Origin: Minisyncoccota bacterium | GTDB taxonomy: Bacteria; Patescibacteriota; Minisyncoccia; Phycocordibacterales; UBA9973 | Direction of reading: 5' to 3' | NCBI GenBank assembly: GCA_035510575.1 | Contig: DATKGV010000008.1 | Location: forward strand, 68,618-132,617 | Length of the DNA: 64,000 bases | Shown: positions 1 through 64,000 of the stretch, piece after piece | Position numbering within the stretch: position 1 is the first letter of the stretch | How the letters are laid out: each line of letters opens with the position of its first letter | The notes under the pieces: model-generated | Told to the model about the DNA's origin: nothing | Databases searched by the model: none | What the model saw: the letters and a program-made list of their open reading frames with translations, nothing else | Position numbers and translations under genes: made by a program

Positions 1-7
1 GAATAAT

Positions 8-1798
8 TTGACTAATGATATAGTTCAAAAAGAGACCAATATATTGAAAAATCCCGGCTACTCGGCTTATTACCCGTATGGCCGAAGTTTTTCCCTGCTG
101 GCGACGGAAGAGAGCGCAGTTCACGGCGTAAATCTATATGCTCAAAGTTTGACGAATAATCTTATCCTCGGATCAACGCCGAAAAGTTTCGCGACTGATT
201 TCTCGCAAGGCGGACTTAATAACTCATCATCAGGAATATACTCATCTTCATATGATTCAGATGGCGGCTGGGATGGATGGCTTGGTTTGACTATGAATCC
301 AGCCAACAATCCGCTCGGATTTACTTTGCTTGAAGGCGAAAACATAGCTAAGAAGCAATCGACTGCCGTTGCCATGACGAAAGAACAATTAGCCGAAGGC
401 AATGGCTATCTTCCTGATCAGAGATGCGTTAAATGGCAATTGGTAGATAAAGCCGGCAATCTTGAATACGATGATGATGGCTCGGACTCAACAACCACCA
501 GTGATCCTGGAGCAGGAAATGGCATATGCATACTCTATAAAACAGTCACTCCTGGAAGCGCTATAAGAGATAAGGTTGCCAAATATATTAATTCGCCCGA
601 AACACAGCTTGAACTGGGCCAAACCATGAATGACGCGCTGAACCTTTTGTTCACTAAACTCCTTAGTCAATTTGAAAATCAAGGTCTTGTAAGTCTTGGA
701 ACAACTGCCGTTAGCATGACTAATGGCGGTAGCACGCTTAATGGAACGAACATAAATAATAATGGCGGAGGATTTACCGGATCGTTTGATTTAACTAGAG
801 ATATACCGGCTTTGATTAAAACGCAGAATGACTATAAGACGGCGGCCAACAAATCATTGAAAGAAGTTCTGCCTTTTGTCGTGCCGGCAGTCGGCAAGCT
901 TGATTATTGCATTCCAGGACCTAACTCAAATTGGCAAAGCAATTCCAGTGATACTATGAATAATCTTAATGACTATTTAACCAACATAAGAACGCAGAGT
1001 GTGGATATACCAGCGTGGAAATTTAAACTTGAATGTCTATCTTTTGGCATAATCTCTTATCTTTCCTCATGTTCTGGGGATAACACTACTACTCGTACCG
1101 ATATTCTGACGCTACCGGATCCATCAACATACAAAAGCGCTTTTGACGGCTATCTAAGTTTTAACACAAATTTATGGAAGGAAGTAAAGGCAATATTCTA
1201 TGCTTACGTCACAAAGGGTGAAACTACTGACGGCCCTTTTATTTTCTTCATGGATAACGATAGTCCGCTTGGACCTTTCAAATCTTATGGCCAGATACCA
1301 GCAGGCGCGCCAATAATTAAGATTTCTCAAGTTCAGATTGACGGCAAAGTTACAGCTTGGACCGATTATATAAAAAATCTCAATACTGAATATAAAGCCA
1401 AGATTGATGCTTTATACGGGCCGAATAGCGTCATGCAGAGCGGATTTGATTCAAACTTAAATCCATCTTCAGATTATCTGCCTATGGCGCAAGCGGGCCT
1501 CAGTATAACAAAAGACCTCAAAGTAGACGCTGATAATATAACTTCCGAGACAAAAGATTATACTGACTCTGTTTCGCAAGCTACTTCAAACATATACAAG
1601 CTTCAAAAAATAGATGATCAAGTCCAGGCAATTCTTAAAATAGCGCGAGACAGGAGAGCTGCCAACAGAGCCAAGGCCGGAGAGGACCCATTCACGCAAT
1701 ATTGCCTTGATAATGAAGTAATAAATATTACCGGCAATGATTGCATAGATCCGGCAACAGGAAATACGATAGAGTGCATTCCCACAATTGCGCCTTAA
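8..1798 (+). CDS. large hypothetical protein, probably truncated at the 5' window edge; Gly/Ser/Asn-rich N-terminal part, no recognisable catalytic motif
   Basis: 596-aa ORF reaching the window start; AT-rich codon usage matches neighbouring genes; first member of the + strand cluster that ends in the VirB4-like genes. Confidence 0.4.
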   Translation: MTNDIVQKETNILKNPGYSAYYPYGRSFSLLATEESAVHGVNLYAQSLTNNLILGSTPKSFATDFSQGGLNNSSSGIYSSSYDSDGGWDGWLGLTMNPANNPLGFTLLEGENIAKKQSTAVAMTKEQLAEGNGYLPDQRCVKWQLVDKAGNLEYDDDGSDSTTTSDPGAGNGICILYKTVTPGSAIRDKVAKYINSPETQLELGQTMNDALNLLFTKLLSQFENQGLVSLGTTAVSMTNGGSTLNGTNINNNGGGFTGSFDLTRDIPALIKTQNDYKTAANKSLKEVLPFVVPAVGKLDYCIPGPNSNWQSNSSDTMNNLNDYLTNIRTQSVDIPAWKFKLECLSFGIISYLSSCSGDNTTTRTDILTLPDPSTYKSAFDGYLSFNTNLWKEVKAIFYAYVTKGETTDGPFIFFMDNDSPLGPFKSYGQIPAGAPIIKISQVQIDGKVTAWTDYIKNLNTEYKAKIDALYGPNSVMQSGFDSNLNPSSDYLPMAQAGLSITKDLKVDADNITSETKDYTDSVSQATSNIYKLQKIDDQVQAILKIARDRRAANRAKAGEDPFTQYCLDNEVINITGNDCIDPATGNTIECIPTIAP

Positions 1799-1808
1799 TT
1801 AAAAAATT

Positions 1809-3281
1809 ATGGAAAACAATCCTAAAAAAAGCAAAGCATTGATAATAACGATTATAGCGGTCATTCTGCTCGGAATAGCCGTGTATTTCCTGTTTAAAAA
1901 TAAAAACCAGATATTCGGCACAACAAGCTCACCAACAGGAATTGGCAAAGTTTTTGCGCCGTTGCTTGGCACATCAAAGCCGAAAAATCCAAATGTAATA
2001 GGCAATGGCGGAGCAACAAATGGCACAGGAGCAGGGACAGGAAATAATGGAGGGTTGATTACAGGAGGAACAGGTACAGGAGTAGGGACAGGAAATAATG
2101 GCGGGTTGATTACAGGGGGAACAGGATCAGGCCCCATTAATGTTGGTCCGGCAAATAATACCAGCGGCGGTTTTGGATCAAATGGAGAATACTCTCCAGC
2201 GCTTACGCCGATCCCAACGCCTAATAATAATTTAAATAACAATAATAATTCAAATCCAAATGCTCCTGTGGTTACATTCACTGCAAATCCATCGTCATTA
2301 TCTTCAACGGGAGGATCATCAGTTCTCACATGGACTGTAGCGAATATGCAGTATAGTCCTGCTTCATGCGTGGCAAGTGGCGGGAGTGGTTGGACCGGAA
2401 GTAAATATTTTGCCGGCACGCAGAAAATGTCAGTAACTTCAACAACCGACTATACGCTTACTTGCTCAAACTCATTTGGAAGCAATTCAGCGACAACAAC
2501 CATAACAGTTGGTTCAACCAATAATTTAAATCCAAATGCTCCTGTGGTTACATTTACTGCAAATCCATCGTCATTATCTTCAACGGGAGGATCATCAGTT
2601 CTCACATGGACTGTAGCGAATATGCAGTATAGTCCTGCTTCATGCGTGGCAAGTGGCGGGAGTGGTTGGACCGGAAGCAAGTATTATGGCGGCACGCAGA
2701 AAATGTCAGTAACTTCAACAACCGACTATACGCTTACTTGCTCAAACTCATTTGGAAGCAATTCAGCGACAACAACCATAACAGTTGGTGAAACCACGCC
2801 GCCAACAGAGATAACAGCTTCATGTCCTGATGATCCATTGTTATTTACGCGCACCGAGCACCAAAAGCTTGTTCTTTTATTAAAACAATTTTATCTTATC
2901 GCGCCGACGCTTAAAACGGATGATGATGTGACTGCCGTAAACAGCGATATGGACAAGAACAAAGCGATAATAGATCAAGCCACGGAATTTGAAAAAGAAT
3001 GTCAGGCAGAAAAAGGAAATCCTGATTATAAAACAGATCCTGATTACAATCCTAATTACACCGGTCCGACATCAATAAAATGCAATCCATATTATCAAGA
3101 GGGTACATGCGCAAATGACAATTTTGACGGAAGTTATCTTCCTAGTTCTCTCACTACTCCAAGTCCTACATCCGAGTGGTTCGCAGCGACATATATGGAT
3201 CCAACAAAAACTCAAACTTACGACAAAAGCGCAAAACCTGAAGATTACAGCAAATTTGAAAAAATGTTTTATATTTGGTAA
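1809..3281 (+). CDS. membrane-anchored Gly/Thr-rich protein with a tandemly duplicated Ig-like beta-sandwich module
   Basis: N-terminal hydrophobic helix (LIITIIAVILLGIAVYFLF); GTG/NNGG low-complexity linker; the ~92-aa module (NPNAPVVTFTANPSSLSSTGGSSVLTWTVANMQYSPASCVASGGSGWTGSKY..TDYTLTCSNSFGSNSATTTITVG) occurs twice. Confidence 0.5.
   Translation: MENNPKKSKALIITIIAVILLGIAVYFLFKNKNQIFGTTSSPTGIGKVFAPLLGTSKPKNPNVIGNGGATNGTGAGTGNNGGLITGGTGTGVGTGNNGGLITGGTGSGPINVGPANNTSGGFGSNGEYSPALTPIPTPNNNLNNNNNSNPNAPVVTFTANPSSLSSTGGSSVLTWTVANMQYSPASCVASGGSGWTGSKYFAGTQKMSVTSTTDYTLTCSNSFGSNSATTTITVGSTNNLNPNAPVVTFTANPSSLSSTGGSSVLTWTVANMQYSPASCVASGGSGWTGSKYYGGTQKMSVTSTTDYTLTCSNSFGSNSATTTITVGETTPPTEITASCPDDPLLFTRTEHQKLVLLLKQFYLIAPTLKTDDDVTAVNSDMDKNKAIIDQATEFEKECQAEKGNPDYKTDPDYNPNYTGPTSIKCNPYYQEGTCANDNFDGSYLPSSLTTPSPTSEWFAATYMDPTKTQTYDKSAKPEDYSKFEKMFYIW
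2252..2803 (+). repeat. near-identical tandem duplication (2 x ~276 bp) inside the CDS 1809..3281
   Basis: Copy 1 (~2252-2527) and copy 2 (~2528-2803) differ at only a handful of positions when read side by side; they encode the repeated Ig-like module. Confidence 0.8.
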
Positions 3282-5971
3282 TTATTATCGCCATGAAAAA
3301 AATTTTGCCTTACATTCTCATAATTTCAGTCATCGCAAATTTCTTTGCGCCTATTAGCGTGGGTATGGACAGCAATTACAGAGTGAATGTAAAGAGCAAT
3401 ACGGCCAGCGCGGCCGGGTTCGATGATACTCCAACCGGCTATAAAAATGCTTTTCCAAACACAAGTAGTGTTGTTTCTGCTGGCCGTATAGATGTAATAC
3501 CGCCTGATAATAAAACAGCCACAATGGTGGTTAATATTACTTTAAGCACCGGTGTTGCTTCAGGGGGAGATGCGTCAGACAATTGGAGTCATGCGCAATA
3601 CGAAGGAGAAGGCACAGGGGGTGTCACATTTTTTGCTGATAATGATTTTATCTTAGTTATAAAAGATAATAACAATCCAAATCTAACTGGCTGGCTTGAT
3701 GTTACCAACGCACTGTTAAACCTATCTAATACTGGCGGTATGAATTATTTGGGAAACATGACAGGGAAATCTGGGTGGCGAGGGGACAGTAAAATGCCAA
3801 TTTCTATTTCCAATGATGTTCTTGTTAAAGATATCTCGCCTATAGGAACTCCCGGATTATCGTCATTGCAAGCAGGAGGAAGTTATACTGTAACTTTGTA
3901 TTATAAAGGATGTTATGACAATGATGTGACAGATATACTAGACAGAATCTGCACTGGTGGAAAAGCCGGAGTAGATATTCTTCAAAAGGAGAGCACTCTT
4001 TCACCGGTAATAAATAGATATTTCAGCATAGCAAGCACTCCTCCTATTGTTATCCAAAAACAAGGCACTACCGGGGGAGCTATCAGTAAAGGGCAGGCAA
4101 CAATGGTGCCAGGAGCTGTAGATACTATGCCATATTGCTTCAAGGATCCTTTTGATCTCAGTCCTGCGGGCTGCGCGGCGCAGCTTTTGTATTATGTATT
4201 ATTTGTTCCGACATCATTCGTGTTCGCGCTGACTGGAAGATTTTTTGATTTTGTTTTCGCGTATTCCATAAGCGACTCTTCTTACAGATCGGCTTTCGTG
4301 GTACAAGGATGGGGTCTTGTGCGCGATTTCTGCAATATGTTCTTTATCTTTGTTCTGCTTTATATCGCCTTTGCCACAATCCTTAATCTTCAAGGATTCA
4401 AGACAAAAGAAATGATTATAAATGTGGTCATCATAGGCATACTGATCAATTTCAGCTTATTCGCCACGCAAGTTATTATCGACACTTCAAACATACTGGC
4501 AAGAGTTTTCTATAATTCAAACGCTATTACGATTACTCAAAACAGCACTGCTGGAACTGGACTCGGCACTGTTACCGCAGGTCCCAATGGAGAATTGCCG
4601 TTATCAGCCGCTTTAGTTAATAAAGTTAATCCTCAAAACTTAATTATCAATGCAAACCAAGTCGGTTATTTGCCGGACAAGGGAGGCGTGGGCAACAAAG
4701 ACAAGACAACCCTAGGAACAGGAACGTTTATTCTGGTCACATTGCTCGCTACTGCGGTAAACATAGTCGGCTTGATGGTATTTCTATCTGTCGGCTTGAT
4801 CTTCGTTGCTAGAGTTGTCGGGCTGTGGCTGGCTATGATATTTGTTCCTCTGGCATTCTTCTCCTATACAGTGCCAGCGATGCAAGGCCTTGATTACATC
4901 GGGTGGAAAAAATGGTGGCCTGAGACGCTGAAGCTGGCATTTTTGGCTCCAATCTTCATATTCTTCCTTTATTTGATACTTAAATTCCTTGATACCGGCC
5001 TTAGCTTGATAAACGCTCAAGGCCAAAGCGGTCTGGCATTCGTGGTTTCAATTATGTTGCCGTTCATATTTATTATGGTGCTCTTAATGAAAGCTAAAGA
5101 TGTTGCAAGGACGATGTCAGGAACTATGGGACAAGGGATTGTTGATGGTGTTAAAAAATATGGTGGTATGGCTGCTGGGGCAGGTCTTGGTGTAGCAGCT
5201 TTTGCTGGAAGACAAACTATTGGACGTCTAGCCACTAATGCAATGCAAAGTAATAAATTCATGGACTGGGCAGGAAAAAATAAAATTGGCGCTCGCGCAT
5301 TAAAGATGACAAGCGGTGTTGCTTCAGGTAGCTTTGATGCAAGGGGAGTAAAGATTGCTGGTAAAGATTTAAGTTCAACTGGTCTTGATGTAGGAAAAAG
5401 TGCAAAGGCTGGTGGTTTTGCTAAGATAAGAGAAGATAAAGTTAAAAAAGAAGAAGAGTTTGCAAAAAAACATCTTGATACAAGTGATTATGGAATGGCT
5501 GAATTAAGAAGTGGAAATATGTCAAAAGCAAAAGCTGATAGAGTTATTGAACAAATTAAAAAATCTAATAATGGTAAAGGGGAACTTCCTGTTGATAAAA
5601 ATGGTAAACCTATAAGTGAAGCGGCATTTAGAACTCAATTAGTAATGGGTGACGGGTTGGATGCAAAAACTGCTCAAACAGTAGCTGATCAAATGAGTTC
5701 TGCTAGAAGAAATGATAGAGCTGATCAATTTAAAAATAGCATATTTGCAACAAATAGAATAAAAGCAAATAAAATTAGAAAGAATCCGGAAAATCTGAAA
5801 GAAGCGCGTCAATTAGCTGCTACTGTTGCAGCCCTTGCTGCAGCGCAAAAAGCTACTGAAGGCGGACATAATAAACCGGAGGCACATAAAGAACCTGCTG
5901 TTCAAGCCGCACCAGCACCTGCTGCAACTCCAGCATCTGCTCCATCGGGTGGAGAGACGCATCATGCTTAA
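3275..5971 (+). CDS. polytopic membrane protein, VirB6/TrbL-like (Tn916 ORF15-like) conjugation/T4SS channel component with a Lys/Ala-rich C-terminal tail
   Basis: 898 aa; signal/TM at N-terminus, large extracytoplasmic domain, then >6 hydrophobic helices (e.g. FCNMFFIFVLLYIAFATI, IINVVIIGILINFSLFATQVIID, IVGLMVFLSVGLIFVARVVGLWLAMIFVPLAFF); located upstream of the PrgI-like and VirB4-like genes. Confidence 0.45.
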   Translation: MVIIIAMKKILPYILIISVIANFFAPISVGMDSNYRVNVKSNTASAAGFDDTPTGYKNAFPNTSSVVSAGRIDVIPPDNKTATMVVNITLSTGVASGGDASDNWSHAQYEGEGTGGVTFFADNDFILVIKDNNNPNLTGWLDVTNALLNLSNTGGMNYLGNMTGKSGWRGDSKMPISISNDVLVKDISPIGTPGLSSLQAGGSYTVTLYYKGCYDNDVTDILDRICTGGKAGVDILQKESTLSPVINRYFSIASTPPIVIQKQGTTGGAISKGQATMVPGAVDTMPYCFKDPFDLSPAGCAAQLLYYVLFVPTSFVFALTGRFFDFVFAYSISDSSYRSAFVVQGWGLVRDFCNMFFIFVLLYIAFATILNLQGFKTKEMIINVVIIGILINFSLFATQVIIDTSNILARVFYNSNAITITQNSTAGTGLGTVTAGPNGELPLSAALVNKVNPQNLIINANQVGYLPDKGGVGNKDKTTLGTGTFILVTLLATAVNIVGLMVFLSVGLIFVARVVGLWLAMIFVPLAFFSYTVPAMQGLDYIGWKKWWPETLKLAFLAPIFIFFLYLILKFLDTGLSLINAQGQSGLAFVVSIMLPFIFIMVLLMKAKDVARTMSGTMGQGIVDGVKKYGGMAAGAGLGVAAFAGRQTIGRLATNAMQSNKFMDWAGKNKIGARALKMTSGVASGSFDARGVKIAGKDLSSTGLDVGKSAKAGGFAKIREDKVKKEEEFAKKHLDTSDYGMAELRSGNMSKAKADRVIEQIKKSNNGKGELPVDKNGKPISEAAFRTQLVMGDGLDAKTAQTVADQMSSARRNDRADQFKNSIFATNRIKANKIRKNPENLKEARQLAATVAALAAAQKATEGGHNKPEAHKEPAVQAAPAPAATPASAPSGGETHHA

Positions 5972-5982
5972 AATATAATATA

Positions 5983-7089
5983 ATGGATACAGAAACAGAA
6001 AAAATAATAGAGGAACAGTTAAAATCTTTACCTGAAGAGATAGTTGCCTTTTTTGCTGATCCAAAAACAAATGAGCAAATTTTAGAGATAGGAAAAACAG
6101 CTCAACTTAATGCTGAACAATTGGATATTTTTCAAATGGAAACTTCTTTATTGATACTAGGATTAGTTTATCCAAATGATTTTAAAGATGAACTAAAAAG
6201 CAAATTAAATATAAAAGAAGAAATTCTAAATAAGATAATAAAAGATATATATATATTTATATCAGATGAAAAAATAGAAAAACTTAAAGAAATATATAAA
6301 GAAGACAAGGAACAATTAGAACTTGATCCAAGATTTTCTGATTTATCAATAAACATACAACTAGCGATTGCAAGTTCAGATTGGCAAAACAAACTTTATG
6401 AAATAGCGACAAAAAATAAGCTGACAGTCGATAAAATGGCGCTTTTGGAAGATATCACAGTCAAAGTAATGTCAGGCAAAATTCCGCCGGATAAATATGA
6501 GGGCGAATTGGCAAGCGCTTTGACCGGGCTAGACAAGGATGATTTGAAGGAAATAGTCGCGGAGGTAAATGAAAATATTATGAAAGTTATCCGCGCCTTT
6601 GAGCAGGAACAAACAAAAGAACCAGAGGAAGACGAAGTTCCTCTTCCTCCATACAAGAAAGCGCCAGTAGAGAATTTGTCATTTAAAAATGAGGAAAGCA
6701 TATATGCGACTTCCGGAATTCAAATGATAAATGAAACGCCATCAAAAGAAAATATTAATGAGAAAGAAAAAATGACAATGAATGAAGATAAGGTTTTGGC
6801 AAAGCAAGGGATCGGTATGATAGAAGAAAAACCAGAAATTGAAAAAGAGCACTTGCTTCCAAATACTGAAACGCAAAAAAGCGTTCTTGAAGGCATAGAA
6901 AATCCGCCCAGCGTCGCTTCAAGCATCATAGGGAATAAATTAAGCGGTCCGACTGCGAGCATGAATAAAGTCAGCGATTATTCTCTGCCTAAAATAAGCA
7001 AAAAAGATGACGAAGCTGGTAAAATACCGAAGCCGCCTGAGGGATATACTTCTAAACTGCATGATCCATATCACGAAGAAGTAATATAA
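5983..7089 (+). CDS. acidic cytoplasmic hypothetical protein
   Basis: 368-aa ORF, Glu/Lys-rich, no TM segments; inside the T4SS-like cluster. Confidence 0.4.
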   Translation: MDTETEKIIEEQLKSLPEEIVAFFADPKTNEQILEIGKTAQLNAEQLDIFQMETSLLILGLVYPNDFKDELKSKLNIKEEILNKIIKDIYIFISDEKIEKLKEIYKEDKEQLELDPRFSDLSINIQLAIASSDWQNKLYEIATKNKLTVDKMALLEDITVKVMSGKIPPDKYEGELASALTGLDKDDLKEIVAEVNENIMKVIRAFEQEQTKEPEEDEVPLPPYKKAPVENLSFKNEESIYATSGIQMINETPSKENINEKEKMTMNEDKVLAKQGIGMIEEKPEIEKEHLLPNTETQKSVLEGIENPPSVASSIIGNKLSGPTASMNKVSDYSLPKISKKDDEAGKIPKPPEGYTSKLHDPYHEEVI

Positions 7090-7097
7090 TGGAATTT

Positions 7098-7186
7098 CCT
7101 CCTCCCCTTAATAAGGGGAGGATTGAGGAGGGGTCTTTGTGTTTGACCCCCTCCCAGCCTCCCCCTTGTTAAGGGGGAGGGGAAGA
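7098..7186. repeat. GC-rich palindromic intergenic element (two hairpins: CCCCTTAATAAGGGG and CCCCCTTGTTAAGGGGG)
   Basis: A GC island in an AT-rich background. Its first half is the reverse complement of the second half of the element at 10155-10243 (cctcctccccttaataaggggaggattgaggagggg vs cccctcctcaatcctccccttattaaggggaagagg). Confidence 0.7.
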
Positions 7187-7211
7187 AATAAAAACATGTT
7201 ATACTATTTAT

Positions 7212-7625
7212 ATGCAATTCAAGGTTCCGCAATTTATCGACGTTGAAGACAAGCTGTTCGGCCCTTTTACTTTTCGCCAATTCGCTTATTTAGTCGGGGG
7301 CGCCGGCTTGATATACGTCATATACAGATTATTGCCGTTATGGATAGGAATTTTCTTTATTTTGCCTGTGGCTGGACTTTCGGCTTTGCTGACATTCTAC
7401 AAGATAAATAACAAGCCCTTCATTTATTATCTGCAAGCGGGAATTAATTACTATATTTCCAGCAAGCTGTATATATGGAAACAGCGCCTGGTAAAACACA
7501 ATGAAAAAACAGAAGAAGCCGTCTTGCCGCAGCCGATATCAGTCGTGCCGATGATATCAAAAAGCTCTTTGAAAGATCTTTCATGGAGCTTGGATGTCAA
7601 AGAGAAAGAAAGCGACAACACTTAA
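7212..7625 (+). CDS. PrgI/VirB3-like small two-TM T4SS protein (Tn916 ORF17 / TcpE-like)
   Basis: 137 aa; N-terminal VPQFIDVEDKLFGPFTFRQFAYL followed by two hydrophobic helices; immediately upstream of VirB4-like ORFs, the conserved PrgI-VirB4 gene order of Gram-positive-type T4SS. Confidence 0.45.
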   Translation: MQFKVPQFIDVEDKLFGPFTFRQFAYLVGGAGLIYVIYRLLPLWIGIFFILPVAGLSALLTFYKINNKPFIYYLQAGINYYISSKLYIWKQRLVKHNEKTEEAVLPQPISVVPMISKSSLKDLSWSLDVKEKESDNT

Positions 7626-7651
7626 TATAAGTAACATGTTATAATAAAAAG

Positions 7652-8305
7652 ATGGCAATCAACGCAAGAGCAGCTCAAGAATTCGTGCCAATCAAAGAAG
7701 TACGCAACGGGGTTATCATTCTAAAGGATGGCGGGCTTAGAGCCGTGCTGATAGCCTCATCTATCAACCTGTCTCTTAAGTCCTCAGACGAACAAGTAGC
7801 CATAATAAATCAATTTCAGTCATTCCTTAATGGGCTTGATTTTTCCGTGCAAATCGTCATTCAATCGCGCCGGCTTGATATCAGGCCCTATCTTATGACG
7901 CTTGAGGGACGGCTAAAAGAGCAGAAGGAGCAGCTGTTAAAAATACAAACAAGCGAGTATATAGAATTTATCCGTTCCTTCACCGATGAAGTTAATATAA
8001 TGACAAAAACATTTTTTGTAGTCGTGCCATACAGCTCGACAGCGATAAAGTCAAGCAGCAGCATGCTGGACAGCTTAATCGGCGGAAATACTCCCAAGAA
8101 ACAGGTAGAGGACACCAAGAAAGCCATTGATACTGCCGATTTCGAAGAAAAGCGCAGCCAGCTTGATCAGCGGGTAGGCGTCATAACTGCCGGTCTTGGC
8201 GGACTCGGCATAAGATCAAGCCAGCTTAATACGGAAGAAATAGTTGAACTTTTTTATAAGACATTCAATCCGGGAGATATTAGCCAAGGAATTAAATTAC
8301 AATAA
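7652..8305 (+). CDS. VirB4-family N-terminal domain encoded as a separate ORF (split VirB4, part 1)
   Basis: FVPIKEVRNGVIILKDGGLRAVLIASSINLSLKSSDEQVAIINQFQSFLNGLDFSVQIVIQS matches the conserved start of Tn916 ORF16/TraE-type VirB4 ATPases; stop TAA at 8303-8305, next ORF starts 2 nt later in another frame. Confidence 0.5.
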   Translation: MAINARAAQEFVPIKEVRNGVIILKDGGLRAVLIASSINLSLKSSDEQVAIINQFQSFLNGLDFSVQIVIQSRRLDIRPYLMTLEGRLKEQKEQLLKIQTSEYIEFIRSFTDEVNIMTKTFFVVVPYSSTAIKSSSSMLDSLIGGNTPKKQVEDTKKAIDTADFEEKRSQLDQRVGVITAGLGGLGIRSSQLNTEEIVELFYKTFNPGDISQGIKLQ

Positions 8306-8307
8306 AA

Positions 8308-10143
8308 ATGAGCATATTTTCATCAATATTAGGAAATAAGAATGATAAAGCAAGCGCCAAGCCCAAAAGCTTGGTGATGCCGGTGCTTCCTACGGAGATT
8401 TACAAAGCGGCGACGCTTGAACTTCAAGATATCATAGCGCCATCGGCTCTTCAAATAACTCCAAAGTCAATCAATCTGGGAGATAAGATAGCTCGCACTT
8501 TTTTCGTCATATCTTATCCCCGCTACCTGACCGATAATTGGTTCTCGCCGATTATCAATCTTGATAAGGTCTTTGATGTTTCCATATTTATTCATCCCAT
8601 CGACACTTCCGAGATACTGCGCTCATTCCAGAAAAAGGTGGCTGAAGTCCAAAGCCAGATTTCAATACGCGAGGGCAAGGGCCTTGTCCGCGACCCGATG
8701 CTGGACACCGCTTATCAAGATCTTGAAGGTTTGCGCGACAGTTTGATGCAAGCGCAAGAAAAAATGTTCGATGTGGGCCTTTATATTACAATCTATGCTG
8801 ATAATGACAATGAGCTGTTCAAAATCGAAAGCGAGATTAAGTCACTTTTGGAATCAAAACTAATATATATAAAGCCCGCTTTGTTCCAGCAGGATGAAGC
8901 GTTCAAGAGCATCATACCGACCGGCACTGATCTTCTTGGCATTCATCAGAAATTGAACACCGAGCCACTTTCAAGCTTGTTCCCATTCGTCTCTTTCGAC
9001 CTGACTTCGGACAAGGGAATCTTGTACGGCGTAAACCGCCATAATTCAAGCCTGATAATTTTCGATAGATTCTCTCTTCCTAATTATAATTCAATTATGT
9101 TCGCGACTTCCGGCGCCGGAAAATCTTATGCCACCAAGCTTGAAATAATACGCACGCTGATGTTTGATACCGAAGTTATCGTTATTGATCCGGAAAGGGA
9201 ATATGAATATCTTTCCGAAGCCGTCGGCGGCAGATATTTCAATATTGCTCTTTCTTCCGACCACCACATCAATCCTTTTGATCTGCCCATTCCGAGCTCC
9301 GATGAAACCGGCGCCGATGTCTTGCGCGCCAATACGATTAATCTCGTGGGATTGTTCCGCATAATGCTGGGCGGGCTCACGCCTGAAGAGGACTCCATAG
9401 TTGATCGCGCGATTACTGAAACATACGCGCTGAAAGATATTACAGCCGACTCGGACTTTGCAAATATTGAACCGCCTCTCTTATCGGATTTCGAAATGAT
9501 TCTGGCGGGAATGGATGGAAGCGGATCGCTTATACAGCGGCTAACCAAATACACTCACGGATCATGGGCGTCATTTTTGGATCAGCCCTCAAACGTTGAT
9601 ATCAACCGCAAATTCGTCGTCTTTTCGGTTCGCGACATGGAAGACGAATTAAAGCCGGTAGCCATGTATATAGTCACGCACTACATCTGGAATGCTGTCC
9701 GTAAAAATATCAAGAAGCGCCTGCTTGTGGTTGATGAGGCCTGGTGGATGATGAAATCCGAAGATACGGCGTCTTTCTTGTATTCCATCGCCAAGCGCGG
9801 GCGAAAATATTATTTGGGGCTTGCTACTATCACGCAAGACGTGGGCGACTTCATGAAAAGCCCATACGGAGTGCCGATAGTTACAAACTCGTCTATTCAG
9901 CTTCTTCTTAAGCAGTCGCCGTCAACGATAGATGTCCTTCAAAAAACATTCAATCTGACCGATGAGGAAAAATATCTGCTTTTGGAAGCCAATGTCGGCG
10001 AGGGAATATTCTTCGCCGGCCTCAAGCACGTGGCTGTCAAAGTGATATCTTCTTATACCGAGGACCAAATTATCACTTCGGATCCTTCGCAAATCCTGGC
10101 TATTAAGAAAGCAAAAGATGATTTGCTTTCGGCAAAGAGTTAG
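8308..10143 (+). CDS. VirB4/TraE/TrbE-family T4SS ATPase (split VirB4, part 2)
   Basis: Walker A FATSGAGKSYATKL; Walker B LLVVDEAWWMM (the DEAW signature of VirB4/CagE/TrbE); 611 aa. Confidence 0.7.
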   Translation: MSIFSSILGNKNDKASAKPKSLVMPVLPTEIYKAATLELQDIIAPSALQITPKSINLGDKIARTFFVISYPRYLTDNWFSPIINLDKVFDVSIFIHPIDTSEILRSFQKKVAEVQSQISIREGKGLVRDPMLDTAYQDLEGLRDSLMQAQEKMFDVGLYITIYADNDNELFKIESEIKSLLESKLIYIKPALFQQDEAFKSIIPTGTDLLGIHQKLNTEPLSSLFPFVSFDLTSDKGILYGVNRHNSSLIIFDRFSLPNYNSIMFATSGAGKSYATKLEIIRTLMFDTEVIVIDPEREYEYLSEAVGGRYFNIALSSDHHINPFDLPIPSSDETGADVLRANTINLVGLFRIMLGGLTPEEDSIVDRAITETYALKDITADSDFANIEPPLLSDFEMILAGMDGSGSLIQRLTKYTHGSWASFLDQPSNVDINRKFVVFSVRDMEDELKPVAMYIVTHYIWNAVRKNIKKRLLVVDEAWWMMKSEDTASFLYSIAKRGRKYYLGLATITQDVGDFMKSPYGVPIVTNSSIQLLLKQSPSTIDVLQKTFNLTDEEKYLLLEANVGEGIFFAGLKHVAVKVISSYTEDQIITSDPSQILAIKKAKDDLLSAKS

Positions 10144-10154
10144 GGTTGAATTTT

Positions 10155-10243
10155 CGCCCCCTGCTAAGGGGGAGATGCCAAGGGCAGAGGGGGTGCCTAC
10201 TAATTCACCCCTCCTCAATCCTCCCCTTATTAAGGGGAAGAGG
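10155..10243. repeat. GC-rich palindromic intergenic element, inverted copy of 7098-7186
   Basis: Hairpins CCCCCTGCTAAGGGGG and CCCCTTATTAAGGGG; the 3' half is the reverse complement of the 5' half of the 7098-7186 element. Confidence 0.7.
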
Positions 10244-10271
10244 AATTTTTTTAATTGTTTAGTAGCGCAAA

Positions 10272-11288
10272 ATGTCATATAATGTAATTGCGATGTCATT
10301 TAAAATAAAAGCATTATTCTGTTATATCATTGTTCTTGGCATGTTCTTGCTGCCAATGGTTTCTCGCGCTGTGCTTGAAATCGGATTGCAGGAAAGCGAT
10401 ATAAATGTAAGCACAGCTCCAGAAAATCCGGAGCCGTATCAAGATGTCAGCATCACTCTTAAAAGTTATTCAACTGATCTTGATAAAGCGATGATAGAAT
10501 GGAAGAGCGGGAAAAATGTGGTGCTGTCCGGCTATGGCAAGACAAGCTATTCATTTAAAGCTTCGGGACCGAACACTTCCACCGCTTTTAGTGTTACCAT
10601 AACGACTGCCGACGGATCTGATCAAATAACAATACCGGTAGTCATTACCCCGTCAGAAATTGAAATTCTATGGGAAGGATCTGATTCATATACTCCGCCT
10701 TTTTATCGTGGCAAAGCGTTCGTATCGCCGGATGGCCTTATTAAAGCCGTTGCAATACCGGATACTGGCATTATTTCCGATCAAGGAAATGTCACCTACA
10801 CTTGGCAAAATAACGGCAGCGCTGTTTTAGACGCATCGGGTTATAATAAAAACTCTTATGTGTTCCCAAATAGCGAGATCAATACATCTGAAAATGTGTC
10901 AGTCACGGCATCATCCGTAAACGGGCAATATAACGCCACCGGTTCCATTAAAATACCGATTATATCTCCCAAAATAATTTTCTATGAGAAATCGCCGACT
11001 GAAGGAATACTATATAATCGGGCTTTAGCCGATGAAGCATCTATGAGCGCAAACGAAAATGAAATGACCATAATAGCCGAGCCGTACTTCGCGGCGCTTA
11101 GGGGCAATGAAGATAAATTCACATATCAATGGCAGATTAACGGTGGGGATATAGACACTCCTGCCAATAAAACAGAATTGACCATCCAGCCGACTTCCCG
11201 CGGCGGATATGCCGATATAGGCCTTGATATGGAAAACTTGAACACGCTTTTCCAAAAAGTAAGCGGGCAATTAAGGTTGAATATGTAA
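10272..11288 (+). CDS. secreted hypothetical protein (signal peptide)
   Basis: N-terminal hydrophobic signal-like segment ALFCYIIVLGMFLLPMVSRA; Ser/Thr/Asn-rich beta-rich composition. Confidence 0.45.
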   Translation: MSYNVIAMSFKIKALFCYIIVLGMFLLPMVSRAVLEIGLQESDINVSTAPENPEPYQDVSITLKSYSTDLDKAMIEWKSGKNVVLSGYGKTSYSFKASGPNTSTAFSVTITTADGSDQITIPVVITPSEIEILWEGSDSYTPPFYRGKAFVSPDGLIKAVAIPDTGIISDQGNVTYTWQNNGSAVLDASGYNKNSYVFPNSEINTSENVSVTASSVNGQYNATGSIKIPIISPKIIFYEKSPTEGILYNRALADEASMSANENEMTIIAEPYFAALRGNEDKFTYQWQINGGDIDTPANKTELTIQPTSRGGYADIGLDMENLNTLFQKVSGQLRLNM

Positions 11289-11289
11289 T

Positions 11290-12531
11290 ATGAAAAAAAT
11301 AATTTTTTACATCTCAATATCTTTCATGGCAATAATTTTATTCGCGCCTTTTGCTACTAATGCTGCCGCAACTAATGCCAAGTTTTCCGGTCAAGTTGCA
11401 GGCATGACAACTGATGTTACCATTACTGCCAATGTTGCCGGTTCTGTCGGCAATATTACTTTAACTGCCAATAAAGTCACAGATGTTGAAGATTTAATTG
11501 CAAATTGGAATGATGATAATTCATCCAATGCTTTGACATTGACTGCGGGAGACGGGACTCAAATTCCCACGGCTAATATAGTCCTAACTGGAGGAAATAA
11601 TGCTAATAATGCGAATCCAGTTCCCGTCACTCCGATCAAACCAGGCGTAGCCAGCACTGTCTACAATCTTCTGGCTCCAATAGGCAATTTAGTTTGCATT
11701 GATACAAATACAGCCAATCCGGCAAAGGGCTGCGCGTCAGGCGGCATTGGGGATTATTTAAACATTATATTCAAGCTCGCTATCGGCTTATGCGCTGCTC
11801 TTGCCGTGGTTATGATAATCATAAATGCAGTCAAATACATGGGGCATGAATCGGTATTCGGCAAGACCGAGGCGATCGGAAATATATGGAATTGCGTGCT
11901 TGGCTTATTTATCGCCCTCGGCGCATATGCTCTCTTAAATACAATTAATCCGGATCTGCTGGGATCAAAAGGCGTAACAGTAAGCAATGTTACGATAAAT
12001 GTGGATCCAGACGCGCCTCAGCCAATACCTTCGGATGGCCAGCCGTATCCCGGCACAACTTATAAAAAAGGCGACGCTTTCCCATCGCCAGCAGTACCAG
12101 CTACTGATAACACATCGGATTTTTGGATAAGAAGCTATCTTAATGGATTGGGCATATCTGTTACTAAGGCAGCTTGCGTTAATGTCGGTGATTATGACTG
12201 TACAAGTTTATATAATCTTAATTATAAATATGTATATGCCCTAAAACAGGCCTGCTCGAATTGTGAACTGAATATTACGGGCGGCACTGAATTCTGGCGG
12301 CATGGATTAAACAGCGTGAAGAGTCACTATCCTGGCGGCTGGGTCGTCGACTTAGCAAAAACTTCGACTCTTACAGCATATGTTCATGGACTTACCAAAT
12401 TAAATCTTCCTAAATGGGGAAATGGCGGGGCAGATTGTTATTATGGTTCGGGATTGGGATTTGTGGAAGAGTTCGATCACTTCCATGCAATGAATAGCTT
12501 ATGCAATATAAACAACCAAGGTAGTATGTAA
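11290..12531 (+). CDS. secreted/membrane protein with a VirB2/TrbC-pilin-like double hydrophobic hairpin and an uncharacterised Cys-containing C-terminal domain
   Basis: Signal peptide MKKIIFYISISFMAIILFAPFATNA; two adjacent hydrophobic helices (AIGLCAALAVVMIIINAV ... IWNCVLGLFIALGAYALL) as in conjugative pilins; C-terminal 200 aa with several Cys and a DHFH motif. Confidence 0.4.
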   Translation: MKKIIFYISISFMAIILFAPFATNAAATNAKFSGQVAGMTTDVTITANVAGSVGNITLTANKVTDVEDLIANWNDDNSSNALTLTAGDGTQIPTANIVLTGGNNANNANPVPVTPIKPGVASTVYNLLAPIGNLVCIDTNTANPAKGCASGGIGDYLNIIFKLAIGLCAALAVVMIIINAVKYMGHESVFGKTEAIGNIWNCVLGLFIALGAYALLNTINPDLLGSKGVTVSNVTINVDPDAPQPIPSDGQPYPGTTYKKGDAFPSPAVPATDNTSDFWIRSYLNGLGISVTKAACVNVGDYDCTSLYNLNYKYVYALKQACSNCELNITGGTEFWRHGLNSVKSHYPGGWVVDLAKTSTLTAYVHGLTKLNLPKWGNGGADCYYGSGLGFVEEFDHFHAMNSLCNINNQGSM

Positions 12532-12548
12532 AAAGATATCATTAATTT

Positions 12549-13925
12549 ATGCCAAAGAAAACAATATTCATATTCATAGCAGTGTTTGTGCTCACAGGAG
12601 TGATAATGCTTATTATTTATTTCTTCATAGGCAGTTCAAAAACGACACCGAGTACGACAAACAACGCAACGACAAATTATCAGACATTTAATCCTTTCGG
12701 CAGCGGAACACAGACAGCGCCGGCAAATAATCAAAATACCCAATCTACTGAAACAACAGCAAATCAACCACAGCAACAGACAACACCGATTGTTTCCAAA
12801 TTCCATCAAATAACTAATTTTTCTGTCGCCGGAGCAACTTATTTTGAAGATACAAGACCGATACAAGTGACTCCTGCTACCGCTCCCACCACAACTGTTC
12901 CAACCACTCCAACAACAAATCAAACGCAGCCAGTTGCAAGCGCTCCAAATCCGACAAGTACTCAAACCAAAACAACAAAGATCGCTGTTCCAAAGTCAGT
13001 TCAGCCAAAATTTGAGACAGTTCCATCTATACGATATGTTGAACGGGTGACCGGGCATATTTATGAGATGTATTTGGATACGAAAGCAGTAAATCAGATT
13101 TCAAATTCAACAATACCAAGCATCTATGAAGCGATTTTTGACGGCAAGGCGCAAACTGTCATTTATAGATATCTAGGAACCGACAATCAAACTATAAGCA
13201 GTTTTATGGCAACTATGGGCGAAACAAAAGGCGAATTTCTGCCTGATAATATCACTGATATAAGCTTATCTCCCGACAAAAGCAAGTTCTTTTATTTGAC
13301 AGAAAATCAGAATGGCATAACAGGGACAACTAGGGCGTTTGCTGAAACTAAAAAGTATCAGGTCTTCAGCTCGCCGTTCACAGAATGGCTGTCGCAATGG
13401 GTCGGCAGTCAAAAAGTATTTTTGACGACAAAGGCCTCTTGGTCTGTTAATGGGGACTTATTCAGCTTAAATACCGCAAACGGATCTTTGACGAAAGTAT
13501 TCGGCGGTATAGCCGGTCTTACGACATTAGCCAATAAAGACGGTACGGTGGTTCTTTATAGCGCTTCGCTTTCTGATGGACCTAAGCTTGAACTCTTTAA
13601 TATAAGCAAGCATATTTCAAGCGATTTAAATATGTACGGCTTGCCTGAGAAGTGCGTATGGAGCAACGATAATATAAATATTTATTGCGGGGTGCCTAAA
13701 AATGTAGCGGGTAATGAGTATCCTGACTCTTGGTATCAGGGACTGATATCTTTTGACGATTATTTTGTTAAAATAAACACTGCAACATTTCAAGTGGAAA
13801 CAGTATCGGATGGAACCAACGCAGAACCTATAGATGCCACGCATTTATTCCTAGATAAAGGAGAGAATAATCTGTTTTTTATAAACAAAATTGATTCCAC
13901 ATTGTGGAGTCTTGATCTTAAGTAA
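12549..13925 (+). CDS. membrane-anchored protein with Thr/Pro/Gln-rich linker and C-terminal globular domain
   Basis: N-terminal TM (IFIFIAVFVLTGVIMLIIYFFIG), ~130-aa T/P/Q-rich low-complexity region, then ordinary-composition domain. Confidence 0.45.
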   Translation: MPKKTIFIFIAVFVLTGVIMLIIYFFIGSSKTTPSTTNNATTNYQTFNPFGSGTQTAPANNQNTQSTETTANQPQQQTTPIVSKFHQITNFSVAGATYFEDTRPIQVTPATAPTTTVPTTPTTNQTQPVASAPNPTSTQTKTTKIAVPKSVQPKFETVPSIRYVERVTGHIYEMYLDTKAVNQISNSTIPSIYEAIFDGKAQTVIYRYLGTDNQTISSFMATMGETKGEFLPDNITDISLSPDKSKFFYLTENQNGITGTTRAFAETKKYQVFSSPFTEWLSQWVGSQKVFLTTKASWSVNGDLFSLNTANGSLTKVFGGIAGLTTLANKDGTVVLYSASLSDGPKLELFNISKHISSDLNMYGLPEKCVWSNDNINIYCGVPKNVAGNEYPDSWYQGLISFDDYFVKINTATFQVETVSDGTNAEPIDATHLFLDKGENNLFFINKIDSTLWSLDLK

Positions 13926-13931
13926 TTTTTC

Positions 13932-14414
13932 TTAAATTTTATTCTCATTCACATATTTAATTATTATGCGGCGGTTTGAACCGGATCCTTCCGATTCTGT
14001 CTTAAGGTCTTTAGCTCCTTCCAAAAACATATGCACAATTCTGCGATCATAGGCCGGCATCGGGTCGATTTCAATATTGCTTTTGAAATATCTGGCGCGT
14101 TCAGCCATCATATGCGCTATATTCTTTAAATTATCAAAATGCTTTTTCTGATAGCCATTAATGTCAATAAAGATGTCCGTACTTTTTTCTTCACCTTCTA
14201 TTTTTTCAATAATCTTTTTAATTAGATGATTGAGGGACTTGAGTGTTTCACCATCGCGCCCTATCACAAGCCGAGAATCAGGAGTTTCTATGGTGCACCA
14301 CAGCATTCCATTTTCGTCAGTAAATTCGCACTTTGAAATAGAGCAATCTATGAGAGTGAATATGTCATTTATAATTTTTTTGATTTCATCTTGATTCATA
14401 AAAAGTTTTATCAC
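13932..14414 (-). CDS. jag: Jag (SpoIIIJ-associated) KH/R3H RNA-binding protein
   Basis: KH-like VIGRDGETLKSLNHLIKKI and R3H-like region (PMPAYDRRIVHMFLEG); conserved position downstream of yidC. Confidence 0.6.
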   Translation of the reverse strand: MIKLFMNQDEIKKIINDIFTLIDCSISKCEFTDENGMLWCTIETPDSRLVIGRDGETLKSLNHLIKKIIEKIEGEEKSTDIFIDINGYQKKHFDNLKNIAHMMAERARYFKSNIEIDPMPAYDRRIVHMFLEGAKDLKTESEGSGSNRRIIIKYVNENKI

Positions 14415-15163
14415 ATTGCTTGTTTTGCCATTTGTTTATTCAAGCTTTTTCTTATATACCATTCTTGAATAATAGTGAAGACGGTGCTTATAATCCAATA
14501 TAATGCAACAGCGGCCGAGATTTTATAGGCAATGAAGACGATAAAGAGGGGGAGTATGTATTTTACATTCATCTGCATGCTGTCAGAAAGCTGTTCCTGG
14601 AATGTTTTAGTTTCTTGCGGTTTTATTTCTTTTACGATTTCAACCTTCGGCTTAATTGGCGTCGCAAGATATCCTTGTATAAATTGCGCAACTCCGGCAA
14701 TAACAGCCAGAACTATGCTTTTGCTGTGCATTTCAATCAATCCTAAAAAATTGGTGTGAATATAAATAGGATAGTGCATGAAAGAGTATAGAGGCCCGGT
14801 ATCAAGAGACAATCCCTTATAAAAAACATAATATAAGGCAAAAATAACAGGCAGTTGAAGCAGGACCACCAAGCATCCGGAAAACGGATTGGTGCCGTAT
14901 TTCTTATATAATTCAAATGTTTTCTTGGCTTGCTCCTCTTTATTGGGAAAATCTTTCTTAATTTGCTTAATTTCAGGCTCTATGCGCTTCATCAGCACTT
15001 GGCTTTTTATGGACTTCTTTGTAAGAGGATAGAGTATGAATTTAACAACAATAGTCAATAGGATAATGGCAAAACCAACGTCGCCGAAGGTTATTGTATT
15101 AATTATAAATATAAGAGCATTGTAAATCGGCTGATAAAAGACCGTGTTCCATAATATATTCAT
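14411..15163 (-). CDS. yidC: membrane protein insertase YidC (short form)
   Basis: 250 aa, 5 TM helices, conserved segment YGTNPFSGCLVVLLQLPVIFALY; gene order rnpA-yidD-yidC-jag. Confidence 0.75.
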   Translation of the reverse strand: MNILWNTVFYQPIYNALIFIINTITFGDVGFAIILLTIVVKFILYPLTKKSIKSQVLMKRIEPEIKQIKKDFPNKEEQAKKTFELYKKYGTNPFSGCLVVLLQLPVIFALYYVFYKGLSLDTGPLYSFMHYPIYIHTNFLGLIEMHSKSIVLAVIAGVAQFIQGYLATPIKPKVEIVKEIKPQETKTFQEQLSDSMQMNVKYILPLFIVFIAYKISAAVALYWIISTVFTIIQEWYIRKSLNKQMAKQAM

Positions 15164-15193
15164 TGGTCTATTGTATCTTAAAAAAAATTAAAA

Positions 15194-15409
15194 TCAAATA
15201 AGGGGGTCATAACGGTTTTTTTGCCATGGATGACAGCGGCAAATTCTTACAAACCCGCGAGTAATGCCTCCAATAGCGCCATATTTCAATACGGCTTCTT
15301 TTGTATATTCAGAGCAAGTCGGCAAAAAAACACATGATGAATGCGCTTTAAGATTAATTTTTTGATAAGCATTAATAGTTGAAATAATAACTTTTTTTAT
15401 TGGATTCAT
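15194..15409 (-). CDS. yidD: membrane protein insertion efficiency factor YidD
   Basis: 71 aa with conserved Cys pattern (SSCVFLPTCSEYTKEA...RCHPW) typical of YidD/DUF37; lies between rnpA and yidC. Confidence 0.65.
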   Translation of the reverse strand: MNPIKKVIISTINAYQKINLKAHSSCVFLPTCSEYTKEAVLKYGAIGGITRGFVRICRCHPWQKNRYDPLI

Positions 15410-15720
15410 TTTAATTTTTTAAATAAATTTTCTATATCGCTTTTAATTTCTTGAAAGGACGCCTGCTTCCCGGATTTTTTATAAAAAAAGATGCCTGAAA
15501 TATTTTTAGATAAGTATGGAAACATGGCGCGATAGCCGATCCTGCGAAGCTTGTTCCTATCAACGGCTTTCTTCGCCACGCTCTTAGGCACCACAAAAGC
15601 GTATCGCGGCGCATTGCTATTGATATAGCGGAATATAAAAAACAGGCCAGAGAGAGATCCTCCAGTTTTTATAATCTTTTGGAATAACTCTTTTGTGACC
15701 CTCTTATTTTTCGGAAGCAT
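15406..15720 (-). CDS. rnpA: ribonuclease P protein component
   Basis: 104 aa basic protein with the RNRLKRR-like motif (RNKLRRIGYRAM); immediately downstream of rpmH. Confidence 0.65.
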   Translation of the reverse strand: MLPKNKRVTKELFQKIIKTGGSLSGLFFIFRYINSNAPRYAFVVPKSVAKKAVDRNKLRRIGYRAMFPYLSKNISGIFFYKKSGKQASFQEIKSDIENLFKKLK

Positions 15721-15729
15721 AAACAGATT

Positions 15730-15870
15730 TTATTTTTTAATGGAGACATTGGCGCGGCCTTTTCGGCGGCGGCGCGATATAACCTTTCTGCCTCCCGGAT
15801 TCTTTGAGCGAACTAAGAAACCATGGGTCTTAGCCCTTTTTCTTCTGTTTGGTTTATATGTTTGAGACAT
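15730..15870 (-). CDS. rpmH: 50S ribosomal protein L34
   Basis: Manual translation of the minus strand from ATG at 15868-15870 gives [46 protein letters not shown], a canonical L34; absent from the ORF track because it is under 60 aa; the 3' end is placed to within ±2 nt. Confidence 0.6.
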
Positions 15871-16012
15871 GTTAGGAATATATAACATAATCAAACATAA
15901 AGCAAATATGGGTAAATTTTTTAGTAAAGAATGCTAAAAAAATTTAATCCACACGTTATTAACATGTTAATCCAGATATTGCATTGCTACCTGATTTTAA
16001 AAAAGTAGTATA

Positions 16013-17374
16013 ATGACCGCTATGAATACAAATGAGCTTTGGACAAATTGCCTTTCAGAAATAGAATTAAATATTTCAAAGGCCAATTTTACAACTTGGT
16101 TTAAAAACACCTCCATAGTAAAAGAAGATAGCGGGACTGTTTATGTGGGCGTCCCCAATGAATTCGTCAAGGATTGGCTATACAACAAATTCCACAAGCT
16201 TATTTTAAAGACGCTTATTGAGCATAATAACGGGGTAAGAAGCATAGAATATATGATTTCCAAACATGAAGCTGGAAAACAAAATGAGGAAAATAAATCC
16301 ATGCCTGCCATTCAGAATATTAATAAAGAACTGCCTCTGAATGACTTATATATAAATAAAGATGACAATCTAAATCCTAAATATAATTTCAATTCTTTTA
16401 TCGTCGGGCCGTTTAATGAGCTGGCTTATGCCGTTGCCCAAGCCATCATCGCCAACCCAGGGCATAGTTATAATCCATTTTTTGTTTATGGCGGAACCGG
16501 CTTAGGCAAGACCCATGTGATCCAGGCGATAGGCAATACTATAAAAGTGAAATATCCTTTGAAAAAGATTTATTATGTTTCTTTAGAAAGATTTGCTATT
16601 GATTACATAAACTCCATTCAGAACAAGAACCCGAATTCATTCAAGGAGAAATATAGGAAATATGATGTTGTTATAATGGATGACATACAATTCATTTCAG
16701 GGAAAGACAAGACCCAGGAAGAATTATTTCATCTTTTCAATACTTTATATGAAAATAACAAGCAAATAATTTTTTCTTCAGACAAGCATCCTAATTTCAT
16801 TCAAGGACTTGAAGAACGTCTTCAGTCCCGTTTTGCTTCTGGGATGACAGTTCAAATAGTCGAGCCGGATTATGAATCGCGCATCGCCATAATAAAAGCA
16901 AAATTTGAATCTACCAACTGCATCGTGGAACCTGATGTCATTTCTTATTTGGCCGAATCATTAGATGGCAATATTCGCGAGCTTGAGGGCAGTTTAAATA
17001 CAATTATCTGCCAGTCGCAACTGAAAAATAAATCTCTCTCGCTTTCGGAAGTAAAAATATTGATAAAAAACAATATTAAGCCTAAAAAAACCGTTGCAAT
17101 AAAGGATATTGTGCGCATTATAGCTAATTATTATGGTATAGAAGAAGATGTTATTTATGAGCAAACCCGCCGCCGAGAAATTGTTAGAGCCAGGCAGGTG
17201 GCAATGTATATACTTCGCGAGGATTTCAATATATCATATCCGCTAATAGGGCAGAAAATGGGCGGCCGCGACCATACAACAGTGATTCATTCTCATTTGA
17301 AAATAAAAGAGGGCCTGAAGGTTGACCCATCATTATTGCAAGAAATAGAAAAAATAAGGATAATGTTCAAGTAA
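16013..17374 (+). CDS. dnaA: chromosomal replication initiator DnaA
   Basis: AAA+ Walker A GGTGLGKTHV, box VII/sensor motifs, C-terminal DNA-binding domain (RQVAMYILRED...IGQKMGGRDHTTVIHS). Confidence 0.9.
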   Translation: MTAMNTNELWTNCLSEIELNISKANFTTWFKNTSIVKEDSGTVYVGVPNEFVKDWLYNKFHKLILKTLIEHNNGVRSIEYMISKHEAGKQNEENKSMPAIQNINKELPLNDLYINKDDNLNPKYNFNSFIVGPFNELAYAVAQAIIANPGHSYNPFFVYGGTGLGKTHVIQAIGNTIKVKYPLKKIYYVSLERFAIDYINSIQNKNPNSFKEKYRKYDVVIMDDIQFISGKDKTQEELFHLFNTLYENNKQIIFSSDKHPNFIQGLEERLQSRFASGMTVQIVEPDYESRIAIIKAKFESTNCIVEPDVISYLAESLDGNIRELEGSLNTIICQSQLKNKSLSLSEVKILIKNNIKPKKTVAIKDIVRIIANYYGIEEDVIYEQTRRREIVRARQVAMYILREDFNISYPLIGQKMGGRDHTTVIHSHLKIKEGLKVDPSLLQEIEKIRIMFK

Positions 17375-17602
17375 ATTATTATATTAAAAAAAATAAAGAG
17401 TGTGGAAAAAGTGTGCCTGTAATATTTGAAAATGTGCATAACTTCAATGAAAATATTAAAATAATAATTACTTAATAATATATAAATGATTAAAAAATAT
17501 TAAAAAGCAAAAGTGTTTGAATTTTAAAAGATTAAAAAACAATCCACATATCCACATTGATCATATTAATAATAAAGTATTTAAATATAAATTAAAACAA
17601 AT
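17375..17602. promoter_or_regulatory. candidate oriC: AT-rich dnaA-dnaN intergenic region with DnaA boxes
   Basis: The 228-bp spacer is almost pure A/T. DnaA-box-like 9-mers are tgtggaaaa (17401-17409, reverse complement TTTTCCACA), aatccaca (17541-17548) and tatccaca (17549-17556); the last two are in tandem. Another box-like TTAATCCACA lies upstream of dnaA near 15947. Confidence 0.5.
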
Positions 17603-18700
17603 ATGAAAATAGAATGTTCAATAGAAAAAATTAAAAGTGCGCTAATTACAGTTGATAGAATTACTGGCAAAAATTTGACGCTCCCGGTTCTCGGATCGAT
17701 ACTTTGGGTTGCTGCCGGCAAGACGCTGAAATTAAGGGCTACTAATTTAAGCATTGGAATTGAGATGGAAATAGGAGCGAAAATTGAAAAAGATGGAGTT
17801 GCCGCTATTCGCGGAGATATAATTTCATCTCTGTTTTCTGTTCTTGGTGGTGATGGATCAGTTTCTTTTGAATTAATAAACGGCAATTTGCTGGTCAAAA
17901 CAAAAACAAACACTATTTTATTAAAAAGCATACCGCATGAGGACTTTCCGACGATACCGGTTATAGAAGGGGAAAATCTCATAATACCGGCTAGAAAATT
18001 TATCGAAGGGATGAAGTCCGTATATTATGGGGCTTCGGTTTCAGATATCAAGCCGGAAATCGGGAGCGTTTACATATACCCTGAAAACGATACTCTTGTT
18101 TTTGTTTCCACGGACTCGTTCCGCTTGGCGGAAAAAAAAGTTAGAATAAAGCAGAACTTGTCTTTTAATGGAATACTGATTCCATTGAGAAATGTTGTTG
18201 AAATAATAAAAGTATTTGACGGAATTGACGGCGATATAAATATAACTCTGCAAAAAAATCAGATATCGTTTAAAACAGCCAATATATATCTGACTTCAAG
18301 AGTTGTAGACGGAGTATTCCCTGACTATAAGCAGATTATTCCCAAGGGTTCCAGCACTGAAGCCGTTATTTTAAAGCAAGATCTGATTTCATCTTTGAAA
18401 ATCTCCAATATTTTCTCTGATAAATTCAATCAAATAACATTTAAAATCAATCCGCCGGAAAAGATTTTTGAAATAGAATCCCAAAATGCCGATGTGGGAG
18501 AAAACACAACTCTCATCAGCGGCGCTCTTTCGGGTGAAAGCGTGTCTGTTAATTTCAATTACAAATACATATTGGATTGCTTTCAATCAATAACTGCCGA
18601 CAGCATTAATTTGGAATTAAACGGCAATAATAAGCCGATGATTATCAGGCCAGTAGGAGATCAATCTTTCATGTATTTGGTGATGCCAATGAATAGATAA
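17603..18700 (+). CDS. dnaN: DNA polymerase III beta sliding clamp
   Basis: 365 aa, three-domain clamp pattern, directly downstream of dnaA. Confidence 0.85.
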   Translation: MKIECSIEKIKSALITVDRITGKNLTLPVLGSILWVAAGKTLKLRATNLSIGIEMEIGAKIEKDGVAAIRGDIISSLFSVLGGDGSVSFELINGNLLVKTKTNTILLKSIPHEDFPTIPVIEGENLIIPARKFIEGMKSVYYGASVSDIKPEIGSVYIYPENDTLVFVSTDSFRLAEKKVRIKQNLSFNGILIPLRNVVEIIKVFDGIDGDINITLQKNQISFKTANIYLTSRVVDGVFPDYKQIIPKGSSTEAVILKQDLISSLKISNIFSDKFNQITFKINPPEKIFEIESQNADVGENTTLISGALSGESVSVNFNYKYILDCFQSITADSINLELNGNNKPMIIRPVGDQSFMYLVMPMNR

Positions 18701-18703
18701 AAT

Positions 18704-18967
18704 ATGGATTATAACCACATCAACAATTTCTTAGAAAAGTTTAAAACGCTTGTTTTTAAAAATGAAGAAGCAAATAAAATAATAGCCGAAGCAATAGAAA
18801 AGTATACAAAATTTCCAATAGAAGCAAATAAAATAAAAATAAAAGGAACAACTATAAATATAAATAGCTCGCCAATATTTAAAAACGAAATTTTAATTCA
18901 CAAACAAAAAATTCTATCTGATCTAGCCAATCTTCTGCCAGACAAAAATTTTAAAGATATAAGATAA
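18704..18967 (+). CDS. small hypothetical protein downstream of dnaN
   Basis: 87-aa ORF with tight 3-nt spacing after dnaN; Lys/Ile/Asn-rich. Confidence 0.35.
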   Translation: MDYNHINNFLEKFKTLVFKNEEANKIIAEAIEKYTKFPIEANKIKIKGTTININSSPIFKNEILIHKQKILSDLANLLPDKNFKDIR

Positions 18968-18974
18968 ATTAAAA

Positions 18975-20690
18975 ATGAATTCAGAAACTAAAATCTGCCA
19001 AAATTGCAAAAACAACTTTATTATTGAGCCAGACGATTTTTCTTTTTATGAAAAAATAAAAGTCCCTCCGCCGACTTTTTGCCCGGAATGCAGAATGATT
19101 AGAAGAATGATATGGCGAAATATGAGAGCATTATATAGAAGAGAATGCGGATTATGCAAGAAATCCTTGATCAGTATGTATTCTGATAGCATTCCTGTTT
19201 ATTGCAATAATTGCTGGTATGGAGATAAATGGGATCCATTATCTTATGGAAAAAAATATGACTTCTCTAAGTCATTTTTTATTCAATTAAAAGAATTATT
19301 TAAAACTGTTCCAAGATTATATAGTTTTGCTTATGGTAATTTGATTAATTCCGATTTTATTAATTTTGGCACAGAGAATAAAAATGTCTATTTATCCTAT
19401 TCAGTAGTTGATTGTGAAGACGTTATGTATTCTGAAAATATTGATAATTCAAAGAATAGTTTTGATAATTTTAGTGTTACAAAAATAGATGGGTGTTCAT
19501 TTAATGTAGATTGTGAAGGAAATTACAATACTCATTATGCTATTCAATCTAATAATTGCATTGATTCTTATTTCGTTTTTGATTGCATGAATTGCCAGAA
19601 TTGCTGTTTAAGCTATAACTTGAGAAATCAGAAATATATATTTAGAAATAAAAAATTATCAAAAGAGGAATATGAAGGTGAAATCAAAAAACTTAAATTA
19701 GAAACATATTCTGAATTAGAAAAAACAAAAGAAGAATTTAATGATCTTATTAAGAAAAATGCCATACATCGGTATGCCTTAATTTTTGCTTCACAAAATG
19801 CAACAGGAGATTATATTCACCACTCAAAAAATATAAGAAATTCTTTTGATATTAGCAATAATTCAGAGAATGTAGTTTATAGTGTAAGAATACATGGTGG
19901 CAGAGATTATTATGATGTTCAAGGCGCCAACAAAGCCGAATTATGTTATGAATCAATAGCTCCAAGCTTAAATAGCTATAAAAATTTCTTTTGTTATCTG
20001 ACTAATTTTGGTTGCCGTGAATGCGAATACTCTTTTATTCTTAAGGGTTGTTCAAATTGTTTTGGTTGTTTGGGTCTTGCTAATGCTGAATTTTGTATTT
20101 TTAATAGGCAATATGCGAAGGAAGAATATTTTCCATTAATTGAAAAGATAAAACAACATATGACAAATATGCCATATATAGACGAAAAAGGAAGAACATA
20201 TAAATATGGTGAATTTTTTCCTTATGATATGTGTCCTTTTGGATATAATGAAACTAATGCCCATGACTTCTTTAATTTAAAAAAGGAAGAAGCGATTAAA
20301 ATGGGTTATATTTGGAAAGATCGTGAAAAAAGGGACTATAAAATAACAAAAAATTCATACGATTTACCAGATAATATTTTTGATATTTCTAAGGATATTC
20401 TAAATGAAGTTATTTCTTGTCCAAATAATGGCAATCAAGATTTTCAATGCTCTAGCGCCTATCGCATAATGCCGGATGAGCTCCAATTCTACCAACAAAA
20501 AAAATTACCACTTCCTAAATACTGTCCTAATTGTAGACATTACCAAAGATTAAAATATCACAACCCTTTTAAACTATGGTATCGCAAATGTATGAATAAG
20601 GGATGTACTAATGAATTTGAGACAAGCTATGCGCCAGACAGATCAGAAATTATCTATTGCGAGAAATGTTATCAACAGGAAGTGTATTAG
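18975..20690 (+). CDS. Cys-rich protein with N- and C-terminal zinc-ribbon-like modules
   Basis: 571 aa, >35 Cys; N-term CQNCKNNF...FYEKIKVPPPTFCPECR and C-term CPNNGNQDFQC...FYQQKKLPLPKYCPNCR are clearly paralogous CxxC...CPxCR modules; many internal CxxC pairs. Confidence 0.45.
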   Translation: MNSETKICQNCKNNFIIEPDDFSFYEKIKVPPPTFCPECRMIRRMIWRNMRALYRRECGLCKKSLISMYSDSIPVYCNNCWYGDKWDPLSYGKKYDFSKSFFIQLKELFKTVPRLYSFAYGNLINSDFINFGTENKNVYLSYSVVDCEDVMYSENIDNSKNSFDNFSVTKIDGCSFNVDCEGNYNTHYAIQSNNCIDSYFVFDCMNCQNCCLSYNLRNQKYIFRNKKLSKEEYEGEIKKLKLETYSELEKTKEEFNDLIKKNAIHRYALIFASQNATGDYIHHSKNIRNSFDISNNSENVVYSVRIHGGRDYYDVQGANKAELCYESIAPSLNSYKNFFCYLTNFGCRECEYSFILKGCSNCFGCLGLANAEFCIFNRQYAKEEYFPLIEKIKQHMTNMPYIDEKGRTYKYGEFFPYDMCPFGYNETNAHDFFNLKKEEAIKMGYIWKDREKRDYKITKNSYDLPDNIFDISKDILNEVISCPNNGNQDFQCSSAYRIMPDELQFYQQKKLPLPKYCPNCRHYQRLKYHNPFKLWYRKCMNKGCTNEFETSYAPDRSEIIYCEKCYQQEVY

Positions 20691-20702
20691 ATTAATTAAT
20701 AA

Positions 20703-20745
20703 AATGCTACAAACTCTGCCATGGCAGAGTTTGTAGCATTTTTAA
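20703..20745. terminator. bidirectional rho-independent terminator between convergent genes
   Basis: Perfect ~19-bp palindrome aatgctacaaactctgcca/tggcagagtttgtagcatt flanked by A-run upstream and T-run downstream. Confidence 0.6.
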
Positions 20746-20754
20746 GGATAGAGA

Positions 20755-23277
20755 TTAATTATTCTCCACTTGAAAAGGAATTGTATTTTCTCCGGTATTC
20801 CCTGTAATATCGGTTCCTATAACTTTTATCAGATTATTATCGGAAATATTGGCAACATCGCTTGGAACAAATGATACCGCGAATGGATATGATTTTAATG
20901 ACGTTAAGTAAGTATCATTTATAAACACATCTATTTTTTTAATGGGGCTTTGGCTTTTAGGATTGATAGTGATTGTTATATTCTGGTCTTTCTTGTATAC
21001 AGCATTATCTATGCCAGTTATTTCAAAACTTGGCTTTGAAGTAATCGTATGAATGTTGTCATAAGCGGTTGGTTTATCGTTCTCGGTAACTATTTTATAT
21101 TTTGATTTATTATTTTCCCACCAATTTTGGACCCCATATTCCCAGTTTGTAAATTGAGAATCGCTTGTCGGGTCAGCAGGGCGAGGCCCTAGTGGATTAT
21201 CTTTATTTATCCAATACAAAATGCTATGAACATTTGTTATAGATGTTTCTTTGCGAGTGCTAGCAGGCGTGTACTCCGTAGCCAATCCTCCTCCTACGCT
21301 GTCAGTGACAAAAGTGTCGCCTCCTTGCCAGAACCCGCGCAAAATTGCTGGTATTGATTGATCAATTGGATCCGGCTTGTCAAATGACTCTATCGGCAAA
21401 TTTGCGAGTGCCGCTGTCATGACATCATTCCAAATAGGACCGGCAAGCGCCGCGCCGCCTTTTTTCATCGGAGTATTATCGTTATTGCCGACCCAAACGC
21501 CGACTGCCACTGATGGCGTATATCCTATAGTCCAAGCGTCTCTGTTGTCGTTAGTCGTACCCGTTTTTACGGCAACTTCATGTCCAGGGATAACAAGCGC
21601 GGAATTTGCTCCGAATGTCGGCGTTCTGGCTTTATTGTCCGAAAGTATGTCATCTAATATTCTCGGGATATTCGGATCAAGAACTTGATAAGATTTATTT
21701 TGGTAGCTTTCAAGCACATTGCCAGAGCTGTCTTCCACCGAAAGAATTCCTTGATAAGGATTTCTTATTCCGTCATTTGCAAAGACGCTATAGACGGAAG
21801 TCATATCAAGCAAAGTTGTTTCTCCGCCGCCGATAACAAGCGATAATCCATAGCGGGTCGGATCGTTCAGCGTGCTAATGCCCAAATCATGAGCCATTTT
21901 TAGAGCATCAGGGACGCCGACTAGATACAAAAGTTTTACAGCTACTATATTGATTGATTGAGCAAGCGCATCTTTAAGAGCCATCGGACCGCGATAATTA
22001 TTATCATAATCATCCGGCATGTAGCAGTTGGCATTCTCGTGTCCCGGTAGCGGTTTGCCTGTCGGACTGCACGATGCGTTGAATTCCGTTTTCACGTCGA
22101 ATAATACGGTATCAGCGGTGTACCCTTTTTTAAACGCTTCGGCATATACTATGGGCTTAAACGACGAACCCGGCTGGCGGGATGCTGTTGCAACGTTGAA
22201 ATTGCCGTCAATCGTCTTGTCGAAATAATCGCGCGATCCGACCATTGAAAGTATCTGGCCGGTTTTAGGATCAATTACCACAACTGCGGCATTCTTGCCA
22301 TTCCAATTTTTTTCATTGTCTTTGGCGTGCAATAGGGCTGATGCTTCGGCTTTCTGTTCTAAACCATAATCCAGCGTTGTAATTACTTTTAGTCCGCCAT
22401 TATCAAGCATATCTTCGCCGTACTTGTCTTCCAAATATTGTTTTATGAAAAAAACAAAATGCGGAGCCGCTATATGCATCGGCTGAGCCGGAAGAAATGC
22501 GACTTTCTCGGCGACAGCATTATTATAATCATCCTTATTTATGAATTTCAAATCTAGCATTCTTTTCAATACCAAATTCTTGCGCTCATCCAGCTTGTCT
22601 TTATTTTTGCCGTATGGCGAATAGTACGTAGGCCCATTGGGAATGGCAGCCAGATATGCCGACTCAGCTAAAGTCAGATTATAAGGTTCTTTGCCGAAGA
22701 AGGCCTTTGACGCTTCTTCAATGCCGTAAATATTGCCGCCATACGGAGCTTCGTTCAAATAAAGAGCCAATATGTCTTCCTTGCTCATGACCTGCTCGAG
22801 CTTTATGGCCAGAATCCACTCTTTTATTTTTCTAGTTAAAGTGACATCTGCCGTCAATAGAGTATTTTTGATCAATTGCTGGGTTATTGTCGAACCGCCG
22901 GTTACTTTTTTGCCTGTGAGTTTCGCCCAAATAGTTCCGCGAATTATGGAAGTCAAGCGAATGCCATTGTGCTGGTAAAATTCAGAGTCCTCAATGGCAA
23001 CTGTGGCATTCTTTATATTAACCCCCATATCTTCATAGGGAATGACAGTTCTTTTGATTCCTTGATGGACGTCATAAAGCAAGATCGTGCCGGTGCGATC
23101 GTATATTTTGGTTGAACTTTCTATTTTGCGCTCGGTAAATGATTTGAAATCCGGAAGCTGGAGCGTGCTGATCCAGATGATAACAGCGCCTGTAAACAAC
23201 AGCCCCACCCCGATAATTCCAAAAATCCAATTTCTTATCAAATGCTTCTTAATCTTCATATATGTGTATAATAACAT
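20755..23277 (-). CDS. class A penicillin-binding protein (PBP1A family: glycosyltransferase + transpeptidase) with extra C-terminal domain
   Basis: N-terminal TM; GT51 motifs (IEDSEFYQHNGI, GGSTITQQL); transpeptidase SxxK (SSFKP), SxN and KTGTT motifs; 840 aa. Confidence 0.85.
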   Translation of the reverse strand: MLLYTYMKIKKHLIRNWIFGIIGVGLLFTGAVIIWISTLQLPDFKSFTERKIESSTKIYDRTGTILLYDVHQGIKRTVIPYEDMGVNIKNATVAIEDSEFYQHNGIRLTSIIRGTIWAKLTGKKVTGGSTITQQLIKNTLLTADVTLTRKIKEWILAIKLEQVMSKEDILALYLNEAPYGGNIYGIEEASKAFFGKEPYNLTLAESAYLAAIPNGPTYYSPYGKNKDKLDERKNLVLKRMLDLKFINKDDYNNAVAEKVAFLPAQPMHIAAPHFVFFIKQYLEDKYGEDMLDNGGLKVITTLDYGLEQKAEASALLHAKDNEKNWNGKNAAVVVIDPKTGQILSMVGSRDYFDKTIDGNFNVATASRQPGSSFKPIVYAEAFKKGYTADTVLFDVKTEFNASCSPTGKPLPGHENANCYMPDDYDNNYRGPMALKDALAQSINIVAVKLLYLVGVPDALKMAHDLGISTLNDPTRYGLSLVIGGGETTLLDMTSVYSVFANDGIRNPYQGILSVEDSSGNVLESYQNKSYQVLDPNIPRILDDILSDNKARTPTFGANSALVIPGHEVAVKTGTTNDNRDAWTIGYTPSVAVGVWVGNNDNTPMKKGGAALAGPIWNDVMTAALANLPIESFDKPDPIDQSIPAILRGFWQGGDTFVTDSVGGGLATEYTPASTRKETSITNVHSILYWINKDNPLGPRPADPTSDSQFTNWEYGVQNWWENNKSKYKIVTENDKPTAYDNIHTITSKPSFEITGIDNAVYKKDQNITITINPKSQSPIKKIDVFINDTYLTSLKSYPFAVSFVPSDVANISDNNLIKVIGTDITGNTGENTIPFQVENN

Positions 23278-23318
23278 ACTATATTCTATAAAAATGGCAA
23301 ATATGGTAAAGTATTAAA

Positions 23319-24512
23319 ATGGAAAAAGATAATCAAAATGAACTATTAACTCGCGGAGTTTCTGCTATTTATCCGTCAAAAGAATTTTTGGCTTCAAAAA
23401 TAGCCAAGGGCGAGAAGCTTGCCATATACCTAGGCATTGATCCGACTGGCCCGACGCTTCATCTCGGGCATGCTATTACTATTAAAAAATTGGCTGAATT
23501 TCAAAAAACCGGACACAAAGTCATATTACTAATGGGGGACTTCACTGCCATGATTGGTGATCCGGATAAGCTTTCTGTCCGAGTGCCGTTAACCCGCAAG
23601 CAAGTGCTTTCCAATCTTAAGAATTATAAAAAGCAAGCAAGCAAGCTTCTGTCTTTTACTGGCAAAAATCCTGCCAAAATTATGTTTAATTCCAAATGGC
23701 TTGGCAAAATGAATTTTGCCGAAGTTTTGAATTTAGCTTCAAAAATGACAGTCAGCCAGATGCTTGAGCGCGATATGTTCAAGAAACGAAAAGAGGAAGA
23801 CAAGTCAATTTTTATCCATGAATTCATGTATCCATTAATGCAAGGATACGACAGCGTTGCCATGAATATAGATGGCGAGATCGGCGGCAATGATCAGACA
23901 TTTAATATGCTTGTCGGCCGCGATCTTATGAAAGTTATGAGGAATAAAGAAAAATTTGTTCTAACCATGAAGCTTCTTGAAGACAATGGCGGCAAGAAAA
24001 TGGGCAAGACAGAAAATAACATGGTTTCTCTTTCTGATAATGAAGAGGAAATGTATGGCAAAATTATGAGCTGGAATGACAGCTTGATAATTTCCGGGTT
24101 TGAGCTTTGCACTAACGTACCAATGCTTGAAATAGAAAAAATTGCGACTCTGCTTGCCGAAGGCATAAATCCGCGCGATTTGAAAATGCGTTTAGCTCGA
24201 GAAATCACGGCTATTTATCATGGAGAGAAAAAGGCGAAAGCGGCTGAAGAAAAATTTATAAATACTTTCCAGAAAAATGAAATACCGAATGACATCGAGA
24301 ATATTAAAGTGAAAGGAAACACCTTGCTAGTCGACGCGCTTTTGTCGAAGAAAATAATCTCATCAAAAAGCGATTATCGCCGGCTGGTGGACGAGCGCGC
24401 CATAACCAATCTTAATACGAATCAAAAAGTTTCTTCTTATGCGGAAACCGCCAGCGGCGGAGTTTATCGCATCGGCAAAAAAAGATTCTGCAAAATTATT
24501 TTAGAAAATTAA
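23319..24512 (+). CDS. tyrS: tyrosine--tRNA ligase
   Basis: HIGH-type motif PTLHLGHA, KMSKS-type KMGKTE, C-terminal S4-like RNA-binding domain (LLVDALLSKKIISSKSDYRRLVDERAI). Confidence 0.75.
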   Translation: MEKDNQNELLTRGVSAIYPSKEFLASKIAKGEKLAIYLGIDPTGPTLHLGHAITIKKLAEFQKTGHKVILLMGDFTAMIGDPDKLSVRVPLTRKQVLSNLKNYKKQASKLLSFTGKNPAKIMFNSKWLGKMNFAEVLNLASKMTVSQMLERDMFKKRKEEDKSIFIHEFMYPLMQGYDSVAMNIDGEIGGNDQTFNMLVGRDLMKVMRNKEKFVLTMKLLEDNGGKKMGKTENNMVSLSDNEEEMYGKIMSWNDSLIISGFELCTNVPMLEIEKIATLLAEGINPRDLKMRLAREITAIYHGEKKAKAAEEKFINTFQKNEIPNDIENIKVKGNTLLVDALLSKKIISSKSDYRRLVDERAITNLNTNQKVSSYAETASGGVYRIGKKRFCKIILEN

Positions 24513-24675
24513 TATTCGTTCCCATTCAAATCGGCAAAATCCCCGGCTTCCTCTTCATCATCAACCAAGAGGTCGTCATCTAGCGGGCCATCGCCAAGAT
24601 CAGCGTCGATATCCAGATCATCATCTTCTTCATCTGGACTATTAATTTCTATTTCATCATCGCTATAGCTCATAT
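24510..24675 (-). CDS. possible small highly acidic protein (~54 aa)
   Basis: Manual translation of the minus strand gives MSYSDDEIEINSPDEEDDDLDIDADLGDGPLDDDLLVDDEEEAGDFADLNGNEY with a stop overlapping the tyrS stop; under 60 aa, so absent from the ORF track; no homology recognised. Confidence 0.25.
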
Positions 24676-24747
24676 ATTAAATATCGTTTTATCAAGCAAT
24701 AATTATAATGCACTATTTGTATCAAAATATTATTTTCTTTGCAATAC

Positions 24748-25236
24748 CTAAACACCTGTGGAAAACCTTTCACAGGCAAGACATGTTAATCCTATGGCTA
24801 TAGCATCTAATTCGTCATCCGAATTGATTGAATTGTCCACTTTTATCAGCTTTAGAACCATGCGAATTACCATATCTTTGGTGGCTTTGCCGTAGCCGGT
24901 TACAGCCACTTTTATCTGCGGCGGAGTATATTCAAATATCGAAAGGCCGTTGCGCGACGCGCTATATACGATAACTCCGCGCGCCTCGGCTACTCCCATA
25001 ACTGTTTTCTGATTAGTGGTGAAATATAATTTTTCTATGGCTAGCGCTTCTGGCTTGTATTTTTTTATAACTCTCTCAATTTCATTGCCGATAGCAGTCA
25101 ATCTTTCATGGAAAGGAATTTTAGCAGATGTTTTGAAACAACTCGAATAAACCAGAACGTCTTTTTGTTTCGGTGTTCTCTCTATGACAGCTATTCCGAT
25201 TCTTTCAAATCCCGGATCAATTGCTAGTATTTTCAT
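24748..25236 (-). CDS. ruvC: Holliday junction resolvase RuvC
   Basis: MKILAIDPGFERIGIAVIE N-terminus with catalytic Asp, RNase H-like fold length (162 aa), C-terminal LDAIAIGLT motif. Confidence 0.8.
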   Translation of the reverse strand: MKILAIDPGFERIGIAVIERTPKQKDVLVYSSCFKTSAKIPFHERLTAIGNEIERVIKKYKPEALAIEKLYFTTNQKTVMGVAEARGVIVYSASRNGLSIFEYTPPQIKVAVTGYGKATKDMVIRMVLKLIKVDNSINSDDELDAIAIGLTCLACERFSTGV

Positions 25237-25248
25237 AAATACAATTAT

Positions 25249-25294
25249 ATACTAATTTCACCCCTCAGTCCTTCGGACAGCTCCCCTTCGCAGG
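25249..25294. repeat. left terminal inverted repeat flanking DUF559 gene (contains hairpin gctcccct-tcgc-aggggagc)
   Basis: cacccctcagtc..cagctccccttcgcaggggagcaaaa is the reverse complement of 25667-25712 except for a short central substitution. Confidence 0.75.
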
Positions 25295-25304
25295 GGAGCA
25301 AAAC

Positions 25305-25649
25305 TCAAAACTCTGATTTAATTTTCATCAAAACACTCTCAATATTTTTATCAATTTCATTATTCCAAAATCTTAGAGTTTTTATTCCAAGAGATTTCAT
25401 ATAATTTTCTCTTTCAATATCATATTCTTTTGCTTCTAAGTGTTGAGAACCGTCTATTTCGATAACTAAATTTTTTTCTTTACAATAAAAATCTACAATA
25501 TATGGCCCAATACCTTGTTGTCGTCTAAATTTTATTACTAAATTTTCATTTTTTAAATAAAACCATAATTTGAATTCTTGTGGAGTTAAAGATTTTCTTA
25601 ATTCTTTTCTTCTATCTTTAAATTTTGATTTATTAAAAATCTCATACAT
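25305..25649 (-). CDS. DUF559-type endonuclease-domain protein (Vsr/restriction-endonuclease-like fold)
   Basis: 114 aa; IVDFYCKEKNLVIEIDGSQHLEAKEYDIERENYMKSLGIKTLRFWNNEI matches the DUF559 core (D...E.DG..H pattern); it sits between ruvC and ruvB, flanked by 45-bp inverted repeats. Confidence 0.55.
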   Translation of the reverse strand: MYEIFNKSKFKDRRKELRKSLTPQEFKLWFYLKNENLVIKFRRQQGIGPYIVDFYCKEKNLVIEIDGSQHLEAKEYDIERENYMKSLGIKTLRFWNNEIDKNIESVLMKIKSEF

Positions 25650-25666
25650 AATGATATTATATAATT

Positions 25667-25712
25667 TTTTGCTCCCCTGCGAAGGGGAGCTGTCATTTAT
25701 GACTGAGGGGTG
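25667..25712. repeat. right terminal inverted repeat flanking DUF559 gene
   Basis: ttttgctcccctgcgaaggggagctgtc...ctgaggggtg, reverse complement of 25249-25294. Confidence 0.75.
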
Positions 25713-25713
25713 T

Positions 25714-26706
25714 TTACTTTTCTACATAATCAAATCCTAAATGCTCGTAACCTTTTTTTGTGACTGTTCGTCCGCGAGTGGTGCGCTCAATTAATCCAAG
25801 CTGGATCAGATACGGCTCAATCACTTCTTCAATCGTCGCTTCCTCTTCAGAAGTTGCCGCAGCGACAGTTTTTAATCCGACTGGTCCGCCGCCAAATTTG
25901 CTGATGATTATTTCAAGAATCCGCCTGTCGGACGCAGATAATCCGAGTTCATCAACTTCAAGCAAAGCCAAAGCTTTTTTTACTGTCTCTTTAGATAAAG
26001 GAATTTTGTGGACTTGGGCGTAATCGCGGCAGCGTTTCAGAAAATAATTGGCAATTCGAGGAGTAAATCTGGCGCGCTTGGCTATTTCGTTCAAGGCTTC
26101 ATCATCTAATTTAACTCCAAGTATTTTTGCCGATCGCATCAGGATCTTTTTTATCTCGTCATGAGTATAGAATTCAAGCCGGAATGTTCCGCCGGAGAAT
26201 CGCGAACGAAGAGGGGATGATAACAGCGCAATTCTGGTGGTAGCAGCGATGAGAGTGAATGGCGGAAGTTCAAGCTGTATGGTGCGGGCTGAAGGTCCTT
26301 TGCCGATGATAATATCAAGCACACCGGATTCCATAGCGGGGTAGAGAACCTCTTCAATCATTTTATTCAAGCGATGAATTTCATCTATAAAGACGATATC
26401 GCCGGGCGCAAGATTAGTAAGAATCGAAGCCAGATCGCCGACTTTATCTATCGCCGGACCTGAAGTTATTTTAATCTGCCTGTTTGTCTCTTTAGCTATC
26501 AAATGAGCAAGCGTGGTCTTGCCCAAGCCCGGCGGCCCGTAAAAGAGTATGTGTTCGGCCGGATGGGATCGCTCTTCCGCCGCAGTCAGAAGTATTTTAA
26601 GATTTGCCTTAATATTTTCCTGGCCGATATATTCATCCCAGGCGGTTGGACGCAGCGTCTGGTCAAGGTATCTTTCGTCTTTTGTTGTTTGTTCAGTGCT
26701 TGACAT
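25714..26706 (-). CDS. ruvB: Holliday junction branch-migration ATPase RuvB
   Basis: LRPTAWDEYIGQ, Walker A GPPGLGKTTLA, Walker B VFIDEIHRL, C-terminal winged helix. Confidence 0.9.
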   Translation of the reverse strand: MSSTEQTTKDERYLDQTLRPTAWDEYIGQENIKANLKILLTAAEERSHPAEHILFYGPPGLGKTTLAHLIAKETNRQIKITSGPAIDKVGDLASILTNLAPGDIVFIDEIHRLNKMIEEVLYPAMESGVLDIIIGKGPSARTIQLELPPFTLIAATTRIALLSSPLRSRFSGGTFRLEFYTHDEIKKILMRSAKILGVKLDDEALNEIAKRARFTPRIANYFLKRCRDYAQVHKIPLSKETVKKALALLEVDELGLSASDRRILEIIISKFGGGPVGLKTVAAATSEEEATIEEVIEPYLIQLGLIERTTRGRTVTKKGYEHLGFDYVEK

Positions 26707-26969
26707 TATTTTTTAATTATGATATAGTTCCCAAAGAAATTGATACATCTTGATTATAGCATTTGCGCGAAGAGGACATAAATCTCTAAGCAATCGGCCC
26801 TGCGCTCTACATGCGTGCATAGGACGCCCTGGTTATATTTATATTTACTGGGACTATCCTGTAATCGTATTTTACTTTAAGAATGAATGTTCCTAAAGGA
26901 TTGTTTAGAGATTTATGTTTTTTTCTTTTTTATCTTTACAAGATGTACTTTTAGTTATATCATGTTGTT

Positions 26970-27653
26970 ATGAATAAAAAAAGTAAAATTTTAATAGTAA
27001 TTATTGTTTTATTAACTTTAATAATAGCAGTTTTATTATATTTCTTATTAAACGATAAGATTTCTAAAAACACCAATAAGAGCACCTCAAATAATGTTGT
27101 TACAGATTCAAATTTAACTGTTTTTAAGGCTAAGAATATGCCATTTCAATTTTCAGCTCCGAAAATTTGGAGTATATTTAATCCAGCAGATATTTCGTTA
27201 CCGACCGTTCTAAAACCCGAGTTAGATTTGAATAATAATTTAGAATTACATGATAATCATATTGAATCAGCCTTATTAATTATAAATAAAACCTATCTAC
27301 ATCCAATAATTGATGTGTCTGTTCATAAACTTTCTGAAAATGATTCTTTTAAAAAAGATATTTTTGGTAATGATTCATCTGATCTAGACAATGCTTGCTC
27401 ATCTTTAATAGGTGGTATGGCAGTTCATGGTTGGATTAAAGAGAAAAAGATTATTAATAATCTCACATATATTAGATGTGAAGATATAGAATTACCTGCT
27501 TATGATGATGTTCATTATATTATTACGGACAATAATTACATAGCGTTCTTTTTCTTTAGGTTTAAGGAACAAGGAAGAACATTAAAAGCAGTTGATGACT
27601 ATTCAGCATATTTACCCGATTTTGAAACAATGGTTCAATCAGTTAAATTCTAA
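26970..27653 (+). CDS. membrane-anchored hypothetical protein
   Basis: 227 aa, N-terminal TM (ILIVIIVLLTLIIAVLLYFLL), very AT-rich. Confidence 0.4.
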   Translation: MNKKSKILIVIIVLLTLIIAVLLYFLLNDKISKNTNKSTSNNVVTDSNLTVFKAKNMPFQFSAPKIWSIFNPADISLPTVLKPELDLNNNLELHDNHIESALLIINKTYLHPIIDVSVHKLSENDSFKKDIFGNDSSDLDNACSSLIGGMAVHGWIKEKKIINNLTYIRCEDIELPAYDDVHYIITDNNYIAFFFFRFKEQGRTLKAVDDYSAYLPDFETMVQSVKF

Positions 27654-27672
27654 TTAATTCTTTTTAAAAATA

Positions 27673-27700
27673 AAACTCCTACATTTGTAGGAGTTTTATT
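27673..27700. terminator. bidirectional terminator hairpin between convergent genes
   Basis: aaaactcctacaaatgtaggagtttt with flanking A/T runs. Confidence 0.5.
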
Positions 27701-27707
27701 TTATTTT

Positions 27708-29408
27708 CTATTCCTCGTACAAATCAACCACGCTGCCGACTTCTTCATAAGAAGTGATGCCTTTTAGGACTTTGGCAATCCCGTCTTCCCGCATATCAAG
27801 CGATCCTTGATGAGATGCGACTTCTTTTATTTCCCGCTCGCTCGGATTTTTAGGTATTATTTCCTGAATTTCAGCGTTGTTATGAATGGCTTCAAATATT
27901 CCTATTCGCCCTTTATAGCCGGTATAATTGCATTCCGCGCAGCCGACGGCTTCATATATTTTAAACGGTTCCGATATGCTTACGCCATAATTGTTGAAAT
28001 CTTTCTTATGAGCCAGAGCATTATCAATAACTTTTTTAATAACTTTAAGTTCTTCATCTTTGGCTATTTTTTCTTTTTTACAGCTGGCGCAAAGTTTGCG
28101 GACCAAGCGCTGGGCGATAGATAAAGATAATGCCGAAACCAGAATTTTCGGATTAACTTCAAGGTCAATCAAGCGGGGAATAACCCCGGCGGCATTATTG
28201 GTGTGCAGAGTAGAGAAGACCAAATGCCCGGTTAGAGCCGATTCAACGGCGATTTTTGCCGTTTCGCTGTCGCGAATTTCGCCAACCATGATCACATCCG
28301 GATCTTGGCGGAGCGATGAGCGCAAACCTTCAAGAAAAGTGTAACCCTTTTCAGTATCCACTTGCGTCTGGGTAATGCCCGGCAGGTGATATTCTATCGG
28401 GTCTTCAATGGTTATTATTTTTATTTCAGTCGAATAAATCTTCTGCAAAAAAGAATAAAGCGTCGTGGTCTTGCCGGAGCCGGTCGGACCGGTCAAGAGG
28501 ATCATGCCATTCGGTTTTCTTATTTCCTGCATGAATATGTCGTAGAGCTTCGATTCGATGCCCATATCCTCCAATTTTATTTGGATTGTTTTTGGATTGA
28601 GTATTCTCATGACGATTGATTCGCCATAAGCCCCCGGTATCAGCGAAACACGCAAGCTAATCTCGTCTTTATCCAGGAATATGCTGAAACGGCCGTCTTG
28701 AGCTATGGCTGAAGATGTTATTTTAAGTCCGGAAATAAGCTTGATTCTGGAATTTATAAGCTTATGGACTGTCGGGGATATATCCATGACTGTATGCAGA
28801 ACTCCGTCCAGGCGGAAGCGCAAGCGGACGACATCTTTCTCCGGTTCAAAATGAAGATCCGAAGCATTGATAGCGATGGCGCCGGCCAGCGCAATTTCCA
28901 GTATGTGCGAAGTGGTGTGCGACTTGTCTTTTTCTGTTTCGATTATGGCGTTTTTTATATCATCAATATTATTAATGCCCTTCATTATTTTTTTAAGAGT
29001 TTCGCCCGATACGTCAATGCTGCCGGCTCTTGATTCCGAAGCATATGAAATTTCTTTGTAGCGTTCCCACGCCTTGGAAAGGCTGGCAAGGGAAGCCATA
29101 TAGAAATGCGGTTTATAGCCGTGATCCTCGAAATATGATTTCAATCTTTCTATTTTTTCCGGCTGCGGAGATCTTATGGCGATATGTATGTCTTTGCCGA
29201 GCACTTTAAACGGAGCAACTTCTTCTTTAAGTGCTTCTGCCTCCGGAATTGCGCGCAGAGCGTCATTGTCAATAGGAATACCGGCCAGATTAATCGGCGG
29301 TACGCCATATTTGGGCTCAGCTAGCGCTTGAACCAAATCCTCTTCCTCTTGCTTCCGAAGATCGGCAAGACCTTTAATCTCTTTATCATCATCAAACGAA
29401 ATAGCCAT
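27708..29408 (-). CDS. GspE/PilB-family secretion/type IV pilus assembly ATPase
   Basis: Walker A GPTGSGKTT, Asp box, Walker B (IMVGEIRD), His box, and tetracysteine motif CASC...CAEC; 566 aa with N-terminal GSPII-like domain. Confidence 0.8.
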   Translation of the reverse strand: MAISFDDDKEIKGLADLRKQEEEDLVQALAEPKYGVPPINLAGIPIDNDALRAIPEAEALKEEVAPFKVLGKDIHIAIRSPQPEKIERLKSYFEDHGYKPHFYMASLASLSKAWERYKEISYASESRAGSIDVSGETLKKIMKGINNIDDIKNAIIETEKDKSHTTSHILEIALAGAIAINASDLHFEPEKDVVRLRFRLDGVLHTVMDISPTVHKLINSRIKLISGLKITSSAIAQDGRFSIFLDKDEISLRVSLIPGAYGESIVMRILNPKTIQIKLEDMGIESKLYDIFMQEIRKPNGMILLTGPTGSGKTTTLYSFLQKIYSTEIKIITIEDPIEYHLPGITQTQVDTEKGYTFLEGLRSSLRQDPDVIMVGEIRDSETAKIAVESALTGHLVFSTLHTNNAAGVIPRLIDLEVNPKILVSALSLSIAQRLVRKLCASCKKEKIAKDEELKVIKKVIDNALAHKKDFNNYGVSISEPFKIYEAVGCAECNYTGYKGRIGIFEAIHNNAEIQEIIPKNPSEREIKEVASHQGSLDMREDGIAKVLKGITSYEEVGSVVDLYEE

Positions 29409-29515
29409 ATCGCCTTATTATATCGTATAAAATAGGCAATAAACATACTTGACAATTATCATCGTATATGCTATCATAACAGGATTAAAAGTTTTAAATT
29501 CAAATTAATTATTAA

Positions 29516-31117
29516 ATGAAAAATTTTATGAAAAAAGCAATATATTCTTTATTAGTAGCCGCATTTGTGCTGGCTGGCAGCAGCGCTTCGGCTTTTACTT
29601 TTACTACACCGGTATATCCTATATCGTATGCGTCAACATATACGCCGGCATACACATACAGCTGTTATCTAAATCTTACAGCTAACGGCTCTTCATCCTC
29701 TATTTCCGTGTCATACGGTTCGCCAGTCGTATTATCTTGGAGCACAAGCGGCTGCAGTTCGGCCAGCGTCATAGGCCCGGGCGTTAATAGCGGCAACTTG
29801 AGCAATACGGTAACTATTTATCCTGCAAGTTCGTCCCAGTATGCGATCACGGCATATGATTATAATGGAACCCAGCAAACCCAATCTGTTTATGTTTCAG
29901 TAATTCAAAATCAATACAATGCGTACCCTTATACATATCCATATAATTGCTCTATTTCAAGCTTCAGCGCAAGCCAGACCTATGTTACCTCCGGCTACCC
30001 AGTTACTCTTTCTTGGAGCACCAGCAATTGCTATTCGGTGAGTATCTCAAACATCGGAAATGTTTCAACTTATGGCAGCAAGGTCGTTTATCCGGCATAC
30101 AACTCCGGCAATTATGTCCTAACCGCCTATGGATCAAACGGCGTCAGCCAGACGCAATCTGTTTATATAACAGTGCAGAACAATAATGTTCTCGCTTATA
30201 ATTATGCAAACACCAATGTTGTCACAACTGTTGCAACAAATATCTCAAAAACCTCCGCCCAATTAAATGGCCTTATTACAAATCCTAATTATTACAATAC
30301 TAATGTGTATTTCGAATATGGCACGACGGTTAATCTTGGATTAAGAACTGCTTCCATGCTGGCTAATGGCAATTCCTCATTCAGTGAGAATCTGACCGGC
30401 CTTGCTTCTGATACAATTTACTATTTCCGCGCGGTCTCTCAGGGCTCAAATGGAACATATTTCGGCACCATTGAAATCTTCCAAACTCCAGGCGTTGCAG
30501 TACCCGCCAAGCAAGTTGTAGTTCAAGGACCTACGGTTACAGGCGAGAAGTCCCCGATAATGCTCAAGATTGAAAACAAGTATGAATCAATAAGCGAAGG
30601 CGATACTGTTGATTACACCGTTTCTTATAAGAACATAGGCAAGACGACATTAGTTCATCCGATGCTTCAAGTTGTTGCGCCAAAAGGCATTACTCTGACA
30701 AACTCTTCAAGCGGCACATACTCAAGCGATACCAATACTCTTACCATTCCGCTTAATGATCTTGCCAATAATGCAAATGACGTGATATATGTGCAGGGAA
30801 AAGTCAGCGGCATACCATCCGGCACTTCGCAAGTTGTGACGACAGCGCTTCTTGTTTACACTAATGCAAATGGCGCTCAAGAAAATGCCATGGCTTATGC
30901 GCTCAACAAAATAAAAGACAATGCTTCCAGCAATACTTTGACCGCTTCGGCATTCGGCAGCGGAATCTTTCCCACAAGCTTAATCGGCTGGCTGATAATA
31001 ATTATCTGCATTATGGGAATTGTATTTATCGCCCGCAAAATTAGCGCTCAATCAAGAGCTAATGCTTATAATAATTCTCACACCCCATTGCCACCAAACA
31101 ATATTCCAACTCATTAA
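29516..31117 (+). CDS. secreted, C-terminally membrane-anchored surface protein with two Ig-like repeats
   Basis: Signal peptide (LLVAAFVLAGSSASA); two repeats (PVVLSWSTSGCSSASV...NGTQQTQSVYVSV / PVTLSWSTSNCYSVSI...NGVSQTQSVYITV) sharing the LxW..C...GxxxYxLTxxxxNG pattern with the 1809..3281 repeats; C-terminal TM LIGWLIIIICIMGIVFIARKI. Confidence 0.5.
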   Translation: MKNFMKKAIYSLLVAAFVLAGSSASAFTFTTPVYPISYASTYTPAYTYSCYLNLTANGSSSSISVSYGSPVVLSWSTSGCSSASVIGPGVNSGNLSNTVTIYPASSSQYAITAYDYNGTQQTQSVYVSVIQNQYNAYPYTYPYNCSISSFSASQTYVTSGYPVTLSWSTSNCYSVSISNIGNVSTYGSKVVYPAYNSGNYVLTAYGSNGVSQTQSVYITVQNNNVLAYNYANTNVVTTVATNISKTSAQLNGLITNPNYYNTNVYFEYGTTVNLGLRTASMLANGNSSFSENLTGLASDTIYYFRAVSQGSNGTYFGTIEIFQTPGVAVPAKQVVVQGPTVTGEKSPIMLKIENKYESISEGDTVDYTVSYKNIGKTTLVHPMLQVVAPKGITLTNSSSGTYSSDTNTLTIPLNDLANNANDVIYVQGKVSGIPSGTSQVVTTALLVYTNANGAQENAMAYALNKIKDNASSNTLTASAFGSGIFPTSLIGWLIIIICIMGIVFIARKISAQSRANAYNNSHTPLPPNNIPTH

Positions 31118-31124
31118 AAGTTAA

Positions 31125-31163
31125 AATAATCGCCCCGCGGGAGCTTCCGCGGGGCGATTTATG
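31125..31163 (+). terminator. rho-independent terminator
   Basis: atcgccccgcggg-agcttc-cgcggggcgat GC-rich hairpin followed by tttatg. Confidence 0.5.
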
Positions 31164-31176
31164 TTAATATATCCCC

Positions 31177-31617
31177 ATGAAGGCAATAATGACTTTAGAC
31201 AAATTAGATAAAATAGCAAAATCGCTTCTAGAAAAAGCTATTAAATCAAAATCAAAAACGGCAACCGTTATTGCTCTTCATGGCGAACTTGGCGCCGGCA
31301 AGACAACGCTTACTCAAGAAATTGCGCGACTGCTTGGCATAAAAGAAAATCTGATTTCGCCGACATTTGTGATAATGAAGAAATATGCAATCAGCAAAAA
31401 TAAAAACTTCAAATACTTGATTCATATAGACGCGTATAGATTAAATTCCGGAAAGGAATTATTAAATCTCGGCTGGCAGGAATTATTTGAAGATAAAGAT
31501 AATCTAATTATCGTAGAATGGCCAGAAAAAGTCCTAGAATGCCTAGTTGGTGATATTTGCAAAGTCAGTTTAAAACACAAAGACGACAAAACCAGAGAAC
31601 TTGAAATTCTGGTATAA
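31177..31617 (+). CDS. tsaE: tRNA threonylcarbamoyladenosine biosynthesis ATPase TsaE (YjeE)
   Basis: LHGELGAGKTTLTQEIARLLGI Walker A, SPTFVIMKKY, HIDAYRL motifs characteristic of TsaE. Confidence 0.65.
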   Translation: MKAIMTLDKLDKIAKSLLEKAIKSKSKTATVIALHGELGAGKTTLTQEIARLLGIKENLISPTFVIMKKYAISKNKNFKYLIHIDAYRLNSGKELLNLGWQELFEDKDNLIIVEWPEKVLECLVGDICKVSLKHKDDKTRELEILV

Positions 31618-31624
31618 TTAAATA

Positions 31625-34030
31625 ATGGCGAAAGATTCTAATACAAAAGAAAAGCTGGTACTGCTTGATACGCATGCGATTATTCATCGCGCGTATCATG
31701 CCTTGCCTGAATTTATGAATTCAAAAGGCGAACCGACTGGGGCACTGTACGGCTTGGCGACAATGCTATTTAAGATTATCAATGATTTGAAGCCCGATTA
31801 CATTGCGGCTTGTTTTGATTTGCCGAAAAAGACCTTCAGACATGAAGCATATAAGGATTACAAAGCTGGCCGGGCCAAAGCCGATGAAGCGCTGGTTGCC
31901 CAGCTTATCCGCTCGCGAGAATTTTTCAAGGCCCTATCCATCCCGATGTATGAATGCGAAGGATTTGAAGCCGACGATCTACTTGGCACAATTTCTGAAC
32001 AGGTAAAAAGTAATAAAAAACTTGATGTAATAATTGCTTCGGGCGATATGGATACGCTTCAACTTGTCGATGATGATCATGTACAAGTTTACACACTAAA
32101 GAAGGGAATCAATGACACTATTTTATATGATGAAAAAGCGGTAAAAGAAAGATTTAGTTTTGAGCCGAAATATCTTCCTGATTACAAAGGGCTTCGCGGC
32201 GACCCGTCTGACAATATTATCGGCGTCAAGGGAATAGGGGAAAAAACGGCGACAACGCTTATTTCCAGATATGGCACTATTGAAAAACTGTATGAAGAAA
32301 TCAAGAAGAATCCCAAAAAAGTAGAAGAGCTCGGAATAACCGACAGAATATTAAATCTTTTGAAAGAGAATGAAGATGAAGCGCTGTTTTCCAAGACCTT
32401 GGCGACTATTCGCCGCGATGCTCCGATTGAATTTGAGCTGCCCAAGGATAAATGGAAAGAGCAAGTTGAAACGGAAAAAGTCGCGCAATTTTTCCGTGAT
32501 ATGGAATTTAAGAGCTTGCAAGGGAGATTCTTGGATTTATTAGATAGTAAAAAAGTTTCTTCTCCCCTTATCAAGAAGGAGACGCAGAGGGGGTCTGAAG
32601 AATTATACTCTGATTCTGAAAAATTAAAAATCTCTGAAGCAAAAATAGCGCTTTGGCTTTTAGATTCTGAAAAAACTGATCCTAATCTTGATGATGTGAT
32701 TCATTATAAAAAAAGCAAGTCATTAGATGAAGCATTTGCAAAACTGGAATCTGATATTAAAAAAGAAAACCTGACTTATGTTTACAGGGAAATCGAAATA
32801 CCAATCATACCCATAATAGAAAAGATGGAAAAATGCGGAATTATGATCGATGTTGATTACTTGAAAAAGCTTTCCAAAGAATATCACGCCAATTTAACCA
32901 AAATAGAACATGATATCTGGAAGCAATCAGGAATGGAATTCAATATTAATTCCCCGAAACAGCTTGGAGAAGTTTTGTTTGATAAGCTCGGAATTTCTGT
33001 GAAGGGGATGAAGAAATCAGCAGGCGGCGCCCGTTCCACCCGTGAAAGCGAACTTGAAAAAATAAGCGATCTTCACCCGATAATCAAGGAAATTTTAAAA
33101 TATCGCGAATTGCAGAAATTGCTTTCCACCTATATAGACACGATACCGAACCAAGTTGCGAGCGATGGGCGCCTTCATGCGCATTTCATACAAACCGGCA
33201 CGACAACCGGACGCTTCGCTTCCAATAATCCGAATCTGCAGAATATTCCCATCAAAACGGAGCTTGGCAAAAACATTCGCAATGCTTTCATCGCCCAGCC
33301 CGGATATGTGCTCGCATCTTTTGATTATTCGCAGATAGAGCTTCGAGTAGCGGCGCTGATGTCGCAAGACCCTTACTTCATACAGGCCTTTAAAGACGGC
33401 AAAGATATTCATGCCGCAGTTGCCATGAAAGTTTTCGGCGTTAAAGAGAATGAAGTCACTCACGATATGAGGCGAAGAGCCAAGGTGATAAATTTCGGCA
33501 TTCTCTACGGCATGGGCATAAACGCGCTAAAGCAAAATCTCGGCGCGGATCGCAAGGAGGCGCAGATATTTTACGATAATTACTTCGCTCAATTTCCAAC
33601 GATTGCCAATTATCTTGAAAGCATTAAAAACTTCGCCAAAAAAAACGGCTATACCGAGACCCTTTTCGGGCGCAAAAGATATTTCCCGGGAATTCATTCA
33701 ACGCTTCCTTACATGCGCGCCATGGCTGAACGCATGGCAACCAATGCGCCTATCCAAGGCACAGCTACGGCCGATATCATAAAGATCGGCATGAAAAAAG
33801 CGGAAGATGATCTGGTGAAAGCGGGGATTATAAACGAAACGCGGCTTGTATTGCAAGTGCATGATGAGTTGGTTTATGAGATCAAGAAAGACAAAGTGGA
33901 GCAAGCCATGAAAATAATTGAAAGCGCCATGAAGAGCGCAATTCCAAGCGAATTTTTGGAAAACTTGGAACCGGTGCCTCTTTTGGTGTCATCCGGCTTC
34001 GGGCGGACTTGGGGCGATCTGAAGCAGTAG
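31625..34030 (+). CDS. polA: DNA polymerase I (5'-3' exonuclease + polymerase; reduced 3'-5' exo region)
   Basis: N-terminal FEN-like domain (LLDTHAIIHRAYHAL, GDPSDNIIGVKGIGEKTA), polymerase motif A (DYSQIELR), motif B (RRRAKVINFGILYGMG), motif C (QVHDELVYE); 801 aa. Confidence 0.85.
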   Translation: MAKDSNTKEKLVLLDTHAIIHRAYHALPEFMNSKGEPTGALYGLATMLFKIINDLKPDYIAACFDLPKKTFRHEAYKDYKAGRAKADEALVAQLIRSREFFKALSIPMYECEGFEADDLLGTISEQVKSNKKLDVIIASGDMDTLQLVDDDHVQVYTLKKGINDTILYDEKAVKERFSFEPKYLPDYKGLRGDPSDNIIGVKGIGEKTATTLISRYGTIEKLYEEIKKNPKKVEELGITDRILNLLKENEDEALFSKTLATIRRDAPIEFELPKDKWKEQVETEKVAQFFRDMEFKSLQGRFLDLLDSKKVSSPLIKKETQRGSEELYSDSEKLKISEAKIALWLLDSEKTDPNLDDVIHYKKSKSLDEAFAKLESDIKKENLTYVYREIEIPIIPIIEKMEKCGIMIDVDYLKKLSKEYHANLTKIEHDIWKQSGMEFNINSPKQLGEVLFDKLGISVKGMKKSAGGARSTRESELEKISDLHPIIKEILKYRELQKLLSTYIDTIPNQVASDGRLHAHFIQTGTTTGRFASNNPNLQNIPIKTELGKNIRNAFIAQPGYVLASFDYSQIELRVAALMSQDPYFIQAFKDGKDIHAAVAMKVFGVKENEVTHDMRRRAKVINFGILYGMGINALKQNLGADRKEAQIFYDNYFAQFPTIANYLESIKNFAKKNGYTETLFGRKRYFPGIHSTLPYMRAMAERMATNAPIQGTATADIIKIGMKKAEDDLVKAGIINETRLVLQVHDELVYEIKKDKVEQAMKIIESAMKSAIPSEFLENLEPVPLLVSSGFGRTWGDLKQ

Positions 34031-34062
34031 CGAAAATTTATTGCGAATGATAGGATTATCAT

Positions 34063-34560
34063 ATGGAAGAAGATATAAATACAAAGGTCAGCGATGATAA
34101 TGTCCGCCATGGCATGGTTCATTTCGTGCTCTCGCATTCATATGTTGTCTTTCTGATGGCAATCGTTTTAGGTGCCATTTTCAATATAATTTACAATTTT
34201 AATATTTTCTTGAATCCGATTTATCAATATATCGGCCTGATTATGATCATGCTCGGATCATTCTTGATATATTGGTCGCAATCGACGTCAAGATATATCA
34301 AAGAAAATACGGAACACGGTGTTATTTATAATTTTGAAGGCGGTCCGTATAAATACAGCCGCAACCCGACTCATATAGGCGTTGCCATAATGACGCTTGG
34401 CCTTGGACTGTTAGTTAATTCGCTGTTTATTATTATTTTTGTGATTGCCGCCTACATTGTGACCGGCCTTATTTTCTTGAAAGCGGAAGAAAAATTGCTT
34501 GAACAAAAATACGGGCAGAAGTATTTGGATTATAAGAATAAAGTCAAAATTTGGCTATGA
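34063..34560 (+). CDS. isoprenylcysteine carboxyl methyltransferase (ICMT/PEMT)-family membrane methyltransferase
   Basis: 4-5 TM helices and the family motif around YKYSRNPTHIGVAIMTLG (RxPxYxG) with C-terminal EE..L...G..Y..Y. Confidence 0.45.
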   Translation: MEEDINTKVSDDNVRHGMVHFVLSHSYVVFLMAIVLGAIFNIIYNFNIFLNPIYQYIGLIMIMLGSFLIYWSQSTSRYIKENTEHGVIYNFEGGPYKYSRNPTHIGVAIMTLGLGLLVNSLFIIIFVIAAYIVTGLIFLKAEEKLLEQKYGQKYLDYKNKVKIWL

Positions 34561-35189
34561 TTCATATTCTTTACGGCAATGATGTGAAAAGCAAAAATGC
34601 TTGCTTGAAAAAGCTTGCTGGTAAGAACGAGTCATTTTTTTTTACACCAACTAAAATATCGAAAGAAATGCTTTATGATTATGCCGGCAATATAAGCTTG
34701 TTCGGCGGATCGCCGATTGTAATTATTGAAGGGCTGATTTATCAAAGCGATATGGAGCTTTCGCCGAAAGATTTGAATATTTTGAAAAATTCGCCGGCAA
34801 CTTTTATTTTGATTGAAGATAAGCTGTTGGCTGCAGATATAAAAAAATATGACAAATATGCCGAGATAAAATCTTTCGAGCAAAAAGTTGCAAAGCAAAT
34901 TCCCAAAGTTAATATTTTCGATCTGGCCGATGCCTTCGGGCGCAAAGATAAGATAAAAGCATGGATGCTCTACAGGGAGAGCATTTTGGCCGGCATGGAG
35001 CCGGAATCCATTTCGGGAGTCCTGTTCTGGAAGATAAAGGCAATGATGCTGAATGGAACTAGGGTTTTTAGCGCAGACAGCTTGATGCGCAAATCAGGAG
35101 AATTAGTATCAATTTATCATGAAGCCCACATGGGGGAGTGCGATTTCGTCATCGGGCTTGAACAGTTCATTCTTTCGTCATTATCATAA
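34551..35189 (+). CDS. possible DNA polymerase III delta subunit-like protein (short)
   Basis: N-terminal IHILYGNDVKSKNACLKKL resembles the HolA N-terminus and a C-terminal helical region; only 212 aa, so the call is tentative; overlaps the upstream gene by 10 nt. Confidence 0.3.
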   Translation: MAMIHILYGNDVKSKNACLKKLAGKNESFFFTPTKISKEMLYDYAGNISLFGGSPIVIIEGLIYQSDMELSPKDLNILKNSPATFILIEDKLLAADIKKYDKYAEIKSFEQKVAKQIPKVNIFDLADAFGRKDKIKAWMLYRESILAGMEPESISGVLFWKIKAMMLNGTRVFSADSLMRKSGELVSIYHEAHMGECDFVIGLEQFILSSLS

Positions 35190-35208
35190 TAAATGATATA
35201 ATAGAGCC

Positions 35209-35454
35209 GTGGAACCTATTTTAAAGTCGGAAATATTTTTCTTCATAAGTTCAATTTTTGTCGCGATTTTAACAGTCGTTTTGATTTTTTTCGGATATTA
35301 TCTTATAAAAGCAATGAAAAATTTTTCCGAGATATCTGAAAAATTGAAAAATACTGTAAACAGCACTGAAAAAGAATTGCACGATATGAGCATGCATGTC
35401 AGAGAAAGCCCTATTTTCAATTTTATCTTCGGCAAGAGGAAAAATAAAAAATAA
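35209..35454 (+). CDS. small membrane protein
   Basis: 81 aa with one TM (IFFFISSIFVAILTVVLIFFGYYLI). Confidence 0.3.
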   Translation: MEPILKSEIFFFISSIFVAILTVVLIFFGYYLIKAMKNFSEISEKLKNTVNSTEKELHDMSMHVRESPIFNFIFGKRKNKK

Positions 35455-35504
35455 TTATTAAATTAATATGAAATGATGAAAAAATATGTCATTTCAATAA
35501 AAAT

Positions 35505-35897
35505 ATGAGTAATAAAAAAGGTATGAGCACAGATGCTATGATAGGCGCAGGAGCCACTATAGCGGGATTATCGGCAGCAGCATATTTGCTATTCGGCCCA
35601 AATGGAAAGAAGAACCGCAAGGCAATTCGAAGCTGGGCGGTAAAGATGAAAGGGGATATTATTGAAAAATTTGAAGAAACAAAGGAAATAACCGAACCGG
35701 CTTATCATAAGATTGTTGATGAAGTCAGGGATAAATATTCCCAGTTTCAGAATGTTGATAAAAATGAGCTTGAAGAGCTGGTCGCAGATATTCGCAAGCA
35801 TTGGAAGGCGATAGCCAAAGATGCCAAGCCAAAAAGCAAGAAGCCGAAAGCTAAAGCAAAATCAAAGAAAAAAGCAAAGTCCAAATCAAAAAAATAA
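35505..35897 (+). CDS. small protein with histone-H1-like Lys/Ala-rich C-terminal tail
   Basis: 130 aa; C-terminus KPKSKKPKAKAKSKKKAKSKSKK. Confidence 0.35.
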   Translation: MSNKKGMSTDAMIGAGATIAGLSAAAYLLFGPNGKKNRKAIRSWAVKMKGDIIEKFEETKEITEPAYHKIVDEVRDKYSQFQNVDKNELEELVADIRKHWKAIAKDAKPKSKKPKAKAKSKKKAKSKSKK

Positions 35898-36274
35898 TCT
35901 AAACAAAAAGAAAAGGCCTAAGAGCCAATCCTCAATCAAACTAAACTGATTAAGAAGAAACTCTTAGGCCTTTGACTTTTAATAAAGAACATTTTCGCAT
36001 CTGTTTAATTTAATGGCAATTAGAAGCGAAATCTTTTTCATATATAATCATTCCCGATTTATGTGCCCCTCTATCTTGGGTAGTAAGTGGATGAATTACA
36101 ATGAAAACAACTTGCTCGCATTATACAACAAAAACACTGCTTATCAAAATAAGGTGGGGATAACCCCCACACCTATATTTTAAAAAAGGACGGTAGAGTG
36201 CTCTCTCAATTAAAGATTAGAATTTCAAAAAGCCTGCAATAAAAATATAGGTGTGGGGGATAACTATAATTTTG

Positions 36275-36347
36275 TCCTCTCGGCAGGAATCGAACCTGCG
36301 ACCATCTCCTTAAAAGGGAGCTGCTCTACCGACTGAGCTACGAGAGG
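36275..36347 (-). tRNA. tRNA-Lys (anticodon TTT)
   Basis: The minus-strand sequence folds as a cloverleaf: 7-bp acceptor stem CCTCTCG/CGAGAGG, D-loop AGTCGGTA, anticodon loop CTTTTAA and T-arm GCAGG-TTCGATT-CCTGC; CCA is not encoded. Confidence 0.75.
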
Positions 36348-36357
36348 AATTAAATAT

Positions 36358-36882
36358 GTGATACACTCAAAAGTATCATATATTATGATAAAAATCAACA
36401 AAGTTCGCAATAAAACAAAAGCTATTTTGATACTCTTTGACATTCGTAGCGCCATTAATGTCGGGGCGATTTTTAGGACGGCAGATGCGGTTGGTATTGA
36501 GAAGATATATTTGGTTGGAACCACTCCAACTCCAATTGATCAATTTGGCAGGATTCAGAAAGATATAGCCAAAAGCGCTCTAGGTGCTGAGAATTTTGTT
36601 AAATGGGAATATAAAAAAAACTTATCAGTAATTATTACTAAATTAAAAAGGGAAGGTTACAAAATTATTGCCATTGAACAGAATAAGAAATCAATAGATT
36701 ATCGCAAAATTAAAATCCCTGCAAAAGTTGCATTTATGTTAGGGCCTGAAGTTGGGGGATTGAATGAGAAAATATTGGGCAAATGCGATTTAATAGCTGA
36801 AATACCGATGCACGGCAAGAAAGAATCTCTGAATGTATCGGTCGCTTGCGGAGTGGCGCTGTTTCGAATTTTAAGAAATTAA
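36358..36882 (+). CDS. SpoU/TrmH-family RNA 2'-O-methyltransferase
   Basis: SPOUT motifs: AIEQNKKSIDY, AFMLGPEVGGL, IPMHGKKESLNVSVACGVALF. Confidence 0.6.
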   Translation: MIHSKVSYIMIKINKVRNKTKAILILFDIRSAINVGAIFRTADAVGIEKIYLVGTTPTPIDQFGRIQKDIAKSALGAENFVKWEYKKNLSVIITKLKREGYKIIAIEQNKKSIDYRKIKIPAKVAFMLGPEVGGLNEKILGKCDLIAEIPMHGKKESLNVSVACGVALFRILRN

Positions 36883-37070
36883 TTACTGCTCTTTAATTGC
36901 CCGGACCGTAAACTTGGCCGGGAGCAGATGCGTCATTGAGAGATTTTATAAACGGCTTCTTTGCGCTGTCGTTCTTTGCTCCTCCCATAAAAACCCATAT
37001 TATGAAAATAGCTAGCAGAAAAAGCAGAACCTCAAGGCCGAAATGCATTTCCCCTTTATTGAAGCTGATA

Positions 37071-38123
37071 TTATCTTTTTTTCTTTTTACCATAAAATAA
37101 TTTCTGATGCCTGTTGCAGAAATGCGCGCTGCGGCCGTCAAGGACTTTCCTTATTATAACACCATCGCAACCTTTCTTTCCACAAGGGTCGCCTCGCTTG
37201 CCGTAGGCATTATGATGATTCTGAAATCTGCCTCTTTTTCCGTTAATATCCCTATAATCCGACATTGAATCGCCGCCGAAATCTATGCCTTTGCTTAAAA
37301 CTTCTTTCATTGATTTATAAAGCAGCTGCAATTGCTTTATCGGAATGCAAACAGATTTTGATTCAGGATGAATGCCAGCCATCCAAAGCATCTCGTCGGA
37401 ATATATGTTGCCAATGCCGGCTATAACTGATTGATTCATCAAGACGGTTTTTATATTGCCATTTGTTTTCGTACCTAATCTTTCTTTGAATTTTAGAAAT
37501 GTGAAATTTTTATCCAAAGGTTCCGGCCCGATATTTTTCAGATGAATGCTTTCACTGGCAGTATCGGTATTCATCAGCGTTACTTTGCCGAATTTGCGCG
37601 CATCGGAAAACACGAATTGCTTGCCGTTTGAAAGAGAGAAAACAACATGTATGAATCTGTTATATAGATCATGCAGCGCCGCGCGCTCGTCGGGACTGGG
37701 GGACCAAGACCCCACTCTTCGCCCTCCCCTTGGCAAGGGGAGCCTGCCCGAATGACTCGGTCGGGCGGGGGTTGGGGAGGGGTGAAAAACATATTTGCCG
37801 TAAATAATATGCCCAGTCATTTTCAGATGTATTAAGATTGTGTTTTTTCTCCCCCTGCCTGAGGGGGAGTGGCCAGAGGCCGAGGGGGTGGGAGAAAGAT
37901 TTATCAAAATATTCTTGGCCCGGCGTTCTACATTTAAAATTTTACTTCCAACAACTTCCTTCTTGAATTTTTTATAGAAGGCTTCATCCTTGATTGTATT
38001 TTTAAACTGTTTAATTTTCTGGTTCTTTTTAGCCAAATCAGTCCAAACATCAGCAATAGACAAGCCCGGCAGGACTTTTTGCAAGCCATTTACTGTTGTT
38101 GTAACTTCTGGCAATTCCGGCAT
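37071..38123 (-). CDS. fpg: formamidopyrimidine-DNA glycosylase (Fpg/MutM) carrying two in-frame GC-rich repeat insertions
   Basis: N-terminal PELPEVTT (catalytic Pro2/Glu3), H2TH region, C-terminal zinc finger CGKKGCDG...CNRHQ; 350 aa vs ~270-290 typical, the excess being Pro/Ser/Arg/Gly-rich segments encoded by 37688-37785 and 37849-37892. Confidence 0.7.
   Translation of the reverse strand: MPELPEVTTTVNGLQKVLPGLSIADVWTDLAKKNQKIKQFKNTIKDEAFYKKFKKEVVGSKILNVERRAKNILINLSPTPSASGHSPSGRGRKNTILIHLKMTGHIIYGKYVFHPSPTPARPSHSGRLPLPRGGRRVGSWSPSPDERAALHDLYNRFIHVVFSLSNGKQFVFSDARKFGKVTLMNTDTASESIHLKNIGPEPLDKNFTFLKFKERLGTKTNGNIKTVLMNQSVIAGIGNIYSDEMLWMAGIHPESKSVCIPIKQLQLLYKSMKEVLSKGIDFGGDSMSDYRDINGKRGRFQNHHNAYGKRGDPCGKKGCDGVIIRKVLDGRSAHFCNRHQKLFYGKKKKR
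37688..37785. repeat. GC-rich palindromic element inserted in-frame in fpg (insertion 2)
   Basis: ccctccccttggcaaggggag hairpin and gggcgggggttggggaggggtg; same CCCCT-N4-5-AGGGG family as 7098-7186, 10155-10243 and the DUF559 IRs; encodes HPSPTPARPSHSGRLPLPRGGRRVGSWSPSP. Confidence 0.65.
37849..37892. repeat. GC-rich palindromic element inserted in-frame in fpg (insertion 1)
   Basis: ctccccctgcctgagggggag hairpin plus ggccagaggccgagggggtgggag; encodes PTPSASGHSPSGRGRKN between conserved Fpg beta-strands. Confidence 0.65.
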
Positions 38124-38124
38124 A

Positions 38125-38709
38125 TTATCTTCTACTTAATATTTTTAATGCTTCTTTAATACGGGCGTTGGCTCCTTCTGCCTTGTCGGGGATTTGTTTG
38201 AAAGCGTCGCGGGCCTCGCTTTGCGAATAGCCGAGGGACTTGAGCGCTTCTATCACATCGCCTTCATCGCGAAGCGAATTTTGGTCGCCAGCTTTTCCTT
38301 TATACGATTGCAATTTGTCACGAAGCTCAAGAACTATCTTCTCGGCTGTTTTCTTGCCTATGCCCGAGACCTTATTCAAATAGCTCGTATCTCCGGTAGC
38401 AATAGCTTTCTTGAGCGTATTTAATGATGCCACACCTAAAATGGATAAGGCGGACTTTGGTCCAATGCCTGACACGTCAAGCAGAAGCTCAAAGAAAGAC
38501 ATTTCTTCAATTGAAGCAAAACCGTAAAGATCAAGAGAATTTTCCCGGACCGCCATATATGTCCAAAACGATGAATTATCTCCCAATCGGCAAGAATTTA
38601 TAGTGTCGGCTGTAGTGTAAATTTTATAGCCGACGCCTTTGACATCAACGATTAAGAATTTATCCGTTATATATACTATCGTCCCTTCTATTCGAGCAAT
38701 CATAATCAA
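38125..38709 (-). CDS. ruvA: Holliday junction DNA helicase subunit RuvA
   Basis: MIARIEGTIVYI..VDVKGVGYKIY OB-fold start, two HhH motifs (GIGPKSALSIL, GIGKKTAEKIV), C-terminal domain III. Confidence 0.8.
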   Translation of the reverse strand: MIMIARIEGTIVYITDKFLIVDVKGVGYKIYTTADTINSCRLGDNSSFWTYMAVRENSLDLYGFASIEEMSFFELLLDVSGIGPKSALSILGVASLNTLKKAIATGDTSYLNKVSGIGKKTAEKIVLELRDKLQSYKGKAGDQNSLRDEGDVIEALKSLGYSQSEARDAFKQIPDKAEGANARIKEALKILSRR

Positions 38710-38809
38710 ATAATAGCAAATATTGCAAATTCTAGCTATTTCTGGTAATATGCTTCTACCAATTCATAATTATTAATTCGTAATTAATCCGCCAGCCGGT
38801 GGAAAAGAT

Positions 38810-39064
38810 ATGCCAATTACAAAATCAGCTAAAAAAGCTCTGCGCGGATCGCTTGCCAAGAAAGCCGTTAATGACCGACGAAGCAAAATCGTCAAGGAAT
38901 CAATCAAGAATATTGAAAAGCTTATAAAAGAGAATAAAAAAGCCGAAGCCAAGAAGCTCCTTTCCATCGCCTATAGCGCCATAGACAAGGCGGCCAAGAC
39001 GGGAATTATCAAAGCCAACAATGCCTCGCGCAAAAAATCTCGCTTATCCAGGATAACCAAGTAA
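38810..39064 (+). CDS. rpsT: 30S ribosomal protein S20
   Basis: MPITKSAKKALRGSLAKKAVNDRRSK...A(I/L)DKAAKTGIIKANNASRKKSRL, canonical S20. Confidence 0.8.
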   Translation: MPITKSAKKALRGSLAKKAVNDRRSKIVKESIKNIEKLIKENKKAEAKKLLSIAYSAIDKAAKTGIIKANNASRKKSRLSRITK

Positions 39065-39084
39065 GTTTGTAGTATAATAAAGAA

Positions 39085-39351
39085 ATGAAAAATTTGCTTT
39101 TTTTCTATGGGCTTGAATGCGAATATTGCCGAGAAATGAATAAAATAATAGACCAGCTGATATCCGAAGGATATGACATTGAAAAGCTTGAGACATGGCA
39201 CAACAAAGACAATGAAGAAATGATGGTTAATCTTGATAAAGGCGACGATCCGTGCGGCGGAGTCCCTTTCCTGTTGAATCAAAAAACAGGAAAAACAATT
39301 TGCGGAAAGGTCTCATACAAGAAATTAAAAAAATGGGCGGAAGGCGAATGA
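39085..39351 (+). CDS. glutaredoxin/NrdH-like small thioredoxin-fold protein
   Basis: 88 aa, CEYC active-site CxxC near the N-terminus and a GGVPFL cis-Pro region. Confidence 0.5.
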   Translation: MKNLLFFYGLECEYCREMNKIIDQLISEGYDIEKLETWHNKDNEEMMVNLDKGDDPCGGVPFLLNQKTGKTICGKVSYKKLKKWAEGE

Positions 39352-39359
39352 ATAAATTA

Positions 39360-39408
39360 AAAAATCCCCGTCAACATCTGTGAAGTTGTGGCGGGGATTT
39401 TTTAATTT
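39360..39408. terminator. bidirectional terminator hairpin
   Basis: aaaaatccccg...cggggatttttt 10-bp GC stem flanked by A and T runs, between convergent genes. Confidence 0.5.
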
Positions 39409-39411
39409 GAA

Positions 39412-39705
39412 TTATTGTTTAGGAGTTGGTATTGTCCCTTGTGTCGTGTCTTTCAGTATATTTGGTCCGCCATTATAACCCCACATCATGCCTCTACCGC
39501 CGAAATTATTGTATCTGGCCATGGCTTTTAATTCTCCAAGCTGAGTGCCCAAGCAAAATGCGATAATAACAATAACAATCCAAATAATTTTCTTTATCAT
39601 GCGGCATTTCTTCCAACCGCAGCACCCATGATGCATGTCGCCATGATTGCAACCACATTTGCCGCAATCGCCGCCGTTGCAAACATTATTGTTTTCCATA
39701 TTCAT
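39412..39705 (-). CDS. small Cys/His-rich membrane protein (possible metal-binding)
   Basis: 97 aa: N-terminal CNGGDCGKCGCNHGDMHHGCCGWKKC cluster, one TM (IIWIVIVIIAFCLG), Gly-rich C-terminus. Confidence 0.35.
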   Translation of the reverse strand: MNMENNNVCNGGDCGKCGCNHGDMHHGCCGWKKCRMIKKIIWIVIVIIAFCLGTQLGELKAMARYNNFGGRGMMWGYNGGPNILKDTTQGTIPTPKQ

Positions 39706-39946
39706 ATCGTTTATATAATAATTTATTTAATAATAAAAAATTCGACTGCAAGGTCTATTATATCACACTTTATGATTCTCATCTGTCTCGGAATTTGAGC
39801 AATGAGACCGTGTAAGGACATTCTAGCATAATTATGATTTTTGGAATGAAGTCCCTCGGTCTGGGTCTTGTTTTTGTGAATGAGACAAATAAGACACTAT
39901 AATGATCTATTTTAATTTACCTAAAAAGGTTATAGAATGAGTCAAT

Positions 39947-42166
39947 ATGAACAATCAGGAAAAGGTAAATATTAATGCCAAGTCATCAGTTGAAAAGAAG
40001 GCTTTATCATCGGTTGAATTAGTAAAAAACCTTACTAATAAATACCCAGAAATGGAATGGCTTACTGGTAATGTTGATTCTACTCCAGAAGCAAGCATTT
40101 CAGGACAAGTTGAGGGTACTGTCGGCAAACAGATTTTTTCAAATCTTGATAAAAAGGATTTAATTGAGTTTGATAGAACTGCAGTTGGAATATTAACACT
40201 CTATTGGGCTGATAATGGAGATTATGATAGTTTCACCGCATGTCAAAAGGAACCGACAAAACTAACAAAAGAAAGTTTTAAGAAGCTTCAAGAATATTCA
40301 AAATCTATCTTACAAAATCAAGAAGATATTGAAGCTATGGAAACTTTTATGGTTATCAATGATCTTGGAAAGATTAAGGGTGTTGTAGAAAATATTACAG
40401 AGAAATCTGGTATAAAAGATATAGATCATGACAAGATGCTTCTCATTGGATTAGAAAAACATCCTGAAATTTCACCTAGTTTTCAAAAATTATCTTCTCA
40501 TCATAAAGAGCTTATATTAAATGGTTTGAAAACAAAATTTAACATCGGACAATTTATCAGAGGTGAAAGTATGCCTGCAAGCTTGGAAGGATTAAAAGAC
40601 GTAGATCAAGAGAGCTTGAGATTTTATCTTTTACATTCTCTGTATGACATGGCAGGTGCAGCTGGACAATTTGTCCAGAATGGATCAGTTGTAATGACTG
40701 AGCCGTTATATAAAGATTTTAGTTCAGCAGTTGATTTAGTTGAAAAACTTGGTCAAGGAAAGACAGCAGATGAAGCTTATAATTCATACCTTAATCAAAA
40801 AGCTGAAAATTTAGGTTTTAATCCTTTGTCTCCAGAAGATCGAGCGATGACAAGAATTTGCTGTATGCTTAGTATTTCCAATATAGAACAAGCACAAGAA
40901 GTTAAAAAAATATTTTCAGAACTACCTAAAAATACTCATGCCATACTTGAAGCTGATTTGAACAAAAAAGGCACTGATGATGGGCTAGCAACGCTTATAT
41001 ATTACGCTCCTTCTTTTCTATTAAATCTTCAAAAGAAATTTAATGATAATAAAGAACCAGACGCTTTTAAAAAAGCTCTTTCATTGGGATTAACTACTCT
41101 TGCTAGAGTATTTCAAGAAGCGAGAATTGCTAATAAAGGAAAGGAAGATAATGGTATTTATACTGTTATGGCATCTTCGCTTGCAAAAGTAGCCACTGAA
41201 AATCCAGATAAATTATCAAAACAAGAAATTAAGTTAAAAATTATCGGTAATGACGCAGAAGTTGAACTTATTGGTGTTCCAGAAATCAATAAAGATAAGT
41301 TCACTAAAATTGCTAATCTAACAGAAATTTCAGGCAAAAGAATTATTCCCATTGGAATTGGCGGTGGATCAGATTGCATACAAGCATCATTGCTTGCAGA
41401 GATGCTTAAAAAATCTGGCAAAGAATGTCCTTGTGTTGTTTCAATTCGCACAGAAAAGACTGAATCATTAAGTAACAATGGAAAAGTTGGGGACAAGAGA
41501 GTTATAGAAAACTATGGCGAAGAAATTAAGAAAGGTGTTTACCTTATCACACCAGAAACTACGGGCTCTGGCAGGTTCTTGGAAAATATACCAACGCATG
41601 ATGTTCCTGTATATTTAGTTATTGAACAAGAAAGTATCAATTTATCAGAACAAATAAATTTTGTATTAGAAAAAGTTGGTGGAATAGATACCATAGTTGC
41701 AGTTGATACTGGTGGCGATGCACTATATTCCTCCACTAATAAAAATGAAGCAGAAACAACTCCGAATCAAGATTTACGAAGTCTTAAAGCCATAAATGAT
41801 CTTTCTGGAGTTCAGAAAATAAGTTGTGAAATTGCTGTCGGGATAGATACCCCTGCAAATGGGGAAAGTATCTTACTTAGTGCAAATGCAAAATATTATG
41901 AACCAACAACGGAAGAGATAAAATTAATTTTAGAAAAATACAAAGAATGGCAAATGGACGGCTCAAATGATTCTAGATATGGCAAGACGCCTCTTGCTTG
42001 GCAGAAAGCATTACAAGATAAATTCGGTTTTCAAGAAGTTGATTTGCCTACAAAAGTAGTACTTGATAAAAATAATCCTTGGAAACCATTTATTCATACT
42101 CAGCCAAGCACTAAAGGTATGTTCTTCATGGATATTGAGAATCATTTAAGAAGTATAAATCATTAA
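39947..42166 (+). CDS. large hypothetical cytoplasmic protein (739 aa)
   Basis: No recognised family. Notable motifs are DIDHDKMLLIGLEKH...LLHSLYDMAG (HD-like?) and paired IGIGGGSD / VAVDTGGD segments in the C-terminal half. The gene is bounded by terminators. Confidence 0.45.
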   Translation: MNNQEKVNINAKSSVEKKALSSVELVKNLTNKYPEMEWLTGNVDSTPEASISGQVEGTVGKQIFSNLDKKDLIEFDRTAVGILTLYWADNGDYDSFTACQKEPTKLTKESFKKLQEYSKSILQNQEDIEAMETFMVINDLGKIKGVVENITEKSGIKDIDHDKMLLIGLEKHPEISPSFQKLSSHHKELILNGLKTKFNIGQFIRGESMPASLEGLKDVDQESLRFYLLHSLYDMAGAAGQFVQNGSVVMTEPLYKDFSSAVDLVEKLGQGKTADEAYNSYLNQKAENLGFNPLSPEDRAMTRICCMLSISNIEQAQEVKKIFSELPKNTHAILEADLNKKGTDDGLATLIYYAPSFLLNLQKKFNDNKEPDAFKKALSLGLTTLARVFQEARIANKGKEDNGIYTVMASSLAKVATENPDKLSKQEIKLKIIGNDAEVELIGVPEINKDKFTKIANLTEISGKRIIPIGIGGGSDCIQASLLAEMLKKSGKECPCVVSIRTEKTESLSNNGKVGDKRVIENYGEEIKKGVYLITPETTGSGRFLENIPTHDVPVYLVIEQESINLSEQINFVLEKVGGIDTIVAVDTGGDALYSSTNKNEAETTPNQDLRSLKAINDLSGVQKISCEIAVGIDTPANGESILLSANAKYYEPTTEEIKLILEKYKEWQMDGSNDSRYGKTPLAWQKALQDKFGFQEVDLPTKVVLDKNNPWKPFIHTQPSTKGMFFMDIENHLRSINH

Positions 42167-42229
42167 TTTTAAATAAATAAAAAACACACCAGTATAATAT
42201 AAACTGATGTGCTTGATTTGTTGTTCTCT

Positions 42230-42697
42230 TTAAATTACCTCAACCTTTAAATTCTCTACAACAAAGACCTCATCTTGGTTGTATACTCCTAATATTGGGA
42301 TAATCAAACTATGTTCTGTAACACCTGACTTAGGATCTTTATAGGTAAAAGAAATTTTTAAACTTTTTCCCACAAAATTGTTGATTTTCTTCAATCTAAA
42401 AACCCAATCTCCGTCAATTGCACTTGTTTCGTTAAATACCCACTTAATTGACCAGCCAGCTTGTGAATATTTTTTGATAATTTCACCTACTACTCTTTCA
42501 TCACAACCTGCTCCAGTAGTTTTATCTCCTATTTTGAAATAATGACTGTGAGGATAGGGTTCAGGTTTAACATCTAGTTTCTTACCTTCAAGGTAGTATT
42601 TCATGATATGATCGTCAATTTGCTTTTCGTAAAGAGCGATCATTTTCTTTTGGTCATCTGTGAAGATTTCCTCAATGCCTTCAGTGTTTATAGCCAT
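42230..42697 (-). CDS. hypothetical protein
   Basis: 155-aa ORF, no recognisable motif. Confidence 0.4.
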   Translation of the reverse strand: MAINTEGIEEIFTDDQKKMIALYEKQIDDHIMKYYLEGKKLDVKPEPYPHSHYFKIGDKTTGAGCDERVVGEIIKKYSQAGWSIKWVFNETSAIDGDWVFRLKKINNFVGKSLKISFTYKDPKSGVTEHSLIIPILGVYNQDEVFVVENLKVEVI

Positions 42698-42807
42698 GAT
42701 TTTATGTATTTAATTGTTTATATTCAAGTTTAATTAGAAAAGAGCTTCTATTAAGTAGTATGATAGCATATTTTACTTGACTTGTCAATGATTCTATGTT
42801 ATCTTAA

Positions 42808-43239
42808 ATGAAAATATTGTTCCACTTAAAATCTATAATTATGCAAGAAAAGTATTCCTATTTAGACTACAAAATCTGTCTTTCCCTGCTTAAGTCAATA
42901 AAACTTAAAAATGGAAGATTGCTGGAAATTCAAACCATTGAAGATGCTATGCCTATGGATATAAATCATATAGATGTACAGGGTATTAGTATTGAGGACA
43001 CATGGCTGATTCATGCAATAATTGATGACAAGAAGACTCAGACAATTTTTGAGTTTGGTATGATCAATAATGGTGAATGCTTTGTCAGTCGTCAAAAATA
43101 CGATGAGGATCATGATTTTTCAGAAGATATTACCGATTATGGCAATGCTGTCTGGAAATTTTGTGAAATAATCCATGATTACAGAAGAATAACTACGTTA
43201 ACAACTAGGTTAAATAACCTAATAAAAAGAAGAAAATAA
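42808..43239 (+). CDS. hypothetical protein
   Basis: 143-aa ORF, no recognisable motif. Confidence 0.35.
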   Translation: MKILFHLKSIIMQEKYSYLDYKICLSLLKSIKLKNGRLLEIQTIEDAMPMDINHIDVQGISIEDTWLIHAIIDDKKTQTIFEFGMINNGECFVSRQKYDEDHDFSEDITDYGNAVWKFCEIIHDYRRITTLTTRLNNLIKRRK

Positions 43240-43337
43240 TTTATAACCATTCATCGAGTATATCGGTGGGTGGTTATTTATTTTTTTAACTATTTAGAAT
43301 TTTATATGCTCTTCGTGTACAAGAACTTCGCACGACG

Positions 43338-43412
43338 TGGTGATCCCGGCAGGAATCGAACCTGCATCATAACTTCCGCAAAGTTACGTCCTATCCATTG
43401 AACGACGGGACC
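43338..43412 (-). tRNA. tRNA-Arg (anticodon GCG), CCA encoded
   Basis: The minus-strand sequence GGTCCCGTCGTTCAATGGATAGGACGTAACTTTGCGGAAGTTATGATGCAGGTTCGATTCCTGCCGGGATCACCA folds as a cloverleaf. It has a 7-bp acceptor stem, a GG-containing D-loop, anticodon stem TAACT/AGTTA with loop TTGCGGA, and T-arm GCAGG-TTCGATT-CCTGC. Confidence 0.65.
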
Positions 43413-43470
43413 AAATATCACCTTATAAATCTACACTATCAGATACATATTCGCAAGCAAATATAAAATA

Positions 43471-43500
43471 AAAAAAGCGCTTATTTAAGCGCTTTTTTTA
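43471..43500. terminator. bidirectional rho-independent terminator
   Basis: aaaaaagcgcttatttaagcgcttttttt. Confidence 0.55.
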
Positions 43501-43501
43501 T

Positions 43502-44041
43502 TTAAACTCCGAGCTTTTCCATCAATTGCATTGATTTAGATTCTTCCAACTCGGCATTCGGCACGAATTTCAAGAGCGATTCCCTGATCTGCCCGATTAA
43601 ATTGGCAGGAATGGGTATAGTATAAACCGGCAGGAAATATTTGCTTGTCTGTATCAATAATTTGGGATTCTTGCCGTCTTTTTTTATATCAAAACTTTTG
43701 ATGTTTTTCCATGAATATTTATCCCTGCCCATAGTGATGCCTTCAGTTTCAATAATGAAACTAATTTCTTGCGGATGGCGGATATTAAACATCGCCAAAC
43801 AGCATCCGGAAATGAATATAAACACAGCAAACAGATAATTGCGTATCCAAACAGCTAAAACGCACACAGCCAAAGTTATAAGCCCCATGGTCCAGAACCA
43901 ATCGGTGCTATGTTCTTTGTGGTCATACTCCGGCGCGGACCATTCTATTTTATTTATAGTTATTTCTTCCACTCTTATATTATAACGCTTTTCATTTTTT
44001 AAGGAAGAGCTCCCTGTCTTTTTTAAAAAAGAAAACGGCAA
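43502..44041 (-). CDS. membrane protein (two TM + PH-like cytoplasmic domain), hypothetical
   Basis: 179 aa with two adjacent hydrophobic helices (WFWTMGLITLAVCVLAVWI, LFAVFIFISGCCLAMF). Confidence 0.4.
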   Translation of the reverse strand: MPFSFLKKTGSSSLKNEKRYNIRVEEITINKIEWSAPEYDHKEHSTDWFWTMGLITLAVCVLAVWIRNYLFAVFIFISGCCLAMFNIRHPQEISFIIETEGITMGRDKYSWKNIKSFDIKKDGKNPKLLIQTSKYFLPVYTIPIPANLIGQIRESLLKFVPNAELEESKSMQLMEKLGV

Positions 44042-44630
44042 TCTTGAAAATGCTGTAAGTTATGAAGAAGGCGGCCAGGACATCTATCGAGTAGTGCAAA
44101 TGCGCCATTAAGACGACTATTCCGAACATAACAGACGTGGCGATGAAAAGATAGCGGAAAAACTTGTCTTCCCAAAATATCAAGGCCATCAGAAATGGCA
44201 GGCCGGTATGCCCCGAGAAAAACAAATCGCCGCCGAAAGTGAATTTGCTGATAAGATTATTGGGATCTATGAAACTATGGATAGGGAAAGGCCCGATATG
44301 CGTCAAGCTTATGAAAATAGACCTTATAATCACAAACAAAGCTATGCTTTTCACAGTGAAGGGAAGGCGCTGGGGATGATAAAAGCAAACCAAAGTTATG
44401 AATATGAAAAATATGACTGATCCGTAAACAAAAATGCCGTCAAGATCAAAGACCGGAATATTGCTCAAGATAATATCGGTCACGGAATTGCTCGCTCGCT
44501 CTGTCGCATACGACCCGGCATAAAAATTAATAATGGCGCTGACAATCAGAAAAGCGAAAGCAACAGACACGGAGACGACAAATCGCTTATCCGATATGCA
44601 AGACCCACATCTTTTTATCCAATTTCTCAT
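43992..44630 (-). CDS. PAP2-family (type 2 phosphatidic acid phosphatase) membrane phosphatase
   Basis: PAP2 motif 2 SGHTG (FFSGHTGLPF) and motif 3 HYSIDVLAAF; 5-6 TM helices. Confidence 0.55.
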   Translation of the reverse strand: MRNWIKRCGSCISDKRFVVSVSVAFAFLIVSAIINFYAGSYATERASNSVTDIILSNIPVFDLDGIFVYGSVIFFIFITLVCFYHPQRLPFTVKSIALFVIIRSIFISLTHIGPFPIHSFIDPNNLISKFTFGGDLFFSGHTGLPFLMALIFWEDKFFRYLFIATSVMFGIVVLMAHLHYSIDVLAAFFITYSIFKIAVFFFKKDRELFLKK

Positions 44631-45097
44631 GAAATATGTTTTCTAATTGATTTTACTAATTCCGACGAGCTTCTGACTTTACCACCTCTACCGACATTAT
44701 AAACTATTTCTATGCCGAGTTTTTTACACAGGTTAATATCTTTATATAAAGAAGATTTCGGATCTCTAGAATCTTTTTCATTTCTGTCTCCTCCATTTGC
44801 AAATATATCTGGATGAATCGCCTCTAAATATTTTCTAATACTCATATCCTTTGCATTTTTTTTATGACTGCTTAATACTACGCGATCAACTGCTCGAAAG
44901 GCCTCAAGGATTTCTTTGCGATCAGCTTCCGGCATAAAGACAAAACCTTTCTTAGCCATCAGCCAATTATCGTTGTTGAGAACCACCACGAGCTCATCGC
45001 CCAATTTTTTCGCTTCTTTGAACATCCGCACATGGCCAATATGAACGGGATCAAATCCGCCAGAGACCATCACTACTTTTTTCACTTTTTTACTCAT
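44627..45097 (-). CDS. cytidylyltransferase-family nucleotidyltransferase (HxGH class)
   Basis: VMVSGGFDPVHIGHVRMF (H/TxGH motif) as in RfaE-domain II/TagD/RibL enzymes; 156 aa; 4-nt ATGA overlap with downstream gene. Confidence 0.5.
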   Translation of the reverse strand: MSKKVKKVVMVSGGFDPVHIGHVRMFKEAKKLGDELVVVLNNDNWLMAKKGFVFMPEADRKEILEAFRAVDRVVLSSHKKNAKDMSIRKYLEAIHPDIFANGGDRNEKDSRDPKSSLYKDINLCKKLGIEIVYNVGRGGKVRSSSELVKSIRKHIS

Positions 45098-45740
45098 ATA
45101 ATATAAGCTTGATGACCTTTATTATATCACATTTTTTTTGCAGATATCACGCTCTTAACTTTTGAACTATTTTATTTGAATGCAAAAGACATCAGCACGA
45201 TAGTCAAAGCGTTCAAAATTACCAACGCAAACACAAATGCTGTTTTTGAAGGCATTGCATTAGGGTTTATTAAAATATAGATTGTGTAGATTATTGCAAC
45301 AATCGCGGCACCGAGAAAGTTTCCTTTTATCATAGTTTTATAATTAGATAAGTTAATAAGACATTTGACCTTTAAAGATTATATCATTTCCTAACTGGCG
45401 GTGTACTCGGGTATGGTACCCAGAGGGTCAACCCTTGTAAGGGTATTCTAGCATATTCTCACTGCTGAAATTCAGCTTTGTGGGTCGCGGTCATAATTTC
45501 CGCAATGAGACACATGAGACACTTTTTTGGCTATTCCGCCGAGACTGTCTCGAGTGTCTCATCGCCATTTGAGCCAGATTTTTCAAGGGCTTCCTGCTCA
45601 ACTTGCATCATCAAGATGCTACAGAGCCGATCCACGAAGAATTGGCCGTCTGGCGTTTGCAGTACATTCTCGGGGGTTTGGTTGGTGGGCTTTTCCATAT
45701 AAGCCCACCATACCAAATCTCAAGATTTTTGGCACGCTCT

Positions 45741-46157
45741 CCTAATACTAGGTTTCTCTTTTTTCTCTTTCTTTTGTGTGTTAAATATTTTAACTACTTT
45801 TGGTTAAAATATTTAACCAGTTTCGGTAAAAAGATTTAACCAGTTAATTTCCTTTACCAGTTTTTCCACAGGCAATCTAGGGATTGCCCTAATACTTTGT
45901 TTCTCTTTGTTTCCTTTCTTTTGTTAGTTCGTCCCGCGTACCGATATCGGTACGTCGGACGAACCGAAAGTGGTTCGTCTGCTGAACCAGTTCGTTTGGC
46001 GAACTACTTTATCCACAGGTTCACCTAATACTTAGTTTCCTTTGTTTCTCTTTCTTTTGTGTGTCTAAATTTTAGACTACTTTCGGTCTAGTATTTAGAC
46101 CGATTTCGGTCAAGATTTTAGACTGGTCTACTACCTAGACTACTTTATCCCCGGGCT
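45741..46157. promoter_or_regulatory. three tandem ~140-bp modules, each carrying four N5-spaced inverted-repeat sites of a different specificity (GTTAA-N5-TTAAC; GTTCG-N5-CGAAC; GTCTA-N5-TAGAC); candidate operator/centromere (parS-like) or iteron array
   Basis: Modules start at 45741, 45887 and 46024, each with a conserved pyrimidine-rich header cctaatact.gtttc.cttt..tt.c.ttcttttgt. Module 1 sites include ggttaaaatatttaacc, module 2 ggttcgtctgctgaacc and agttcgtttggcgaact, module 3 ggtctagtatttagacc and gtctaaattttagac. Sites sit ~21-25 bp apart and each module ends tactttatcc. Confidence 0.7.
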
Positions 46158-46200
46158 GTAAGCTATGGATTCAACAGTCTGATTTTCGTATAATGGACAC

Positions 46201-46566
46201 ATGACAAAAGTCATATACATCACCGATATCACGCTCCACTCGAAGGACTTTCGCGCAACGCCTAGTCTCGAAAAAGCAGAGCAGAGGAAATTTGCAGGAC
46301 TGCCGTCACCGCGCTTCTATTCTGGTGCGACTAAACTCGACGCGGTCGTCGAGGGCGTGAATCCAGACGGCACGTTCGAGTTCACGATCGACCTGCCCGT
46401 CGATCTCCGCGAAGGATTAGATCGCGGCGAAATCGAGATCCGCTCGCTTCGCGCGGGAGGCATTCCAATCTACCCCGGCAAAGATCTCATTGAAAAAATG
46501 GCACAGCTAAAAAAGAAGGAACGTCGAGAGCTGATCCACCGCAGTCGAAAGTGGCAAGCAAAATAA
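46201..46566 (+). CDS. hypothetical protein (first gene of element)
   Basis: 121-aa ORF in GC-balanced codon usage immediately after the operator array. Confidence 0.4.
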   Translation: MTKVIYITDITLHSKDFRATPSLEKAEQRKFAGLPSPRFYSGATKLDAVVEGVNPDGTFEFTIDLPVDLREGLDRGEIEIRSLRAGGIPIYPGKDLIEKMAQLKKKERRELIHRSRKWQAK

Positions 46567-46667
46567 ATCGTGGTATAGTATAAGCACAACTAAAGATTAC
46601 AGGTGGCGTACCGCACTTTGTGCCATGCCCGCTTCGTAGAGAAAGCCTAAGGAATTAATCTGTCGGA

Positions 46668-48011
46668 TTGATTTTTAAGTCTTCATCGCGAGGCGGGCTT
46701 TCTTATTTATTAGCGTTAATAGATAAGCAGATGCAAAAAACAACACTAGTGTGGCACACGGAGCAACGAAAAATCTCTGACCTCGTTCCAAGCTCCATCA
46801 ACCCTCGGACTATGAGTCCGAAGCAAATTGAAGACCTCAAGCAGAGTCTTCAAAAGTTCAATCTGGTCGAAATCCCCGTCATCGACACTAATAATAATTT
46901 AATCGCAGGACATCAGCGTCTGATGGTCATGAAGCTCCTCGGGCGTGGCGAGGAGGTTATTGACGTGCGCGTGCCGAGCCGGAAGCTATCCAAAAAAGAA
47001 TACGACGCGTACCTTCTTGCCTCGAACCGAATCCACGGCGACTGGGACTGGGCAAAACTCGCCGAGAACTTTGACCTCGAGCTTCTCCTTGAAAACGGAT
47101 TTGACGATAATGACCTCACCCACATCTGGGACGAGAATCTCACCGTTGAAGATGATGAATTTGATTTAGAAAAAGAACTCGAAAAAATCAAGACGCCGAA
47201 GACGAAATACGGCGACGCATACAAGCTCGGAAATCATTTCCTGTTCTGCGGCGACAGCGGGAATCTGGAGACGGTCAGACACACCGTGCACATCAAGAAC
47301 GTGGCGATGCTCTACTTCGACCCGCCGTACAACATCTCCCTCGACTACGACAAAGGCATCGGCGGCAAAAAACACTACGGTGGGAGTGTTAACGACAGCA
47401 AGCCGGACGATGAGTACAAGGAATTCCTGAAGGATATCATCACTAACGGCCTCCTGATTTCAAACATGGATACCCATGTTTTCGTCTGGTGCGACCAACG
47501 ATACATCGGACTCGTGCAGGAAATCTACGAGGAACTCGGCATCGACAGCAAGCGGGTGTGCCTGTGGATCAAGAACGGCGCGAATCCCACGCCAGGAGTC
47601 GCGTTCAACAAATGCTATGAGCCATGCGTGTACGGCGTGCGTGGCAAGCCGTACCTTTCCGACAAAGCACTCAACCTCACGGAGATTCTGAACAAGGAAA
47701 TCGGCAACGGTAACAAAGCCATCGACGACATGCTCGACATGTTGGATATCTGGCTCGTGAAGAGAGTCACAGGATCAGAGTATCAGCATCCAACGCAGAA
47801 GCCACCGAGCCTTCACGAGAAAGCATTGAGAAGATGCACCAAGCCTGGCGACATCGTTCTCGATCTCTTTGGCGGATCGGGATCAACGCTCATCGCGTGC
47901 GAACAATTGAATCGAAGATGCCACATGGTCGAAAAGGAACCAATATTCTGCGATGTCATCATCAACCGATATGAAAAACTCACCGGCACAAAAGCAATCA
48001 AGTTCAGTTAA
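46668..48011 (+). CDS. ParB-like nuclease domain fused to beta-class N6A/N4C DNA methyltransferase
   Basis: N-terminal ParB/Srx motif (NLIAGHQRLMVMKL); methyltransferase motif IV FDPPYN followed later by motif I (DLFGGSGSTLIACEQLNRRC), i.e. beta-class order. Confidence 0.7.
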   Translation: MIFKSSSRGGLSYLLALIDKQMQKTTLVWHTEQRKISDLVPSSINPRTMSPKQIEDLKQSLQKFNLVEIPVIDTNNNLIAGHQRLMVMKLLGRGEEVIDVRVPSRKLSKKEYDAYLLASNRIHGDWDWAKLAENFDLELLLENGFDDNDLTHIWDENLTVEDDEFDLEKELEKIKTPKTKYGDAYKLGNHFLFCGDSGNLETVRHTVHIKNVAMLYFDPPYNISLDYDKGIGGKKHYGGSVNDSKPDDEYKEFLKDIITNGLLISNMDTHVFVWCDQRYIGLVQEIYEELGIDSKRVCLWIKNGANPTPGVAFNKCYEPCVYGVRGKPYLSDKALNLTEILNKEIGNGNKAIDDMLDMLDIWLVKRVTGSEYQHPTQKPPSLHEKALRRCTKPGDIVLDLFGGSGSTLIACEQLNRRCHMVEKEPIFCDVIINRYEKLTGTKAIKFS

Positions 48012-48759
48012 GCAAGGTCAGGTCTGGCAGCTCGGCAGACACCGGCTGCTTGTCGGCGATGCGCTTGATTCCGAAGGCGTGAAGAAGCTTGTCGGCGCGG
48101 ACAAGATCAATTGCATCCTCACCGATGTGCCATACGGAATATCCTACACTGAGAGCAAAGAAAACTTTGCGAGCGTGAAGGTCAACAAGAAAATCCTGAA
48201 CGACAATATTTCGGATGAAACGCAGTATCAAAAATTCATGTCGGGGTGGATCAAGAATATCCTTCCGCACATGGCGAAGAAAAACAGCATCTACATCTTC
48301 AACTGCGACAAGATGCTGTTTGCGCTCAAGGCTTCGCTTGATGAATGCAAGATATATTTCTCTCAATTGCTGATTTGGGTGAAGAATCAAGCGGTCATCG
48401 GAAGAAAGGATTACCTGCCTCAGCACGAACTCATCGTCTTCGGATGGTTCGGCACGCATACGTTCAGAAGATCGAAAGACAAAAGCGTCCTCTTCTATCC
48501 TCGTCCCACAAAAAGCTCTCTCCACCCGACCATGAAGCCGATACCGCTTCTGCGGAATCTCATTCTCAACAGCACAAGCATCAACGACATCGTGTATGAC
48601 TGCTTCCTCGGTAGCGGTTCGACATTGATCGCGTGCGAGCAGACGCACCGCACCTGCCTCGGCGTCGAGCTTGATACCGAATACTGTCAGACCGTCATGG
48701 ATCGCTTCGAGAAGCTGATGAAAATCAAACCAAAATTATTGCATGAACAAAAACACTGA
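47953..48759 (+). CDS. beta-class DNA methyltransferase (paralog of the C-terminal half of the preceding gene)
   Basis: Motif IV variant ILTDVPYGISY, motif I DCFLGSGSTLIACEQTHRTC, C-terminal EKL(T/M)..K similarity to 46668..48011; overlaps it by 59 nt out of frame. Confidence 0.65.
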   Translation: MSSSTDMKNSPAQKQSSSVKQGQVWQLGRHRLLVGDALDSEGVKKLVGADKINCILTDVPYGISYTESKENFASVKVNKKILNDNISDETQYQKFMSGWIKNILPHMAKKNSIYIFNCDKMLFALKASLDECKIYFSQLLIWVKNQAVIGRKDYLPQHELIVFGWFGTHTFRRSKDKSVLFYPRPTKSSLHPTMKPIPLLRNLILNSTSINDIVYDCFLGSGSTLIACEQTHRTCLGVELDTEYCQTVMDRFEKLMKIKPKLLHEQKH

Positions 48760-49147
48760 AGAAAACAAGAATATGCTCTTGGAACAATTGCGGAAAACGC
48801 CGATCGTCCAGATCGCGTGCGAGAAGCTCGACATTTCCCGAGCCACTTTTTACCGGTGGAAATCCGAAGACGAGGAATTTGCTACGTTAGTTGATCAAGC
48901 AGTGAGTGAAGGACGATCACTCATTAATGATGTTGCAGAATCCCAGCTCATCGGCGCGGTCAAAGACCGGAACTTGGCGGCTATCATGTACTGGCTCAAG
49001 CACCACCATGGAGATTACAAGACCAAGGTGCAGATCGACGGCAGATTGGAAACGATACACGAGCTTTCAGTTGAGCAGAAGGCATTGGTCGAACAGGCAT
49101 TAAAGTTAGCAGGCATCACGCCCGAAGAAAACAATGAAGAATCCTAG
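48743..49147 (+). CDS. terminase small subunit-like HTH protein
   Basis: 134 aa with HTH LDISRATFYRWK and a conserved helical region (IMYWLKHHHGDYKTK), directly upstream of and overlapping the large terminase. Confidence 0.4.
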   Translation: MNKNTEENKNMLLEQLRKTPIVQIACEKLDISRATFYRWKSEDEEFATLVDQAVSEGRSLINDVAESQLIGAVKDRNLAAIMYWLKHHHGDYKTKVQIDGRLETIHELSVEQKALVEQALKLAGITPEENNEES

Positions 49148-50606
49148 CAGTGACATATTGGCGAGCATTGCCAAAGACCGCACCGTCAGGCAGAGCGTTA
49201 CCAGAGAAAGTCATCTTTTCTTTTTTCTCGTGTACTTTCCTCACTATGTGAAGTACGAGGTCGCGCCGTTCCAAGACGAGATATTCGACCTGACTCAAGA
49301 CACTTCAAAGAAATTGGTCTGCATTGTCGCGTTCCGCGGCTCGGCAAAGTCCACGATCGTCACCTTTTCATACACGCTCTGGGCGATCCTCGGGAAGCAA
49401 AACAAGAAATATGTCCTCATCGTCTGCCAGACGAAAGCGCAGGCAAAACAGCATATGATGAACATCCGCTATGAACTGGAAACGAACGATCTCCTCAAGA
49501 GCGACTTGGGACCGTTCCGAGAAGAAAACGATACAGAGTGGGCATCGTCGTCGTTGGTATTTGAGAATGTCGGAGCGAGAATCACGATCGCCTCGCTTGA
49601 GCAAAGCATCCGCGGATTCAAGCACAACCAGTACCGCCCCGATCTCATTATCCTTGACGACATTGAAGACCTGAACTCGACCAAGACGCTCGACAGCAGA
49701 AACAAGACGTTTGACTGGTTCTCTCGGGAAGTTGTTCCGCTCGGAGACATTGATACCAGAATCATATTAGTAGGAAATCTACTCCACGAGGACTCGCTCA
49801 TGATGAAATTGAAAACGAAGATTGAGAAAAGAGAAATGGATGGAGTGTTTAAGTGGTATCCGCTTCTCGATGACGAGGGCAGGTGCCTGTGGCCCGGCAA
49901 GTTTGACAGGCCTGAGAAAATCGAGGCACTGAGACGAAGCGTGGCGAATGAACTGGCGTGGCAGCAGGAATATTTATTGCATATAATTTCGGATTCGACC
50001 CGCGTGATATTCCCCGAGTGGATCCAATACTATGACAATCTGCCGGAAGGAATCGAGCATGATTCGCGGGGCGTGTTCATTGGAGTGGACTTGGCGATCT
50101 CGCAAAAAGAAACGGCTGACTATACCGCAGTCGTCACCGGAGTGCTGCACCAGATCGACCGAGAATTGAAAATGTACATCCTGCCGAATCCGATCAACAA
50201 GCGGATGCCGTATCCGGAAACAGTTAATACGATACGGATGATTGCAAAGAATCTGCCGTACAACATGGAGCCATTGGTGGTGATCGAATCGAACGGCTTT
50301 CAAGAAATTTATGCCGATCAGTTGGCGGGGTCGGGAGTGTTGGTCGAAGGCGTAAAAAATACGACTGACAAGCGGTCGCGCCTTGCCATGACTTCGCATT
50401 ACATACAGACAGGCGTGATCCAATTTCCGAGAAATGGAGCAGACGAGCTTATCAACCAGCTGACGGGATTCGGGATCGAGGGGCATGACGATCTTGCCGA
50501 TGCGTTCGCGATGGCGGTGATACGGTCGCTTGATGTCTTGCAGGACAACAGGGATTTTGACGCGTGGCTAAAATTTGTGGAGGAGAATGGGGGACCTTGG
50601 ATTTGA
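49134..50606 (+). CDS. phage terminase large subunit (ATPase + RNase H-like nuclease)
   Basis: N-terminal P-loop-like FRGSAKSTIV, Walker B LIILDDIEDL, C-terminal nuclease Asp cluster (FIGVDLAISQ...DYTAVVTG...ESNGFQ...HDDLADAFAMAV). Confidence 0.65.
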   Translation: MKNPSSDILASIAKDRTVRQSVTRESHLFFFLVYFPHYVKYEVAPFQDEIFDLTQDTSKKLVCIVAFRGSAKSTIVTFSYTLWAILGKQNKKYVLIVCQTKAQAKQHMMNIRYELETNDLLKSDLGPFREENDTEWASSSLVFENVGARITIASLEQSIRGFKHNQYRPDLIILDDIEDLNSTKTLDSRNKTFDWFSREVVPLGDIDTRIILVGNLLHEDSLMMKLKTKIEKREMDGVFKWYPLLDDEGRCLWPGKFDRPEKIEALRRSVANELAWQQEYLLHIISDSTRVIFPEWIQYYDNLPEGIEHDSRGVFIGVDLAISQKETADYTAVVTGVLHQIDRELKMYILPNPINKRMPYPETVNTIRMIAKNLPYNMEPLVVIESNGFQEIYADQLAGSGVLVEGVKNTTDKRSRLAMTSHYIQTGVIQFPRNGADELINQLTGFGIEGHDDLADAFAMAVIRSLDVLQDNRDFDAWLKFVEENGGPWI

Positions 50607-50611
50607 GCTAC

Positions 50612-53302
50612 TTACGCTTTTGAGAACAGTCGCACAATTTCTTCGAAATTCTTCGCTTTATTTTCTTCCCATTCCTCTTGTTTGATATACAGAGCTTCGT
50701 AGATCATTTTACTTTGCCTGTCATTCACATCCTTACACCACTTTTGCAAACGCTCAAACTTTATTTTGTCGTCCTCATCTTCTCTGCCTTTGGTCTCAAT
50801 GATGAAAACGGTCTTATCATTTTTTTTCACAAAGAAGTCAGGATAGTACGTGGCAATAAAGCCCTCGGAATTTTTATATTCAATTCGCAGAGCATTTGCT
50901 TCTTTGTTTTGGAAGTTTTTTGCATAAGAAATTATATCGTCGCACCGCTCAAGGAAATCGGCAAAAGTGAGCTCGAAATTACTATCGCCAACGATGCGAT
51001 TGAATACGGATTTTTTCGGGATCAAAAAAGATTTGTCATTTACAACGAATGGTCGCGCTTCACTTATCTTAATGTAGTTCTTTATTTCCGTATCACCACC
51101 ATCTTTTACTGTAAGCTCATTGATGGCTTTCTTGAACTCGTCCTTGATCAGCTTAATGTATTCGACTTCGGAGAGGTTCCGTAAGAGATTAAGATCGGAT
51201 AAATTGACAGCTCCCTCAAACATATAATTCTCCACGAAATCACGCACTTTACCGAATAAGATGTCGTAGCATCCGAAAAGTCGGAGCTCTCGCATTATCG
51301 CTTGGGCGAAGAAGCCTATGACGCTTTGATAGTTTGGCTCAATATCGCCAGTGAGAACAGTCGTATGGTGCGTCTTCTCATCTACAACGTCTTTAAACAC
51401 AATTTCGCGCTTCTCTTCCTCGGAAAATATTTTTATTTTTACTCGCTTACTACCAAACATTGAAACGTTAAGCTCTGATAGATTTTTATACTCTCTCTGT
51501 ATACGCGGACTCATGACAGGGATTTCAATATCGAGCTTTTCAATATCTTTTTTTGGGTTGTCCTTGTCCACTTCCACCACCATCGGCGTAATCGGCTTGG
51601 ATCCGCTACCCATCAGTCGCTTTTCAAGAAGTACACCCTCGCCTTTAATTGATTCAACAAAATCCATAAAGGCGGGAGTGCCGATGACACTTACATACTC
51701 ATCAACATCGTCTCTTCCGAAAAACATTCGTCGCAAGCCACGACCAAGCGTCTGTTCTGGCAATATCTTTGAGTCAGAGGCATATGGGCGAAGTCCCACG
51801 ATAGTTGTGACATTTTTCACATCCCATCCTTCTTTGAGCATCATCACAGAAATAATAACTTTGAATGGACTTTCCCAACTGTCGATGTCATTTGCTTGTT
51901 TTCGCAGGATTTCAAGTTCTTCCTTATTTTTTCCAGAGATGGTTTCAGAAATCTCACCACTTTTATTAGTATGAATTGTGAGGACTCCACCTTTTAGATC
52001 AGCGAAGCTCGTCTCAAGATATTGCGCTACTTCATCGCAGTTCTGAGTATCATCAGTCATTATGAACAATATAGATTTCTTACCTACAGGTTTGAGCGTC
52101 TCGTACGACTTCTTCCATTCTTCCACTCCAAGATTTATATAATCCCTGTATTTCTCACTGAACAGTGTGCTCTGGTTCGGCTTGAGTTTGCCACGGCTCG
52201 CTTCGTCCGGGACGACGGGATTTTTGACTATTCTCTGGTGTATTGCCTCAACAAGTGGATAGTCAGAAATCGTCTGTACGAAAATTGAGCCGTCCGTCTT
52301 CTTCGGTGTTGCAGTTACATCGAGTTGGAGCGACAACCCAGTACCTTTTTGTTTGAGGCGGTTGTCTATGTCTTGGATTGATTTGAACCAAGCGAGCTTC
52401 TCGTCGTGGATATGGTGTGCTTCGTCGTTAATGACGATCAACTCGTCTATATCTCGCACAATCATTCCCAAATCAACGGTAGAGTCATTCGTTTTCGTGA
52501 CAGGCTTTTCACCAAGGAAATACTGGGAAGCATCCTCGTCTTCTAGGGTTGCCTCTTTTGTGTCGCCTTCAAACACGCGATGGATATTTGTGAGGAATAT
52601 ATTACCTGTGTCTGAAATACCTCGCAGTGCATCTTGGAGGTGAAGTGTTACTTGAAAATCATCATGCCAGTTCTGTCCTCGATATCCATTATCAGGAAGT
52701 ACAGGATCTTCAAAAAATATGTTCAATCCTTCAAAATCTTTTTTTATTCGTTCAAAAACGATAACATTCGGAGTTATTAAAAGAAAGTTTTTTGCCAGCT
52801 TGGAGTCAGTTTCATAAAGTTTGTGAAAATACGCCCACGCGACGATCAAGCTCATAACTTTTGTCTTACCTGCCCCTGTCGCCATTTTTATCACGAAACG
52901 GAGCCAGTCCTCTGTGAACATTTGTGGAGAGAGTACGCCAGTCGAGTTGTATCTGATGAGATCGTATTTATCCTTTACTTGGGCAACCTCATAAAGCCAG
53001 ACAACTGTCTCCAGCGCTTCGCGCTGGGCGAAGTAGTATCGGAAATTATACGTAGTTCCATCTTTGTCAGCTAAAATATGTTCTTCTTTGAACCACCAGT
53101 TAAGCAATGCTATTGAAGTATCACTTGCTCCCTTGTAATTCTGGTCTCGCCACTCTTTTACTTTCTTTCGTAATTCCGCAACAAGAGGTGGAAGAAGTTT
53201 CTCATATCCTCGCTCGCGCAGATCCTCGGCAGCAGGAAACCACCGGATGCTCGGGTCGAGTATTTCAAATGGGTCTTTGGGAAAATCTTTATGTAGTGCC
53301 AT
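50612..53302 (-). CDS. res: Type III restriction endonuclease Res subunit (SF2 helicase + PD-ExK nuclease)
   Basis: Walker A TGAGKTKVMS, DEAH box VINDEAHH, helicase motif VI, C-terminal PD..ExK (YYPDFFV...IIETKG); lies immediately downstream of the mod gene on the same strand. Confidence 0.7.
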   Translation of the reverse strand: MALHKDFPKDPFEILDPSIRWFPAAEDLRERGYEKLLPPLVAELRKKVKEWRDQNYKGASDTSIALLNWWFKEEHILADKDGTTYNFRYYFAQREALETVVWLYEVAQVKDKYDLIRYNSTGVLSPQMFTEDWLRFVIKMATGAGKTKVMSLIVAWAYFHKLYETDSKLAKNFLLITPNVIVFERIKKDFEGLNIFFEDPVLPDNGYRGQNWHDDFQVTLHLQDALRGISDTGNIFLTNIHRVFEGDTKEATLEDEDASQYFLGEKPVTKTNDSTVDLGMIVRDIDELIVINDEAHHIHDEKLAWFKSIQDIDNRLKQKGTGLSLQLDVTATPKKTDGSIFVQTISDYPLVEAIHQRIVKNPVVPDEASRGKLKPNQSTLFSEKYRDYINLGVEEWKKSYETLKPVGKKSILFIMTDDTQNCDEVAQYLETSFADLKGGVLTIHTNKSGEISETISGKNKEELEILRKQANDIDSWESPFKVIISVMMLKEGWDVKNVTTIVGLRPYASDSKILPEQTLGRGLRRMFFGRDDVDEYVSVIGTPAFMDFVESIKGEGVLLEKRLMGSGSKPITPMVVEVDKDNPKKDIEKLDIEIPVMSPRIQREYKNLSELNVSMFGSKRVKIKIFSEEEKREIVFKDVVDEKTHHTTVLTGDIEPNYQSVIGFFAQAIMRELRLFGCYDILFGKVRDFVENYMFEGAVNLSDLNLLRNLSEVEYIKLIKDEFKKAINELTVKDGGDTEIKNYIKISEARPFVVNDKSFLIPKKSVFNRIVGDSNFELTFADFLERCDDIISYAKNFQNKEANALRIEYKNSEGFIATYYPDFFVKKNDKTVFIIETKGREDEDDKIKFERLQKWCKDVNDRQSKMIYEALYIKQEEWEENKAKNFEEIVRLFSKA

Positions 53303-53303
53303 A

Positions 53304-55562
53304 TTAAATTTTCACCTCGATTACTCGAGTGGTATCGTTACCAAAAATGTCTACGACCTTTACTGCAATGGTGTACGCTCCTTTTGGCATTTCTTTTTTT
53401 GCAGAAATGAGTTCAAGGTTCCTGTTCTTCTTAGTGCGAAAACTCTGCCATTCGTTATCAAAAATATAGTCTCCCGTCCATTCTTCTTTTTCTTCGCTGT
53501 CTTCTGTGAACTTTACGATTTCCTTTCGGCTTGTGAAATCAAAATCAACCGCCCAATAGTCAATCCAGTCACTCCACTTTTTTGTAAGCTGTTCAGGAGG
53601 ATTCACCATTCCATTCTTGTCGGTCGTGACTTTCCAAATCTGCCCTTTATCTACAACAATTTTAGTTTTACCTTTAGATCCGTTGATTTCCTCGATGACT
53701 GTATCGAGCTCGTCTTGTGAGTAGAAAACTGAGAAATCAGAAAGTTCGAGAGCAAGTTCTTTGATGCTTCCTTTGCCTGTTACAATAGGTTTGACCTCAA
53801 TGAAAGCAACATCGTAGAACTTGATTTGACCTTTTTCGACGGCGCGTTTGTCGAACACCTCGCGCGGGATGATTTTGAAAGATATATCCACGCCTTGTTC
53901 TTTGTACTCTTGAAAATCTATACCCATCTCGTAGTCGAAACCGAGTACATCCACTTTTGTAATCTGCTTTGATTTGCACTCTTTCACGATATCTTTTATG
54001 AGCTTATGTGAGACTGGATAATTTATAGGACCAACAGCAACGAGACGATCTCGCTTCTTACCGACAATATTCACGAACGATTCGACAGGCTCGGCTTTGT
54101 AAGCGGCGATGATGAGGCGAACAAACTCTTTTTCTTTTCGCTCTGCCTGTTTTGCTTTTTCTTCTGCTCGCAGATTATCGTTTATAGCAATATAGTTTTC
54201 ACGCTCGTATCTGCCAACGTTCAAAATTTCGAATGCTCGGAAATTCTTGCCCTCTTTTTTGAGTTCACGCTGTACTCCAATCATTCGCTTGCGAGAAGTA
54301 TGGACACCGAACTTGCCCAAATCGGATCCAATCCATTTTCTGCCGGACTTTTCTGCAACAGCCATTGTTGTACCCGAACCACAGAAAAAATCAGCGACAA
54401 GATTTCCTTCATCCGAAGACGCTTTGATCAAACGCTCTATGAGACTTTCGGGTTTCTGGGTTGGGTAATCAAGATTTTCTTTACTTATTGCTTGAATGTT
54501 GCTCGTAGTTTTATCTACAAATAAACTCTGTGCGGGAGTACCCTTGTTATCTTCTAAGTAATACTTGTAATGAATTGACTTATTTTTTGTAATAACAATT
54601 AAGTTATTTTTTATTGCTTCGTTTATTCTGTCTTGAGACCATCTCCAATGGTTTCCCTTGGGTGGAGCAATCAATTCACCATTGAAATATCTTGCCTCTC
54701 CAGATCCAGAAGCTGTCAGGGTGACCAATCTGTATTTTCTGCCGTCTCCGTCATCCAACTTGAAAAATGTATTTATGTAGTTTTCATCGGCTGGAGTATA
54801 TTGAGTATTAAAAATATAATTATCTGATTTGGTGTAGAACAAAATTGTGTCGTGTATATTTGCATACTTCGTATCAACATGCCCGTGCGGATTGCTTCTT
54901 TGCCAAATAATTTCATTCCTAAAATTATCTTTCCCAAAAATCTCATCCAAGACCAAACGCATATAACTATTTACTCTCCAATCACAATGCACATAAATAC
55001 TTCCGTCATCTGCGAGTAAGTCGCGCATCAATTTCAATCGCTCATAAATCATTGCGACAAAACTATCCGCACCCTTTCCCCAAGTATCACGATATGCGAT
55101 TTCTTCAATCACTGAAGGTTTTTTAGTAAACTGCTCCTCACCAATTTCTATATCCATCGAAAAATCCGCACCGACATCAAACGGAGGGTCTATGTAAATC
55201 AATTTAAGTCCGCCCTGTGCTTCAATTTCTTTTCGAAGCGGTCCGTTTTTGAGTGACGAAAGAATCAGTTTGTTATCGCCCCAGATGAGCTTGTTCGTCC
55301 AGCCCGTAACCTGTCTGCCAGTAGTATCAAAAAGTGAATCTTGCGCTCCGATCTTGCCTTCACTTCGAGGCTCATCGATTTGCTCGATTGCCTGAAACGG
55401 GAGGACAACATTTGTCACTTCGTTCGTTTTTCCATTCCAAAGAAGCTCGACCTCGCGGTCGTCTTTGAATAGTAAAAAACGATACTTGTCAGGGAGAGGT
55501 TTTCCTGCTTCCAAGTATTTTATTACATCTCTTTTTTCGTTATCTGAAAGATTTGATGACAT
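53304..55562 (-). CDS. mod: Type III R-M Mod subunit (N6-adenine DNA methyltransferase, beta class)
   Basis: Motif IV IYIDPPFDVGADF then motif I FFCGSGTTMAVAEKSGRKWIGSDL; 752 aa; 1-nt spacing to res. Confidence 0.7.
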   Translation of the reverse strand: MSSNLSDNEKRDVIKYLEAGKPLPDKYRFLLFKDDREVELLWNGKTNEVTNVVLPFQAIEQIDEPRSEGKIGAQDSLFDTTGRQVTGWTNKLIWGDNKLILSSLKNGPLRKEIEAQGGLKLIYIDPPFDVGADFSMDIEIGEEQFTKKPSVIEEIAYRDTWGKGADSFVAMIYERLKLMRDLLADDGSIYVHCDWRVNSYMRLVLDEIFGKDNFRNEIIWQRSNPHGHVDTKYANIHDTILFYTKSDNYIFNTQYTPADENYINTFFKLDDGDGRKYRLVTLTASGSGEARYFNGELIAPPKGNHWRWSQDRINEAIKNNLIVITKNKSIHYKYYLEDNKGTPAQSLFVDKTTSNIQAISKENLDYPTQKPESLIERLIKASSDEGNLVADFFCGSGTTMAVAEKSGRKWIGSDLGKFGVHTSRKRMIGVQRELKKEGKNFRAFEILNVGRYERENYIAINDNLRAEEKAKQAERKEKEFVRLIIAAYKAEPVESFVNIVGKKRDRLVAVGPINYPVSHKLIKDIVKECKSKQITKVDVLGFDYEMGIDFQEYKEQGVDISFKIIPREVFDKRAVEKGQIKFYDVAFIEVKPIVTGKGSIKELALELSDFSVFYSQDELDTVIEEINGSKGKTKIVVDKGQIWKVTTDKNGMVNPPEQLTKKWSDWIDYWAVDFDFTSRKEIVKFTEDSEEKEEWTGDYIFDNEWQSFRTKKNRNLELISAKKEMPKGAYTIAVKVVDIFGNDTTRVIEVKI

Positions 55563-56019
55563 AGGGGTACAGTTCTATGTCTCAGCTGTCTTATTTTTTT
55601 GTATAGAAACGGCAAAAAGGGACAGCCGAGCCTGTACCCCATAGCGGTGCTACCCCGAAAGGTTCCTGTTATGGAACTCGGACTGCCCCTCTTTGCCAAT
55701 AACAGGTAAGAGAAAACAGTCCTTTCGGGGACGAAGCACAATTATAAAAAACACTATGGGGTACTTTTGAAATATAACATAAAAACCCCCTTAAATGAAG
55801 CTTTATTTAAGGGGTTACCAACAGGCAGATTTAAGTGATATTTAGAGGAAAAGTATCACTTTTATGTGCCCCGCGCGATAGCAGATCAAAAAATCATAGA
55901 CATTGACACAAAACACAAAAATTGTACATTAAGCTCGGTCAACCCCCCGAATATTGAAGTTCCGACTCCTGCTCGGAGCTTCTTTTTCGGAATTATTAAA
56001 TAAGAAGAAATAGAAGCAT

Positions 56020-56895
56020 ATGACAAAACACAAGTTCACATTTGCAGAATTACCAATAGGTCAGGTCGCCCGAGATCCGAATCAACCGAGAAAAGACTTC
56101 GGAGCCGAAGGCGAGAAAAACAAGTTAAAATTATCAATCAAGAACTACGGAATCGAGGAGCCGATTAAAGTAAGCGAAATATCAGACAAGCGCTTTATTA
56201 TTATTGACGGACATCGTCGCTTCATATGTGCCCAGAAGCTTGGCATGAAGACGGTGCCTTGTCGCATCTATCCCAAGATGACGGACGGCGAGTTCGAGAC
56301 GAGACGTTACGAAATGCAAAACAATCGTCGTGCATGGAATCCGCTTGAACGCTCTGAAGCATTGGAGCGAATCAAGTACTCGTATGGGTTCAAGAACAAC
56401 CACGAGCTTGCCGATTACCTTGGCATGAGCAGATCATCTGTACAACTCGCAATGCAAATGAGAAAGCAGAGAATATCGAACTTAACAATGATGGAGAGAT
56501 ATAATGTACCGAAAAGCGTCCGTATGTCGATGCTCAACATCTTCAAGAAGCTCCGTAAGATCAAGAAACTTGAAGTCGATGACATCATCGAAGTCATATT
56601 CGAGAAGATCGACAAGAAAGTGATTACAAAATCGCTCGACATCCGCAAGATTGGCAAAGCGTTCATGCAAGCGACGATTAATGAGGATGAGCTGTACCAG
56701 TTTTTGACGAAGCCCGATATGACAGCGAATGAGCTCGAACAGCGTACGCGCCAGACAGGATTCGCGCTCATGTGTGGAGATCTCATCAAGAAGATTACTC
56801 AGAAAAAAGAGAATGGAACATCGTATACCAAGAACGAAAAAGCCTCTCTCGTTCAACTCCAAGCCCTTATCAGGAAAACTATAAAAGTCGCATAA
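56020..56895 (+). CDS. ParB-like N-terminal domain protein
   Basis: ParB/Srx core FIIIDGHRRFICAQKLG with upstream EPIKVS segment; 291 aa. Confidence 0.6.
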   Translation: MTKHKFTFAELPIGQVARDPNQPRKDFGAEGEKNKLKLSIKNYGIEEPIKVSEISDKRFIIIDGHRRFICAQKLGMKTVPCRIYPKMTDGEFETRRYEMQNNRRAWNPLERSEALERIKYSYGFKNNHELADYLGMSRSSVQLAMQMRKQRISNLTMMERYNVPKSVRMSMLNIFKKLRKIKKLEVDDIIEVIFEKIDKKVITKSLDIRKIGKAFMQATINEDELYQFLTKPDMTANELEQRTRQTGFALMCGDLIKKITQKKENGTSYTKNEKASLVQLQALIRKTIKVA

Positions 56896-56899
56896 TACT

Positions 56900-58288
56900 A
56901 TGGCAATATCTGTACCCACAAACAAAAAAGCCGTAGCGTATTATCGTCATTCTGCAAAAGATAAACAAGAAAATTCAGTTGCCATCCAACAAGGACATAC
57001 TCAAGCATTTGCCGCAACTCACAAAATAGAGATTATTCACGAAGAAGCAGATGAGGGTGAAAGCGGACTATCGGCCGATCGACCCGGATATCAGCGATTA
57101 TTCGATGAATGGATAACAAACCCCCTCGCCCCCGCCTTTGACTACGTCTTCGTATACGATGTCTCCCGTTGGGGACGATTTCAGGACCAAGACGAGGCGG
57201 CGCATTATGAATATCTTTGTAAGCAGCACGGTAAGAAAGTTGTTTACGTTTCGCAGGGCTTTCCTAAAGAAGATGAACAACTCATCTCCACACTTCAAAC
57301 ATCAATCGGTCGATACATGGCCGCCGAGTACTCGCGCCAGTTAAGCGGTAAAGTCTGGCACGGATGCGTCAAAGTTTCAGAGCAAGGATTTTCTGCCGGA
57401 GGACAGCCTCCATATGGGATGAGCCGATTACTTCTTGGCGAAGACAAGAAGCCAGTAAAGAAACTCAAACGAGGTCAATGGAAATCCATATCAAACGAGC
57501 GCGTCACATTCGCCCCTGCCGACGACGGAACAGCGGAGATAGTCAAAGACATGTATTCAATGCTCGTCGAGAAATGGGAATCGCCCCAGTCGATCGCCGA
57601 CATATTGAACGAGCGAGGCATTCCGACAGTGCAGGGTAAGAAATGGAAATCAAGCGGGGTGCTCAATATCCTCACTAACGAGGTATATACAGGAACCCGA
57701 ATTTACAACAAGACTTGGGGTCGATTGAAGCAAAAACATCGTGCTAATCCACGAAGCGAGTGGGTTATTCAGCCAAATGCGTTTGAAGGAATCATATCGT
57801 CTGAAATATTCAACGCCGCGCAAGACCGTCTGTACTGGCTCATGCCAAGCAAATGGCAAAAGGGCGCATACACGGTGCGAAAAGCGCGGCGTGGACTGCA
57901 AGCCGAAATCACGACCTTGCTCATGAGCAAAGGAATGGAAATCGACGACGCGGACATGGCGGTACGGAAATTGCCCATGGCGATCGGCGCACGGTTCACC
58001 GTCGAGGGTGTAGCCAACTGGTGCTTCACAGTGAAAGAATATATGAAGAATTATGACTACATCATCGGCGTAAGCGTCGCAACAGATCGGCATGATCCTG
58101 TTGATAGGTTCTTCTGGATTCCCATCAGCACATTTGACGGCACGGACTATGTGGTATTCTCGGAGAAAGATGACTGCTATCACACTTCGAGTATTCCGAG
58201 TGGCGAGGTTCAGAAAAGGATTCTGTCCTTGTTGCCTGATCTTAAATTATTTAGCGATTTACCTATAATAATTCCGCCAACAGAATAA
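56900..58288 (+). CDS. large serine recombinase (resolvase N-terminal catalytic domain + recombinase domain)
   Basis: N-terminal KAVAYYRHSAKDKQ (catalytic Ser context), ...VFVYDVSRWGR, recombinase domain (PYGMSRLLLGEDKKP); 462 aa. Confidence 0.7.
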   Translation: MAISVPTNKKAVAYYRHSAKDKQENSVAIQQGHTQAFAATHKIEIIHEEADEGESGLSADRPGYQRLFDEWITNPLAPAFDYVFVYDVSRWGRFQDQDEAAHYEYLCKQHGKKVVYVSQGFPKEDEQLISTLQTSIGRYMAAEYSRQLSGKVWHGCVKVSEQGFSAGGQPPYGMSRLLLGEDKKPVKKLKRGQWKSISNERVTFAPADDGTAEIVKDMYSMLVEKWESPQSIADILNERGIPTVQGKKWKSSGVLNILTNEVYTGTRIYNKTWGRLKQKHRANPRSEWVIQPNAFEGIISSEIFNAAQDRLYWLMPSKWQKGAYTVRKARRGLQAEITTLLMSKGMEIDDADMAVRKLPMAIGARFTVEGVANWCFTVKEYMKNYDYIIGVSVATDRHDPVDRFFWIPISTFDGTDYVVFSEKDDCYHTSSIPSGEVQKRILSLLPDLKLFSDLPIIIPPTE

Positions 58289-58344
58289 AAAGAATTAGAA
58301 TTATTGACTGGACTTATTTACGATCTTGCGTCATCTAATAGAGT

Positions 58345-58668
58345 GTGGACGACATAGAAGCGGTCATTAAGACCAGCCAGCATTTCAAATATGAGGACGA
58401 AGAATCAGATGTAAAATACGCCTTCAATCGTATTTCTGATTTGCCGGAATCTAAATCTAAGTTGAAACGAGCGATTAAAGATCGGATTCGTTTACTTTGC
58501 GCGTCGTATATCTCGCTCGCGTCATTCATTCCTGACGAGGATGCTGAATATTTGATCGGCTTGCACGGCGAGCAGAAGAAAAAACGATCAATCAAAATAA
58601 TGATGCGGATGATGAAAGAGATGGATAAGCTTGAAAAAGAAATCCGTAATTTTGATCCGTTTTCTTAA
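58345..58668 (+). CDS. hypothetical protein
   Basis: 107-aa ORF between recombinase and DGR target. Confidence 0.3.
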   Translation: MDDIEAVIKTSQHFKYEDEESDVKYAFNRISDLPESKSKLKRAIKDRIRLLCASYISLASFIPDEDAEYLIGLHGEQKKKRSIKIMMRMMKEMDKLEKEIRNFDPFS

Positions 58669-58765
58669 TTATAAAAAATTGCGCGAACTCGCTTCGCGAG
58701 TAAATGCCAAAGGGTCAAAGAATCCAAGAGCCAAAGAATCAGAAAAATACAAAGAGGCAATAGGT

Positions 58766-60607
58766 CTAAGATTCAGACTTGCGGAGACGGAAAGCGAACT
58801 CACTGTCCGGATGCCACTCGAGGCCGGGCGTCGCCCAATAGTTGTCCAGCCACAAACCGTCACCGTCGCGCACGAGGCGGAAGACGAACGGGTAGCCGCC
58901 AGAGTCAGCGATTTGTTTCATTCCAATACGCACCCATTCATTTAGAGGTTGATTCCTGTATTTAAGGCGATAGTTAGGGCCAGTATCAGGAGGACACAAT
59001 TCCAAGCCGAGCGTTTGTGCGCGTTCGTAAATTTGGTCAGTGGTAGCACTTGTTTTGAAACCAAGGTCAGCAACAGTAAGGCGGATAAGTGTTGCTTCTT
59101 CACGCTTTTTACCTGGAATGAAGTCACGATTCTTCATCATAGATTTTGCGTAGTCGGAAATATTGATGTGGGCTGCTTCCATTTCAGCAATCAATTGTTC
59201 GGCCGTCTTTCCACCTATCTCGACATTTTCTCTGCGAATTTTCTTGTCTGGGAACGAGGTGTATACATGCTCAAGACCTTCTGGCAATCTTTGGAAGATG
59301 CCTGGCTCAAGCTGTCCAACATACGCCTTTGTATCTTTTGTTATCTGGCTTGGAACGTGAGCAATTTCTTCCTTAGTACATGCAAAAATAACAAGCATGT
59401 CTTCCTCTGTATTTCTGCCAGCGCGAAGCTCGGCAATACGCGGATCGGTTTGGTATCCGAAACCTTCGATGGACGAGTTAATTTCATAGAGAAATACAAG
59501 ATCATCTTTGGTAAATGGTTCTTCTTGTTCGCGCTTTTGATCAAGAGCAGTCAGTATTTTCATGTCTCCACTTTTCTTTCGGTACGCATCTGCTTCGGTT
59601 CCGAAATCTTGGAGTTTTTCATCAAGTGCTTCCTGCATGATTGGTTCTACGCCTTGGTGCGGAAGAATACCACGCACTTCGCCAATTCTATTGTCACCCT
59701 CCATACGGATCGCAAGACGAGGTTGGGTTGGTTCGCCGTTTGAATCATTCGTGTAATAAACATAAAAGTCGCCATTCTCTATTTGTGTTTCTGCTGTCGA
59801 TTTACCGGCAGTACACCAACCAGTTCCTTTTCCTTCGAGTGATTCAAAAAGTTGCTCGGCGTCACCGCTTTGTCCCTGTTGGTATTTTTTCCATTCACCT
59901 TTGACCTCCTCACGGTTCTCCATTGAGGCAGCAAGAGATTTTGAGATGAGTTCAGCGTATAAGCTCGGAAACTTTTGAGAAAAAGCTTCGCGCACCTCTG
60001 GTTCTTTGAGATTTTTGTTATCTTCTTTTACTTTGAAATATATGTCGGCAATTTGCGCGAGTGGTTCGCGATAGATATCGGGATATGGTGCAACAGTACT
60101 ATCGGTACGCTTTTTGAACTCGCCACGCTCTTTGTCGAATTGGGAAAGTTTGGTGATATTTTTCCAAACAAAGTATTTGAACCATGCAGGATACATGGCA
60201 TCGTCTGAAGTAAGGTACTCCATCCACGCATTAAGCGATGCTCGCTGGTCTTCGATGGCAACATCCATCATTTGTTCACGGACATTGTCAGGGATTTCCT
60301 CTACTGCTTGTCCACGCTCGCGAGCGATGCGCTTTTGCAGTTCAAAATATGATTCAGGAAAATTCTCCTTTTTTATAATGAATGCGTCATATATTTTGTC
60401 GCGAAACATTTCGAGATTGCGTTCACGTTTCTTTTCATCAGGATTGAGAAAAACATTCTCCAAACGATCCATATAGGCTTCGATACGCTCGGAAGGATCA
60501 TTCGGCATTTTTTCGCCAGTCTGTCGCTCTTCTCGCACAACGGCTCGATTTACCTCGGGAGAAGTTTGAAGTTCCGGGCTTTTCATGTGGAGCGGGTGCT
60601 TTTCCAT
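58766..60607 (-). CDS. DGR target protein: 613-aa cytoplasmic protein with C-terminal variable region (CLec-like ...GLWLDNYWATPGLEWHPDSEFAFRLR)
   Basis: The last ~42 codons, immediately before the stop, form the VR matching the TR at 60902-61029; no signal peptide or TM; the N-terminal ~570 aa have no recognised domain. Confidence 0.7.
   Translation of the reverse strand: MEKHPLHMKSPELQTSPEVNRAVVREERQTGEKMPNDPSERIEAYMDRLENVFLNPDEKKRERNLEMFRDKIYDAFIIKKENFPESYFELQKRIARERGQAVEEIPDNVREQMMDVAIEDQRASLNAWMEYLTSDDAMYPAWFKYFVWKNITKLSQFDKERGEFKKRTDSTVAPYPDIYREPLAQIADIYFKVKEDNKNLKEPEVREAFSQKFPSLYAELISKSLAASMENREEVKGEWKKYQQGQSGDAEQLFESLEGKGTGWCTAGKSTAETQIENGDFYVYYTNDSNGEPTQPRLAIRMEGDNRIGEVRGILPHQGVEPIMQEALDEKLQDFGTEADAYRKKSGDMKILTALDQKREQEEPFTKDDLVFLYEINSSIEGFGYQTDPRIAELRAGRNTEEDMLVIFACTKEEIAHVPSQITKDTKAYVGQLEPGIFQRLPEGLEHVYTSFPDKKIRRENVEIGGKTAEQLIAEMEAAHINISDYAKSMMKNRDFIPGKKREEATLIRLTVADLGFKTSATTDQIYERAQTLGLELCPPDTGPNYRLKYRNQPLNEWVRIGMKQIADSGGYPFVFRLVRDGDGLWLDNYWATPGLEWHPDSEFAFRLRKSES
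58782..58909 (-). repeat. DGR variable repeat (VR)
   Basis: Its reverse complement aligns over 128 nt with TR (60902-61029). There are 21 mismatches, all at TR adenine positions (e.g. TR aac/VR ttc, aac/cgc, gaa/gtg, aat/tat, aaa/acg), and the flanks are identical. Confidence 0.8.
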
Positions 60608-60895
60608 ATATGGTTCGCATTATAGCATAAATTACTGCGAAATAAAGAGGTTTTTGGTATACTATTTTCAGATTGGTTTCATTGAACGGCTACGGTTTTT
60701 CAAGACCAATTTACTTCGTGTAGATTGAGAGCGCGAACGGTTATGGCTTTTCGCGGAGGATGTACATAGAGGTCTTTAAAAAGAAAAAACTTGGTGCGAC
60801 GCGCTGGTTGATTTTCGATCACGCATAACAATACAGCACGGCTTCTGGCACATTTATGTGCGCCTAAGTCGGCGGTGACATGGATGGCGTGCCGC

Positions 60896-61029
60896 ACAAA
60901 CGCTGACTCTGACGGCAACCCGAACGTCTTCAACCTCGAACGCAACGATGACGGTTTGTGGCTGAACAACAATTGGGCGAAACCCGACAACGAGTGGAAT
61001 CCGGACAATAAGTTCGCTTTCCGTCTCCG
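60896..61029 (+). repeat. DGR template repeat (TR)
   Basis: Adenine-rich (many AAC/AAT codons) copy of VR, lying between the target gene and avd/RT; it is followed at 61044-61075 by the hairpin ccgcgac...gtcgcgg and a T-run. Confidence 0.8.
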
Positions 61030-61057
61030 AAACTATTTTCTTTTCCGCGACCTCATG

Positions 61058-61465
61058 TTACATGTCGCGGTTTTTCTTTTCAGGGTTGGCAAGATTCTTC
61101 TTCCAGCCACCAAACATCTTGCCGACTTCTTCGAGTTTCAATGCCACGTTCTCGCAGTGAGCGTTTGAAATAAGCTTGCCCTCCCATGCAACAGAGACAA
61201 GAAACTTTAGTGTGTCCAACACCAAAATGCATTCAGTAATTTTTTCCTCTTTCTTCTCTTTTTCGATAAAATATGCGATGTATGACAATTCAAGCAGATC
61301 GAGAAACTTGTTCTCAATCCGTGAGCCGATTGTATAGCGTGCGCCTTTAGCAATATGCGGAACAATATTAACCCAAATCAAATACCCCTCTTTGATCTTG
61401 TTGAGGATCGAAGCGTTGTTGGTGTGCGAAAGTCGGGGGGGGGGGAGATTTGTCGCTCGGTTCAT
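61058..61465 (-). CDS. avd: Avd-like accessory variability determinant (four-helix-bundle protein); 5' end uncertain
   Basis: IVPHIAKGARYTIGSRIENKFLDLLELSYIAYF...ITECILVLDTLKFLVSVAWEGKLISNAHCENVALKLEEVGKMFGGWKKN matches the helix and length pattern of Bordetella phage bAvd; the annotated N-terminal 10 aa cross a C11 homopolymer. Confidence 0.6.
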   Translation of the reverse strand: MNRATNLPPPRLSHTNNASILNKIKEGYLIWVNIVPHIAKGARYTIGSRIENKFLDLLELSYIAYFIEKEKKEEKITECILVLDTLKFLVSVAWEGKLISNAHCENVALKLEEVGKMFGGWKKNLANPEKKNRDM

Positions 61466-62449
61466 ATCTACAATAATATCATTTCTGTGGAAAACTTACT
61501 CGTCGCATGGCGAGAATTCCTTCATGGAAAACGGAGCCGTAAAGACGTTGCCCAATTTTCAGTTCATCTGACCGATAATATACTTGCCCTCCATCGCGAA
61601 CTCGTCGATAAGACCTACCATCACGGTCTGTACAAAGCTTTTCGTATCAACGATCCCAAACCGCGTGATATTCATAAGGCGAGTGTTCGCGATCGGTTAC
61701 TTCACCATGCTATTTATAGGATTTTGTATCCCTACTTTGATCCTAAGTTTATTTTTGATTCGTATTCATGTCGGCGTGGTAAAGGCACGCACCGCGCGCT
61801 TGATAGATTTCGAGACTATGCCCGCAAAGTTTCTAAAAATCATACTCAGACAGTGTGGGTCTTGAAATGCGATATCAGAAAGTTTTTTGCAAACATTGAT
61901 CACACAATTTTAGAAGATATTTTGAAGCGTCGCATGGGAGACGAAGATGTCATTCAACTTTTTCGAGAAATTGTTGGCAGTTTTAATACCAAAGACAAGG
62001 ATGGTGTAGGATTACCTCTCGGTAATCTCACTAGCCAGCTTTTGGTAAATATTTATATGAACGAGTTTGATCATTTTCTCAAACGAGATTTGAAAGTTGA
62101 ATATTGCGTTAGGTACGCGGACGATTTTGTTATTCTGCACACAGACAAAAAATATTTAGAAAACGTCTTGCCAAAAATATCTGCATTTTTAGAAACAAGA
62201 CTCAAGCTATCCCTTCATCCTGATAAGGTGTTTATAAAAACATTCGCCTCGGGCGTAGACTTTCTTGGTTGGGTACATTTTCCACATCATCGTGTGCCGA
62301 GGACATCCACGAAAAAGAGAATGTTCAGAAATTTAAATCAAAACTCAAAAAAGGAATCACTAAGTTCCTACGCAGGGCTTCTGAGTCATGGCGATACACA
62401 TGAATTACGAGAGACAATATTTAAGAAGTATTCTGATAAGAAAATCTGA
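61355..62449 (+). CDS. DGR reverse transcriptase; 5' end uncertain (probably begins after the G11 tract, near 61455)
   Basis: RT motifs: ENLLVAWREFLHGKR (start of DGR RT core), motif 4 GLPLGNLTSQLLVNIY with the DGR-specific SQ, motif 5 VRYADDFVIL (YADD), ~330-aa core size. Confidence 0.8.
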   Translation: MRNNINPNQIPLFDLVEDRSVVGVRKSGGGEICRSVHIYNNIISVENLLVAWREFLHGKRSRKDVAQFSVHLTDNILALHRELVDKTYHHGLYKAFRINDPKPRDIHKASVRDRLLHHAIYRILYPYFDPKFIFDSYSCRRGKGTHRALDRFRDYARKVSKNHTQTVWVLKCDIRKFFANIDHTILEDILKRRMGDEDVIQLFREIVGSFNTKDKDGVGLPLGNLTSQLLVNIYMNEFDHFLKRDLKVEYCVRYADDFVILHTDKKYLENVLPKISAFLETRLKLSLHPDKVFIKTFASGVDFLGWVHFPHHRVPRTSTKKRMFRNLNQNSKKESLSSYAGLLSHGDTHELRETIFKKYSDKKI

Positions 62450-62523
62450 CCTTTTAGTTACCAACACCTACCACTCGGGACGCTCTGGACTCCTAGGGCG
62501 AGTTGCGTCATTCCTTGTAGTGT

Positions 62524-63867
62524 ATGAACCATACACAAACACAAGCGCCATTAGGGACTACGGCCAAAGTAGTAGTCCCCACAAAGGTAAAATACTGCCT
62601 TTACGCAAGAAAAAGTACGGAAAGTGAGGAACGCCAAGTGCTGTCCATAGACAGCCAGATCAAAGAGATGCTCCAATTGGCGGAGCGCGAGGGTCTTGAG
62701 ATCGTGACCATGAAGCGCGAGAGTCACAGCGCGAAAGAGACCGGCCAGCGTCCAGTCTTCAACGAGATCGTGGATGAAATCAAACAGGGCAAGTTTAACG
62801 GCATCCTGACATGGGCACCGGATCGAATCAGCAGAAACGCGGGCGACCTCGGGAAGATCGTCGACCTGATGGATGCCGGAAAACTGCATCAGATACGCAC
62901 CTTCGGGCAGACGTTCGGTAACAATCCGAACGAGAAATTCCTACTGATGATTCTCGGCTCGCAGGCGAAACTCGAAAACGACAACCGAGGCATCAACGTG
63001 AAGCGCGGACTGCGGACAAGAGTGGAGATGGGATTGTGGCCAGGCATGGCACCGCTTGGGTACCTGAATCAGAAGATGCTCGATCGTAAATGCCAGATTG
63101 CAATAGATCCTGACCGCGCGCCGATCGTCCGGAAAATGTTCGAGAAAGTAGCCCACGAGGGATGGAGCGGACGAAAGGTGTACAACTGGCTTCGGTTCGA
63201 CCTGAACTTCCATACGAGAGGACACAAGCCACTAACGCTCTCCGGTGTGTATCGAATATTCAATATGCCAATTTACTACGGGCCATTCGAGTACCCGAGA
63301 GACAGCGGCAACTGGTACGACGGAAAACATGAGCCGATCATCACCAAGGAATTATATGAGAAAGCGCAGGAACAGCTGAAGCGAGATAAGATCGTCAGAG
63401 AGAATCGGGAGTTCGCTTTTACAAAATTATTTACCTGCGGCATGTGCGGCTCGGGAATCACGGCGCAGGAGAAATATAAGGAGCTGAAAGACACGACGAC
63501 CGCCAAGTACGTCTACTACTCCTGCTCGAAAGCGAGAGATCGTAATTGCAAGAACAAGTACATCCGCGAGGAAGAACTGATCGAGGAACTTTTCAAAGTC
63601 ATTGACAAAGTGAGCATCAACGAACTGGGAATGCGAATGAAGCTCGAGGAAGAAATCAAGCGATTCAATCGGCTACAGCGACTTGCAACCAAAGGCACGC
63701 CGAAATATTCAATCAACGAGGACGATGTGAATACAAGAGAGTATGCAAAATACGTCCTGCGCGAGGGCACGCCGCTTGAGAAGCGCGAGCTGATGGGACA
63801 TCTGCGAAGCAGACTGGTGCTCAAGGACAAGAGAATTACGCTCCTTCAGGAAAGAGAGGAAAAATAA
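62524..63867 (+). CDS. large serine recombinase with C-terminal zinc-ribbon
   Basis: N-terminal YCLYARKSTESEERQVLSIDSQ catalytic region, ...GILTWAPDRISRN, recombinase domain, CGMCGSGI...YYSCSKARDRNC zinc ribbon, coiled-coil tail. Confidence 0.7.
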   Translation: MNHTQTQAPLGTTAKVVVPTKVKYCLYARKSTESEERQVLSIDSQIKEMLQLAEREGLEIVTMKRESHSAKETGQRPVFNEIVDEIKQGKFNGILTWAPDRISRNAGDLGKIVDLMDAGKLHQIRTFGQTFGNNPNEKFLLMILGSQAKLENDNRGINVKRGLRTRVEMGLWPGMAPLGYLNQKMLDRKCQIAIDPDRAPIVRKMFEKVAHEGWSGRKVYNWLRFDLNFHTRGHKPLTLSGVYRIFNMPIYYGPFEYPRDSGNWYDGKHEPIITKELYEKAQEQLKRDKIVRENREFAFTKLFTCGMCGSGITAQEKYKELKDTTTAKYVYYSCSKARDRNCKNKYIREEELIEELFKVIDKVSINELGMRMKLEEEIKRFNRLQRLATKGTPKYSINEDDVNTREYAKYVLREGTPLEKRELMGHLRSRLVLKDKRITLLQEREEK

Positions 63868-63877
63868 ATCGTTGAGG

Positions 63878-64000
63878 TTATGATCTCTTTTTCTTCACAG
63901 AAACCTTCTTGGCTTTCGTAGTAGATTTCTTCTTCGCTGTCTTTCTTGAGGAAGTCTTTTTCTTCGGATTCTTTTGAGCTGGAGTAAAGCAGTCGAGAAC
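63878..64000 (-). CDS. 3' end of a minus-strand gene entering from beyond the window (Lys-rich C-terminal tail)
   Basis: Reverse-complement translation gives ...KKKTSSRKTAKKKSTTKAKKVSVKKKRS* with a stop at 63878-63880; the rest of the gene lies outside the window. Confidence 0.3.
   Translation of the reverse strand, partial: VLDCFTPAQKNPKKKTSSRKTAKKKSTTKAKKVSVKKKRS

Follow-up and report, generated by a model that had tools for sequence, protein, structure and literature searches.

The array and its surroundings

The window, that is, the whole 64-kb stretch of DNA analysed here, harbours three consecutive modules (M1, M2 and M3) at the left end of a small chromosomal island of a Patescibacteria bacterium, flanked by a small ORF that points away from them and by the gene encoding p121 (Table 1). 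Direct reading of the sequence placed all three modules on the + strand, and they could be aligned without gaps, each over approximately 135 bp, with a mean column identity of 74%. Every module is composed of a 39-nt header, four 15-bp sites and a 15-nt tail. The header, CCTAATACTnnGTTTC...CTTTCTTTTGT, is 69-72% A+T and 79-82% pyrimidine on the + strand of M1-M3. The four sites conform to GTnnn-N5-nnnAC, with start-to-start distances of 23, 23 and 17 bp, and their half-site word changes from one module to the next: GTTAA in M1, GTTCG in M2 and GTCTA in M3. A single mismatch separates six of the 12 sites from a perfect 5-N5-5 palindrome, and the other six have none; in addition, sites 1 and 2 of M2 jointly make up a 38-bp palindrome. 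The tail contains a DnaA-box-like nonamer, the M2 copy being the sole perfect TTATCCACA of the 64 kb. A word-independent architecture pattern, in which NNNTTTNTCC was combined with four GT-N11-AC sites spaced as in the modules, matched the window exactly 3 times, versus 0.00 expected from 100 shuffles, and a header pattern also matched 3 times, versus 0.45 expected. The preliminary description of this DNA had claimed three modules on a single scaffold, with different words and 5-bp spacers, and these results bore it out. Its measures were revised: the sites, given as 15-17 bp long, are all of 15 bp, and the spacing, given as about 21-25 bp, is 23/23/17. The tactttatcc said to end each module does so in M2 and M3, whereas M1 ends in cagtttttcc.

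Table 1. Features of the module array and of the island in the window
Feature	Coordinates	Strand	Basis or remarks
Approximate left island junction	45396	.	Homology to related island L169 begins here; host genes to the left
55-aa ORF	45531..45698	-	Array-adjacent also in L169, L198 and L220; no family match
Module M1	45741..45872	+	Direct reading of sequence
M1 header, A+T-rich and pyrimidine-rich, candidate DNA-unwinding element	45741..45779	+	Conservation; position and strand bias as in ori-lambda
M1 iterons, GTTAA/TTAAC: 45780-45794, 45803-45817, 45826-45840, 45843-45857	45780..45857	.	Word also in phage origins
M1 tail CAGTTTTTCCACAGG, DnaA-box-like TTTTCCACA at 45862-45870	45858..45872	+	Read from sequence
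Module M2	45888..46019	+	Direct reading of sequence
M2 header, candidate unwinding element	45888..45926	+	Alignment, header pattern
M2 iterons, GTTCG/CGAAC: 45927-45941, 45950-45964, 45973-45987, 45990-46004	45927..46004	.	Word also in phage origins L175 and L189
M2 tail TACTTTATCCACAGG, perfect DnaA-box consensus TTATCCACA at 46009-46017	46005..46019	+	Only perfect match of the 64 kb
Module M3	46024..46155	+	Direct reading of sequence
M3 header, candidate unwinding element	46024..46062	+	Alignment, header pattern
M3 iterons, GTCTA/TAGAC: 46063-46077, 46086-46100, 46109-46123, 46126-46140	46063..46140	.	Word also in phage origins
M3 tail TACTTTATCCCCGGG, degenerate DnaA-box-like TTATCCCCG	46141..46155	+	Read from sequence
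p121, first gene downstream of array	46201..46566	+	No family match; 11 homologues
ParB-domain::N6/N4 DNA methyltransferase fusion	46668..48011	+	Domain scan
Second N6/N4 DNA methyltransferase	47953..48759	+	Domain scan
Small terminase-like protein (TerS)	48743..49147	+	Domain scan
Large terminase (TerL), no portal or capsid gene after it	49134..50606	+	Domain scan
ParB_N+HTH protein (56020-56895), serine recombinase (56900-58288), p107 (58345-58668)	56020..58668	+	Domain scan, relatives
Second large serine recombinase	62524..63867	+	Orthologues directly adjoin orphan array in many related loci

Three methylase genes and a type III R-M system are present on the island. Among the p121 homologues, the two bearing NCBI names are labelled Paceibacterota/Parcubacteria; the p121 model (pLDDT 75) is not a winged helix and gave no PDB fold match (E>3), and that of p107 (pLDDT 68) is all-helical. 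The island continues past the window on the right; over its visible part, 45.4-64 kb, neither a portal nor a capsid gene was seen, and the ORFs scanned there matched no family of initiators, primases or helicases. Other contigs with identical proteins extended the island 2 kb past the right end of the window, adding a 696-aa gene. The contigs used for this rightward extension break at retroelement repeats.

The palindromes of each module could in principle specify four small hairpins of structured non-coding RNAs, whose predicted folds were indeed more stable than those of shuffled sequences (z -2.1 to -5.3), or else be target sites of the methyltransferases of the element, given its three methylase genes. 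The folds, however, were equally stable on both strands, as for palindromic DNA, and left the header unpaired, and no Rfam match was found in the array. Moreover, a single word occupies all four "hairpins" of a module and changes in all of them together, a pattern that follows from recognition by a protein but not from the folding of an RNA, and the same sequence is protein-coding in phages (see below). Three words with an N5 gap are, in turn, unlike the site of one enzyme, and nothing in the sites themselves pointed to the methylation-related alternative that the preliminary description had named. We therefore consider these two explanations barely credible.

The scaffold within phage initiator genes

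Scanning of public collections with the 14-base header pattern yielded single chance matches only, and the word-independent architecture pattern was used instead, which retrieved 16 viral, 35 genome and 57 metagenome loci. Almost all of the genome records that carry a name are Patescibacteria. The more than 100 loci recovered have words that include GTTCA besides the three of the window. In about 75 of these loci, one module is embedded in frame in a lambda-O-like initiator gene, directly 3' of its DNA-binding N-domain. The gene was assigned to Pfam Phage_rep_O (E 7e-10) and to the PHROG "replication initiation O-like" (E 2e-19), and the reading frame was open through 55/55 unique coding modules. 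The O-like initiator family comprises 834 protein clusters, and a sequence search against solved structures gave no match for the O-like protein. The carriers of coding origins are real phages, with genes for TerL, portal, head protease/capsid, Sak4-like and RusA-like proteins and integrase; in them portal and head protease/capsid genes come after TerL, a place taken by non-phage genes in the window and in those related islands that were examined.

The preliminary description did not recognise the arrangement from described systems, but one module on its own is built like ori-lambda. In ori-lambda, four 18-bp dyad iterons are located inside O at 20/24/23-bp spacing, followed by an A+T-rich block (74% A+T, 70% purine on the O sense strand). 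The modules likewise have four dyad sites about two helical turns apart. Next to these, on the 3' side in the sense of O, lies an A+T-rich block some 40 bp long with a purine bias on that same strand, and GACAC...ACAAAAGA is common to both at the junction of the iterons with this block. In the copies from Patescibacteria phages, as in lambda, the origin also lies within the initiator gene, immediately behind the part that encodes the N-terminal DNA-binding domain. On the other hand, the module half-sites are of 5 bp (vs 6-7), a DnaA-box-like nonamer lies at the module end, and most of the phage O-like proteins with this origin are only about 180 aa long, i.e. N-domain plus linker. The modules of the window differ further in being non-coding, detached from an initiator gene and present as three tandem copies of differing predicted specificity.

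In lambdoid phages, initiator and iteron specificity change jointly (PMC6022878; PMC7466680), and word and initiator likewise co-vary here. Across 53 distinct N-domains, one column of the predicted recognition helix maps 1:1 to the word: Q with GTCTA, P with GTTAA, A with GTTCA and S with GTTCG. The phage origins carrying the M1 word go with the initiator helix GLSR-P-[AS]V, those carrying the M3 word with GLSR-Q-[SA]V, and the two with the rare M2 word (L175 and L189) with GIAR-S-SV; these two also share with M2 an odd GTACG half-site at site 2. It should be considered that this co-variation could partly reflect linkage within the gene and not contact. Each of the words of the window (3/3) was found in phage origins with a predicted cognate initiator, in all cases in other elements.

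These data bear on the nature of the binding protein. The preliminary description had taken the modules for dimer-type palindromic protein-binding arrays, with a conserved scaffold re-tooled for different words, and as a prediction of binding this is consistent with all the above. It had also listed partition, replication or immunity as their function, linked them to the two ParB-domain proteins of the element and anticipated matching paralogous DNA-binding proteins elsewhere in it. The island does encode two ParB-domain proteins and an HTH, for which the modules could be centromere, operator or immunity sites, and two-turn-phased palindromes are typical of dimeric binders generally. However, words and scaffold match phage origins and track the O-like helix, and the co-varying helices belong to lambda-O-like initiators of real phages. 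Each island has one ParB-methylase versus 2-3 words per array, and the ParB-methylase hence does not explain the array; the remaining orphan-array loci from the pattern scans yielded no match to the other ParB-domain protein, ParB291; and p121 offers neither a winged helix in its model nor a solved fold relative. No parS-like site was found in the window with up to 3 mismatches allowed, nor any ParA among the island ORFs scanned. Replication, in the form of iterons, was among the options listed there; a link with the ParB-domain proteins, with partition or with immunity found no support, and sites for ParB-like or HTH proteins of the element itself appear very improbable.

Non-coding copies in related islands

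Apart from the window, stand-alone modules without an O-like domain, 1-3 per locus, were found in 27 loci, corresponding to 12/35 genome and 15/57 metagenome matches and to 0/16 of the viral-contig ones. Neither tblastn nor a profile HMM run on six-frame translations detected an O-like domain, whether in the 64 kb of the window or in the loci with orphan arrays (best E 0.13), and the matching initiator domain sought in the element is thus missing from its visible part. No O-like gene with the locus tag prefix VMR49 (same MAG) was present among the best 120 of 834 matches, most of them nameless. Comparison with deposited phage genomes revealed no related sequence around the array. In another MAG, UBA5187, an orphan array of GTCTA and GTTAA occurs alongside phage origins belonging to two classes, GTTAA and GTTCA.

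All 22 unique four-site orphan modules (22/22) have stops in every O-strand frame, M1-M3 carry in-frame stops, and no initiator N-domain adjoins any of the latter. Such copies could be inert relics, pieces of O genes that decay after the degradation of a prophage or a recombination event, and their descent from coding copies is clear. M3 retains at site 3 the deviation GTCAA, which in coding copies avoids an in-frame TAG and hence looks like a vestige of coding ancestry, and the GTACG of M2 tells the same. Conservation, however, is not that of decaying DNA: the header reaches 1.52 bits per position in orphan versus 1.50 in coding copies, the tail 1.45 versus 1.79, and perfect palindromes amount to 73% versus 56%. 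Header, half-sites and tail are thus kept while the N5 spacers drift, despite a divergence that leaves the island proteins of orphan-array relatives 45-58% identical. Since this occurs in spite of the stops, the whole origin, beyond the binding sites, seems to be under selection at the DNA level. Furthermore, in the 18 distinct arrays of 2-3 modules compared, the dominant word was never repeated within one array, and GTTAA was in each case paired with GTCTA, or with GTTCA/GTTCG. We consequently attach very little probability to relics. As a test of whether each orphan module was captured independently from a phage origin with its own word, the non-site positions were compared; the nearest phage module had the same word for 10/22 orphan modules, which is not clearly above chance.

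Islands of the orphan lineage contain genes for ParB-methylase, methylase, TerS, TerL and serine recombinase, without an O-like gene and with no capsid genes seen. Some related islands bear defence cargo (Thoeris ThsB, SMODS/S_4TM, an MmeI-like enzyme and Pycsar). Between TerL and the part formed by p107, array and recombinase, L200 carries CysRS and GluRS and L174 PEP-synthase-like genes, and because of these ordinary-looking genes the whole gene set is not certainly one mobile unit. Modules of this kind are wholly absent from three related islands (L228, L230 and L235), which indicates that the array is accessory and that islands may persist without it.

The slots occupied by orphan arrays are always intergenic and directly upstream of operon starts, namely p121-ParB::MTase, TerS-TerL or a serine recombinase. 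This position would suit an infection sensor, in which a phage initiator bound to the array switches on the neighbouring genes (terminase operon, recombinase) without array replication. Yet the orientation of the array relative to the downstream gene varies between slots, no sigma-70-like promoter was found inside the array, with the proviso that promoter rules for these bacteria are uncertain, and the conserved header of unwinding type would be left unexplained. A sensor is, in our opinion, improbable.

A possible role as origins fired in trans

Taken as a whole, the sequence comparisons lead us to propose, as an evenly balanced judgement, that the modules are orphan lambda-type phage origins, one per initiator class, fired in trans by several types of helper phage. 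The iterons would be four dyad-symmetric sites for the winged-helix N-domain of a lambda-O-like initiator, flanked on one side by an A+T-rich, strand-biased unwinding region and on the other by a DnaA-box-like element. In the phages of Patescibacteria the origin sits within the gene for its initiator, like that of lambda, and the half-site core of three variable bp would be matched to the recognition helix; the window would hold three non-coding orphan origins, one each for classes GTTAA, GTTCG and GTCTA. Once a phage of a matching class infects or is induced, its initiator would bind the cognate orphan origin in trans and open the adjacent header, and the island would be replicated at the expense of the phage, in a satellite-style piracy with a "bunch of keys" fitting several helpers. 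Lambda O is able to act in trans (PMC6022878). On a wider and more tentative scale, there may exist in Patescibacteria an island lineage without a replication initiator that carries a tandem key-ring of orphan phage origins and is amplified, and then probably packaged via its own terminase, by whichever helper class is at hand. It would be the first satellite-like element to pirate replication purely via helper-type cis sites, a replication counterpart of oriT mimicry.

The same trans-binding logic and the same non-redundant words would also serve the opposite end, with the orphan iterons acting as decoys that bind the initiators of incoming phages, or handcuff initiator-bound phage origins by pairing with them, so that replication is blocked and three phage classes are excluded. 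The defence genes of these islands, including the type III R-M of the window, agree with such a role, and a precedent exists in plasmids with oop and the ori-lambda iterons ITN3-4, which silence the replication of rep-lambda phages (PMC3349717). The headerless clusters of mixed-word sites in L198 fit a pure binding-site role and, together with the hybrid mixed-word modules of L133, L156 and L162, are more readily understood as an assortment of binding sites than as complete origins, which counts against our proposal. Decoys would not require, however, the header and DnaA-box-like tail that non-coding orphans conserve, and the inhibition phenotype of lambda is independent of the A+T-rich part (PMC3349717). 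Besides, four sites per class on a single-copy chromosome would be a weak sink unless the locus is amplified, which leads back to origins fired in trans. We regard decoys as unlikely, though worth keeping in mind.

For origins fired in trans, oriT mimics of non-conjugative Staphylococcus aureus plasmids (pWBG749 family) provide a parallel: orphan cis sites imitate those of the helper and serve in trans, the helpers form a family split into subtypes of specificity, and hitch-hiking replicons carry two or three oriT sites, mostly of differing subtypes (PMC4652767, PMC8136818). Those are nevertheless transfer origins, served by a relaxase and a ribbon-helix-helix accessory protein, whereas the modules would be, by the function we infer, origins of vegetative phage replication. 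With phage satellites (PICI/SaPI, PLE, P4, PICMI) the island appears to share a small integrated format, a recombinase and its own small terminase, together with the lack of capsid genes in its visible part and the defence cargo of its relatives. The satellites described so far bring an origin and an initiator or primase of their own for replication (PMC10803314, PMC7145576), and this holds for the minimalist PICMI too, which encode a primase (PMC10803314). In contrast, the island of the window shows no initiator, carries putative origins of helper type and has a gene for a large terminase besides. The literature searched contained no account of such elements in the Candidate Phyla Radiation (CPR).

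Initiator-binding repeats located away from the initiator gene and acting in trans on replication are also known from the lambda fragment of the inhibition phenotype (PMC3349717). This fragment and plasmid iteron control loci consist, however, of bare iterons, act negatively and respond to the initiator of their own element, whereas the modules retain the unwinding region and the DnaA-box-like element and have sites that match initiators of other elements. P1 incA is one of these control loci, with initiator-binding repeats away from the initiator gene, and extra iteron arrays of this kind inhibit replication. Iterons for the Rep of a helper are found on the dependent replicon in geminivirus DNA-B components and some satellites, which are replicated in trans; in contrast to the modules of the window, these are ssDNA systems of eukaryotes that replicate by rolling circle, and each molecule has a single specificity.

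Several consequences would follow. The intergenic palindrome arrays located beside ParB genes are not necessarily centromeres, and the module provides a precise marker for annotating CPR phage origins. The pairing of one helix residue (Q/P/A/S) with the 3-bp variable core of the half-site would amount to a concrete code by which the members of a large phage initiator family recognise their sites; hosts among the Patescibacteria are hard to grow, but initiator proteins and 135-bp DNAs can be synthesised. The array also suggests that parasitism similar to that of phage satellites, or else origin-based exclusion, may take place in the CPR. If the orphan origins fire in trans, a mobile island would be exploiting phages in a new manner, by carrying only the landing pads of its helpers, and of several kinds, and the phages able to mobilise a given island, or blocked by it, would be predictable directly from sequence.

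Anatomy of the modules and their lambda-type organization

The three modules (M1, M2 and M3) lie head to tail and align without gaps throughout. Each comprises a 39-nt header, CCTAATACTnnGTTTC...CTTTCTTTTGT (69-72% A+T, 79-82% pyrimidine), four 15-bp sites of the form GTnnn-N5-nnnAC with starts 23, 23 and 17 bp apart, and a 15-nt tail; 6 of the 12 sites are perfect palindromes and the remaining 6 carry a single mismatch. M1 uses the half-site word GTTAA, M2 GTTCG and M3 GTCTA. The gap-free alignment thus bore out the modular array proposed in the preliminary description, from which small details of the spacing and of the M1 tail had to be corrected. A word-independent pattern of the architecture matched three times in the window and in none of 100 shuffles. 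The tails of M1, M2 and M3 contain TTTTCCACA, TTATCCACA and TTATCCCCG, respectively; TTATCCACA is the consensus of the bacterial DnaA box and occurs in perfect form nowhere in the 64 kb but in M2.

The same pattern matched in IMG/VR (16 contigs), in GTDB species genomes (35 contigs) and in metagenomes (57 contigs). The named genome records belonged nearly throughout to Patescibacteria (Saccharibacteria, Paceibacteria, Taylor- and Nomurabacteria), the single other name being a MAG labelled Gammaproteobacteria. Running a module profile over all the matched loci separated two classes. Class A (about 75 loci) has one module per locus and, directly beside the module tail, the N-terminal domain of a phage lambda-O-like replication initiator (Pfam Phage_rep_O, E 7e-10; PHROG 'replication initiation O-like', E 2e-19). 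The module sits within the initiator reading frame, on the strand opposite to the '+' module orientation, is translated as ...VDKVVNLVDQSRRLTKSGLKNRPKSVYLVDTQNQGNKEKPSI... and is open in all 55 distinct class A modules. Class A carriers are real tailed phages, with portal and head protease/capsid genes after TerL, and Sak4-like, RusA-like and integrase genes. Class B comprises 27 loci and the window, with 1-3 modules each; neither tblastn nor a profile HMM search of the six-frame translations detected an O-like domain there (best E 0.13), and the 16 viral-contig matches all fell outside this class.

Lambda-type iteron origins served by type-specific initiators are textbook knowledge. As annotated in NC_001416, ori-lambda holds four 18-bp dyad iterons within gene O, at start-to-start distances of 20, 24 and 23 bp, followed on the O sense strand by GACACAAAAGACACTATTACAAAAGAAAAAAGAAAAGATT; on that strand a module reads TGTGGATAAAGTA, four dyad sites and then GACACACAAAAGAAAGAGAAACAAAGGAAAC.... 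Given this agreement in order, spacing, strand bias and place in the gene (immediately following the DNA-binding domain), the single module is, as far as its sequence tells, a lambda-type origin. In the phage copies, a second TTATCCACAGG lies about 15 nt ahead of the header, with a GC-rich hairpin before it, so that a phage origin has a DnaA-box-like element on either side. The tandem modules of the window reproduce this flanking, neighbouring modules sharing boxes.

Orphan state and selection on the DNA

The three window modules are orphans: in the phage frame they encode a phage-linker-like peptide interrupted by stops, and in each of the 22 distinct four-site modules of class B, no frame of the O strand was free of stops. 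Conservation was measured as information content per position, and amounted in class A and class B, respectively, to 1.50 and 1.52 bits for the header, about 1.36 and 1.39 bits for the half-sites, 1.79 and 1.45 bits for the tail, and 0.61 and 0.46 bits for the N5 spacers, which are free in both classes. Perfect palindromes made up 56% of the sites in class A vs 73% in class B. In several cases, phage half-sites deviate precisely where a perfect palindrome would put TAG or TAA into the O frame (e.g. GTC AAC CTA GTA GAC in place of GTC TAG...); in M3, which is free of coding, site 4 is perfect and site 3 retains the phage-type GTCAA. The conservation of class B and its higher share of perfect palindromes show that the orphan modules are not decaying. 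Purifying selection acts on all origin parts, and the whole origin (candidate unwinding block, iterons and DnaA-box-like end) is thus kept intact by selection at the DNA level.

Words, initiators and their combination in arrays

When 53 distinct class A N-domains were aligned and grouped according to the half-site that dominates in the origin of each, a single alignment column (84, the residue after [SA]R) held all the word information. It is invariant within each class and corresponds one-to-one with the word, the predicted recognition helices being GLSR-Q-[SA]V for GTCTA, GLSR-P-[AS]V for GTTAA, GLAR-A-SV for GTTCA and GIAR-S-SV for GTTCG. A GLVR-A helix pairs with origins containing GTCCA (loci L161, L203 and L204). 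Common descent contributes to this association, because origin and N-domain are parts of one gene; the strongest word signal appears in the putative helix-turn-helix, as direct contact would predict. The initiator family comprises 834 clusters at E<=1e-10, mostly of 175-190 aa (some phage initiators reach 304 aa, and in most no C-terminal domain is recognisable). Among the best 120 of the 834, helix classes were SRP (40), ARA (30), SRQ (29), ARS (4) and VRA (3), and cognate phage initiators exist for all three window words.

The dominant word was repeated in none of the 18 distinct two- or three-module arrays compared, whose sets were GTTAA+GTCTA, GTTAA+GTTCA or GTTAA+GTTCG+GTCTA, although any statistic of non-redundancy is weakened by their shared ancestry. 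The oriT mimics of staphylococcal plasmids follow the same pattern, with 2-3 orphan oriT copies mostly of different subtypes, which has been interpreted as selection to be mobilised by several helpers (PMC4652767). Hybrid orphan modules combine GTTAA-type and GTTCA-type sites, and one relative (L198) has headerless clusters of adjacent GTTAA, GTTCA and GTCTA/GTCTG sites, each followed by a DnaA-box-like tail. In MAG UBA5187, two class A loci, of the GTTAA and the GTTCA class, accompany a GTCTA+GTTAA array of class B, and in the JACCDG01 assembly the three-word island L169 occurs together with class A origins for each of the three words, the rare GTTCG among them; these co-occurrences are anecdotal and carry no statistical weight.

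The island, its relatives and the proposed role of the array

Left of about 45.1 kb the window is ordinary chromosome (PBP1, PolA, PilB-type ATPase, Fpg, two tRNAs), and the island junction was placed where homology to the closely related island L169 begins. A minus-strand 55-aa ORF and the array are followed by p121 (identical to an NCBI protein labelled Candidatus Paceibacterota), a ParB-domain::methylase fusion (ParB::MTase), a second methylase, the small (TerS) and large (TerL) terminases, a type III restriction-modification pair running opposite to the preceding genes, a ParB_N+HTH protein, a serine recombinase, p107, a diversity-generating retroelement and a second serine recombinase reaching the window end. 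No portal, capsid or tail genes follow the terminase within the window. In related islands the slot of the type III pair holds different cargo, and in other assemblies contigs of the same island end at the retroelement repeats. The inverted repeat beside the array could be a terminator or a recombinase/regulator site. In the host part, the neighbourhood of a TraG/VirD4-like gene, which stands among large ORFs without family match, may belong to another mobile or secretion-related region, unrelated to the array.

Coordinates of features in the window and in related public loci (L-numbers)
Locus	Feature	Positions	Strand	Remarks
Window	Large ORFs without family match	8-7089		
Window	TraG/VirD4-like P-loop protein	8308-10143		
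Window	Left island junction	45396		
Window	Inverted repeat	45502-45565		20-nt arms GCAATGAGACACATGAGACA / TGTCTCGAGTGTCTCATCGC; includes tandem ATGAGACAC; overlaps 3' end of 55-aa ORF; same motif at equivalent place in L198
Window	Array M1-M3	45741-46157	+	
Window	Type III pair	50612-55562	-	ResIII helicase-nuclease, 896 aa; N6/N4 methylase, 752 aa
Window	Retroelement	58766-62449		
Window	613-aa gene	58766-60607		
Window	Variable repeat	58779-58916		138 bp, inverted, 84% identical; 3' end of 613-aa gene
Window	Template repeat	60896-61032		
Window	bAvd-like gene	61058-61465	-	
Window	Reverse transcriptase	61355-62449		
L121	Second box and hairpin	9140-9186		
L123	Second box and hairpin	7660-7711		
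L133	Hybrid module	5051-5183		
L156	Hybrid module	2837-2969		
L162	Hybrid module	1328-1459		
L198	Headerless clusters	780-1080		
L174	Large terminase	304-2400		~700 aa
L174	PEP-synthase-like genes	2406-5797		
L200	Large terminase	611-2710		~700 aa
L200	CysRS and GluRS genes	2715-5830		
L202	Large terminase	3347-5482		~700 aa

The class B loci from the pattern scans all share one diverged gene set related to this island (identities of ~57% for ParB::MTase, ~47% for TerL and up to 74% for the recombinase), in the order ParB::MTase, MTase, TerS, TerL, variable genes (restriction systems, NERD nuclease, retroelements), p107 and serine recombinase. The array takes one of three intergenic slots, namely the gap that separates p107 from the recombinase, the gap that separates the second methylase from TerS, or the region upstream of p121 (window, L169, L198, L220), and its orientation relative to the adjoining genes varies from slot to slot. 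Ordinary-looking genes separate the large terminase from the p107-array-recombinase part in L200 and L174, so it is doubtful that the whole gene set forms a single mobile unit in those genomes. The large terminases of L174, L200 and L202 have a ~210-aa C-terminal extension absent from the window's 490-aa protein. Distant relatives found through p121 and p107 (L228, L230, L235) have a LexA/CI-type S24 repressor gene adjoining the p121-MTase-TerS-TerL operon (in L230 the two are divergent), a serine recombinase, and cargo such as Thoeris ThsB_TIR, SMODS+S_4TM, an MmeI-like enzyme with DEAD helicase and T5orf172, and Pycsar cyclase+PycTM. None of the three contains origin modules, which makes the array accessory in this PICI-like island family.

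In lambda, the origin is located within O, and O works in trans (PMC6022878). On the best-supported reading, O-like initiators of phages would bind the orphan origins in trans and start replication there, which would amplify the island when any matching phage infects or is induced; the island's own TerS/TerL could then package it. The main rival, a decoy or handcuffing locus blocking phage replication, is plausible, as plasmid-borne lambda iterons can silence lambda replication; yet that phenotype needs no A+T-rich region (PMC3349717), and this region is conserved in the orphan modules. An infection sensor or a ParB centromere, the latter akin to the partition sites of the preliminary description, fits less well than trans-firing. 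Described phage satellites, including the minimalist PICMI (PMC10803314) and PLE (PMC7145576), use their own origin and their own replication proteins, whereas the part of the island within the window has orphan origins and no initiator; our literature searches found no description of an island that lacks an initiator and bears non-redundant orphan origins in tandem. The anatomy and family of the modules are solid, the function of the orphan array is one that we infer, and the word-helix recognition code is directly testable.

What the first reader, a model, noticed from the sequence alone, without database searches (positions are those of the whole stretch)
58766..62449. Complete diversity-generating retroelement (DGR) with adenine-specific TR/VR mismatches and split-strand architecture
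The 3' end of the minus-strand gene 58766..60607 (VR, plus coordinates 58782-58909) is a 128-nt copy of a noncoding segment at 60902-61029 (TR). All 21 differences between them are at positions where the TR has A. The 5' flank (acaaa-cgctgactct) and 3' flank (ttcgctttccgtctccg) are identical. This is the diagnostic signature of DGR mutagenic homing. An Avd-like four-helix-bundle ORF and an RT carrying the DGR-specific LGxxxSQ and YADD motifs follow. The VR-encoded C-terminus (GLWL.N.W..P...W.PD..FAFRLR) resembles CLec-fold VRs. What is unusual is the layout: the target and avd are on the minus strand while TR and RT are on the plus strand. VR is therefore inverted relative to TR, which is rare among described DGRs. 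The TR is also followed directly by a hairpin plus T-run (61044-61075), terminator-like, before avd/RT.
Basis: partly seen in the sequence, partly recalled or inferred. Interest (0 to 1): 0.8.

Follow-up and report, generated by a model that had tools for sequence, protein, structure and literature searches.

The report
Diversity-generating retroelement with repeat-tract switch
This is a complete, apparently active diversity-generating retroelement in a Patescibacteria (CPR) genome that rewrites the C-terminal tip of a 613-residue soluble protein; its "split-strand" layout is normal for this bacterial group, but it also carries a length-variable G-tract inside its accessory gene and a large structured RNA ahead of its template, and I found neither described in the literature I could search.

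Summary
TR (60898-61032, +) and VR (58779-58913, -) form a 135-nt repeat with 22 differences, all at TR adenines. The RT's closest solved relative is the Bordetella phage DGR RT, the 135-aa ORF passes Pfam's bAvd threshold, and the VR domain models as a C-type-lectin-like fold. Homologues of the target (>2,200, all named ones Patescibacteria) vary almost only at codons holding TR adenines, which points to ongoing diversification.

The "rare layout" claim fails. TR-(avd)-RT with antisense avd is architecture B3, reported for 90% of CPR DGRs. Among about 70 related loci the target sits in at least four positions or orientations, all with A-only mismatches.

Three things go beyond the finding:
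- **Separate TR transcript.** TR appears to be its own ~410-nt unit, with an extended -10 promoter, a ~225-nt covarying 5' leader (no Rfam match), TR, then a hairpin and U-run. The 350 nt between TR and RT show no conserved structure.
- **Variable repeat tract.** A G11 tract lies in the overlapping 5' ends of avd and RT. In relatives it is G8-G18 or (GA)n, and its length differs between otherwise identical sequences. avd is in frame in only 23 of 67 loci.
- **Likely meaning.** This looks like a slipped-strand ON/OFF switch; in the window it is ON.

The DGR itself is ordinary; these two features are the interesting part.

The parts
58766..60607 (-). Target gene: 613-aa acidic soluble protein with no signal peptide or TM segment. 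N-terminal helical region, central alpha/beta domain (weak GNAT-like fold, invariant W264-C265), C-terminal C-type-lectin-like domain ending in the VR.
58779..58913 (-). Variable repeat (VR), codons about 565-610 of the target. 22 differences from TR, all opposite TR adenines.
   Evidence: Column entropy is 2.10 bits at TR-A codons against 0.45 at other VR codons and 0.44 in the rest of the protein.
58782..58798 (-). IMH-like 3' boundary: 17 nt identical to TR 61013-61029, after which VR and TR diverge.
   Evidence: Only a 4-bp hairpin follows in VR, so there is no GC-rich cruciform like the one in BPP-1.
58682..58698 (-). Terminator-like hairpin plus T-run ending the target transcript. It is also the left edge of the relocatable target module (about 58685-60627).
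60619..60627 (-). Extended -10 promoter (TGCTATAAT) of the target gene, 11 nt upstream of its ATG.
60655..60663 (+). Extended -10 promoter (TGGTATACT) of the TR RNA, conserved in related loci whatever the target orientation.
60675..60897 (+). Structured 5' leader of the TR RNA. P1 60675-60707; P2 60719-60766 (both with loop motif ACGGYUAYGGYUU); long-range P3 60794-60805 with 60886-60897, enclosing P3a 60809-60821 and P3b 60836-60873. The A-rich tract 60779-60788 is complementary to the 3' U-tail.
   Evidence: 36-locus alignment A3. RNAalifold: 51 pairs, 36 with compensatory changes. Controls: 95% paired against 39-45% when slid, 0 of 500 shuffles reach the observed values. Coordinates. No Rfam match.
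60898..61032 (+). Template repeat (TR), non-coding, rich in AAC/AAT.
61045..61080 (+). GC-rich hairpin (61045-61070) plus U-run (61071-61080): intrinsic terminator of the TR RNA and/or Avd-binding stem-loop. It overlaps the last codons of avd on the other strand.
   Evidence: Present in 47 of 48 related loci, with 36 different stem sequences, always followed by T5+. Compare Handa et al. preprint.
61058..61465 (-). avd (135 aa), antisense to TR and RT. Probably a leaderless mRNA from an extended -10 promoter (TGATATTAT, + coordinates 61473-61481) 7 nt upstream of its ATG.
   Evidence: Pfam bAvd 46.7 bits (cut-off 40). NCBIfam DivGenRetAVD 60.3 bits, below its cut-off of 80. Promoter and ATG conservation.
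61435..61445 (.). G11 / C11 simple-sequence repeat inside avd codons 7-11 (Leu-Pro-Pro-Pro-Arg) and inside the RT ORF upstream of its conserved core. Putative slipped-strand phase-variation switch, in frame (ON) here.
   Evidence: It is the only G/C homopolymer of 8 or more in the 64-kb window. The tract is G8-G18 or (GA)n in 67 of 71 related loci. An otherwise identical contig, L101, has G12. Six of 12 near-identical locus pairs differ only in tract length.
61355..62449 (+). DGR reverse transcriptase ORF. Homology to the Bordetella phage DGR RT (bRT) starts at codon 38 (61466). The only canonical starts (ATG 61355, GTG 61424) lie upstream of the G-tract, so RT and avd overlap head-to-head by 42-111 nt.
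56900..58288 (+). Large serine recombinase flanking the cassette (context, not a DGR part).
62524..63867 (+). Second large serine recombinase, 74 nt downstream of RT. A homologue is adjacent to the cassette in L001, L006, L084 and L094 (context).

Best explanation
This is a functional diversity-generating retroelement of the Patescibacteria (CPR) type, architecture B3 = TR-(avd)-RT.

SHOWN:
- A 135-nt TR and an inverted VR differ only at TR adenines.
- The cassette encodes a DGR-clade RT and an Avd.
- The VR forms the end of a C-type-lectin-like domain of a 613-aa soluble protein.
- Natural homologues vary at exactly the TR-adenine codons.

INFERRED mechanism:
- TR is transcribed on the + strand from its own extended -10 promoter (about 60655) as a discrete RNA of about 410 nt. 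This RNA has a ~225-nt structured leader, then TR, then a 7-bp GC hairpin and a U-run (to about 61080).
- RT and pentameric Avd bind this RNA. The hairpin is the likely Avd site. The leader probably supplies the RT-binding and priming scaffold that in phage BPP-1 lies downstream of TR.
- RT copies TR into cDNA, misincorporating opposite adenines.
- The cDNA replaces VR in the target gene. This works in trans, so the orientation of the target relative to TR does not matter.
- The target, avd and TR RNA each have their own promoter; no promoter for RT was identified.
- A hypermutable G11 tract sits in the overlapping 5' coding ends of avd and RT. A +/-1 slip would frameshift avd (and RT, if it starts at ATG 61355 or GTG 61424). 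That would switch mutagenesis OFF or ON stochastically. In this window both ORFs are in frame (ON).
For: A-only mismatches: 20 of 20 in the stated span and 22 of 22 over 135 nt, p about 1e-14.

Proteins:
- RT: 8ub7 (the Bordetella phage DGR RT, bRT) E 5.5e-44 over residues 38-354, with LGNLTSQ aligned to IGSLTSQ and YADD to YMDD; group II intron and retron RTs score 76 bits or less.
- Avd: Pfam PF22296 above its gathering score.

Activity:
- P0002 differs from the window protein only at two VR residues.
- Entropy is 2.10 against 0.45 and 0.44 bits.
- A-only mismatches are seen in about 45 related loci in all target orientations.

Separate TR RNA:
- Conserved TGGTATACT promoter.
- Leader covariation: 36 of 51 pairs compensatory, 95% paired against about 42% in slid controls.
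- Hairpin plus T-run in 47 of 48 loci, with 36 stem variants.
- RNAalifold finds 0 conserved pairs in the 350-nt TR-to-RT interval on the same strand and in the same 36 loci.

Switch:
- The SSR is present in 67 of 71 loci.
- Window G11 against L101 G12 with 0 mismatches over 3,751 nt.
- (GA)n of 35, 27 and 31 nt, and of 19 and 17 nt, between loci with 100%-identical flanks.
- No start codon lies between the tract and Avd helix 1, and a conserved ATG is preceded by an extended -10.
Against: No read-level or RNA data were available, so ongoing mutagenesis, RNA ends and within-population tract switching are inferred from assemblies. Long G homopolymers are error-prone in Illumina assemblies, although the (GA)n cases are not.

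avd is out of frame in 44 of 67 related loci. That equals the random 2/3 expectation, so it could also mean that Avd initiates in some way I did not recognise, or that transcriptional slippage rescues the frame.

The RT start codon is unresolved. Some relatives have ATG or GTG between the tract and the RT core, so RT may not be switched in all of them.

Other weaknesses:
- The T-run also encodes the Avd C-terminal tail (EKKNR), so its conservation is not purely an RNA constraint.
- No GC-rich hairpin follows VR.
- NCBIfam Avd scores below its cut-off (60 against 80).
- The function of the target protein is unknown.
Confidence: 0.85

Rival explanations
1. Canonical DGR RNA. TR and RT are co-transcribed as in phage BPP-1. 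The hairpin after TR is only the Avd-binding stem-loop, not a terminator, and the RNA elements needed for priming lie downstream of TR in the antisense-avd stretch. The 5' leader would then be something else, for example a regulatory 5' UTR or an unrelated small RNA.
For: Handa et al. predict an Avd-binding stem-loop (commonly 9 bp) just downstream of TR in 207 of 278 Avd-containing DGRs, CPR included, plus an upstream/downstream 'cPRT Stop' duplex. In BPP-1 all other elements lie in the 140-nt spacer after TR. No promoter for RT was identified. The T-run doubles as Avd codons.
Against: The TR-to-RT interval (61081-61434, + strand) has no conserved pairs at all in 36 loci. The leader has 51 pairs in those same 36 loci. 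A GC stem followed directly by U5CU4 in 47 of 48 loci is the textbook intrinsic-terminator form. Only about 48 nt follow TR before the U-run, too short to hold BPP-1-like elements.
Confidence: 0.25
2. The repeat tract has no regulatory role. On this view it is a mutationally unstable but tolerated linker or untranslated stretch, or an assembly artefact. Avd and RT would be made regardless of its length, for example through downstream or non-canonical initiation or through transcriptional slippage.
For: ON:OFF is 23:44, exactly the random expectation. G11-G18 tracts are hard to sequence. Four related loci lack any tract (L060, L083, L084/L094, L092) and still show A-only TR/VR mismatches where both are visible. 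Both poly-G and (GA)n are stop-free in every frame on both strands.
Against: A tract is kept at the same site in 67 of 71 loci across RT identities of 61-100%, as two different repeat types. It is the only such homopolymer in 64 kb. Dinucleotide tracts differ by 2-8 nt between loci with identical flanks from independent assemblies. The Avd profile match starts 8 residues after the tract with no start codon in between, and the ATG beyond the tract is conserved with a leaderless-type promoter.
Confidence: 0.25
3. Fossil DGR. The TR/VR differences record past activity and the element is now inert.
For: L101, assembled from another sample, has a VR identical to the window's, so there has been no turnover between those two samples.
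Against: All three ORFs are intact and in frame, and TR has 0 non-A differences. P0002 is identical outside VR but differs at two VR residues. The family as a whole is hypervariable only at TR-A codons.
Confidence: 0.07
4. The RT belongs to a group II intron, retron or defence RT, and the repeat is coincidental.
For: The best NCBIfam hit is the group II intron RT/maturase model, at 152.7 bits. NCBIfam returned no DGR RT model among its hits.
Against: That score is far below the model's cut-off of 300. Retron and DRT models score 72 bits or less. The Bordetella phage DGR RT (bRT) scores twice as high as any group II RT among solved structures. There is no Rfam intron or retron RNA. The A-only mismatch pattern has p about 1e-14.
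Confidence: 0.01

Closest known systems
CPR/Patescibacteria DGRs: architecture B3, TR-(avd)-RT (Wu et al. 2018, PMC5758913); DGR clade 2 of Roux et al. 2021 (PMC8144416); first surveyed by Paul et al. 2017 (not readable here)
   Same: The host group matches. avd sits on the reverse strand between TR and RT. Target placement is variable. The target lacks recognisable domains, TM segments or signal peptides. Mismatches are A-specific.
   Different: Nothing about the core differs; this is a member. In the sources I could read, I found no description of the repeat tract in the avd/RT overlap, or of the ~225-nt covarying leader upstream of TR.
Bordetella phage BPP-1 DGR (mtd-avd-TR-brt), including the bRT-Avd-RNA cryo-EM model (8ub7; Handa et al. 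preprint 10.1101/2023.10.23.563531)
   Same: The RT is homologous (E 5.5e-44) and the SQ and Y(A/M)DD motifs are shared. Avd is present. The VR ends a CLec-fold domain. A stem-loop follows TR directly. An upstream segment is complementary to a downstream one: 60779-60788 with 61071-61080, resembling the cPRT-Stop duplex.
   Different: BPP-1 has all genes on one strand, with TR and brt co-transcribed. Its roughly 140-nt structured spacer lies downstream of TR. Here only about 48 nt follow TR before a terminator-like U-run, the next 350 nt are unstructured antisense avd, and the large structured domain lies upstream. No GC-rich cruciform follows VR. The target is a cytoplasmic-type protein, not a phage tail fibre.
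Simple-sequence-repeat contingency loci (Neisseria, Haemophilus, Campylobacter poly-G/C phase variation)
   Same: A homopolymer or dinucleotide tract of 8 nt or more lies inside the 5' coding region. Its length differs between otherwise identical genomes. In-frame and out-of-frame alleles coexist.
   Different: Known contingency genes mostly encode surface structures or R-M systems. Here the tract gates a mutagenesis machine, and it lies in two overlapping, divergently oriented ORFs at once. Switching within a population was not observed directly.
Retron msr-msd RNA
   Same: A discrete non-coding RNA has its structured, RT-recruiting part 5' of the reverse-transcribed template. Its 5'-proximal and 3'-terminal segments are complementary.
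   Different: The RT is not of retron type and there is no msr/msd Rfam match. Priming from the leader is pure conjecture. The product replaces a chromosomal VR rather than accumulating as msDNA.
Treponema denticola TvpA and other cellular CLec-fold DGR targets
   Different: TvpA is a lipoprotein displayed on the surface. This target has no export signal, a roughly 400-residue helical and alpha/beta N-terminal region of unknown function, and no sequence similarity to TvpA.

Membership tests
Diversity-generating retroelement (DGR) | TR/VR repeat pair whose differences are (almost) all at TR adenines | tested here: met
Diversity-generating retroelement (DGR) | RT of the DGR clade, with motif 4 [I/L/V]GxxxSQ and catalytic YxDD | tested here: met
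   LGNLTSQ and YADD align with IGSLTSQ and YMDD of the Bordetella phage DGR RT, bRT (8ub7). 154 bits against 76 or less for group II, retron and Cas-RT chains. No RT tree was built.
Diversity-generating retroelement (DGR) | Accessory variability determinant (Avd) next to TR/RT | tested here: met
   Pfam PF22296 bAvd 46.7 bits, above the cut-off of 40. NCBIfam NF033474 60.3 bits, below its equivalog cut-off of 80.
Diversity-generating retroelement (DGR) | VR at the 3' end of a protein-coding target, with TR adenines on codon positions 1-2 (AAC/AAT codons) | tested here: met
   VR covers codons about 565-610 of 613. 18 of 20 changed adenines are at codon positions 1 or 2.
Diversity-generating retroelement (DGR) | IMH/IMH* boundary and a GC-rich inverted repeat downstream of VR | tested here: inconclusive
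   A 17-nt identical 3' flank is followed by divergence. Only a 4-bp stem follows VR. Wu et al. found such repeats in only 34% of DGRs, so this feature is not obligatory.
Diversity-generating retroelement (DGR) | Ongoing diversification: polymorphism confined to VR adenine positions among near-identical genomes | tested here: met
   Tested at the level of assemblies only. P0002 equals the window protein except for SE>GK in VR. Entropy is 2.10 bits at TR-A codons against 0.44-0.45 elsewhere. Read-level data could not be tested.
Diversity-generating retroelement (DGR) | Variable residues displayed on a C-type-lectin (or Ig) fold | tested here: met
   [not shown]
DGR architecture B3 (Wu et al. 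2018) | Core order TR-(avd)-RT, with avd on the reverse strand | tested here: met
   Window coordinates. The same core is seen in every related locus where all parts are visible. Definition and 90% CPR frequency.
SSR contingency locus (slipped-strand phase variation) | Repeat tract within the ORF, so that unit changes shift the frame | tested here: met
   G11 lies in avd codons 7-11, with no start codon between the tract and the Avd domain. It also lies within the RT ORF if RT starts at 61355 or 61424.
SSR contingency locus (slipped-strand phase variation) | Tract length polymorphic between otherwise identical sequences | tested here: met
   Window G11 against L101 G12, 0 mismatches in 3,751 nt. 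Six of 12 near-identical pairs differ only in the tract.
SSR contingency locus (slipped-strand phase variation) | Reversible ON/OFF expression within a clonal population | not testable with these tools
   Needs reads, reporter fusions or proteomics.
Rho-independent terminator | GC-rich stem-loop followed directly by a U-run; conserved with stem covariation | tested here: met
   7-bp stem at 61045-61070 plus U5CU4. 47 of 48 loci, 36 distinct stems. The generic scan missed it because its loop exceeds 8 nt. Termination in vivo was not tested.
Group II intron / retron (considered and rejected) | Family-level RT score plus the cognate structured RNA (intron domains; msr/msd) | tested here: not met
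   TIGR04416 152.7 bits against a cut-off of 300. Retron St85 RT 59 bits against 235. No Rfam intron or retron hit at E of 1 or less.

The most novel reading that the evidence does not exclude
This CPR DGR clade may run on a permuted, self-contained template RNA and may be gated by a contingency switch.

(1) The RNA scaffold that recruits RT-Avd and positions the primer lies 5' of TR, in a ~225-nt covarying leader (retron-like topology). It does not lie in a spacer 3' of TR. The RNA ends at its own terminator, which is why avd can sit antisense between TR and RT.

(2) A hypermutable G(n) or (GA)n tract is shared by the head-to-head overlapping 5' ends of avd and RT. It switches the whole mutagenesis machine ON and OFF by slipped-strand mispairing, so most cells carry a silent DGR and a minority diversify. 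That would be a hypermutable switch on a hypermutator. Neither feature is described in the literature I could search.
Probability: 0.4. Interest if true: 0.75.

Novelty: new variant of a known kind. Interest (0 to 1): 0.55.

Why it matters
How DGRs are regulated is largely unknown, and so is how cells avoid the cost of constant mutagenesis. The same holds for why many catalogued DGRs look inactive in time series.

A repeat tract conserved across a whole CPR clade would give a simple, testable answer for one large lineage, if it frameshifts Avd and probably RT. The test is to count tract lengths and VR diversity in the same reads.

The 5' leader shows that the RNA architecture worked out for phage BPP-1 (scaffold downstream of TR) is not universal. 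It gives a defined ~410-nt RNA for reconstituting a CPR DGR.

The target family is one of the most conserved and widespread CPR proteins without annotation. It has more than 2,200 homologues, many of them 78-100% identical across named CPR classes. Knowing that it is a soluble CLec-tipped protein with a GNAT-like core narrows the hypotheses about what these episymbionts diversify.

If the two extra features turn out to be already published or non-functional, what remains is a routine, correctly called DGR.

Tried and rejected
**Sequence annotation of the target.** Pfam, NCBIfam, PDB phmmer, a PDB profile search and a Pfam scan of 27 diverse family members gave nothing. My recollection that the WCTAG...YVYY motif resembles PcfJ-like proteins was not borne out by any hit and is dropped.

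**Rfam.** Scanning 58300-62600 at E of 1 or less gave only two chance hits (snoRNA, IS009), with no RT-associated motif, retron or intron.

**Recombinase-mediated inversion of the target.** I looked for inverted repeats at the module ends (about 58685 and 60627). None was convincing: only 14-27-nt pairs at 70-94% complementarity scattered across the region. Breakpoint mapping against L003, L014, L015 and L009 shows clean module boundaries but no shared core site. VR x TR homologous recombination cannot produce the observed arrangements, because both breakpoints lie outside the repeats.

**Phage origin.** Only 1 of 6 IMG/VR hits belongs to this clade (L094, 63% RT identity); the others are 36% relatives. 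I make no claim that the element is viral.

**Covariation between the A-rich leader tract and the 3' U-tail.** By my own reading of the sequences, both are nearly invariant. The few variant tails (L050, L085, L093) are suggestive but ambiguous, so the duplex remains a complementarity, not a supported helix.

**RT start and promoter.** No canonical start lies between the tract and the RT core in most loci, and no convincing promoter was found. This is left open.

**Literature.** Paul et al. 2017 (PMC5436926) could not be read, and the supplements of Wu et al. are not held. My statement that the features are undescribed is limited to the searchable library.

Full report
**1. The observation**

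- a 613-aa ORF on the minus strand (58766-60607);
- a non-coding stretch;
- a 135-aa minus-strand ORF (61058-61465);
- a 364-aa plus-strand ORF (61355-62449).

An ungapped comparison of the plus strand at 60902-61029 with the reverse complement of 58782-58909 gives 20 mismatches. Every one is at a TR adenine (34 adenines, 20 changed; hypergeometric p about 1e-14). Eighteen of the 20 fall on codon positions 1 or 2 of the target. The repeat finder reports the same pair as the longest inverted repeat of the region: 58779-58913 with 60898-61032, 135 nt, 84% complementary. The two extra differences (60900, 61030) are also at adenines, so the count is 22 of 22. TR has no other copy in the 64-kb window.

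**2. Identity of the parts**

- **RT.** The RT ORF matches Pfam RVT_1. Among solved structures its best match is the 328-aa Bordetella phage DGR RT (bRT; 8ub7, E 5.5e-44, 154 bits, residues 38-354). That is twice the score of any group II intron or retron RT. LGNLTSQ aligns with IGSLTSQ, and YADD with YMDD. NCBIfam's group II, retron and DRT models all score far below their cut-offs.
- **Avd.** The small ORF passes Pfam's bAvd gathering score (46.7 against 40). It hits NCBIfam's Avd equivalog below cut-off (60 against 80).
- **Target.** The target has no Pfam, NCBIfam or PDB sequence relative, even with a 27-member profile. It has no hydrophobic segment or signal peptide.

**3. Evidence of activity from relatives**

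The target has more than 2,200 homologues. The window's own protein is recorded as a hypothetical protein of a 'Candidatus Paceibacterota' MAG, and every hit that carries an organism name is Patescibacteria. Many are 78-100% identical over the full length.

Their C-termini are hypervariable at exactly the positions that hold TR adenines. Across 69 ungapped homologues the mean column entropy is:
- 2.10 bits at the 24 TR-adenine codons;
- 0.45 bits at other VR codons;
- 0.44 bits in the rest of the protein.

One protein from another metagenome (P0002) is identical to the window's except for two VR residues.

**4. The layout is not unusual**

I fetched 13 genome loci through the target and 80 metagenome plus 6 viral loci through the RT, then annotated all of them. 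The core TR(+)-avd(-)-RT(+) is the same in every locus of this clade.

The target varies in position:
- directly upstream on the same strand as TR (about 35 loci);
- upstream and divergent, as in the window (about 16 loci);
- downstream and convergent with RT (about 8 loci);
- downstream on the same strand (2 loci).

Mismatches are A-only in all arrangements. Comparison with L003 shows that a clean 1.94-kb target module (about 58685-60627, from promoter to terminator) is simply inverted relative to the cassette.

Wu et al. 2018 already define this core as architecture B3 = TR-(avd)-RT. They state that it accounts for 90% of CPR DGRs and is nearly absent elsewhere. Roux et al. 2021 describe a Patescibacteria-restricted DGR clade whose targets lack TM or known domains. 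The element is therefore a typical member of a known group, and VR orientation relative to TR evidently does not matter for homing.

**5. The TR transcription unit**

Aligning the region upstream of TR from loci with different target orientations showed that conservation starts at an extended -10 promoter (TGGTATACT, 60655-60663) and continues to TR.

On 36 loci RNAalifold predicts 51 base pairs, 36 of them with compensatory changes. The controls are clear:
- 95.2% of cells are paired, against 39-45% when partners are slid;
- the covariation score is 0.557, against 0.144 or less;
- 0 of 500 shuffles reach the observed values.

In window coordinates the helices are:
- P1 at 60675-60707;
- P2 at 60719-60766, which shares the loop motif ACGGYUAYGGYUU with P1;
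- a long-range P3 (60794-60805 with 60886-60897) that closes directly against the first base of TR and encloses P3a and P3b.

Rfam has no match.

Downstream of TR, a GC-rich hairpin followed at once by U5CU4 is present in 47 of 48 loci, with 36 different stem sequences. By contrast, the 350 nt between that U-run and the repeat tract give zero conserved pairs in the same 36 loci. This stretch is the antisense of avd, read on the TR/RT strand.

In phage BPP-1 the Avd-binding stem-loop, priming adenosine, cPRT-Stop, Thumb Ring and bRT-binding stem all lie in the 140-nt spacer after TR. Handa et al. predict the post-TR stem-loop and an upstream/downstream duplex in most Avd-containing DGRs, CPR included. 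Here the hairpin fits the Avd-binding stem-loop. The leader tract 60779-60788 (AAAAGAAAAA) is perfectly complementary to the U-tail 61071-61080. The rest of the scaffold can only be in the 5' leader.

I therefore infer a discrete ~410-nt TR RNA with a permuted layout. This is an inference from conservation; no RNA data were available.

**6. The repeat tract**

The G11 run at 61435-61445 is the only G/C homopolymer of 8 or more in the window. It lies in avd codons 7-11 and, on the other strand, in the RT ORF upstream of the part homologous to bRT.

In related loci the same site carries G8 to G18 or (GA)n of 10-35 nt. This holds for 67 of 71 distinct loci.

Length differs between otherwise identical sequences:
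- Contig L101, from an independent run, matches the window over 3,751 nt with no mismatch and one gap: G12 instead of G11.
- Six of 12 locus pairs whose 250-nt flanks on both sides are 98-100% identical differ only in tract length. These include dinucleotide tracts of 35, 27 and 31 nt and of 19 and 17 nt, which are not homopolymer artefacts.

The Avd profile match begins 8 residues after the tract, and no start codon lies in between. Beyond the tract there is a conserved ATG. Seven nucleotides upstream of it, on the avd strand, sits an extended -10 (TGATATTAT). This suggests a leaderless mRNA and explains the near-invariant ATAATATCA on the RT strand.

With that start, avd is in frame in 23 of 67 loci and out of frame in 44. 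Within the near-identical pairs both states occur. For RT, most loci have no canonical start between the tract and the core. An in-frame ATG upstream of the tract (61355 in the window) is present in 19 of the 23 avd-ON loci and rarely otherwise. This is because the two ORFs are codon-aligned antisense on both sides of the tract. One slip would therefore shift both.

I read this as a slipped-strand ON/OFF switch, or at least a rheostat, on the DGR. The window is in the ON state.

Caveats:
- the 1:2 ratio is also what neutrality predicts;
- transcriptional slippage could blur the switch;
- G-runs are error-prone;
- switching within a population was not seen.

Full-text searches combining DGR or Avd with phase variation, contingency loci, SSR or frameshift found no description of this. 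Paul et al. 2017 could not be read.

**7. Context**

The cassette lies in a 46-64 kb stretch of higher G+C (0.42-0.49, against 0.30-0.41 over most of the adjacent 14-46 kb). This stretch holds two DNA methylases, an HTH/terminase-like gene, a Type III restriction-modification pair, a ParB-like protein and two large serine recombinases that bracket the DGR. A homologous recombinase is next to the cassette in several relatives. Together with 74-94% target identity in MAGs labelled as different CPR classes, and even as Bdellovibrionales or Gammaproteobacteria, this suggests a mobile island or mis-binning. I found no recombination sites.

**8. Verdict**

The claimed rarity of the layout is not. 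As a DGR it is an ordinary new member of the CPR B3 group. The conserved 5' scaffold RNA with its own terminator, and the hypervariable tract shared by the avd and RT 5' ends, are real sequence features. I found neither described in the sources I could search. They raise the interest to moderate, pending read-level and experimental tests.

Noticed in passing
window 61435-61445; same site in L001-L101: A G11 tract lies in the overlapping 5' ends of avd (-) and RT (+). In relatives it is G8-G18 or (GA)n. Its length differs between otherwise identical contigs, and avd is in frame in only 23 of 67 loci. It is a candidate phase-variation switch on the DGR.
   Followed up: yes
window 60655-60897: An extended -10 promoter is followed by a ~225-nt non-coding leader upstream of TR. 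The leader has seven covarying helices and two hairpins that share the loop motif ACGGYUAYGGYUU. There is no Rfam family for it.
   Followed up: yes
window 58685-60627 compared with L003 7981-9923, L014, L015, L009: The target gene, with its own promoter and terminator, behaves as a 1.94-kb module. It is found inverted or relocated relative to the TR-avd-RT core in close relatives. No recombination site was identified at its ends.
   Followed up: partly
L001 8001-9842 and 11370-13211: There is a tandem second copy of partial RT-avd-TR-leader-target (period 3,369 bp) whose VR is 100% identical to the first copy. This is either a very recent duplication or an assembly artefact.
   Followed up: no
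window 58700-58765 (target 3' UTR); same region in L003, L030, L036, L040, L064, L085: Several copies of a YTTTGA/TCTTTG motif lie between the target stop codon and its terminator (direct repeat AAGGGTCAAAGAATC / AAGAGCCAAAGAATC on the + strand). They are conserved as a pattern across relatives. They could be a protein-binding or homing-related element replacing the GC hairpin of BPP-1.
   Followed up: no
L013 8001-9833; L010 3763-5670: Some members of the target family have no TR, avd or RT detected in the flanking DNA held for the locus (8 kb each side for L013; less upstream for L010). Their C-termini differ and are not VR-like (for example ...KKFIFRYRK). The protein family therefore exists without a DGR.
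   Followed up: no
window 46000-64000: This is a higher-GC island containing two N6/N4 DNA methylases (46668-48011, 47953-48759), an HTH/terminase-like ORF (48743-49147), a Type III R-M pair (50612-53302, 53304-55562), a ParB-like gene (56020-56895) and two large serine recombinases (56900-58288, 62524-63867) bracketing the DGR.
   Followed up: partly
window, whole: The extended -10 motif TGNTATAMT occurs 13 times against 5.2 expected (0 of 100 shuffles reach 13). Three DGR transcription units (target, TR RNA, avd) use this type of promoter with very short or no leaders.
   Followed up: partly
[not shown]
   Followed up: partly
window 58345-58668: A 107-aa + strand ORF lies between recombinase 1 and the target terminator, with no family hit. 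It is also called as a gene on the near-identical contig L100.
   Followed up: no
L001-L008 record titles: Near-identical target genes (60-94% identity) sit in MAGs labelled Saccharibacteria, Nomurabacteria, Kaiserbacteria, Bdellovibrionales and Gammaproteobacteria. This points to horizontal transfer of the island or to mis-binning or mislabelling.
   Followed up: no

Follow-up and report, generated by a model that had tools for sequence, protein, structure and literature searches.

The 64,000-nt stretch of DNA analysed here (the window) carries a complete DGR, comprising a reverse transcriptase (RT), an Avd accessory gene and a TR/VR pair, with the open reading frame at 58766-60607 (minus strand; 613 aa) as its target, as the initial annotation had proposed. 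The RT gene (61355-62449, plus strand; 364 aa as listed) matches RVT_1 (8.8e-24), and its translation contains LGNLTSQ and YADD, which we take to be the hallmark motifs of DGR reverse transcriptases. Its true start probably lies downstream of the overlap with avd (61058-61465, minus strand; 135 aa), whose product matches PF22296 bAvd (4.9e-12; 46.7 bits, above the cut-off of 40) and NCBIfam DivGenRetAVD (1.9e-16; 60.3 bits, below the curated cut-off of 80). An inverted repeat of 135 nt (58779-58913 and 60898-61032) is 84% complementary, and all 22 mismatches between its copies fall at adenines of the copy at 60898-61032 (A>G 10, A>T 7, A>C 5). Because the mismatches are restricted to adenines of this copy, it is assigned as the TR, which lies on the RT strand (plus) and contains 40 adenines and 12 AAY codons, while the copy at 58779-58913 (minus strand) is the VR and forms the last 45 codons of the target gene (codons 565-610 by TR/VR alignment). 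With the TR as the adenine-mutagenised donor, 22 codons within the last 45 target residues are re-randomised, which allows for about 1e22 different protein sequences. The alignment also contains an invariant 17-nt block, TTCGCTTTCCGTCTCCG (58782-58798, minus strand), at the VR 3' end, beyond which TR and VR diverge; by analogy with the Bordetella phage model as set out by Wu 2018, this block is a putative IMH. No significant GC-rich cruciform or hairpin adjoins the VR (z -0.82), and a GC-rich inverted repeat downstream of the VR is present in only 34% of DGRs (Wu 2018). A consensus scan placed a terminator-like hairpin with a T-run downstream of the target gene (58682-58698, minus strand).

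Comparison with close relatives indicates an apparently active element. Among 41 homologues at least 90% identical, entropy reached 2.01 bits at the 22 VR residues with a TR adenine at codon position 1 or 2, compared with 0.11 bits at the remaining residues of the VR and 0.145 bits in the scaffold, as measured across assemblies rather than within one population. Variation in close homologues is thus almost confined to TR-adenine codons, which argues for an active DGR. In one homologue (P0002), residues 1-560 are identical to the query and the compared C-terminal part differs at residues 602-603 only, and different VRs are found in relatives whose residues 1-560 are about 97% identical. Some homologous loci nevertheless raise the possibility of a decaying or inactive remnant, in which the TR/VR pair would be a relic and the target would have lost both its diversification and its function: there are orphan homologues that lack a DGR, a single locus retains only a 27-aa RT fragment, and one orphan protein is identical in at least 66 contigs. 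However, all DGR parts are intact in the window, every TR/VR mismatch lies at an adenine, VRs differ among the relatives about 97% identical over residues 1-560, and the target scaffold is strongly conserved among homologues, rendering such decay highly improbable at this locus.

Signals for export or membrane insertion were assessed with a simple hydropathy test rather than SignalP. Over its 613 aa, the target exhibits no signal peptide, lipobox or TM helix by this test, bearing out the initial annotation: the highest 19-residue Kyte-Doolittle mean is 0.83 (usual TM threshold, 1.6), and the first 30 residues average -1.26, so no hydrophobic signal core is present. From this we infer a probably cytoplasmic protein, with non-classical export as a possible alternative. 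An N-terminal hydrophobic segment is likewise absent in 381 of 388 family proteins, and two of the seven exceptions probably reflect mis-called starts. Signal peptides occur in 5 of 150 family representatives, suggesting that the module is able to work outside the cytoplasm; both contigs inspected for such members have gene contexts resembling those of non-CPR diderm bacteria. The composition of the target (E 11.6%, K 7.5%, D 6.5%, R 6.7%; net charge -24) agrees with the earlier description of the N-terminal ~570 aa as charged and Glu/Lys-rich, but the N-terminal part is confidently predicted to be a folded module (pLDDT 86) and not low-complexity sequence.

The AF2 model of the target is globular alpha/beta and not fibrous, with a strongly conserved constant N-terminal module (aa 1-455; 59243-60607, minus strand; pLDDT 86.3, pTM 0.73) preceding the domain that contains the VR. 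Clusters matching aa 1-480 number 2028 at 50% identity and are joined to differing C-termini, and other family members fuse the same N-terminal module to LRR-like or helical-repeat C-termini. The family is very large and mostly from CPR, with matches in at least 566 species genomes, and full-length homologues 77-100% identical occur in CPR MAGs. One LRR-type family member adjoins an AEP primase and Fic. The target has no match in Pfam, NCBIfam, PHROGs, PADLOC or PDB sequences, and scans of diverse family relatives against the first four of these were equally without match. Sequence and profile searches of the PDB with the target returned nothing significant, Foldseek of the full model against the PDB gave no match at E <= 1e-3, and Pfam identified no cell-wall-anchoring or Ig/adhesin domain. 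A Walker A motif at IGGKT (aa 464-468) was ruled out, as the upstream Gly is missing.

Within the constant module, where the initial annotation had seen no recognisable domain, a core at aa ~248-335 (59603-59866, minus strand) with the motifs GTGWCTAG, GDFYVYY, PRLAIRM and IGEVRG is probably, though weakly, related to PcfJ, a domain found in phages and conjugative plasmids. In a Foldseek search of BFVD, 5 of the top 10 matches were named PcfJ-like (E 4e-3 to 0.3), the best match in the search having an E of 3.6e-6. Alignment of the core by hhalign to a PcfJ profile enriched with viral sequences scored 23.4 (P 0.002; probability only 13%), compared with 12.2+-2.6 over 150 column shuffles, none of which reached 23.4. 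This suggestive signal was obtained only with the virus-enriched profile; comparisons with one PcfJ sequence alone or with a shallow Enterococcus alignment were uninformative, and the score did not rise when the region was widened to aa 100-345. Neither the target nor any of 74 diverse relatives was matched by the Pfam model PF14284, even with E allowed up to 1-10. Independently, Wu 2018 describe CPR DGR targets in which a PcfJ-like motif precedes the VR. PcfJ relatives are present on at least 572 viral contigs, and the PcfJ gene of pCF10 adjoins an AcrIIA9-family gene; no study of PcfJ function came up in the literature searches.

According to the structural model, the VR closes a predicted C-type-lectin-like, putatively ligand-binding domain of ~155 aa (aa 455-613; 58769-59245, minus strand; domain model pLDDT 94.6, pTM 0.90), in which the variable residues follow a near-alternating pattern along two predicted strands. 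The initial annotation had confined the CLec-like tip to the final ~45 aa, which proved too narrow, and a homologue of the whole domain also exists as a stand-alone 186-aa protein on a viral contig (L011). The expected C-terminal CLec fold was recovered in part: the top Foldseek matches of the domain in the PDB are almost all C-type lectin CRDs, but the best E of 0.035 (prob 0.85) and TM scores of 0.36-0.46, all below 0.5, fall short of the usual significance limits. Mtd and TvpA are absent among the best 50 matches listed. A match of the first half of the domain to ribosomal protein L22 (E 0.028) was taken as chance, as it had no support in Pfam.

The target, TR, avd and RT form a 3.7-kb cassette (58704-62401) with a large serine recombinase gene on each flank, as originally noted, one at 62524-63867 (plus strand; Resolvase, Recombinase and Zn_ribbon_recom) and the other at 56900-58288 (plus strand; Resolvase and Recombinase). 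The latter adjoins a gene for a ParB-like/HTH protein (56020-56895, plus strand; ParB_N 9e-14, Phage_CI_repr HTH 2.6e-6). In a 92%-identical relative (locus L006), the cassette occupies a different chromosomal site, with unrelated flanks and a blastn identity of 86.9% over 3698 nt. A recombinase also adjoins the cassette in L006, L010 and L012, and related cassettes with serine recombinases are found on IMG/VR viral contigs. Among 32 well-flanked species loci, 21 contain a TR with adenine-biased mismatches, and the remaining 11 lack a DGR and lie among housekeeping genes; neighbours of homologues include EF-P, MnmA, transketolase and ribosomal protein L21. Placement within a phage- or plasmid-like element, as initially proposed, is therefore supported by the relocated cassette and its counterparts on IMG/VR contigs but does not extend to these DGR-less loci, and the housekeeping context of about a third of homologues fits a cellular role as well as a mobile-element role. 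A neighbour-gene search of homologous loci identified no conserved partner gene beyond RT, Avd and recombinase.

These surroundings bear on the view that the cassette belongs to a CPR prophage, with the target acting as a receptor-binding protein or as a virion-packaged injected protein and the DGR serving host-range or counter-defence switching. Beyond the flanking recombinases and ParB/CI-like gene, this view draws on the family cassettes on IMG/VR contigs, including L012, which also encodes a ParB-methylase fusion and a terminase-like protein (GpA_ATPase 7.8e-6), on the frequency of PcfJ relatives on viral contigs, and on a weak Foldseek match to a PA5oct 'structural protein' (E 0.11). However, tblastn of the N-terminal module gave no match in 50,697 phage records, and the target has no PHROG match. 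Three flanking ORFs scanned (ParB-like, recombinase and a 107-aa ORF) showed no convincing phage-structural match, the only hit being a weak PHROG portal match of the 107-aa ORF (E 5.7e-4). Moreover, the unit shared with L006 is limited to the 3.7-kb cassette, many homologues lie between housekeeping genes, and the model is globular rather than fibrous. The N-terminal region, as the initial annotation anticipated, displays neither a cleavable signal peptide nor tail-fibre, Mtd or PHROG structural homology (PHROG scan and Foldseek), and a phage protein of this kind appears quite unlikely.

Reviews ascribe CPR DGR targets to host attachment, and this is the prevailing view of CPR DGRs. Applied to the present protein, it would make the target a surface or secreted adhesin that leaves the cell by a non-classical route (type IV pilus/T4SS-like machinery, lysis or vesicles) and binds changing host-cell receptors through its tip. 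The C-type-lectin-like tip, as in Mtd and TvpA, is consistent with such a function, as are the family members that combine signal peptides with LRR-like repeats and the VirD4/TraG-like ATPase that 4 of 86 loci encode close to the target. However, this association with a secretion ATPase is rare; signal peptide, lipobox and TM segment are absent here and in ~98% of family members scanned; cell-wall-anchoring and Ig/adhesin domains are lacking; and the constant module resembles a phage and conjugative-plasmid domain occurring in proteins without a known export signal. An adhesin is thus possible, although rather doubtful.

We give somewhat better than even chances to a two-part binder without Sec-dependent export, in which a constant PcfJ-like module is coupled to a DGR-tuned tip, possibly for conflict between mobile elements or symbionts and hosts. 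Following the Bordetella model, RT and Avd would make an adenine-specifically mutated cDNA copy of the TR RNA, which would replace the VR, so that the protein would consist of a constant module and an exchangeable binder. The hypervariable lectin-like tip would select a changing ligand, and the PcfJ-like module would perform a conserved job on or with that ligand. As the target has neither a Sec signal nor a TM segment, it would act in the cytoplasm of its own bacterium or after delivery by a non-Sec route, and it would most likely serve in conflicts that set mobile elements (or the episymbiont) against their hosts, rather than in classical surface adhesion. A bolder version, which we regard as unlikely, sees this combination as a widespread programmable effector or adaptor of CPR bacteria and their mobile elements, intracellular or injected, an 'intracellular antibody' whose tip would capture changing host, phage or defence proteins while the PcfJ-like module neutralises or marks the captives; the exchangeable binders would then include the DGR-tuned lectin tip, LRR-like repeats and helical repeats. 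If true, this would provide the first function for the PcfJ domain of phages and conjugative plasmids. The locus represents what is probably among the commonest CPR target families by a clean example that is complete and apparently active, with experimental handles in its well-predicted two-part structure, its module probably linked to PcfJ, and the orphan copies with fixed VRs, which serve as natural controls. Should the constant module act inside cells, the DGRs of these tiny symbionts would tune intracellular recognition and not adhesion.

Several known systems share parts of this organisation. The DGR of Bordetella phage BPP-1 resembles the present one in its adenine-specific TR-to-VR mutagenesis with Avd and RT, its AAY-rich TR, and a VR that ends a C-type-lectin-type domain, in Mtd and, by prediction, here. 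However, Mtd is a trimeric phage tail-fibre tip, whereas the N-terminal 455 aa of the present target lack tail-fibre homology, and the two DGRs also differ in that no significant GC-rich cruciform follows the present VR. The intracellular 'antigen sensors' of multicellular bacteria (Dore et al. 2024) are likewise cellular DGR targets proposed as diversified sensors of conflict systems, but they are tied to NACHT/STAND NTPases or MoxR ternary systems, whereas the present target has no NTPase domain, PADLOC match or conserved partner genes. PcfJ (PF14284) of Enterococcus pCF10 and its phage relatives share with the CPR module co-linear core motifs (EG..L.HCVG, corresponding to EGKGTGWCTAG here, together with G.T.I.FIR, P.YT.E and I.Q.RG), as well as the absence of a signal peptide and an association with mobile elements. 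In contrast, the CPR target has Trp in place of the His of the PcfJ 'HC' pair, the CPR module is ~300 aa larger, and CLec or DGR tips are not known from PcfJ proteins.

The closest counterparts are the CPR DGRs (Roux 2021 clade 2; the 'CPR set' of Wu 2018, target category g), which come from the same host lineage and share with the present element an avd on the strand opposite TR and RT, a single VR at the C-terminus, a probable PcfJ-like element preceding it, and a target without signal peptide, TM segment or standard domain; no essential difference was found between them. [quoted passage not shown] CPR DGR targets without a signal peptide, PcfJ-like ones included, have already been reported (Wu 2018; Roux 2021), and whether such targets are truly not membrane-bound was posed as a question by Roux et al. 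2021. What the initial annotation had considered an unusual use of a DGR is therefore the rule in CPR bacteria. The locus is a typical CPR-lineage DGR, which refines the published pattern and does not overturn current knowledge.

The diversity-generating retroelement (DGR) forms a 3.7-kb cassette (58704-62401) that comprises the target gene, a template repeat (TR), the accessory variability determinant (avd) and an RT gene. The target ORF (58766-60607, minus strand) encodes a 613-aa protein, and its last 45 codons hold the variable repeat (VR; 58779-58913), which pairs as a 135-nt inverted repeat with a copy at 60898-61032 (plus strand). All 22 mismatches fall at plus-strand adenines of the latter copy (A>G 10, A>T 7, A>C 5), identifying it as the TR and the gene-internal copy as the VR. 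The TR contains 12 AAY codons, corresponding to ~1e22 theoretical protein variants, and no second VR was found in the window. The RT (61355-62449, plus strand; RVT_1, 8.8e-24) carries LGNLTSQ and YADD, and avd (61058-61465, minus strand) matches PF22296 (4.9e-12). As listed from its first ATG, the RT ORF overlaps avd on the opposite strand by 111 nt (61355-61465), and the true RT start probably lies further downstream. Among 41 public homologues with at least 90% identity across residues 1-560, compared between assemblies and not inside one population, mean entropy was 2.01 bits at the 22 residues with a TR adenine in codon position 1 or 2, versus 0.11 bits at the remaining VR residues and 0.145 bits in the scaffold. 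One homologue equals the query at residues 1-560 and differs, within the displayed part of the C-terminus, only at residues 602-603, and several others, each 96.6% identical to the query across residues 1-560, carry unrelated VRs. Judged across assemblies, this entropy pattern is the sequence signature of apparently ongoing mutagenic retrohoming, and the rewriting is adenine-specific and affects 22 codons that end a lectin-like domain.

A Kyte-Doolittle scan (19-residue window) of the target peaked at 0.83 versus the usual TM threshold of 1.6, and residues 1-30 are hydrophilic (mean -1.26); by hydropathy, the protein has neither signal peptide nor TM segment, as the initial annotation had proposed. 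It is acidic (net charge -24, 32% charged residues) and had no match in Pfam, NCBIfam, PHROGs, PADLOC or PDB sequence searches, in keeping with the charged, domain-less N-terminus described earlier. However, the AlphaFold2 model of the whole target, built from 139 homologues, is confident (pLDDT 86.3, pTM 0.73), so the charged N-terminal region, rather than being of low complexity, forms a folded module with a probable PcfJ-like core. Residues ~455-613 fold alone (pLDDT 94.6, pTM 0.90), and the modelled C-terminal domain is far larger than the 45-aa VR, contrary to the view that only the final ~45 aa are CLec-like. Its best PDB fold matches were nearly all C-type lectin carbohydrate-recognition domains (mincle, DCAR2, BDCA2 and DCIR), with top values under the usual significance limits (E 0.035, probability 0.85, TM 0.36-0.46), and the Pfam lectin and FGE models gave no match; the predicted structure fits the divergent C-type-lectin fold of DGR variable proteins. 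A profile of residues 463-531, in the first half of the C-terminal domain (58769-59245), also gave a borderline match to ribosomal protein L22 (PDB 9h91_S, E 0.028, 69 residues), which lacks Pfam support and is probably a chance match; ribosomal-protein links have been noted among DGRs of the ultra-small CPR bacteria (Wu 2018). In addition, a 53-kb IMG/VR contig (L011) encodes a stand-alone 186-aa lectin-like domain (6010-6570) that is 45% identical to target residues 448-613, and several small ORFs beside it are Cys/His-rich.

The likeness of the N-terminal module to PcfJ (PF14284), a domain of phages and conjugative plasmids, emerged from structure and profile comparisons. Against predicted viral structures, the best Foldseek match was an uncharacterised 1494-aa phage protein (E 3.6e-6, 397 columns), and five of the ten best matches were named 'PcfJ-like protein' (E 4e-3 to 0.3). 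Profile-profile alignment of target residues 248-335 with the PcfJ core, represented by PcfJ of plasmid pCF10 and 80 viral relatives, scored 23.4 (P = 0.002), versus 12.2±2.6 for column-shuffled controls (n=150), none of which reached that score; widening the aligned region beyond the core brought no gain. The core motifs follow the same order along both proteins, with EG..L.HCVG, G.T.I.FIR, P.YT.E and I.Q.RG of PcfJ corresponding to EGKGTGWCTAG, GDFYVYYT, PRLAIRM and IGEVRG of the target. Speaking against the link, the Pfam PcfJ model matched none of 75 family members. CPR DGR targets with a 'PcfJ-like protein' motif upstream of the VR were independently listed by Wu et al. 2018 (their category g). 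A relationship between the module core and PcfJ is probable. A literature search found no known function for PcfJ; on pCF10 its gene adjoins an AcrIIA9-family gene.

When residues 1-480 were used as query against 1.84 billion cluster representatives, 2028 clusters passed E <= 1e-3, of which 1076 also passed E <= 1e-30. The nearest 120 proteins share 77-100% full-length identity and, where a source is named, are labelled as CPR lineages. In a scan of one genome per species, a relative turned up in at least 566 genomes, nearly all of them with a CPR lineage in the title. Besides the DGR-type lectin tail (…FVFRLRK), the varied C-termini joined to the module (residues ~1-410/480) include LRR-like and helical repeats as well as longer extensions. 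Among 388 family proteins, signal-peptide-like N-termini occur in just 5 representatives and C-terminal TM tails in 2, indicating that the module resides mostly in proteins without export signals yet can function in exported ones. Surroundings of the two signal-bearing relatives examined resemble non-CPR diderm bacteria (sigma-54 activators, RND efflux genes). Signal-peptide or lipoprotein-like N-termini were seen in P0257 (L177, 8001-9806) and P0509 (L178, 2306-4915), both from apparently non-CPR diderm genomes; LRR-like repeats replace the DGR tip in P0257 and in P0254, which shares a 90% cluster with P0509. An adhesin is a possible but rather doubtful identity for the signal-less target, and a conflict role is likelier than classical adhesion because PcfJ and family members associate with mobile elements.

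Of the 32 species loci flanked by 3 kb or more on either side, a TR with adenine-biased mismatches was present in 21 and RT plus Avd in 18, while the remaining 11 had neither signature. Orphan copies lie between housekeeping genes. One 91%-identical orphan (P0030; L007, 7001-8842) has no TR, RT or Avd within 7 kb, and its protein sequence is exactly identical in at least 66 contigs from many samples; 10 of the 13 listed sequences with DGR-type variable VRs are singletons. Comparisons of fixed and diversifying VRs could use P0030 as a natural control. On contig L001, an otherwise DGR-less family member is followed directly downstream by a 27-aa RT fragment (9988-10068) and has a 23S_rRNA_IVP (Avd-like) gene nearby, which suggests DGR decay beside a retained target. 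Two of the other assemblies with the identical protein (L015, 12.0 kb; L016, 11.5 kb) end ~325 bp upstream of where the target begins, close to the position of the TR in the window (~290 bp upstream). Short-read assemblies are apparently broken up by TR/VR repeats, and DGR linkage in metagenomes is therefore probably undercounted.

DNA polymerase I, Fpg and two tRNAs identify the window as CPR chromosome. Around the DGR are three N6/N4 DNA methylase genes (46668-48011, 47953-48759 and 53304-55562), a type III restriction Res subunit (50612-53302), a ParB-like/HTH gene and two large serine recombinases. G+C reaches 0.49 at 46-50 kb versus 0.30-0.45 across most of the window, and 46668-55562 looks like a restriction-modification island adjoining the cassette. 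In a 92%-identical relative (L006), the target-TR-avd-RT block (3698 nt, 86.9% identity) occupies a different chromosomal site, with the same inverted spacing of 1984 nt, amid cell-envelope genes and adjoining a different serine recombinase. More distant cassettes with flanking serine recombinases occur on IMG/VR contigs, and L012 additionally encodes a ParB-methylase fusion and a terminase-like gene, with its target co-oriented with RT. That the target is a phage protein is possible but improbable. The target is inverted relative to TR-avd-RT in the window lineage and co-oriented in the viral-contig relatives (L012, 7864-9915; L010); each layout recurs among 80 species loci, several of them adjoined by serine recombinase genes. 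A 107-aa ORF (58345-58668) separates the target from the upstream recombinase on the opposite strand and weakly matches a PHROG 'portal protein' (E 5.7e-4), its only match; it recurs in contigs L015 and L016 of the same genome but lies outside the cassette shared with L006. Elsewhere, 39947-42166 encodes a 739-aa protein unrelated to the DGR (DUF6829, 1.1e-67; DUF1152, 3.6e-7). Neighbours of family loci included no conserved partner gene besides DGR parts. Of 86 loci, 4 (L048, 7282-10071; L062; L075; L055) have a large VirD4/TraG-like P-loop ATPase gene within a few kb of the target; this linkage is too rare to call but is relevant to possible delivery by a non-Sec route.

Collectively, the N-terminal module is conserved, folded and signal-less, and the target may combine this constant module with an exchangeable binder whose diversity the DGR would supply, working in the cytoplasm or after non-Sec delivery. 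Roles in attachment, defence and regulation are said to have been proposed earlier, in 2017, by Paul and colleagues. The observation behind the initial annotation was confirmed, and its interpretation as an intracellular diversified binder is partly supported, although already known at class level. Its claim of an unusual DGR use did not hold, since signal-less or PcfJ-like CPR targets were previously reported: for Roux et al. it 'remains to be established' whether such targets are genuinely non-membrane-bound, and the cassette architecture typical of CPR, together with a category of PcfJ-like targets, was described by Wu et al. 2018. The antigen sensors that Dore et al. 2024 proposed to be diversified by DGRs are linked to NTPases, which are absent at the window locus. 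The locus is thus a clean further example of a known CPR DGR type and not a novel class, to which this analysis adds a family-level picture, domain boundaries, a controlled PcfJ test and a comparison of orphan with DGR-linked copies.
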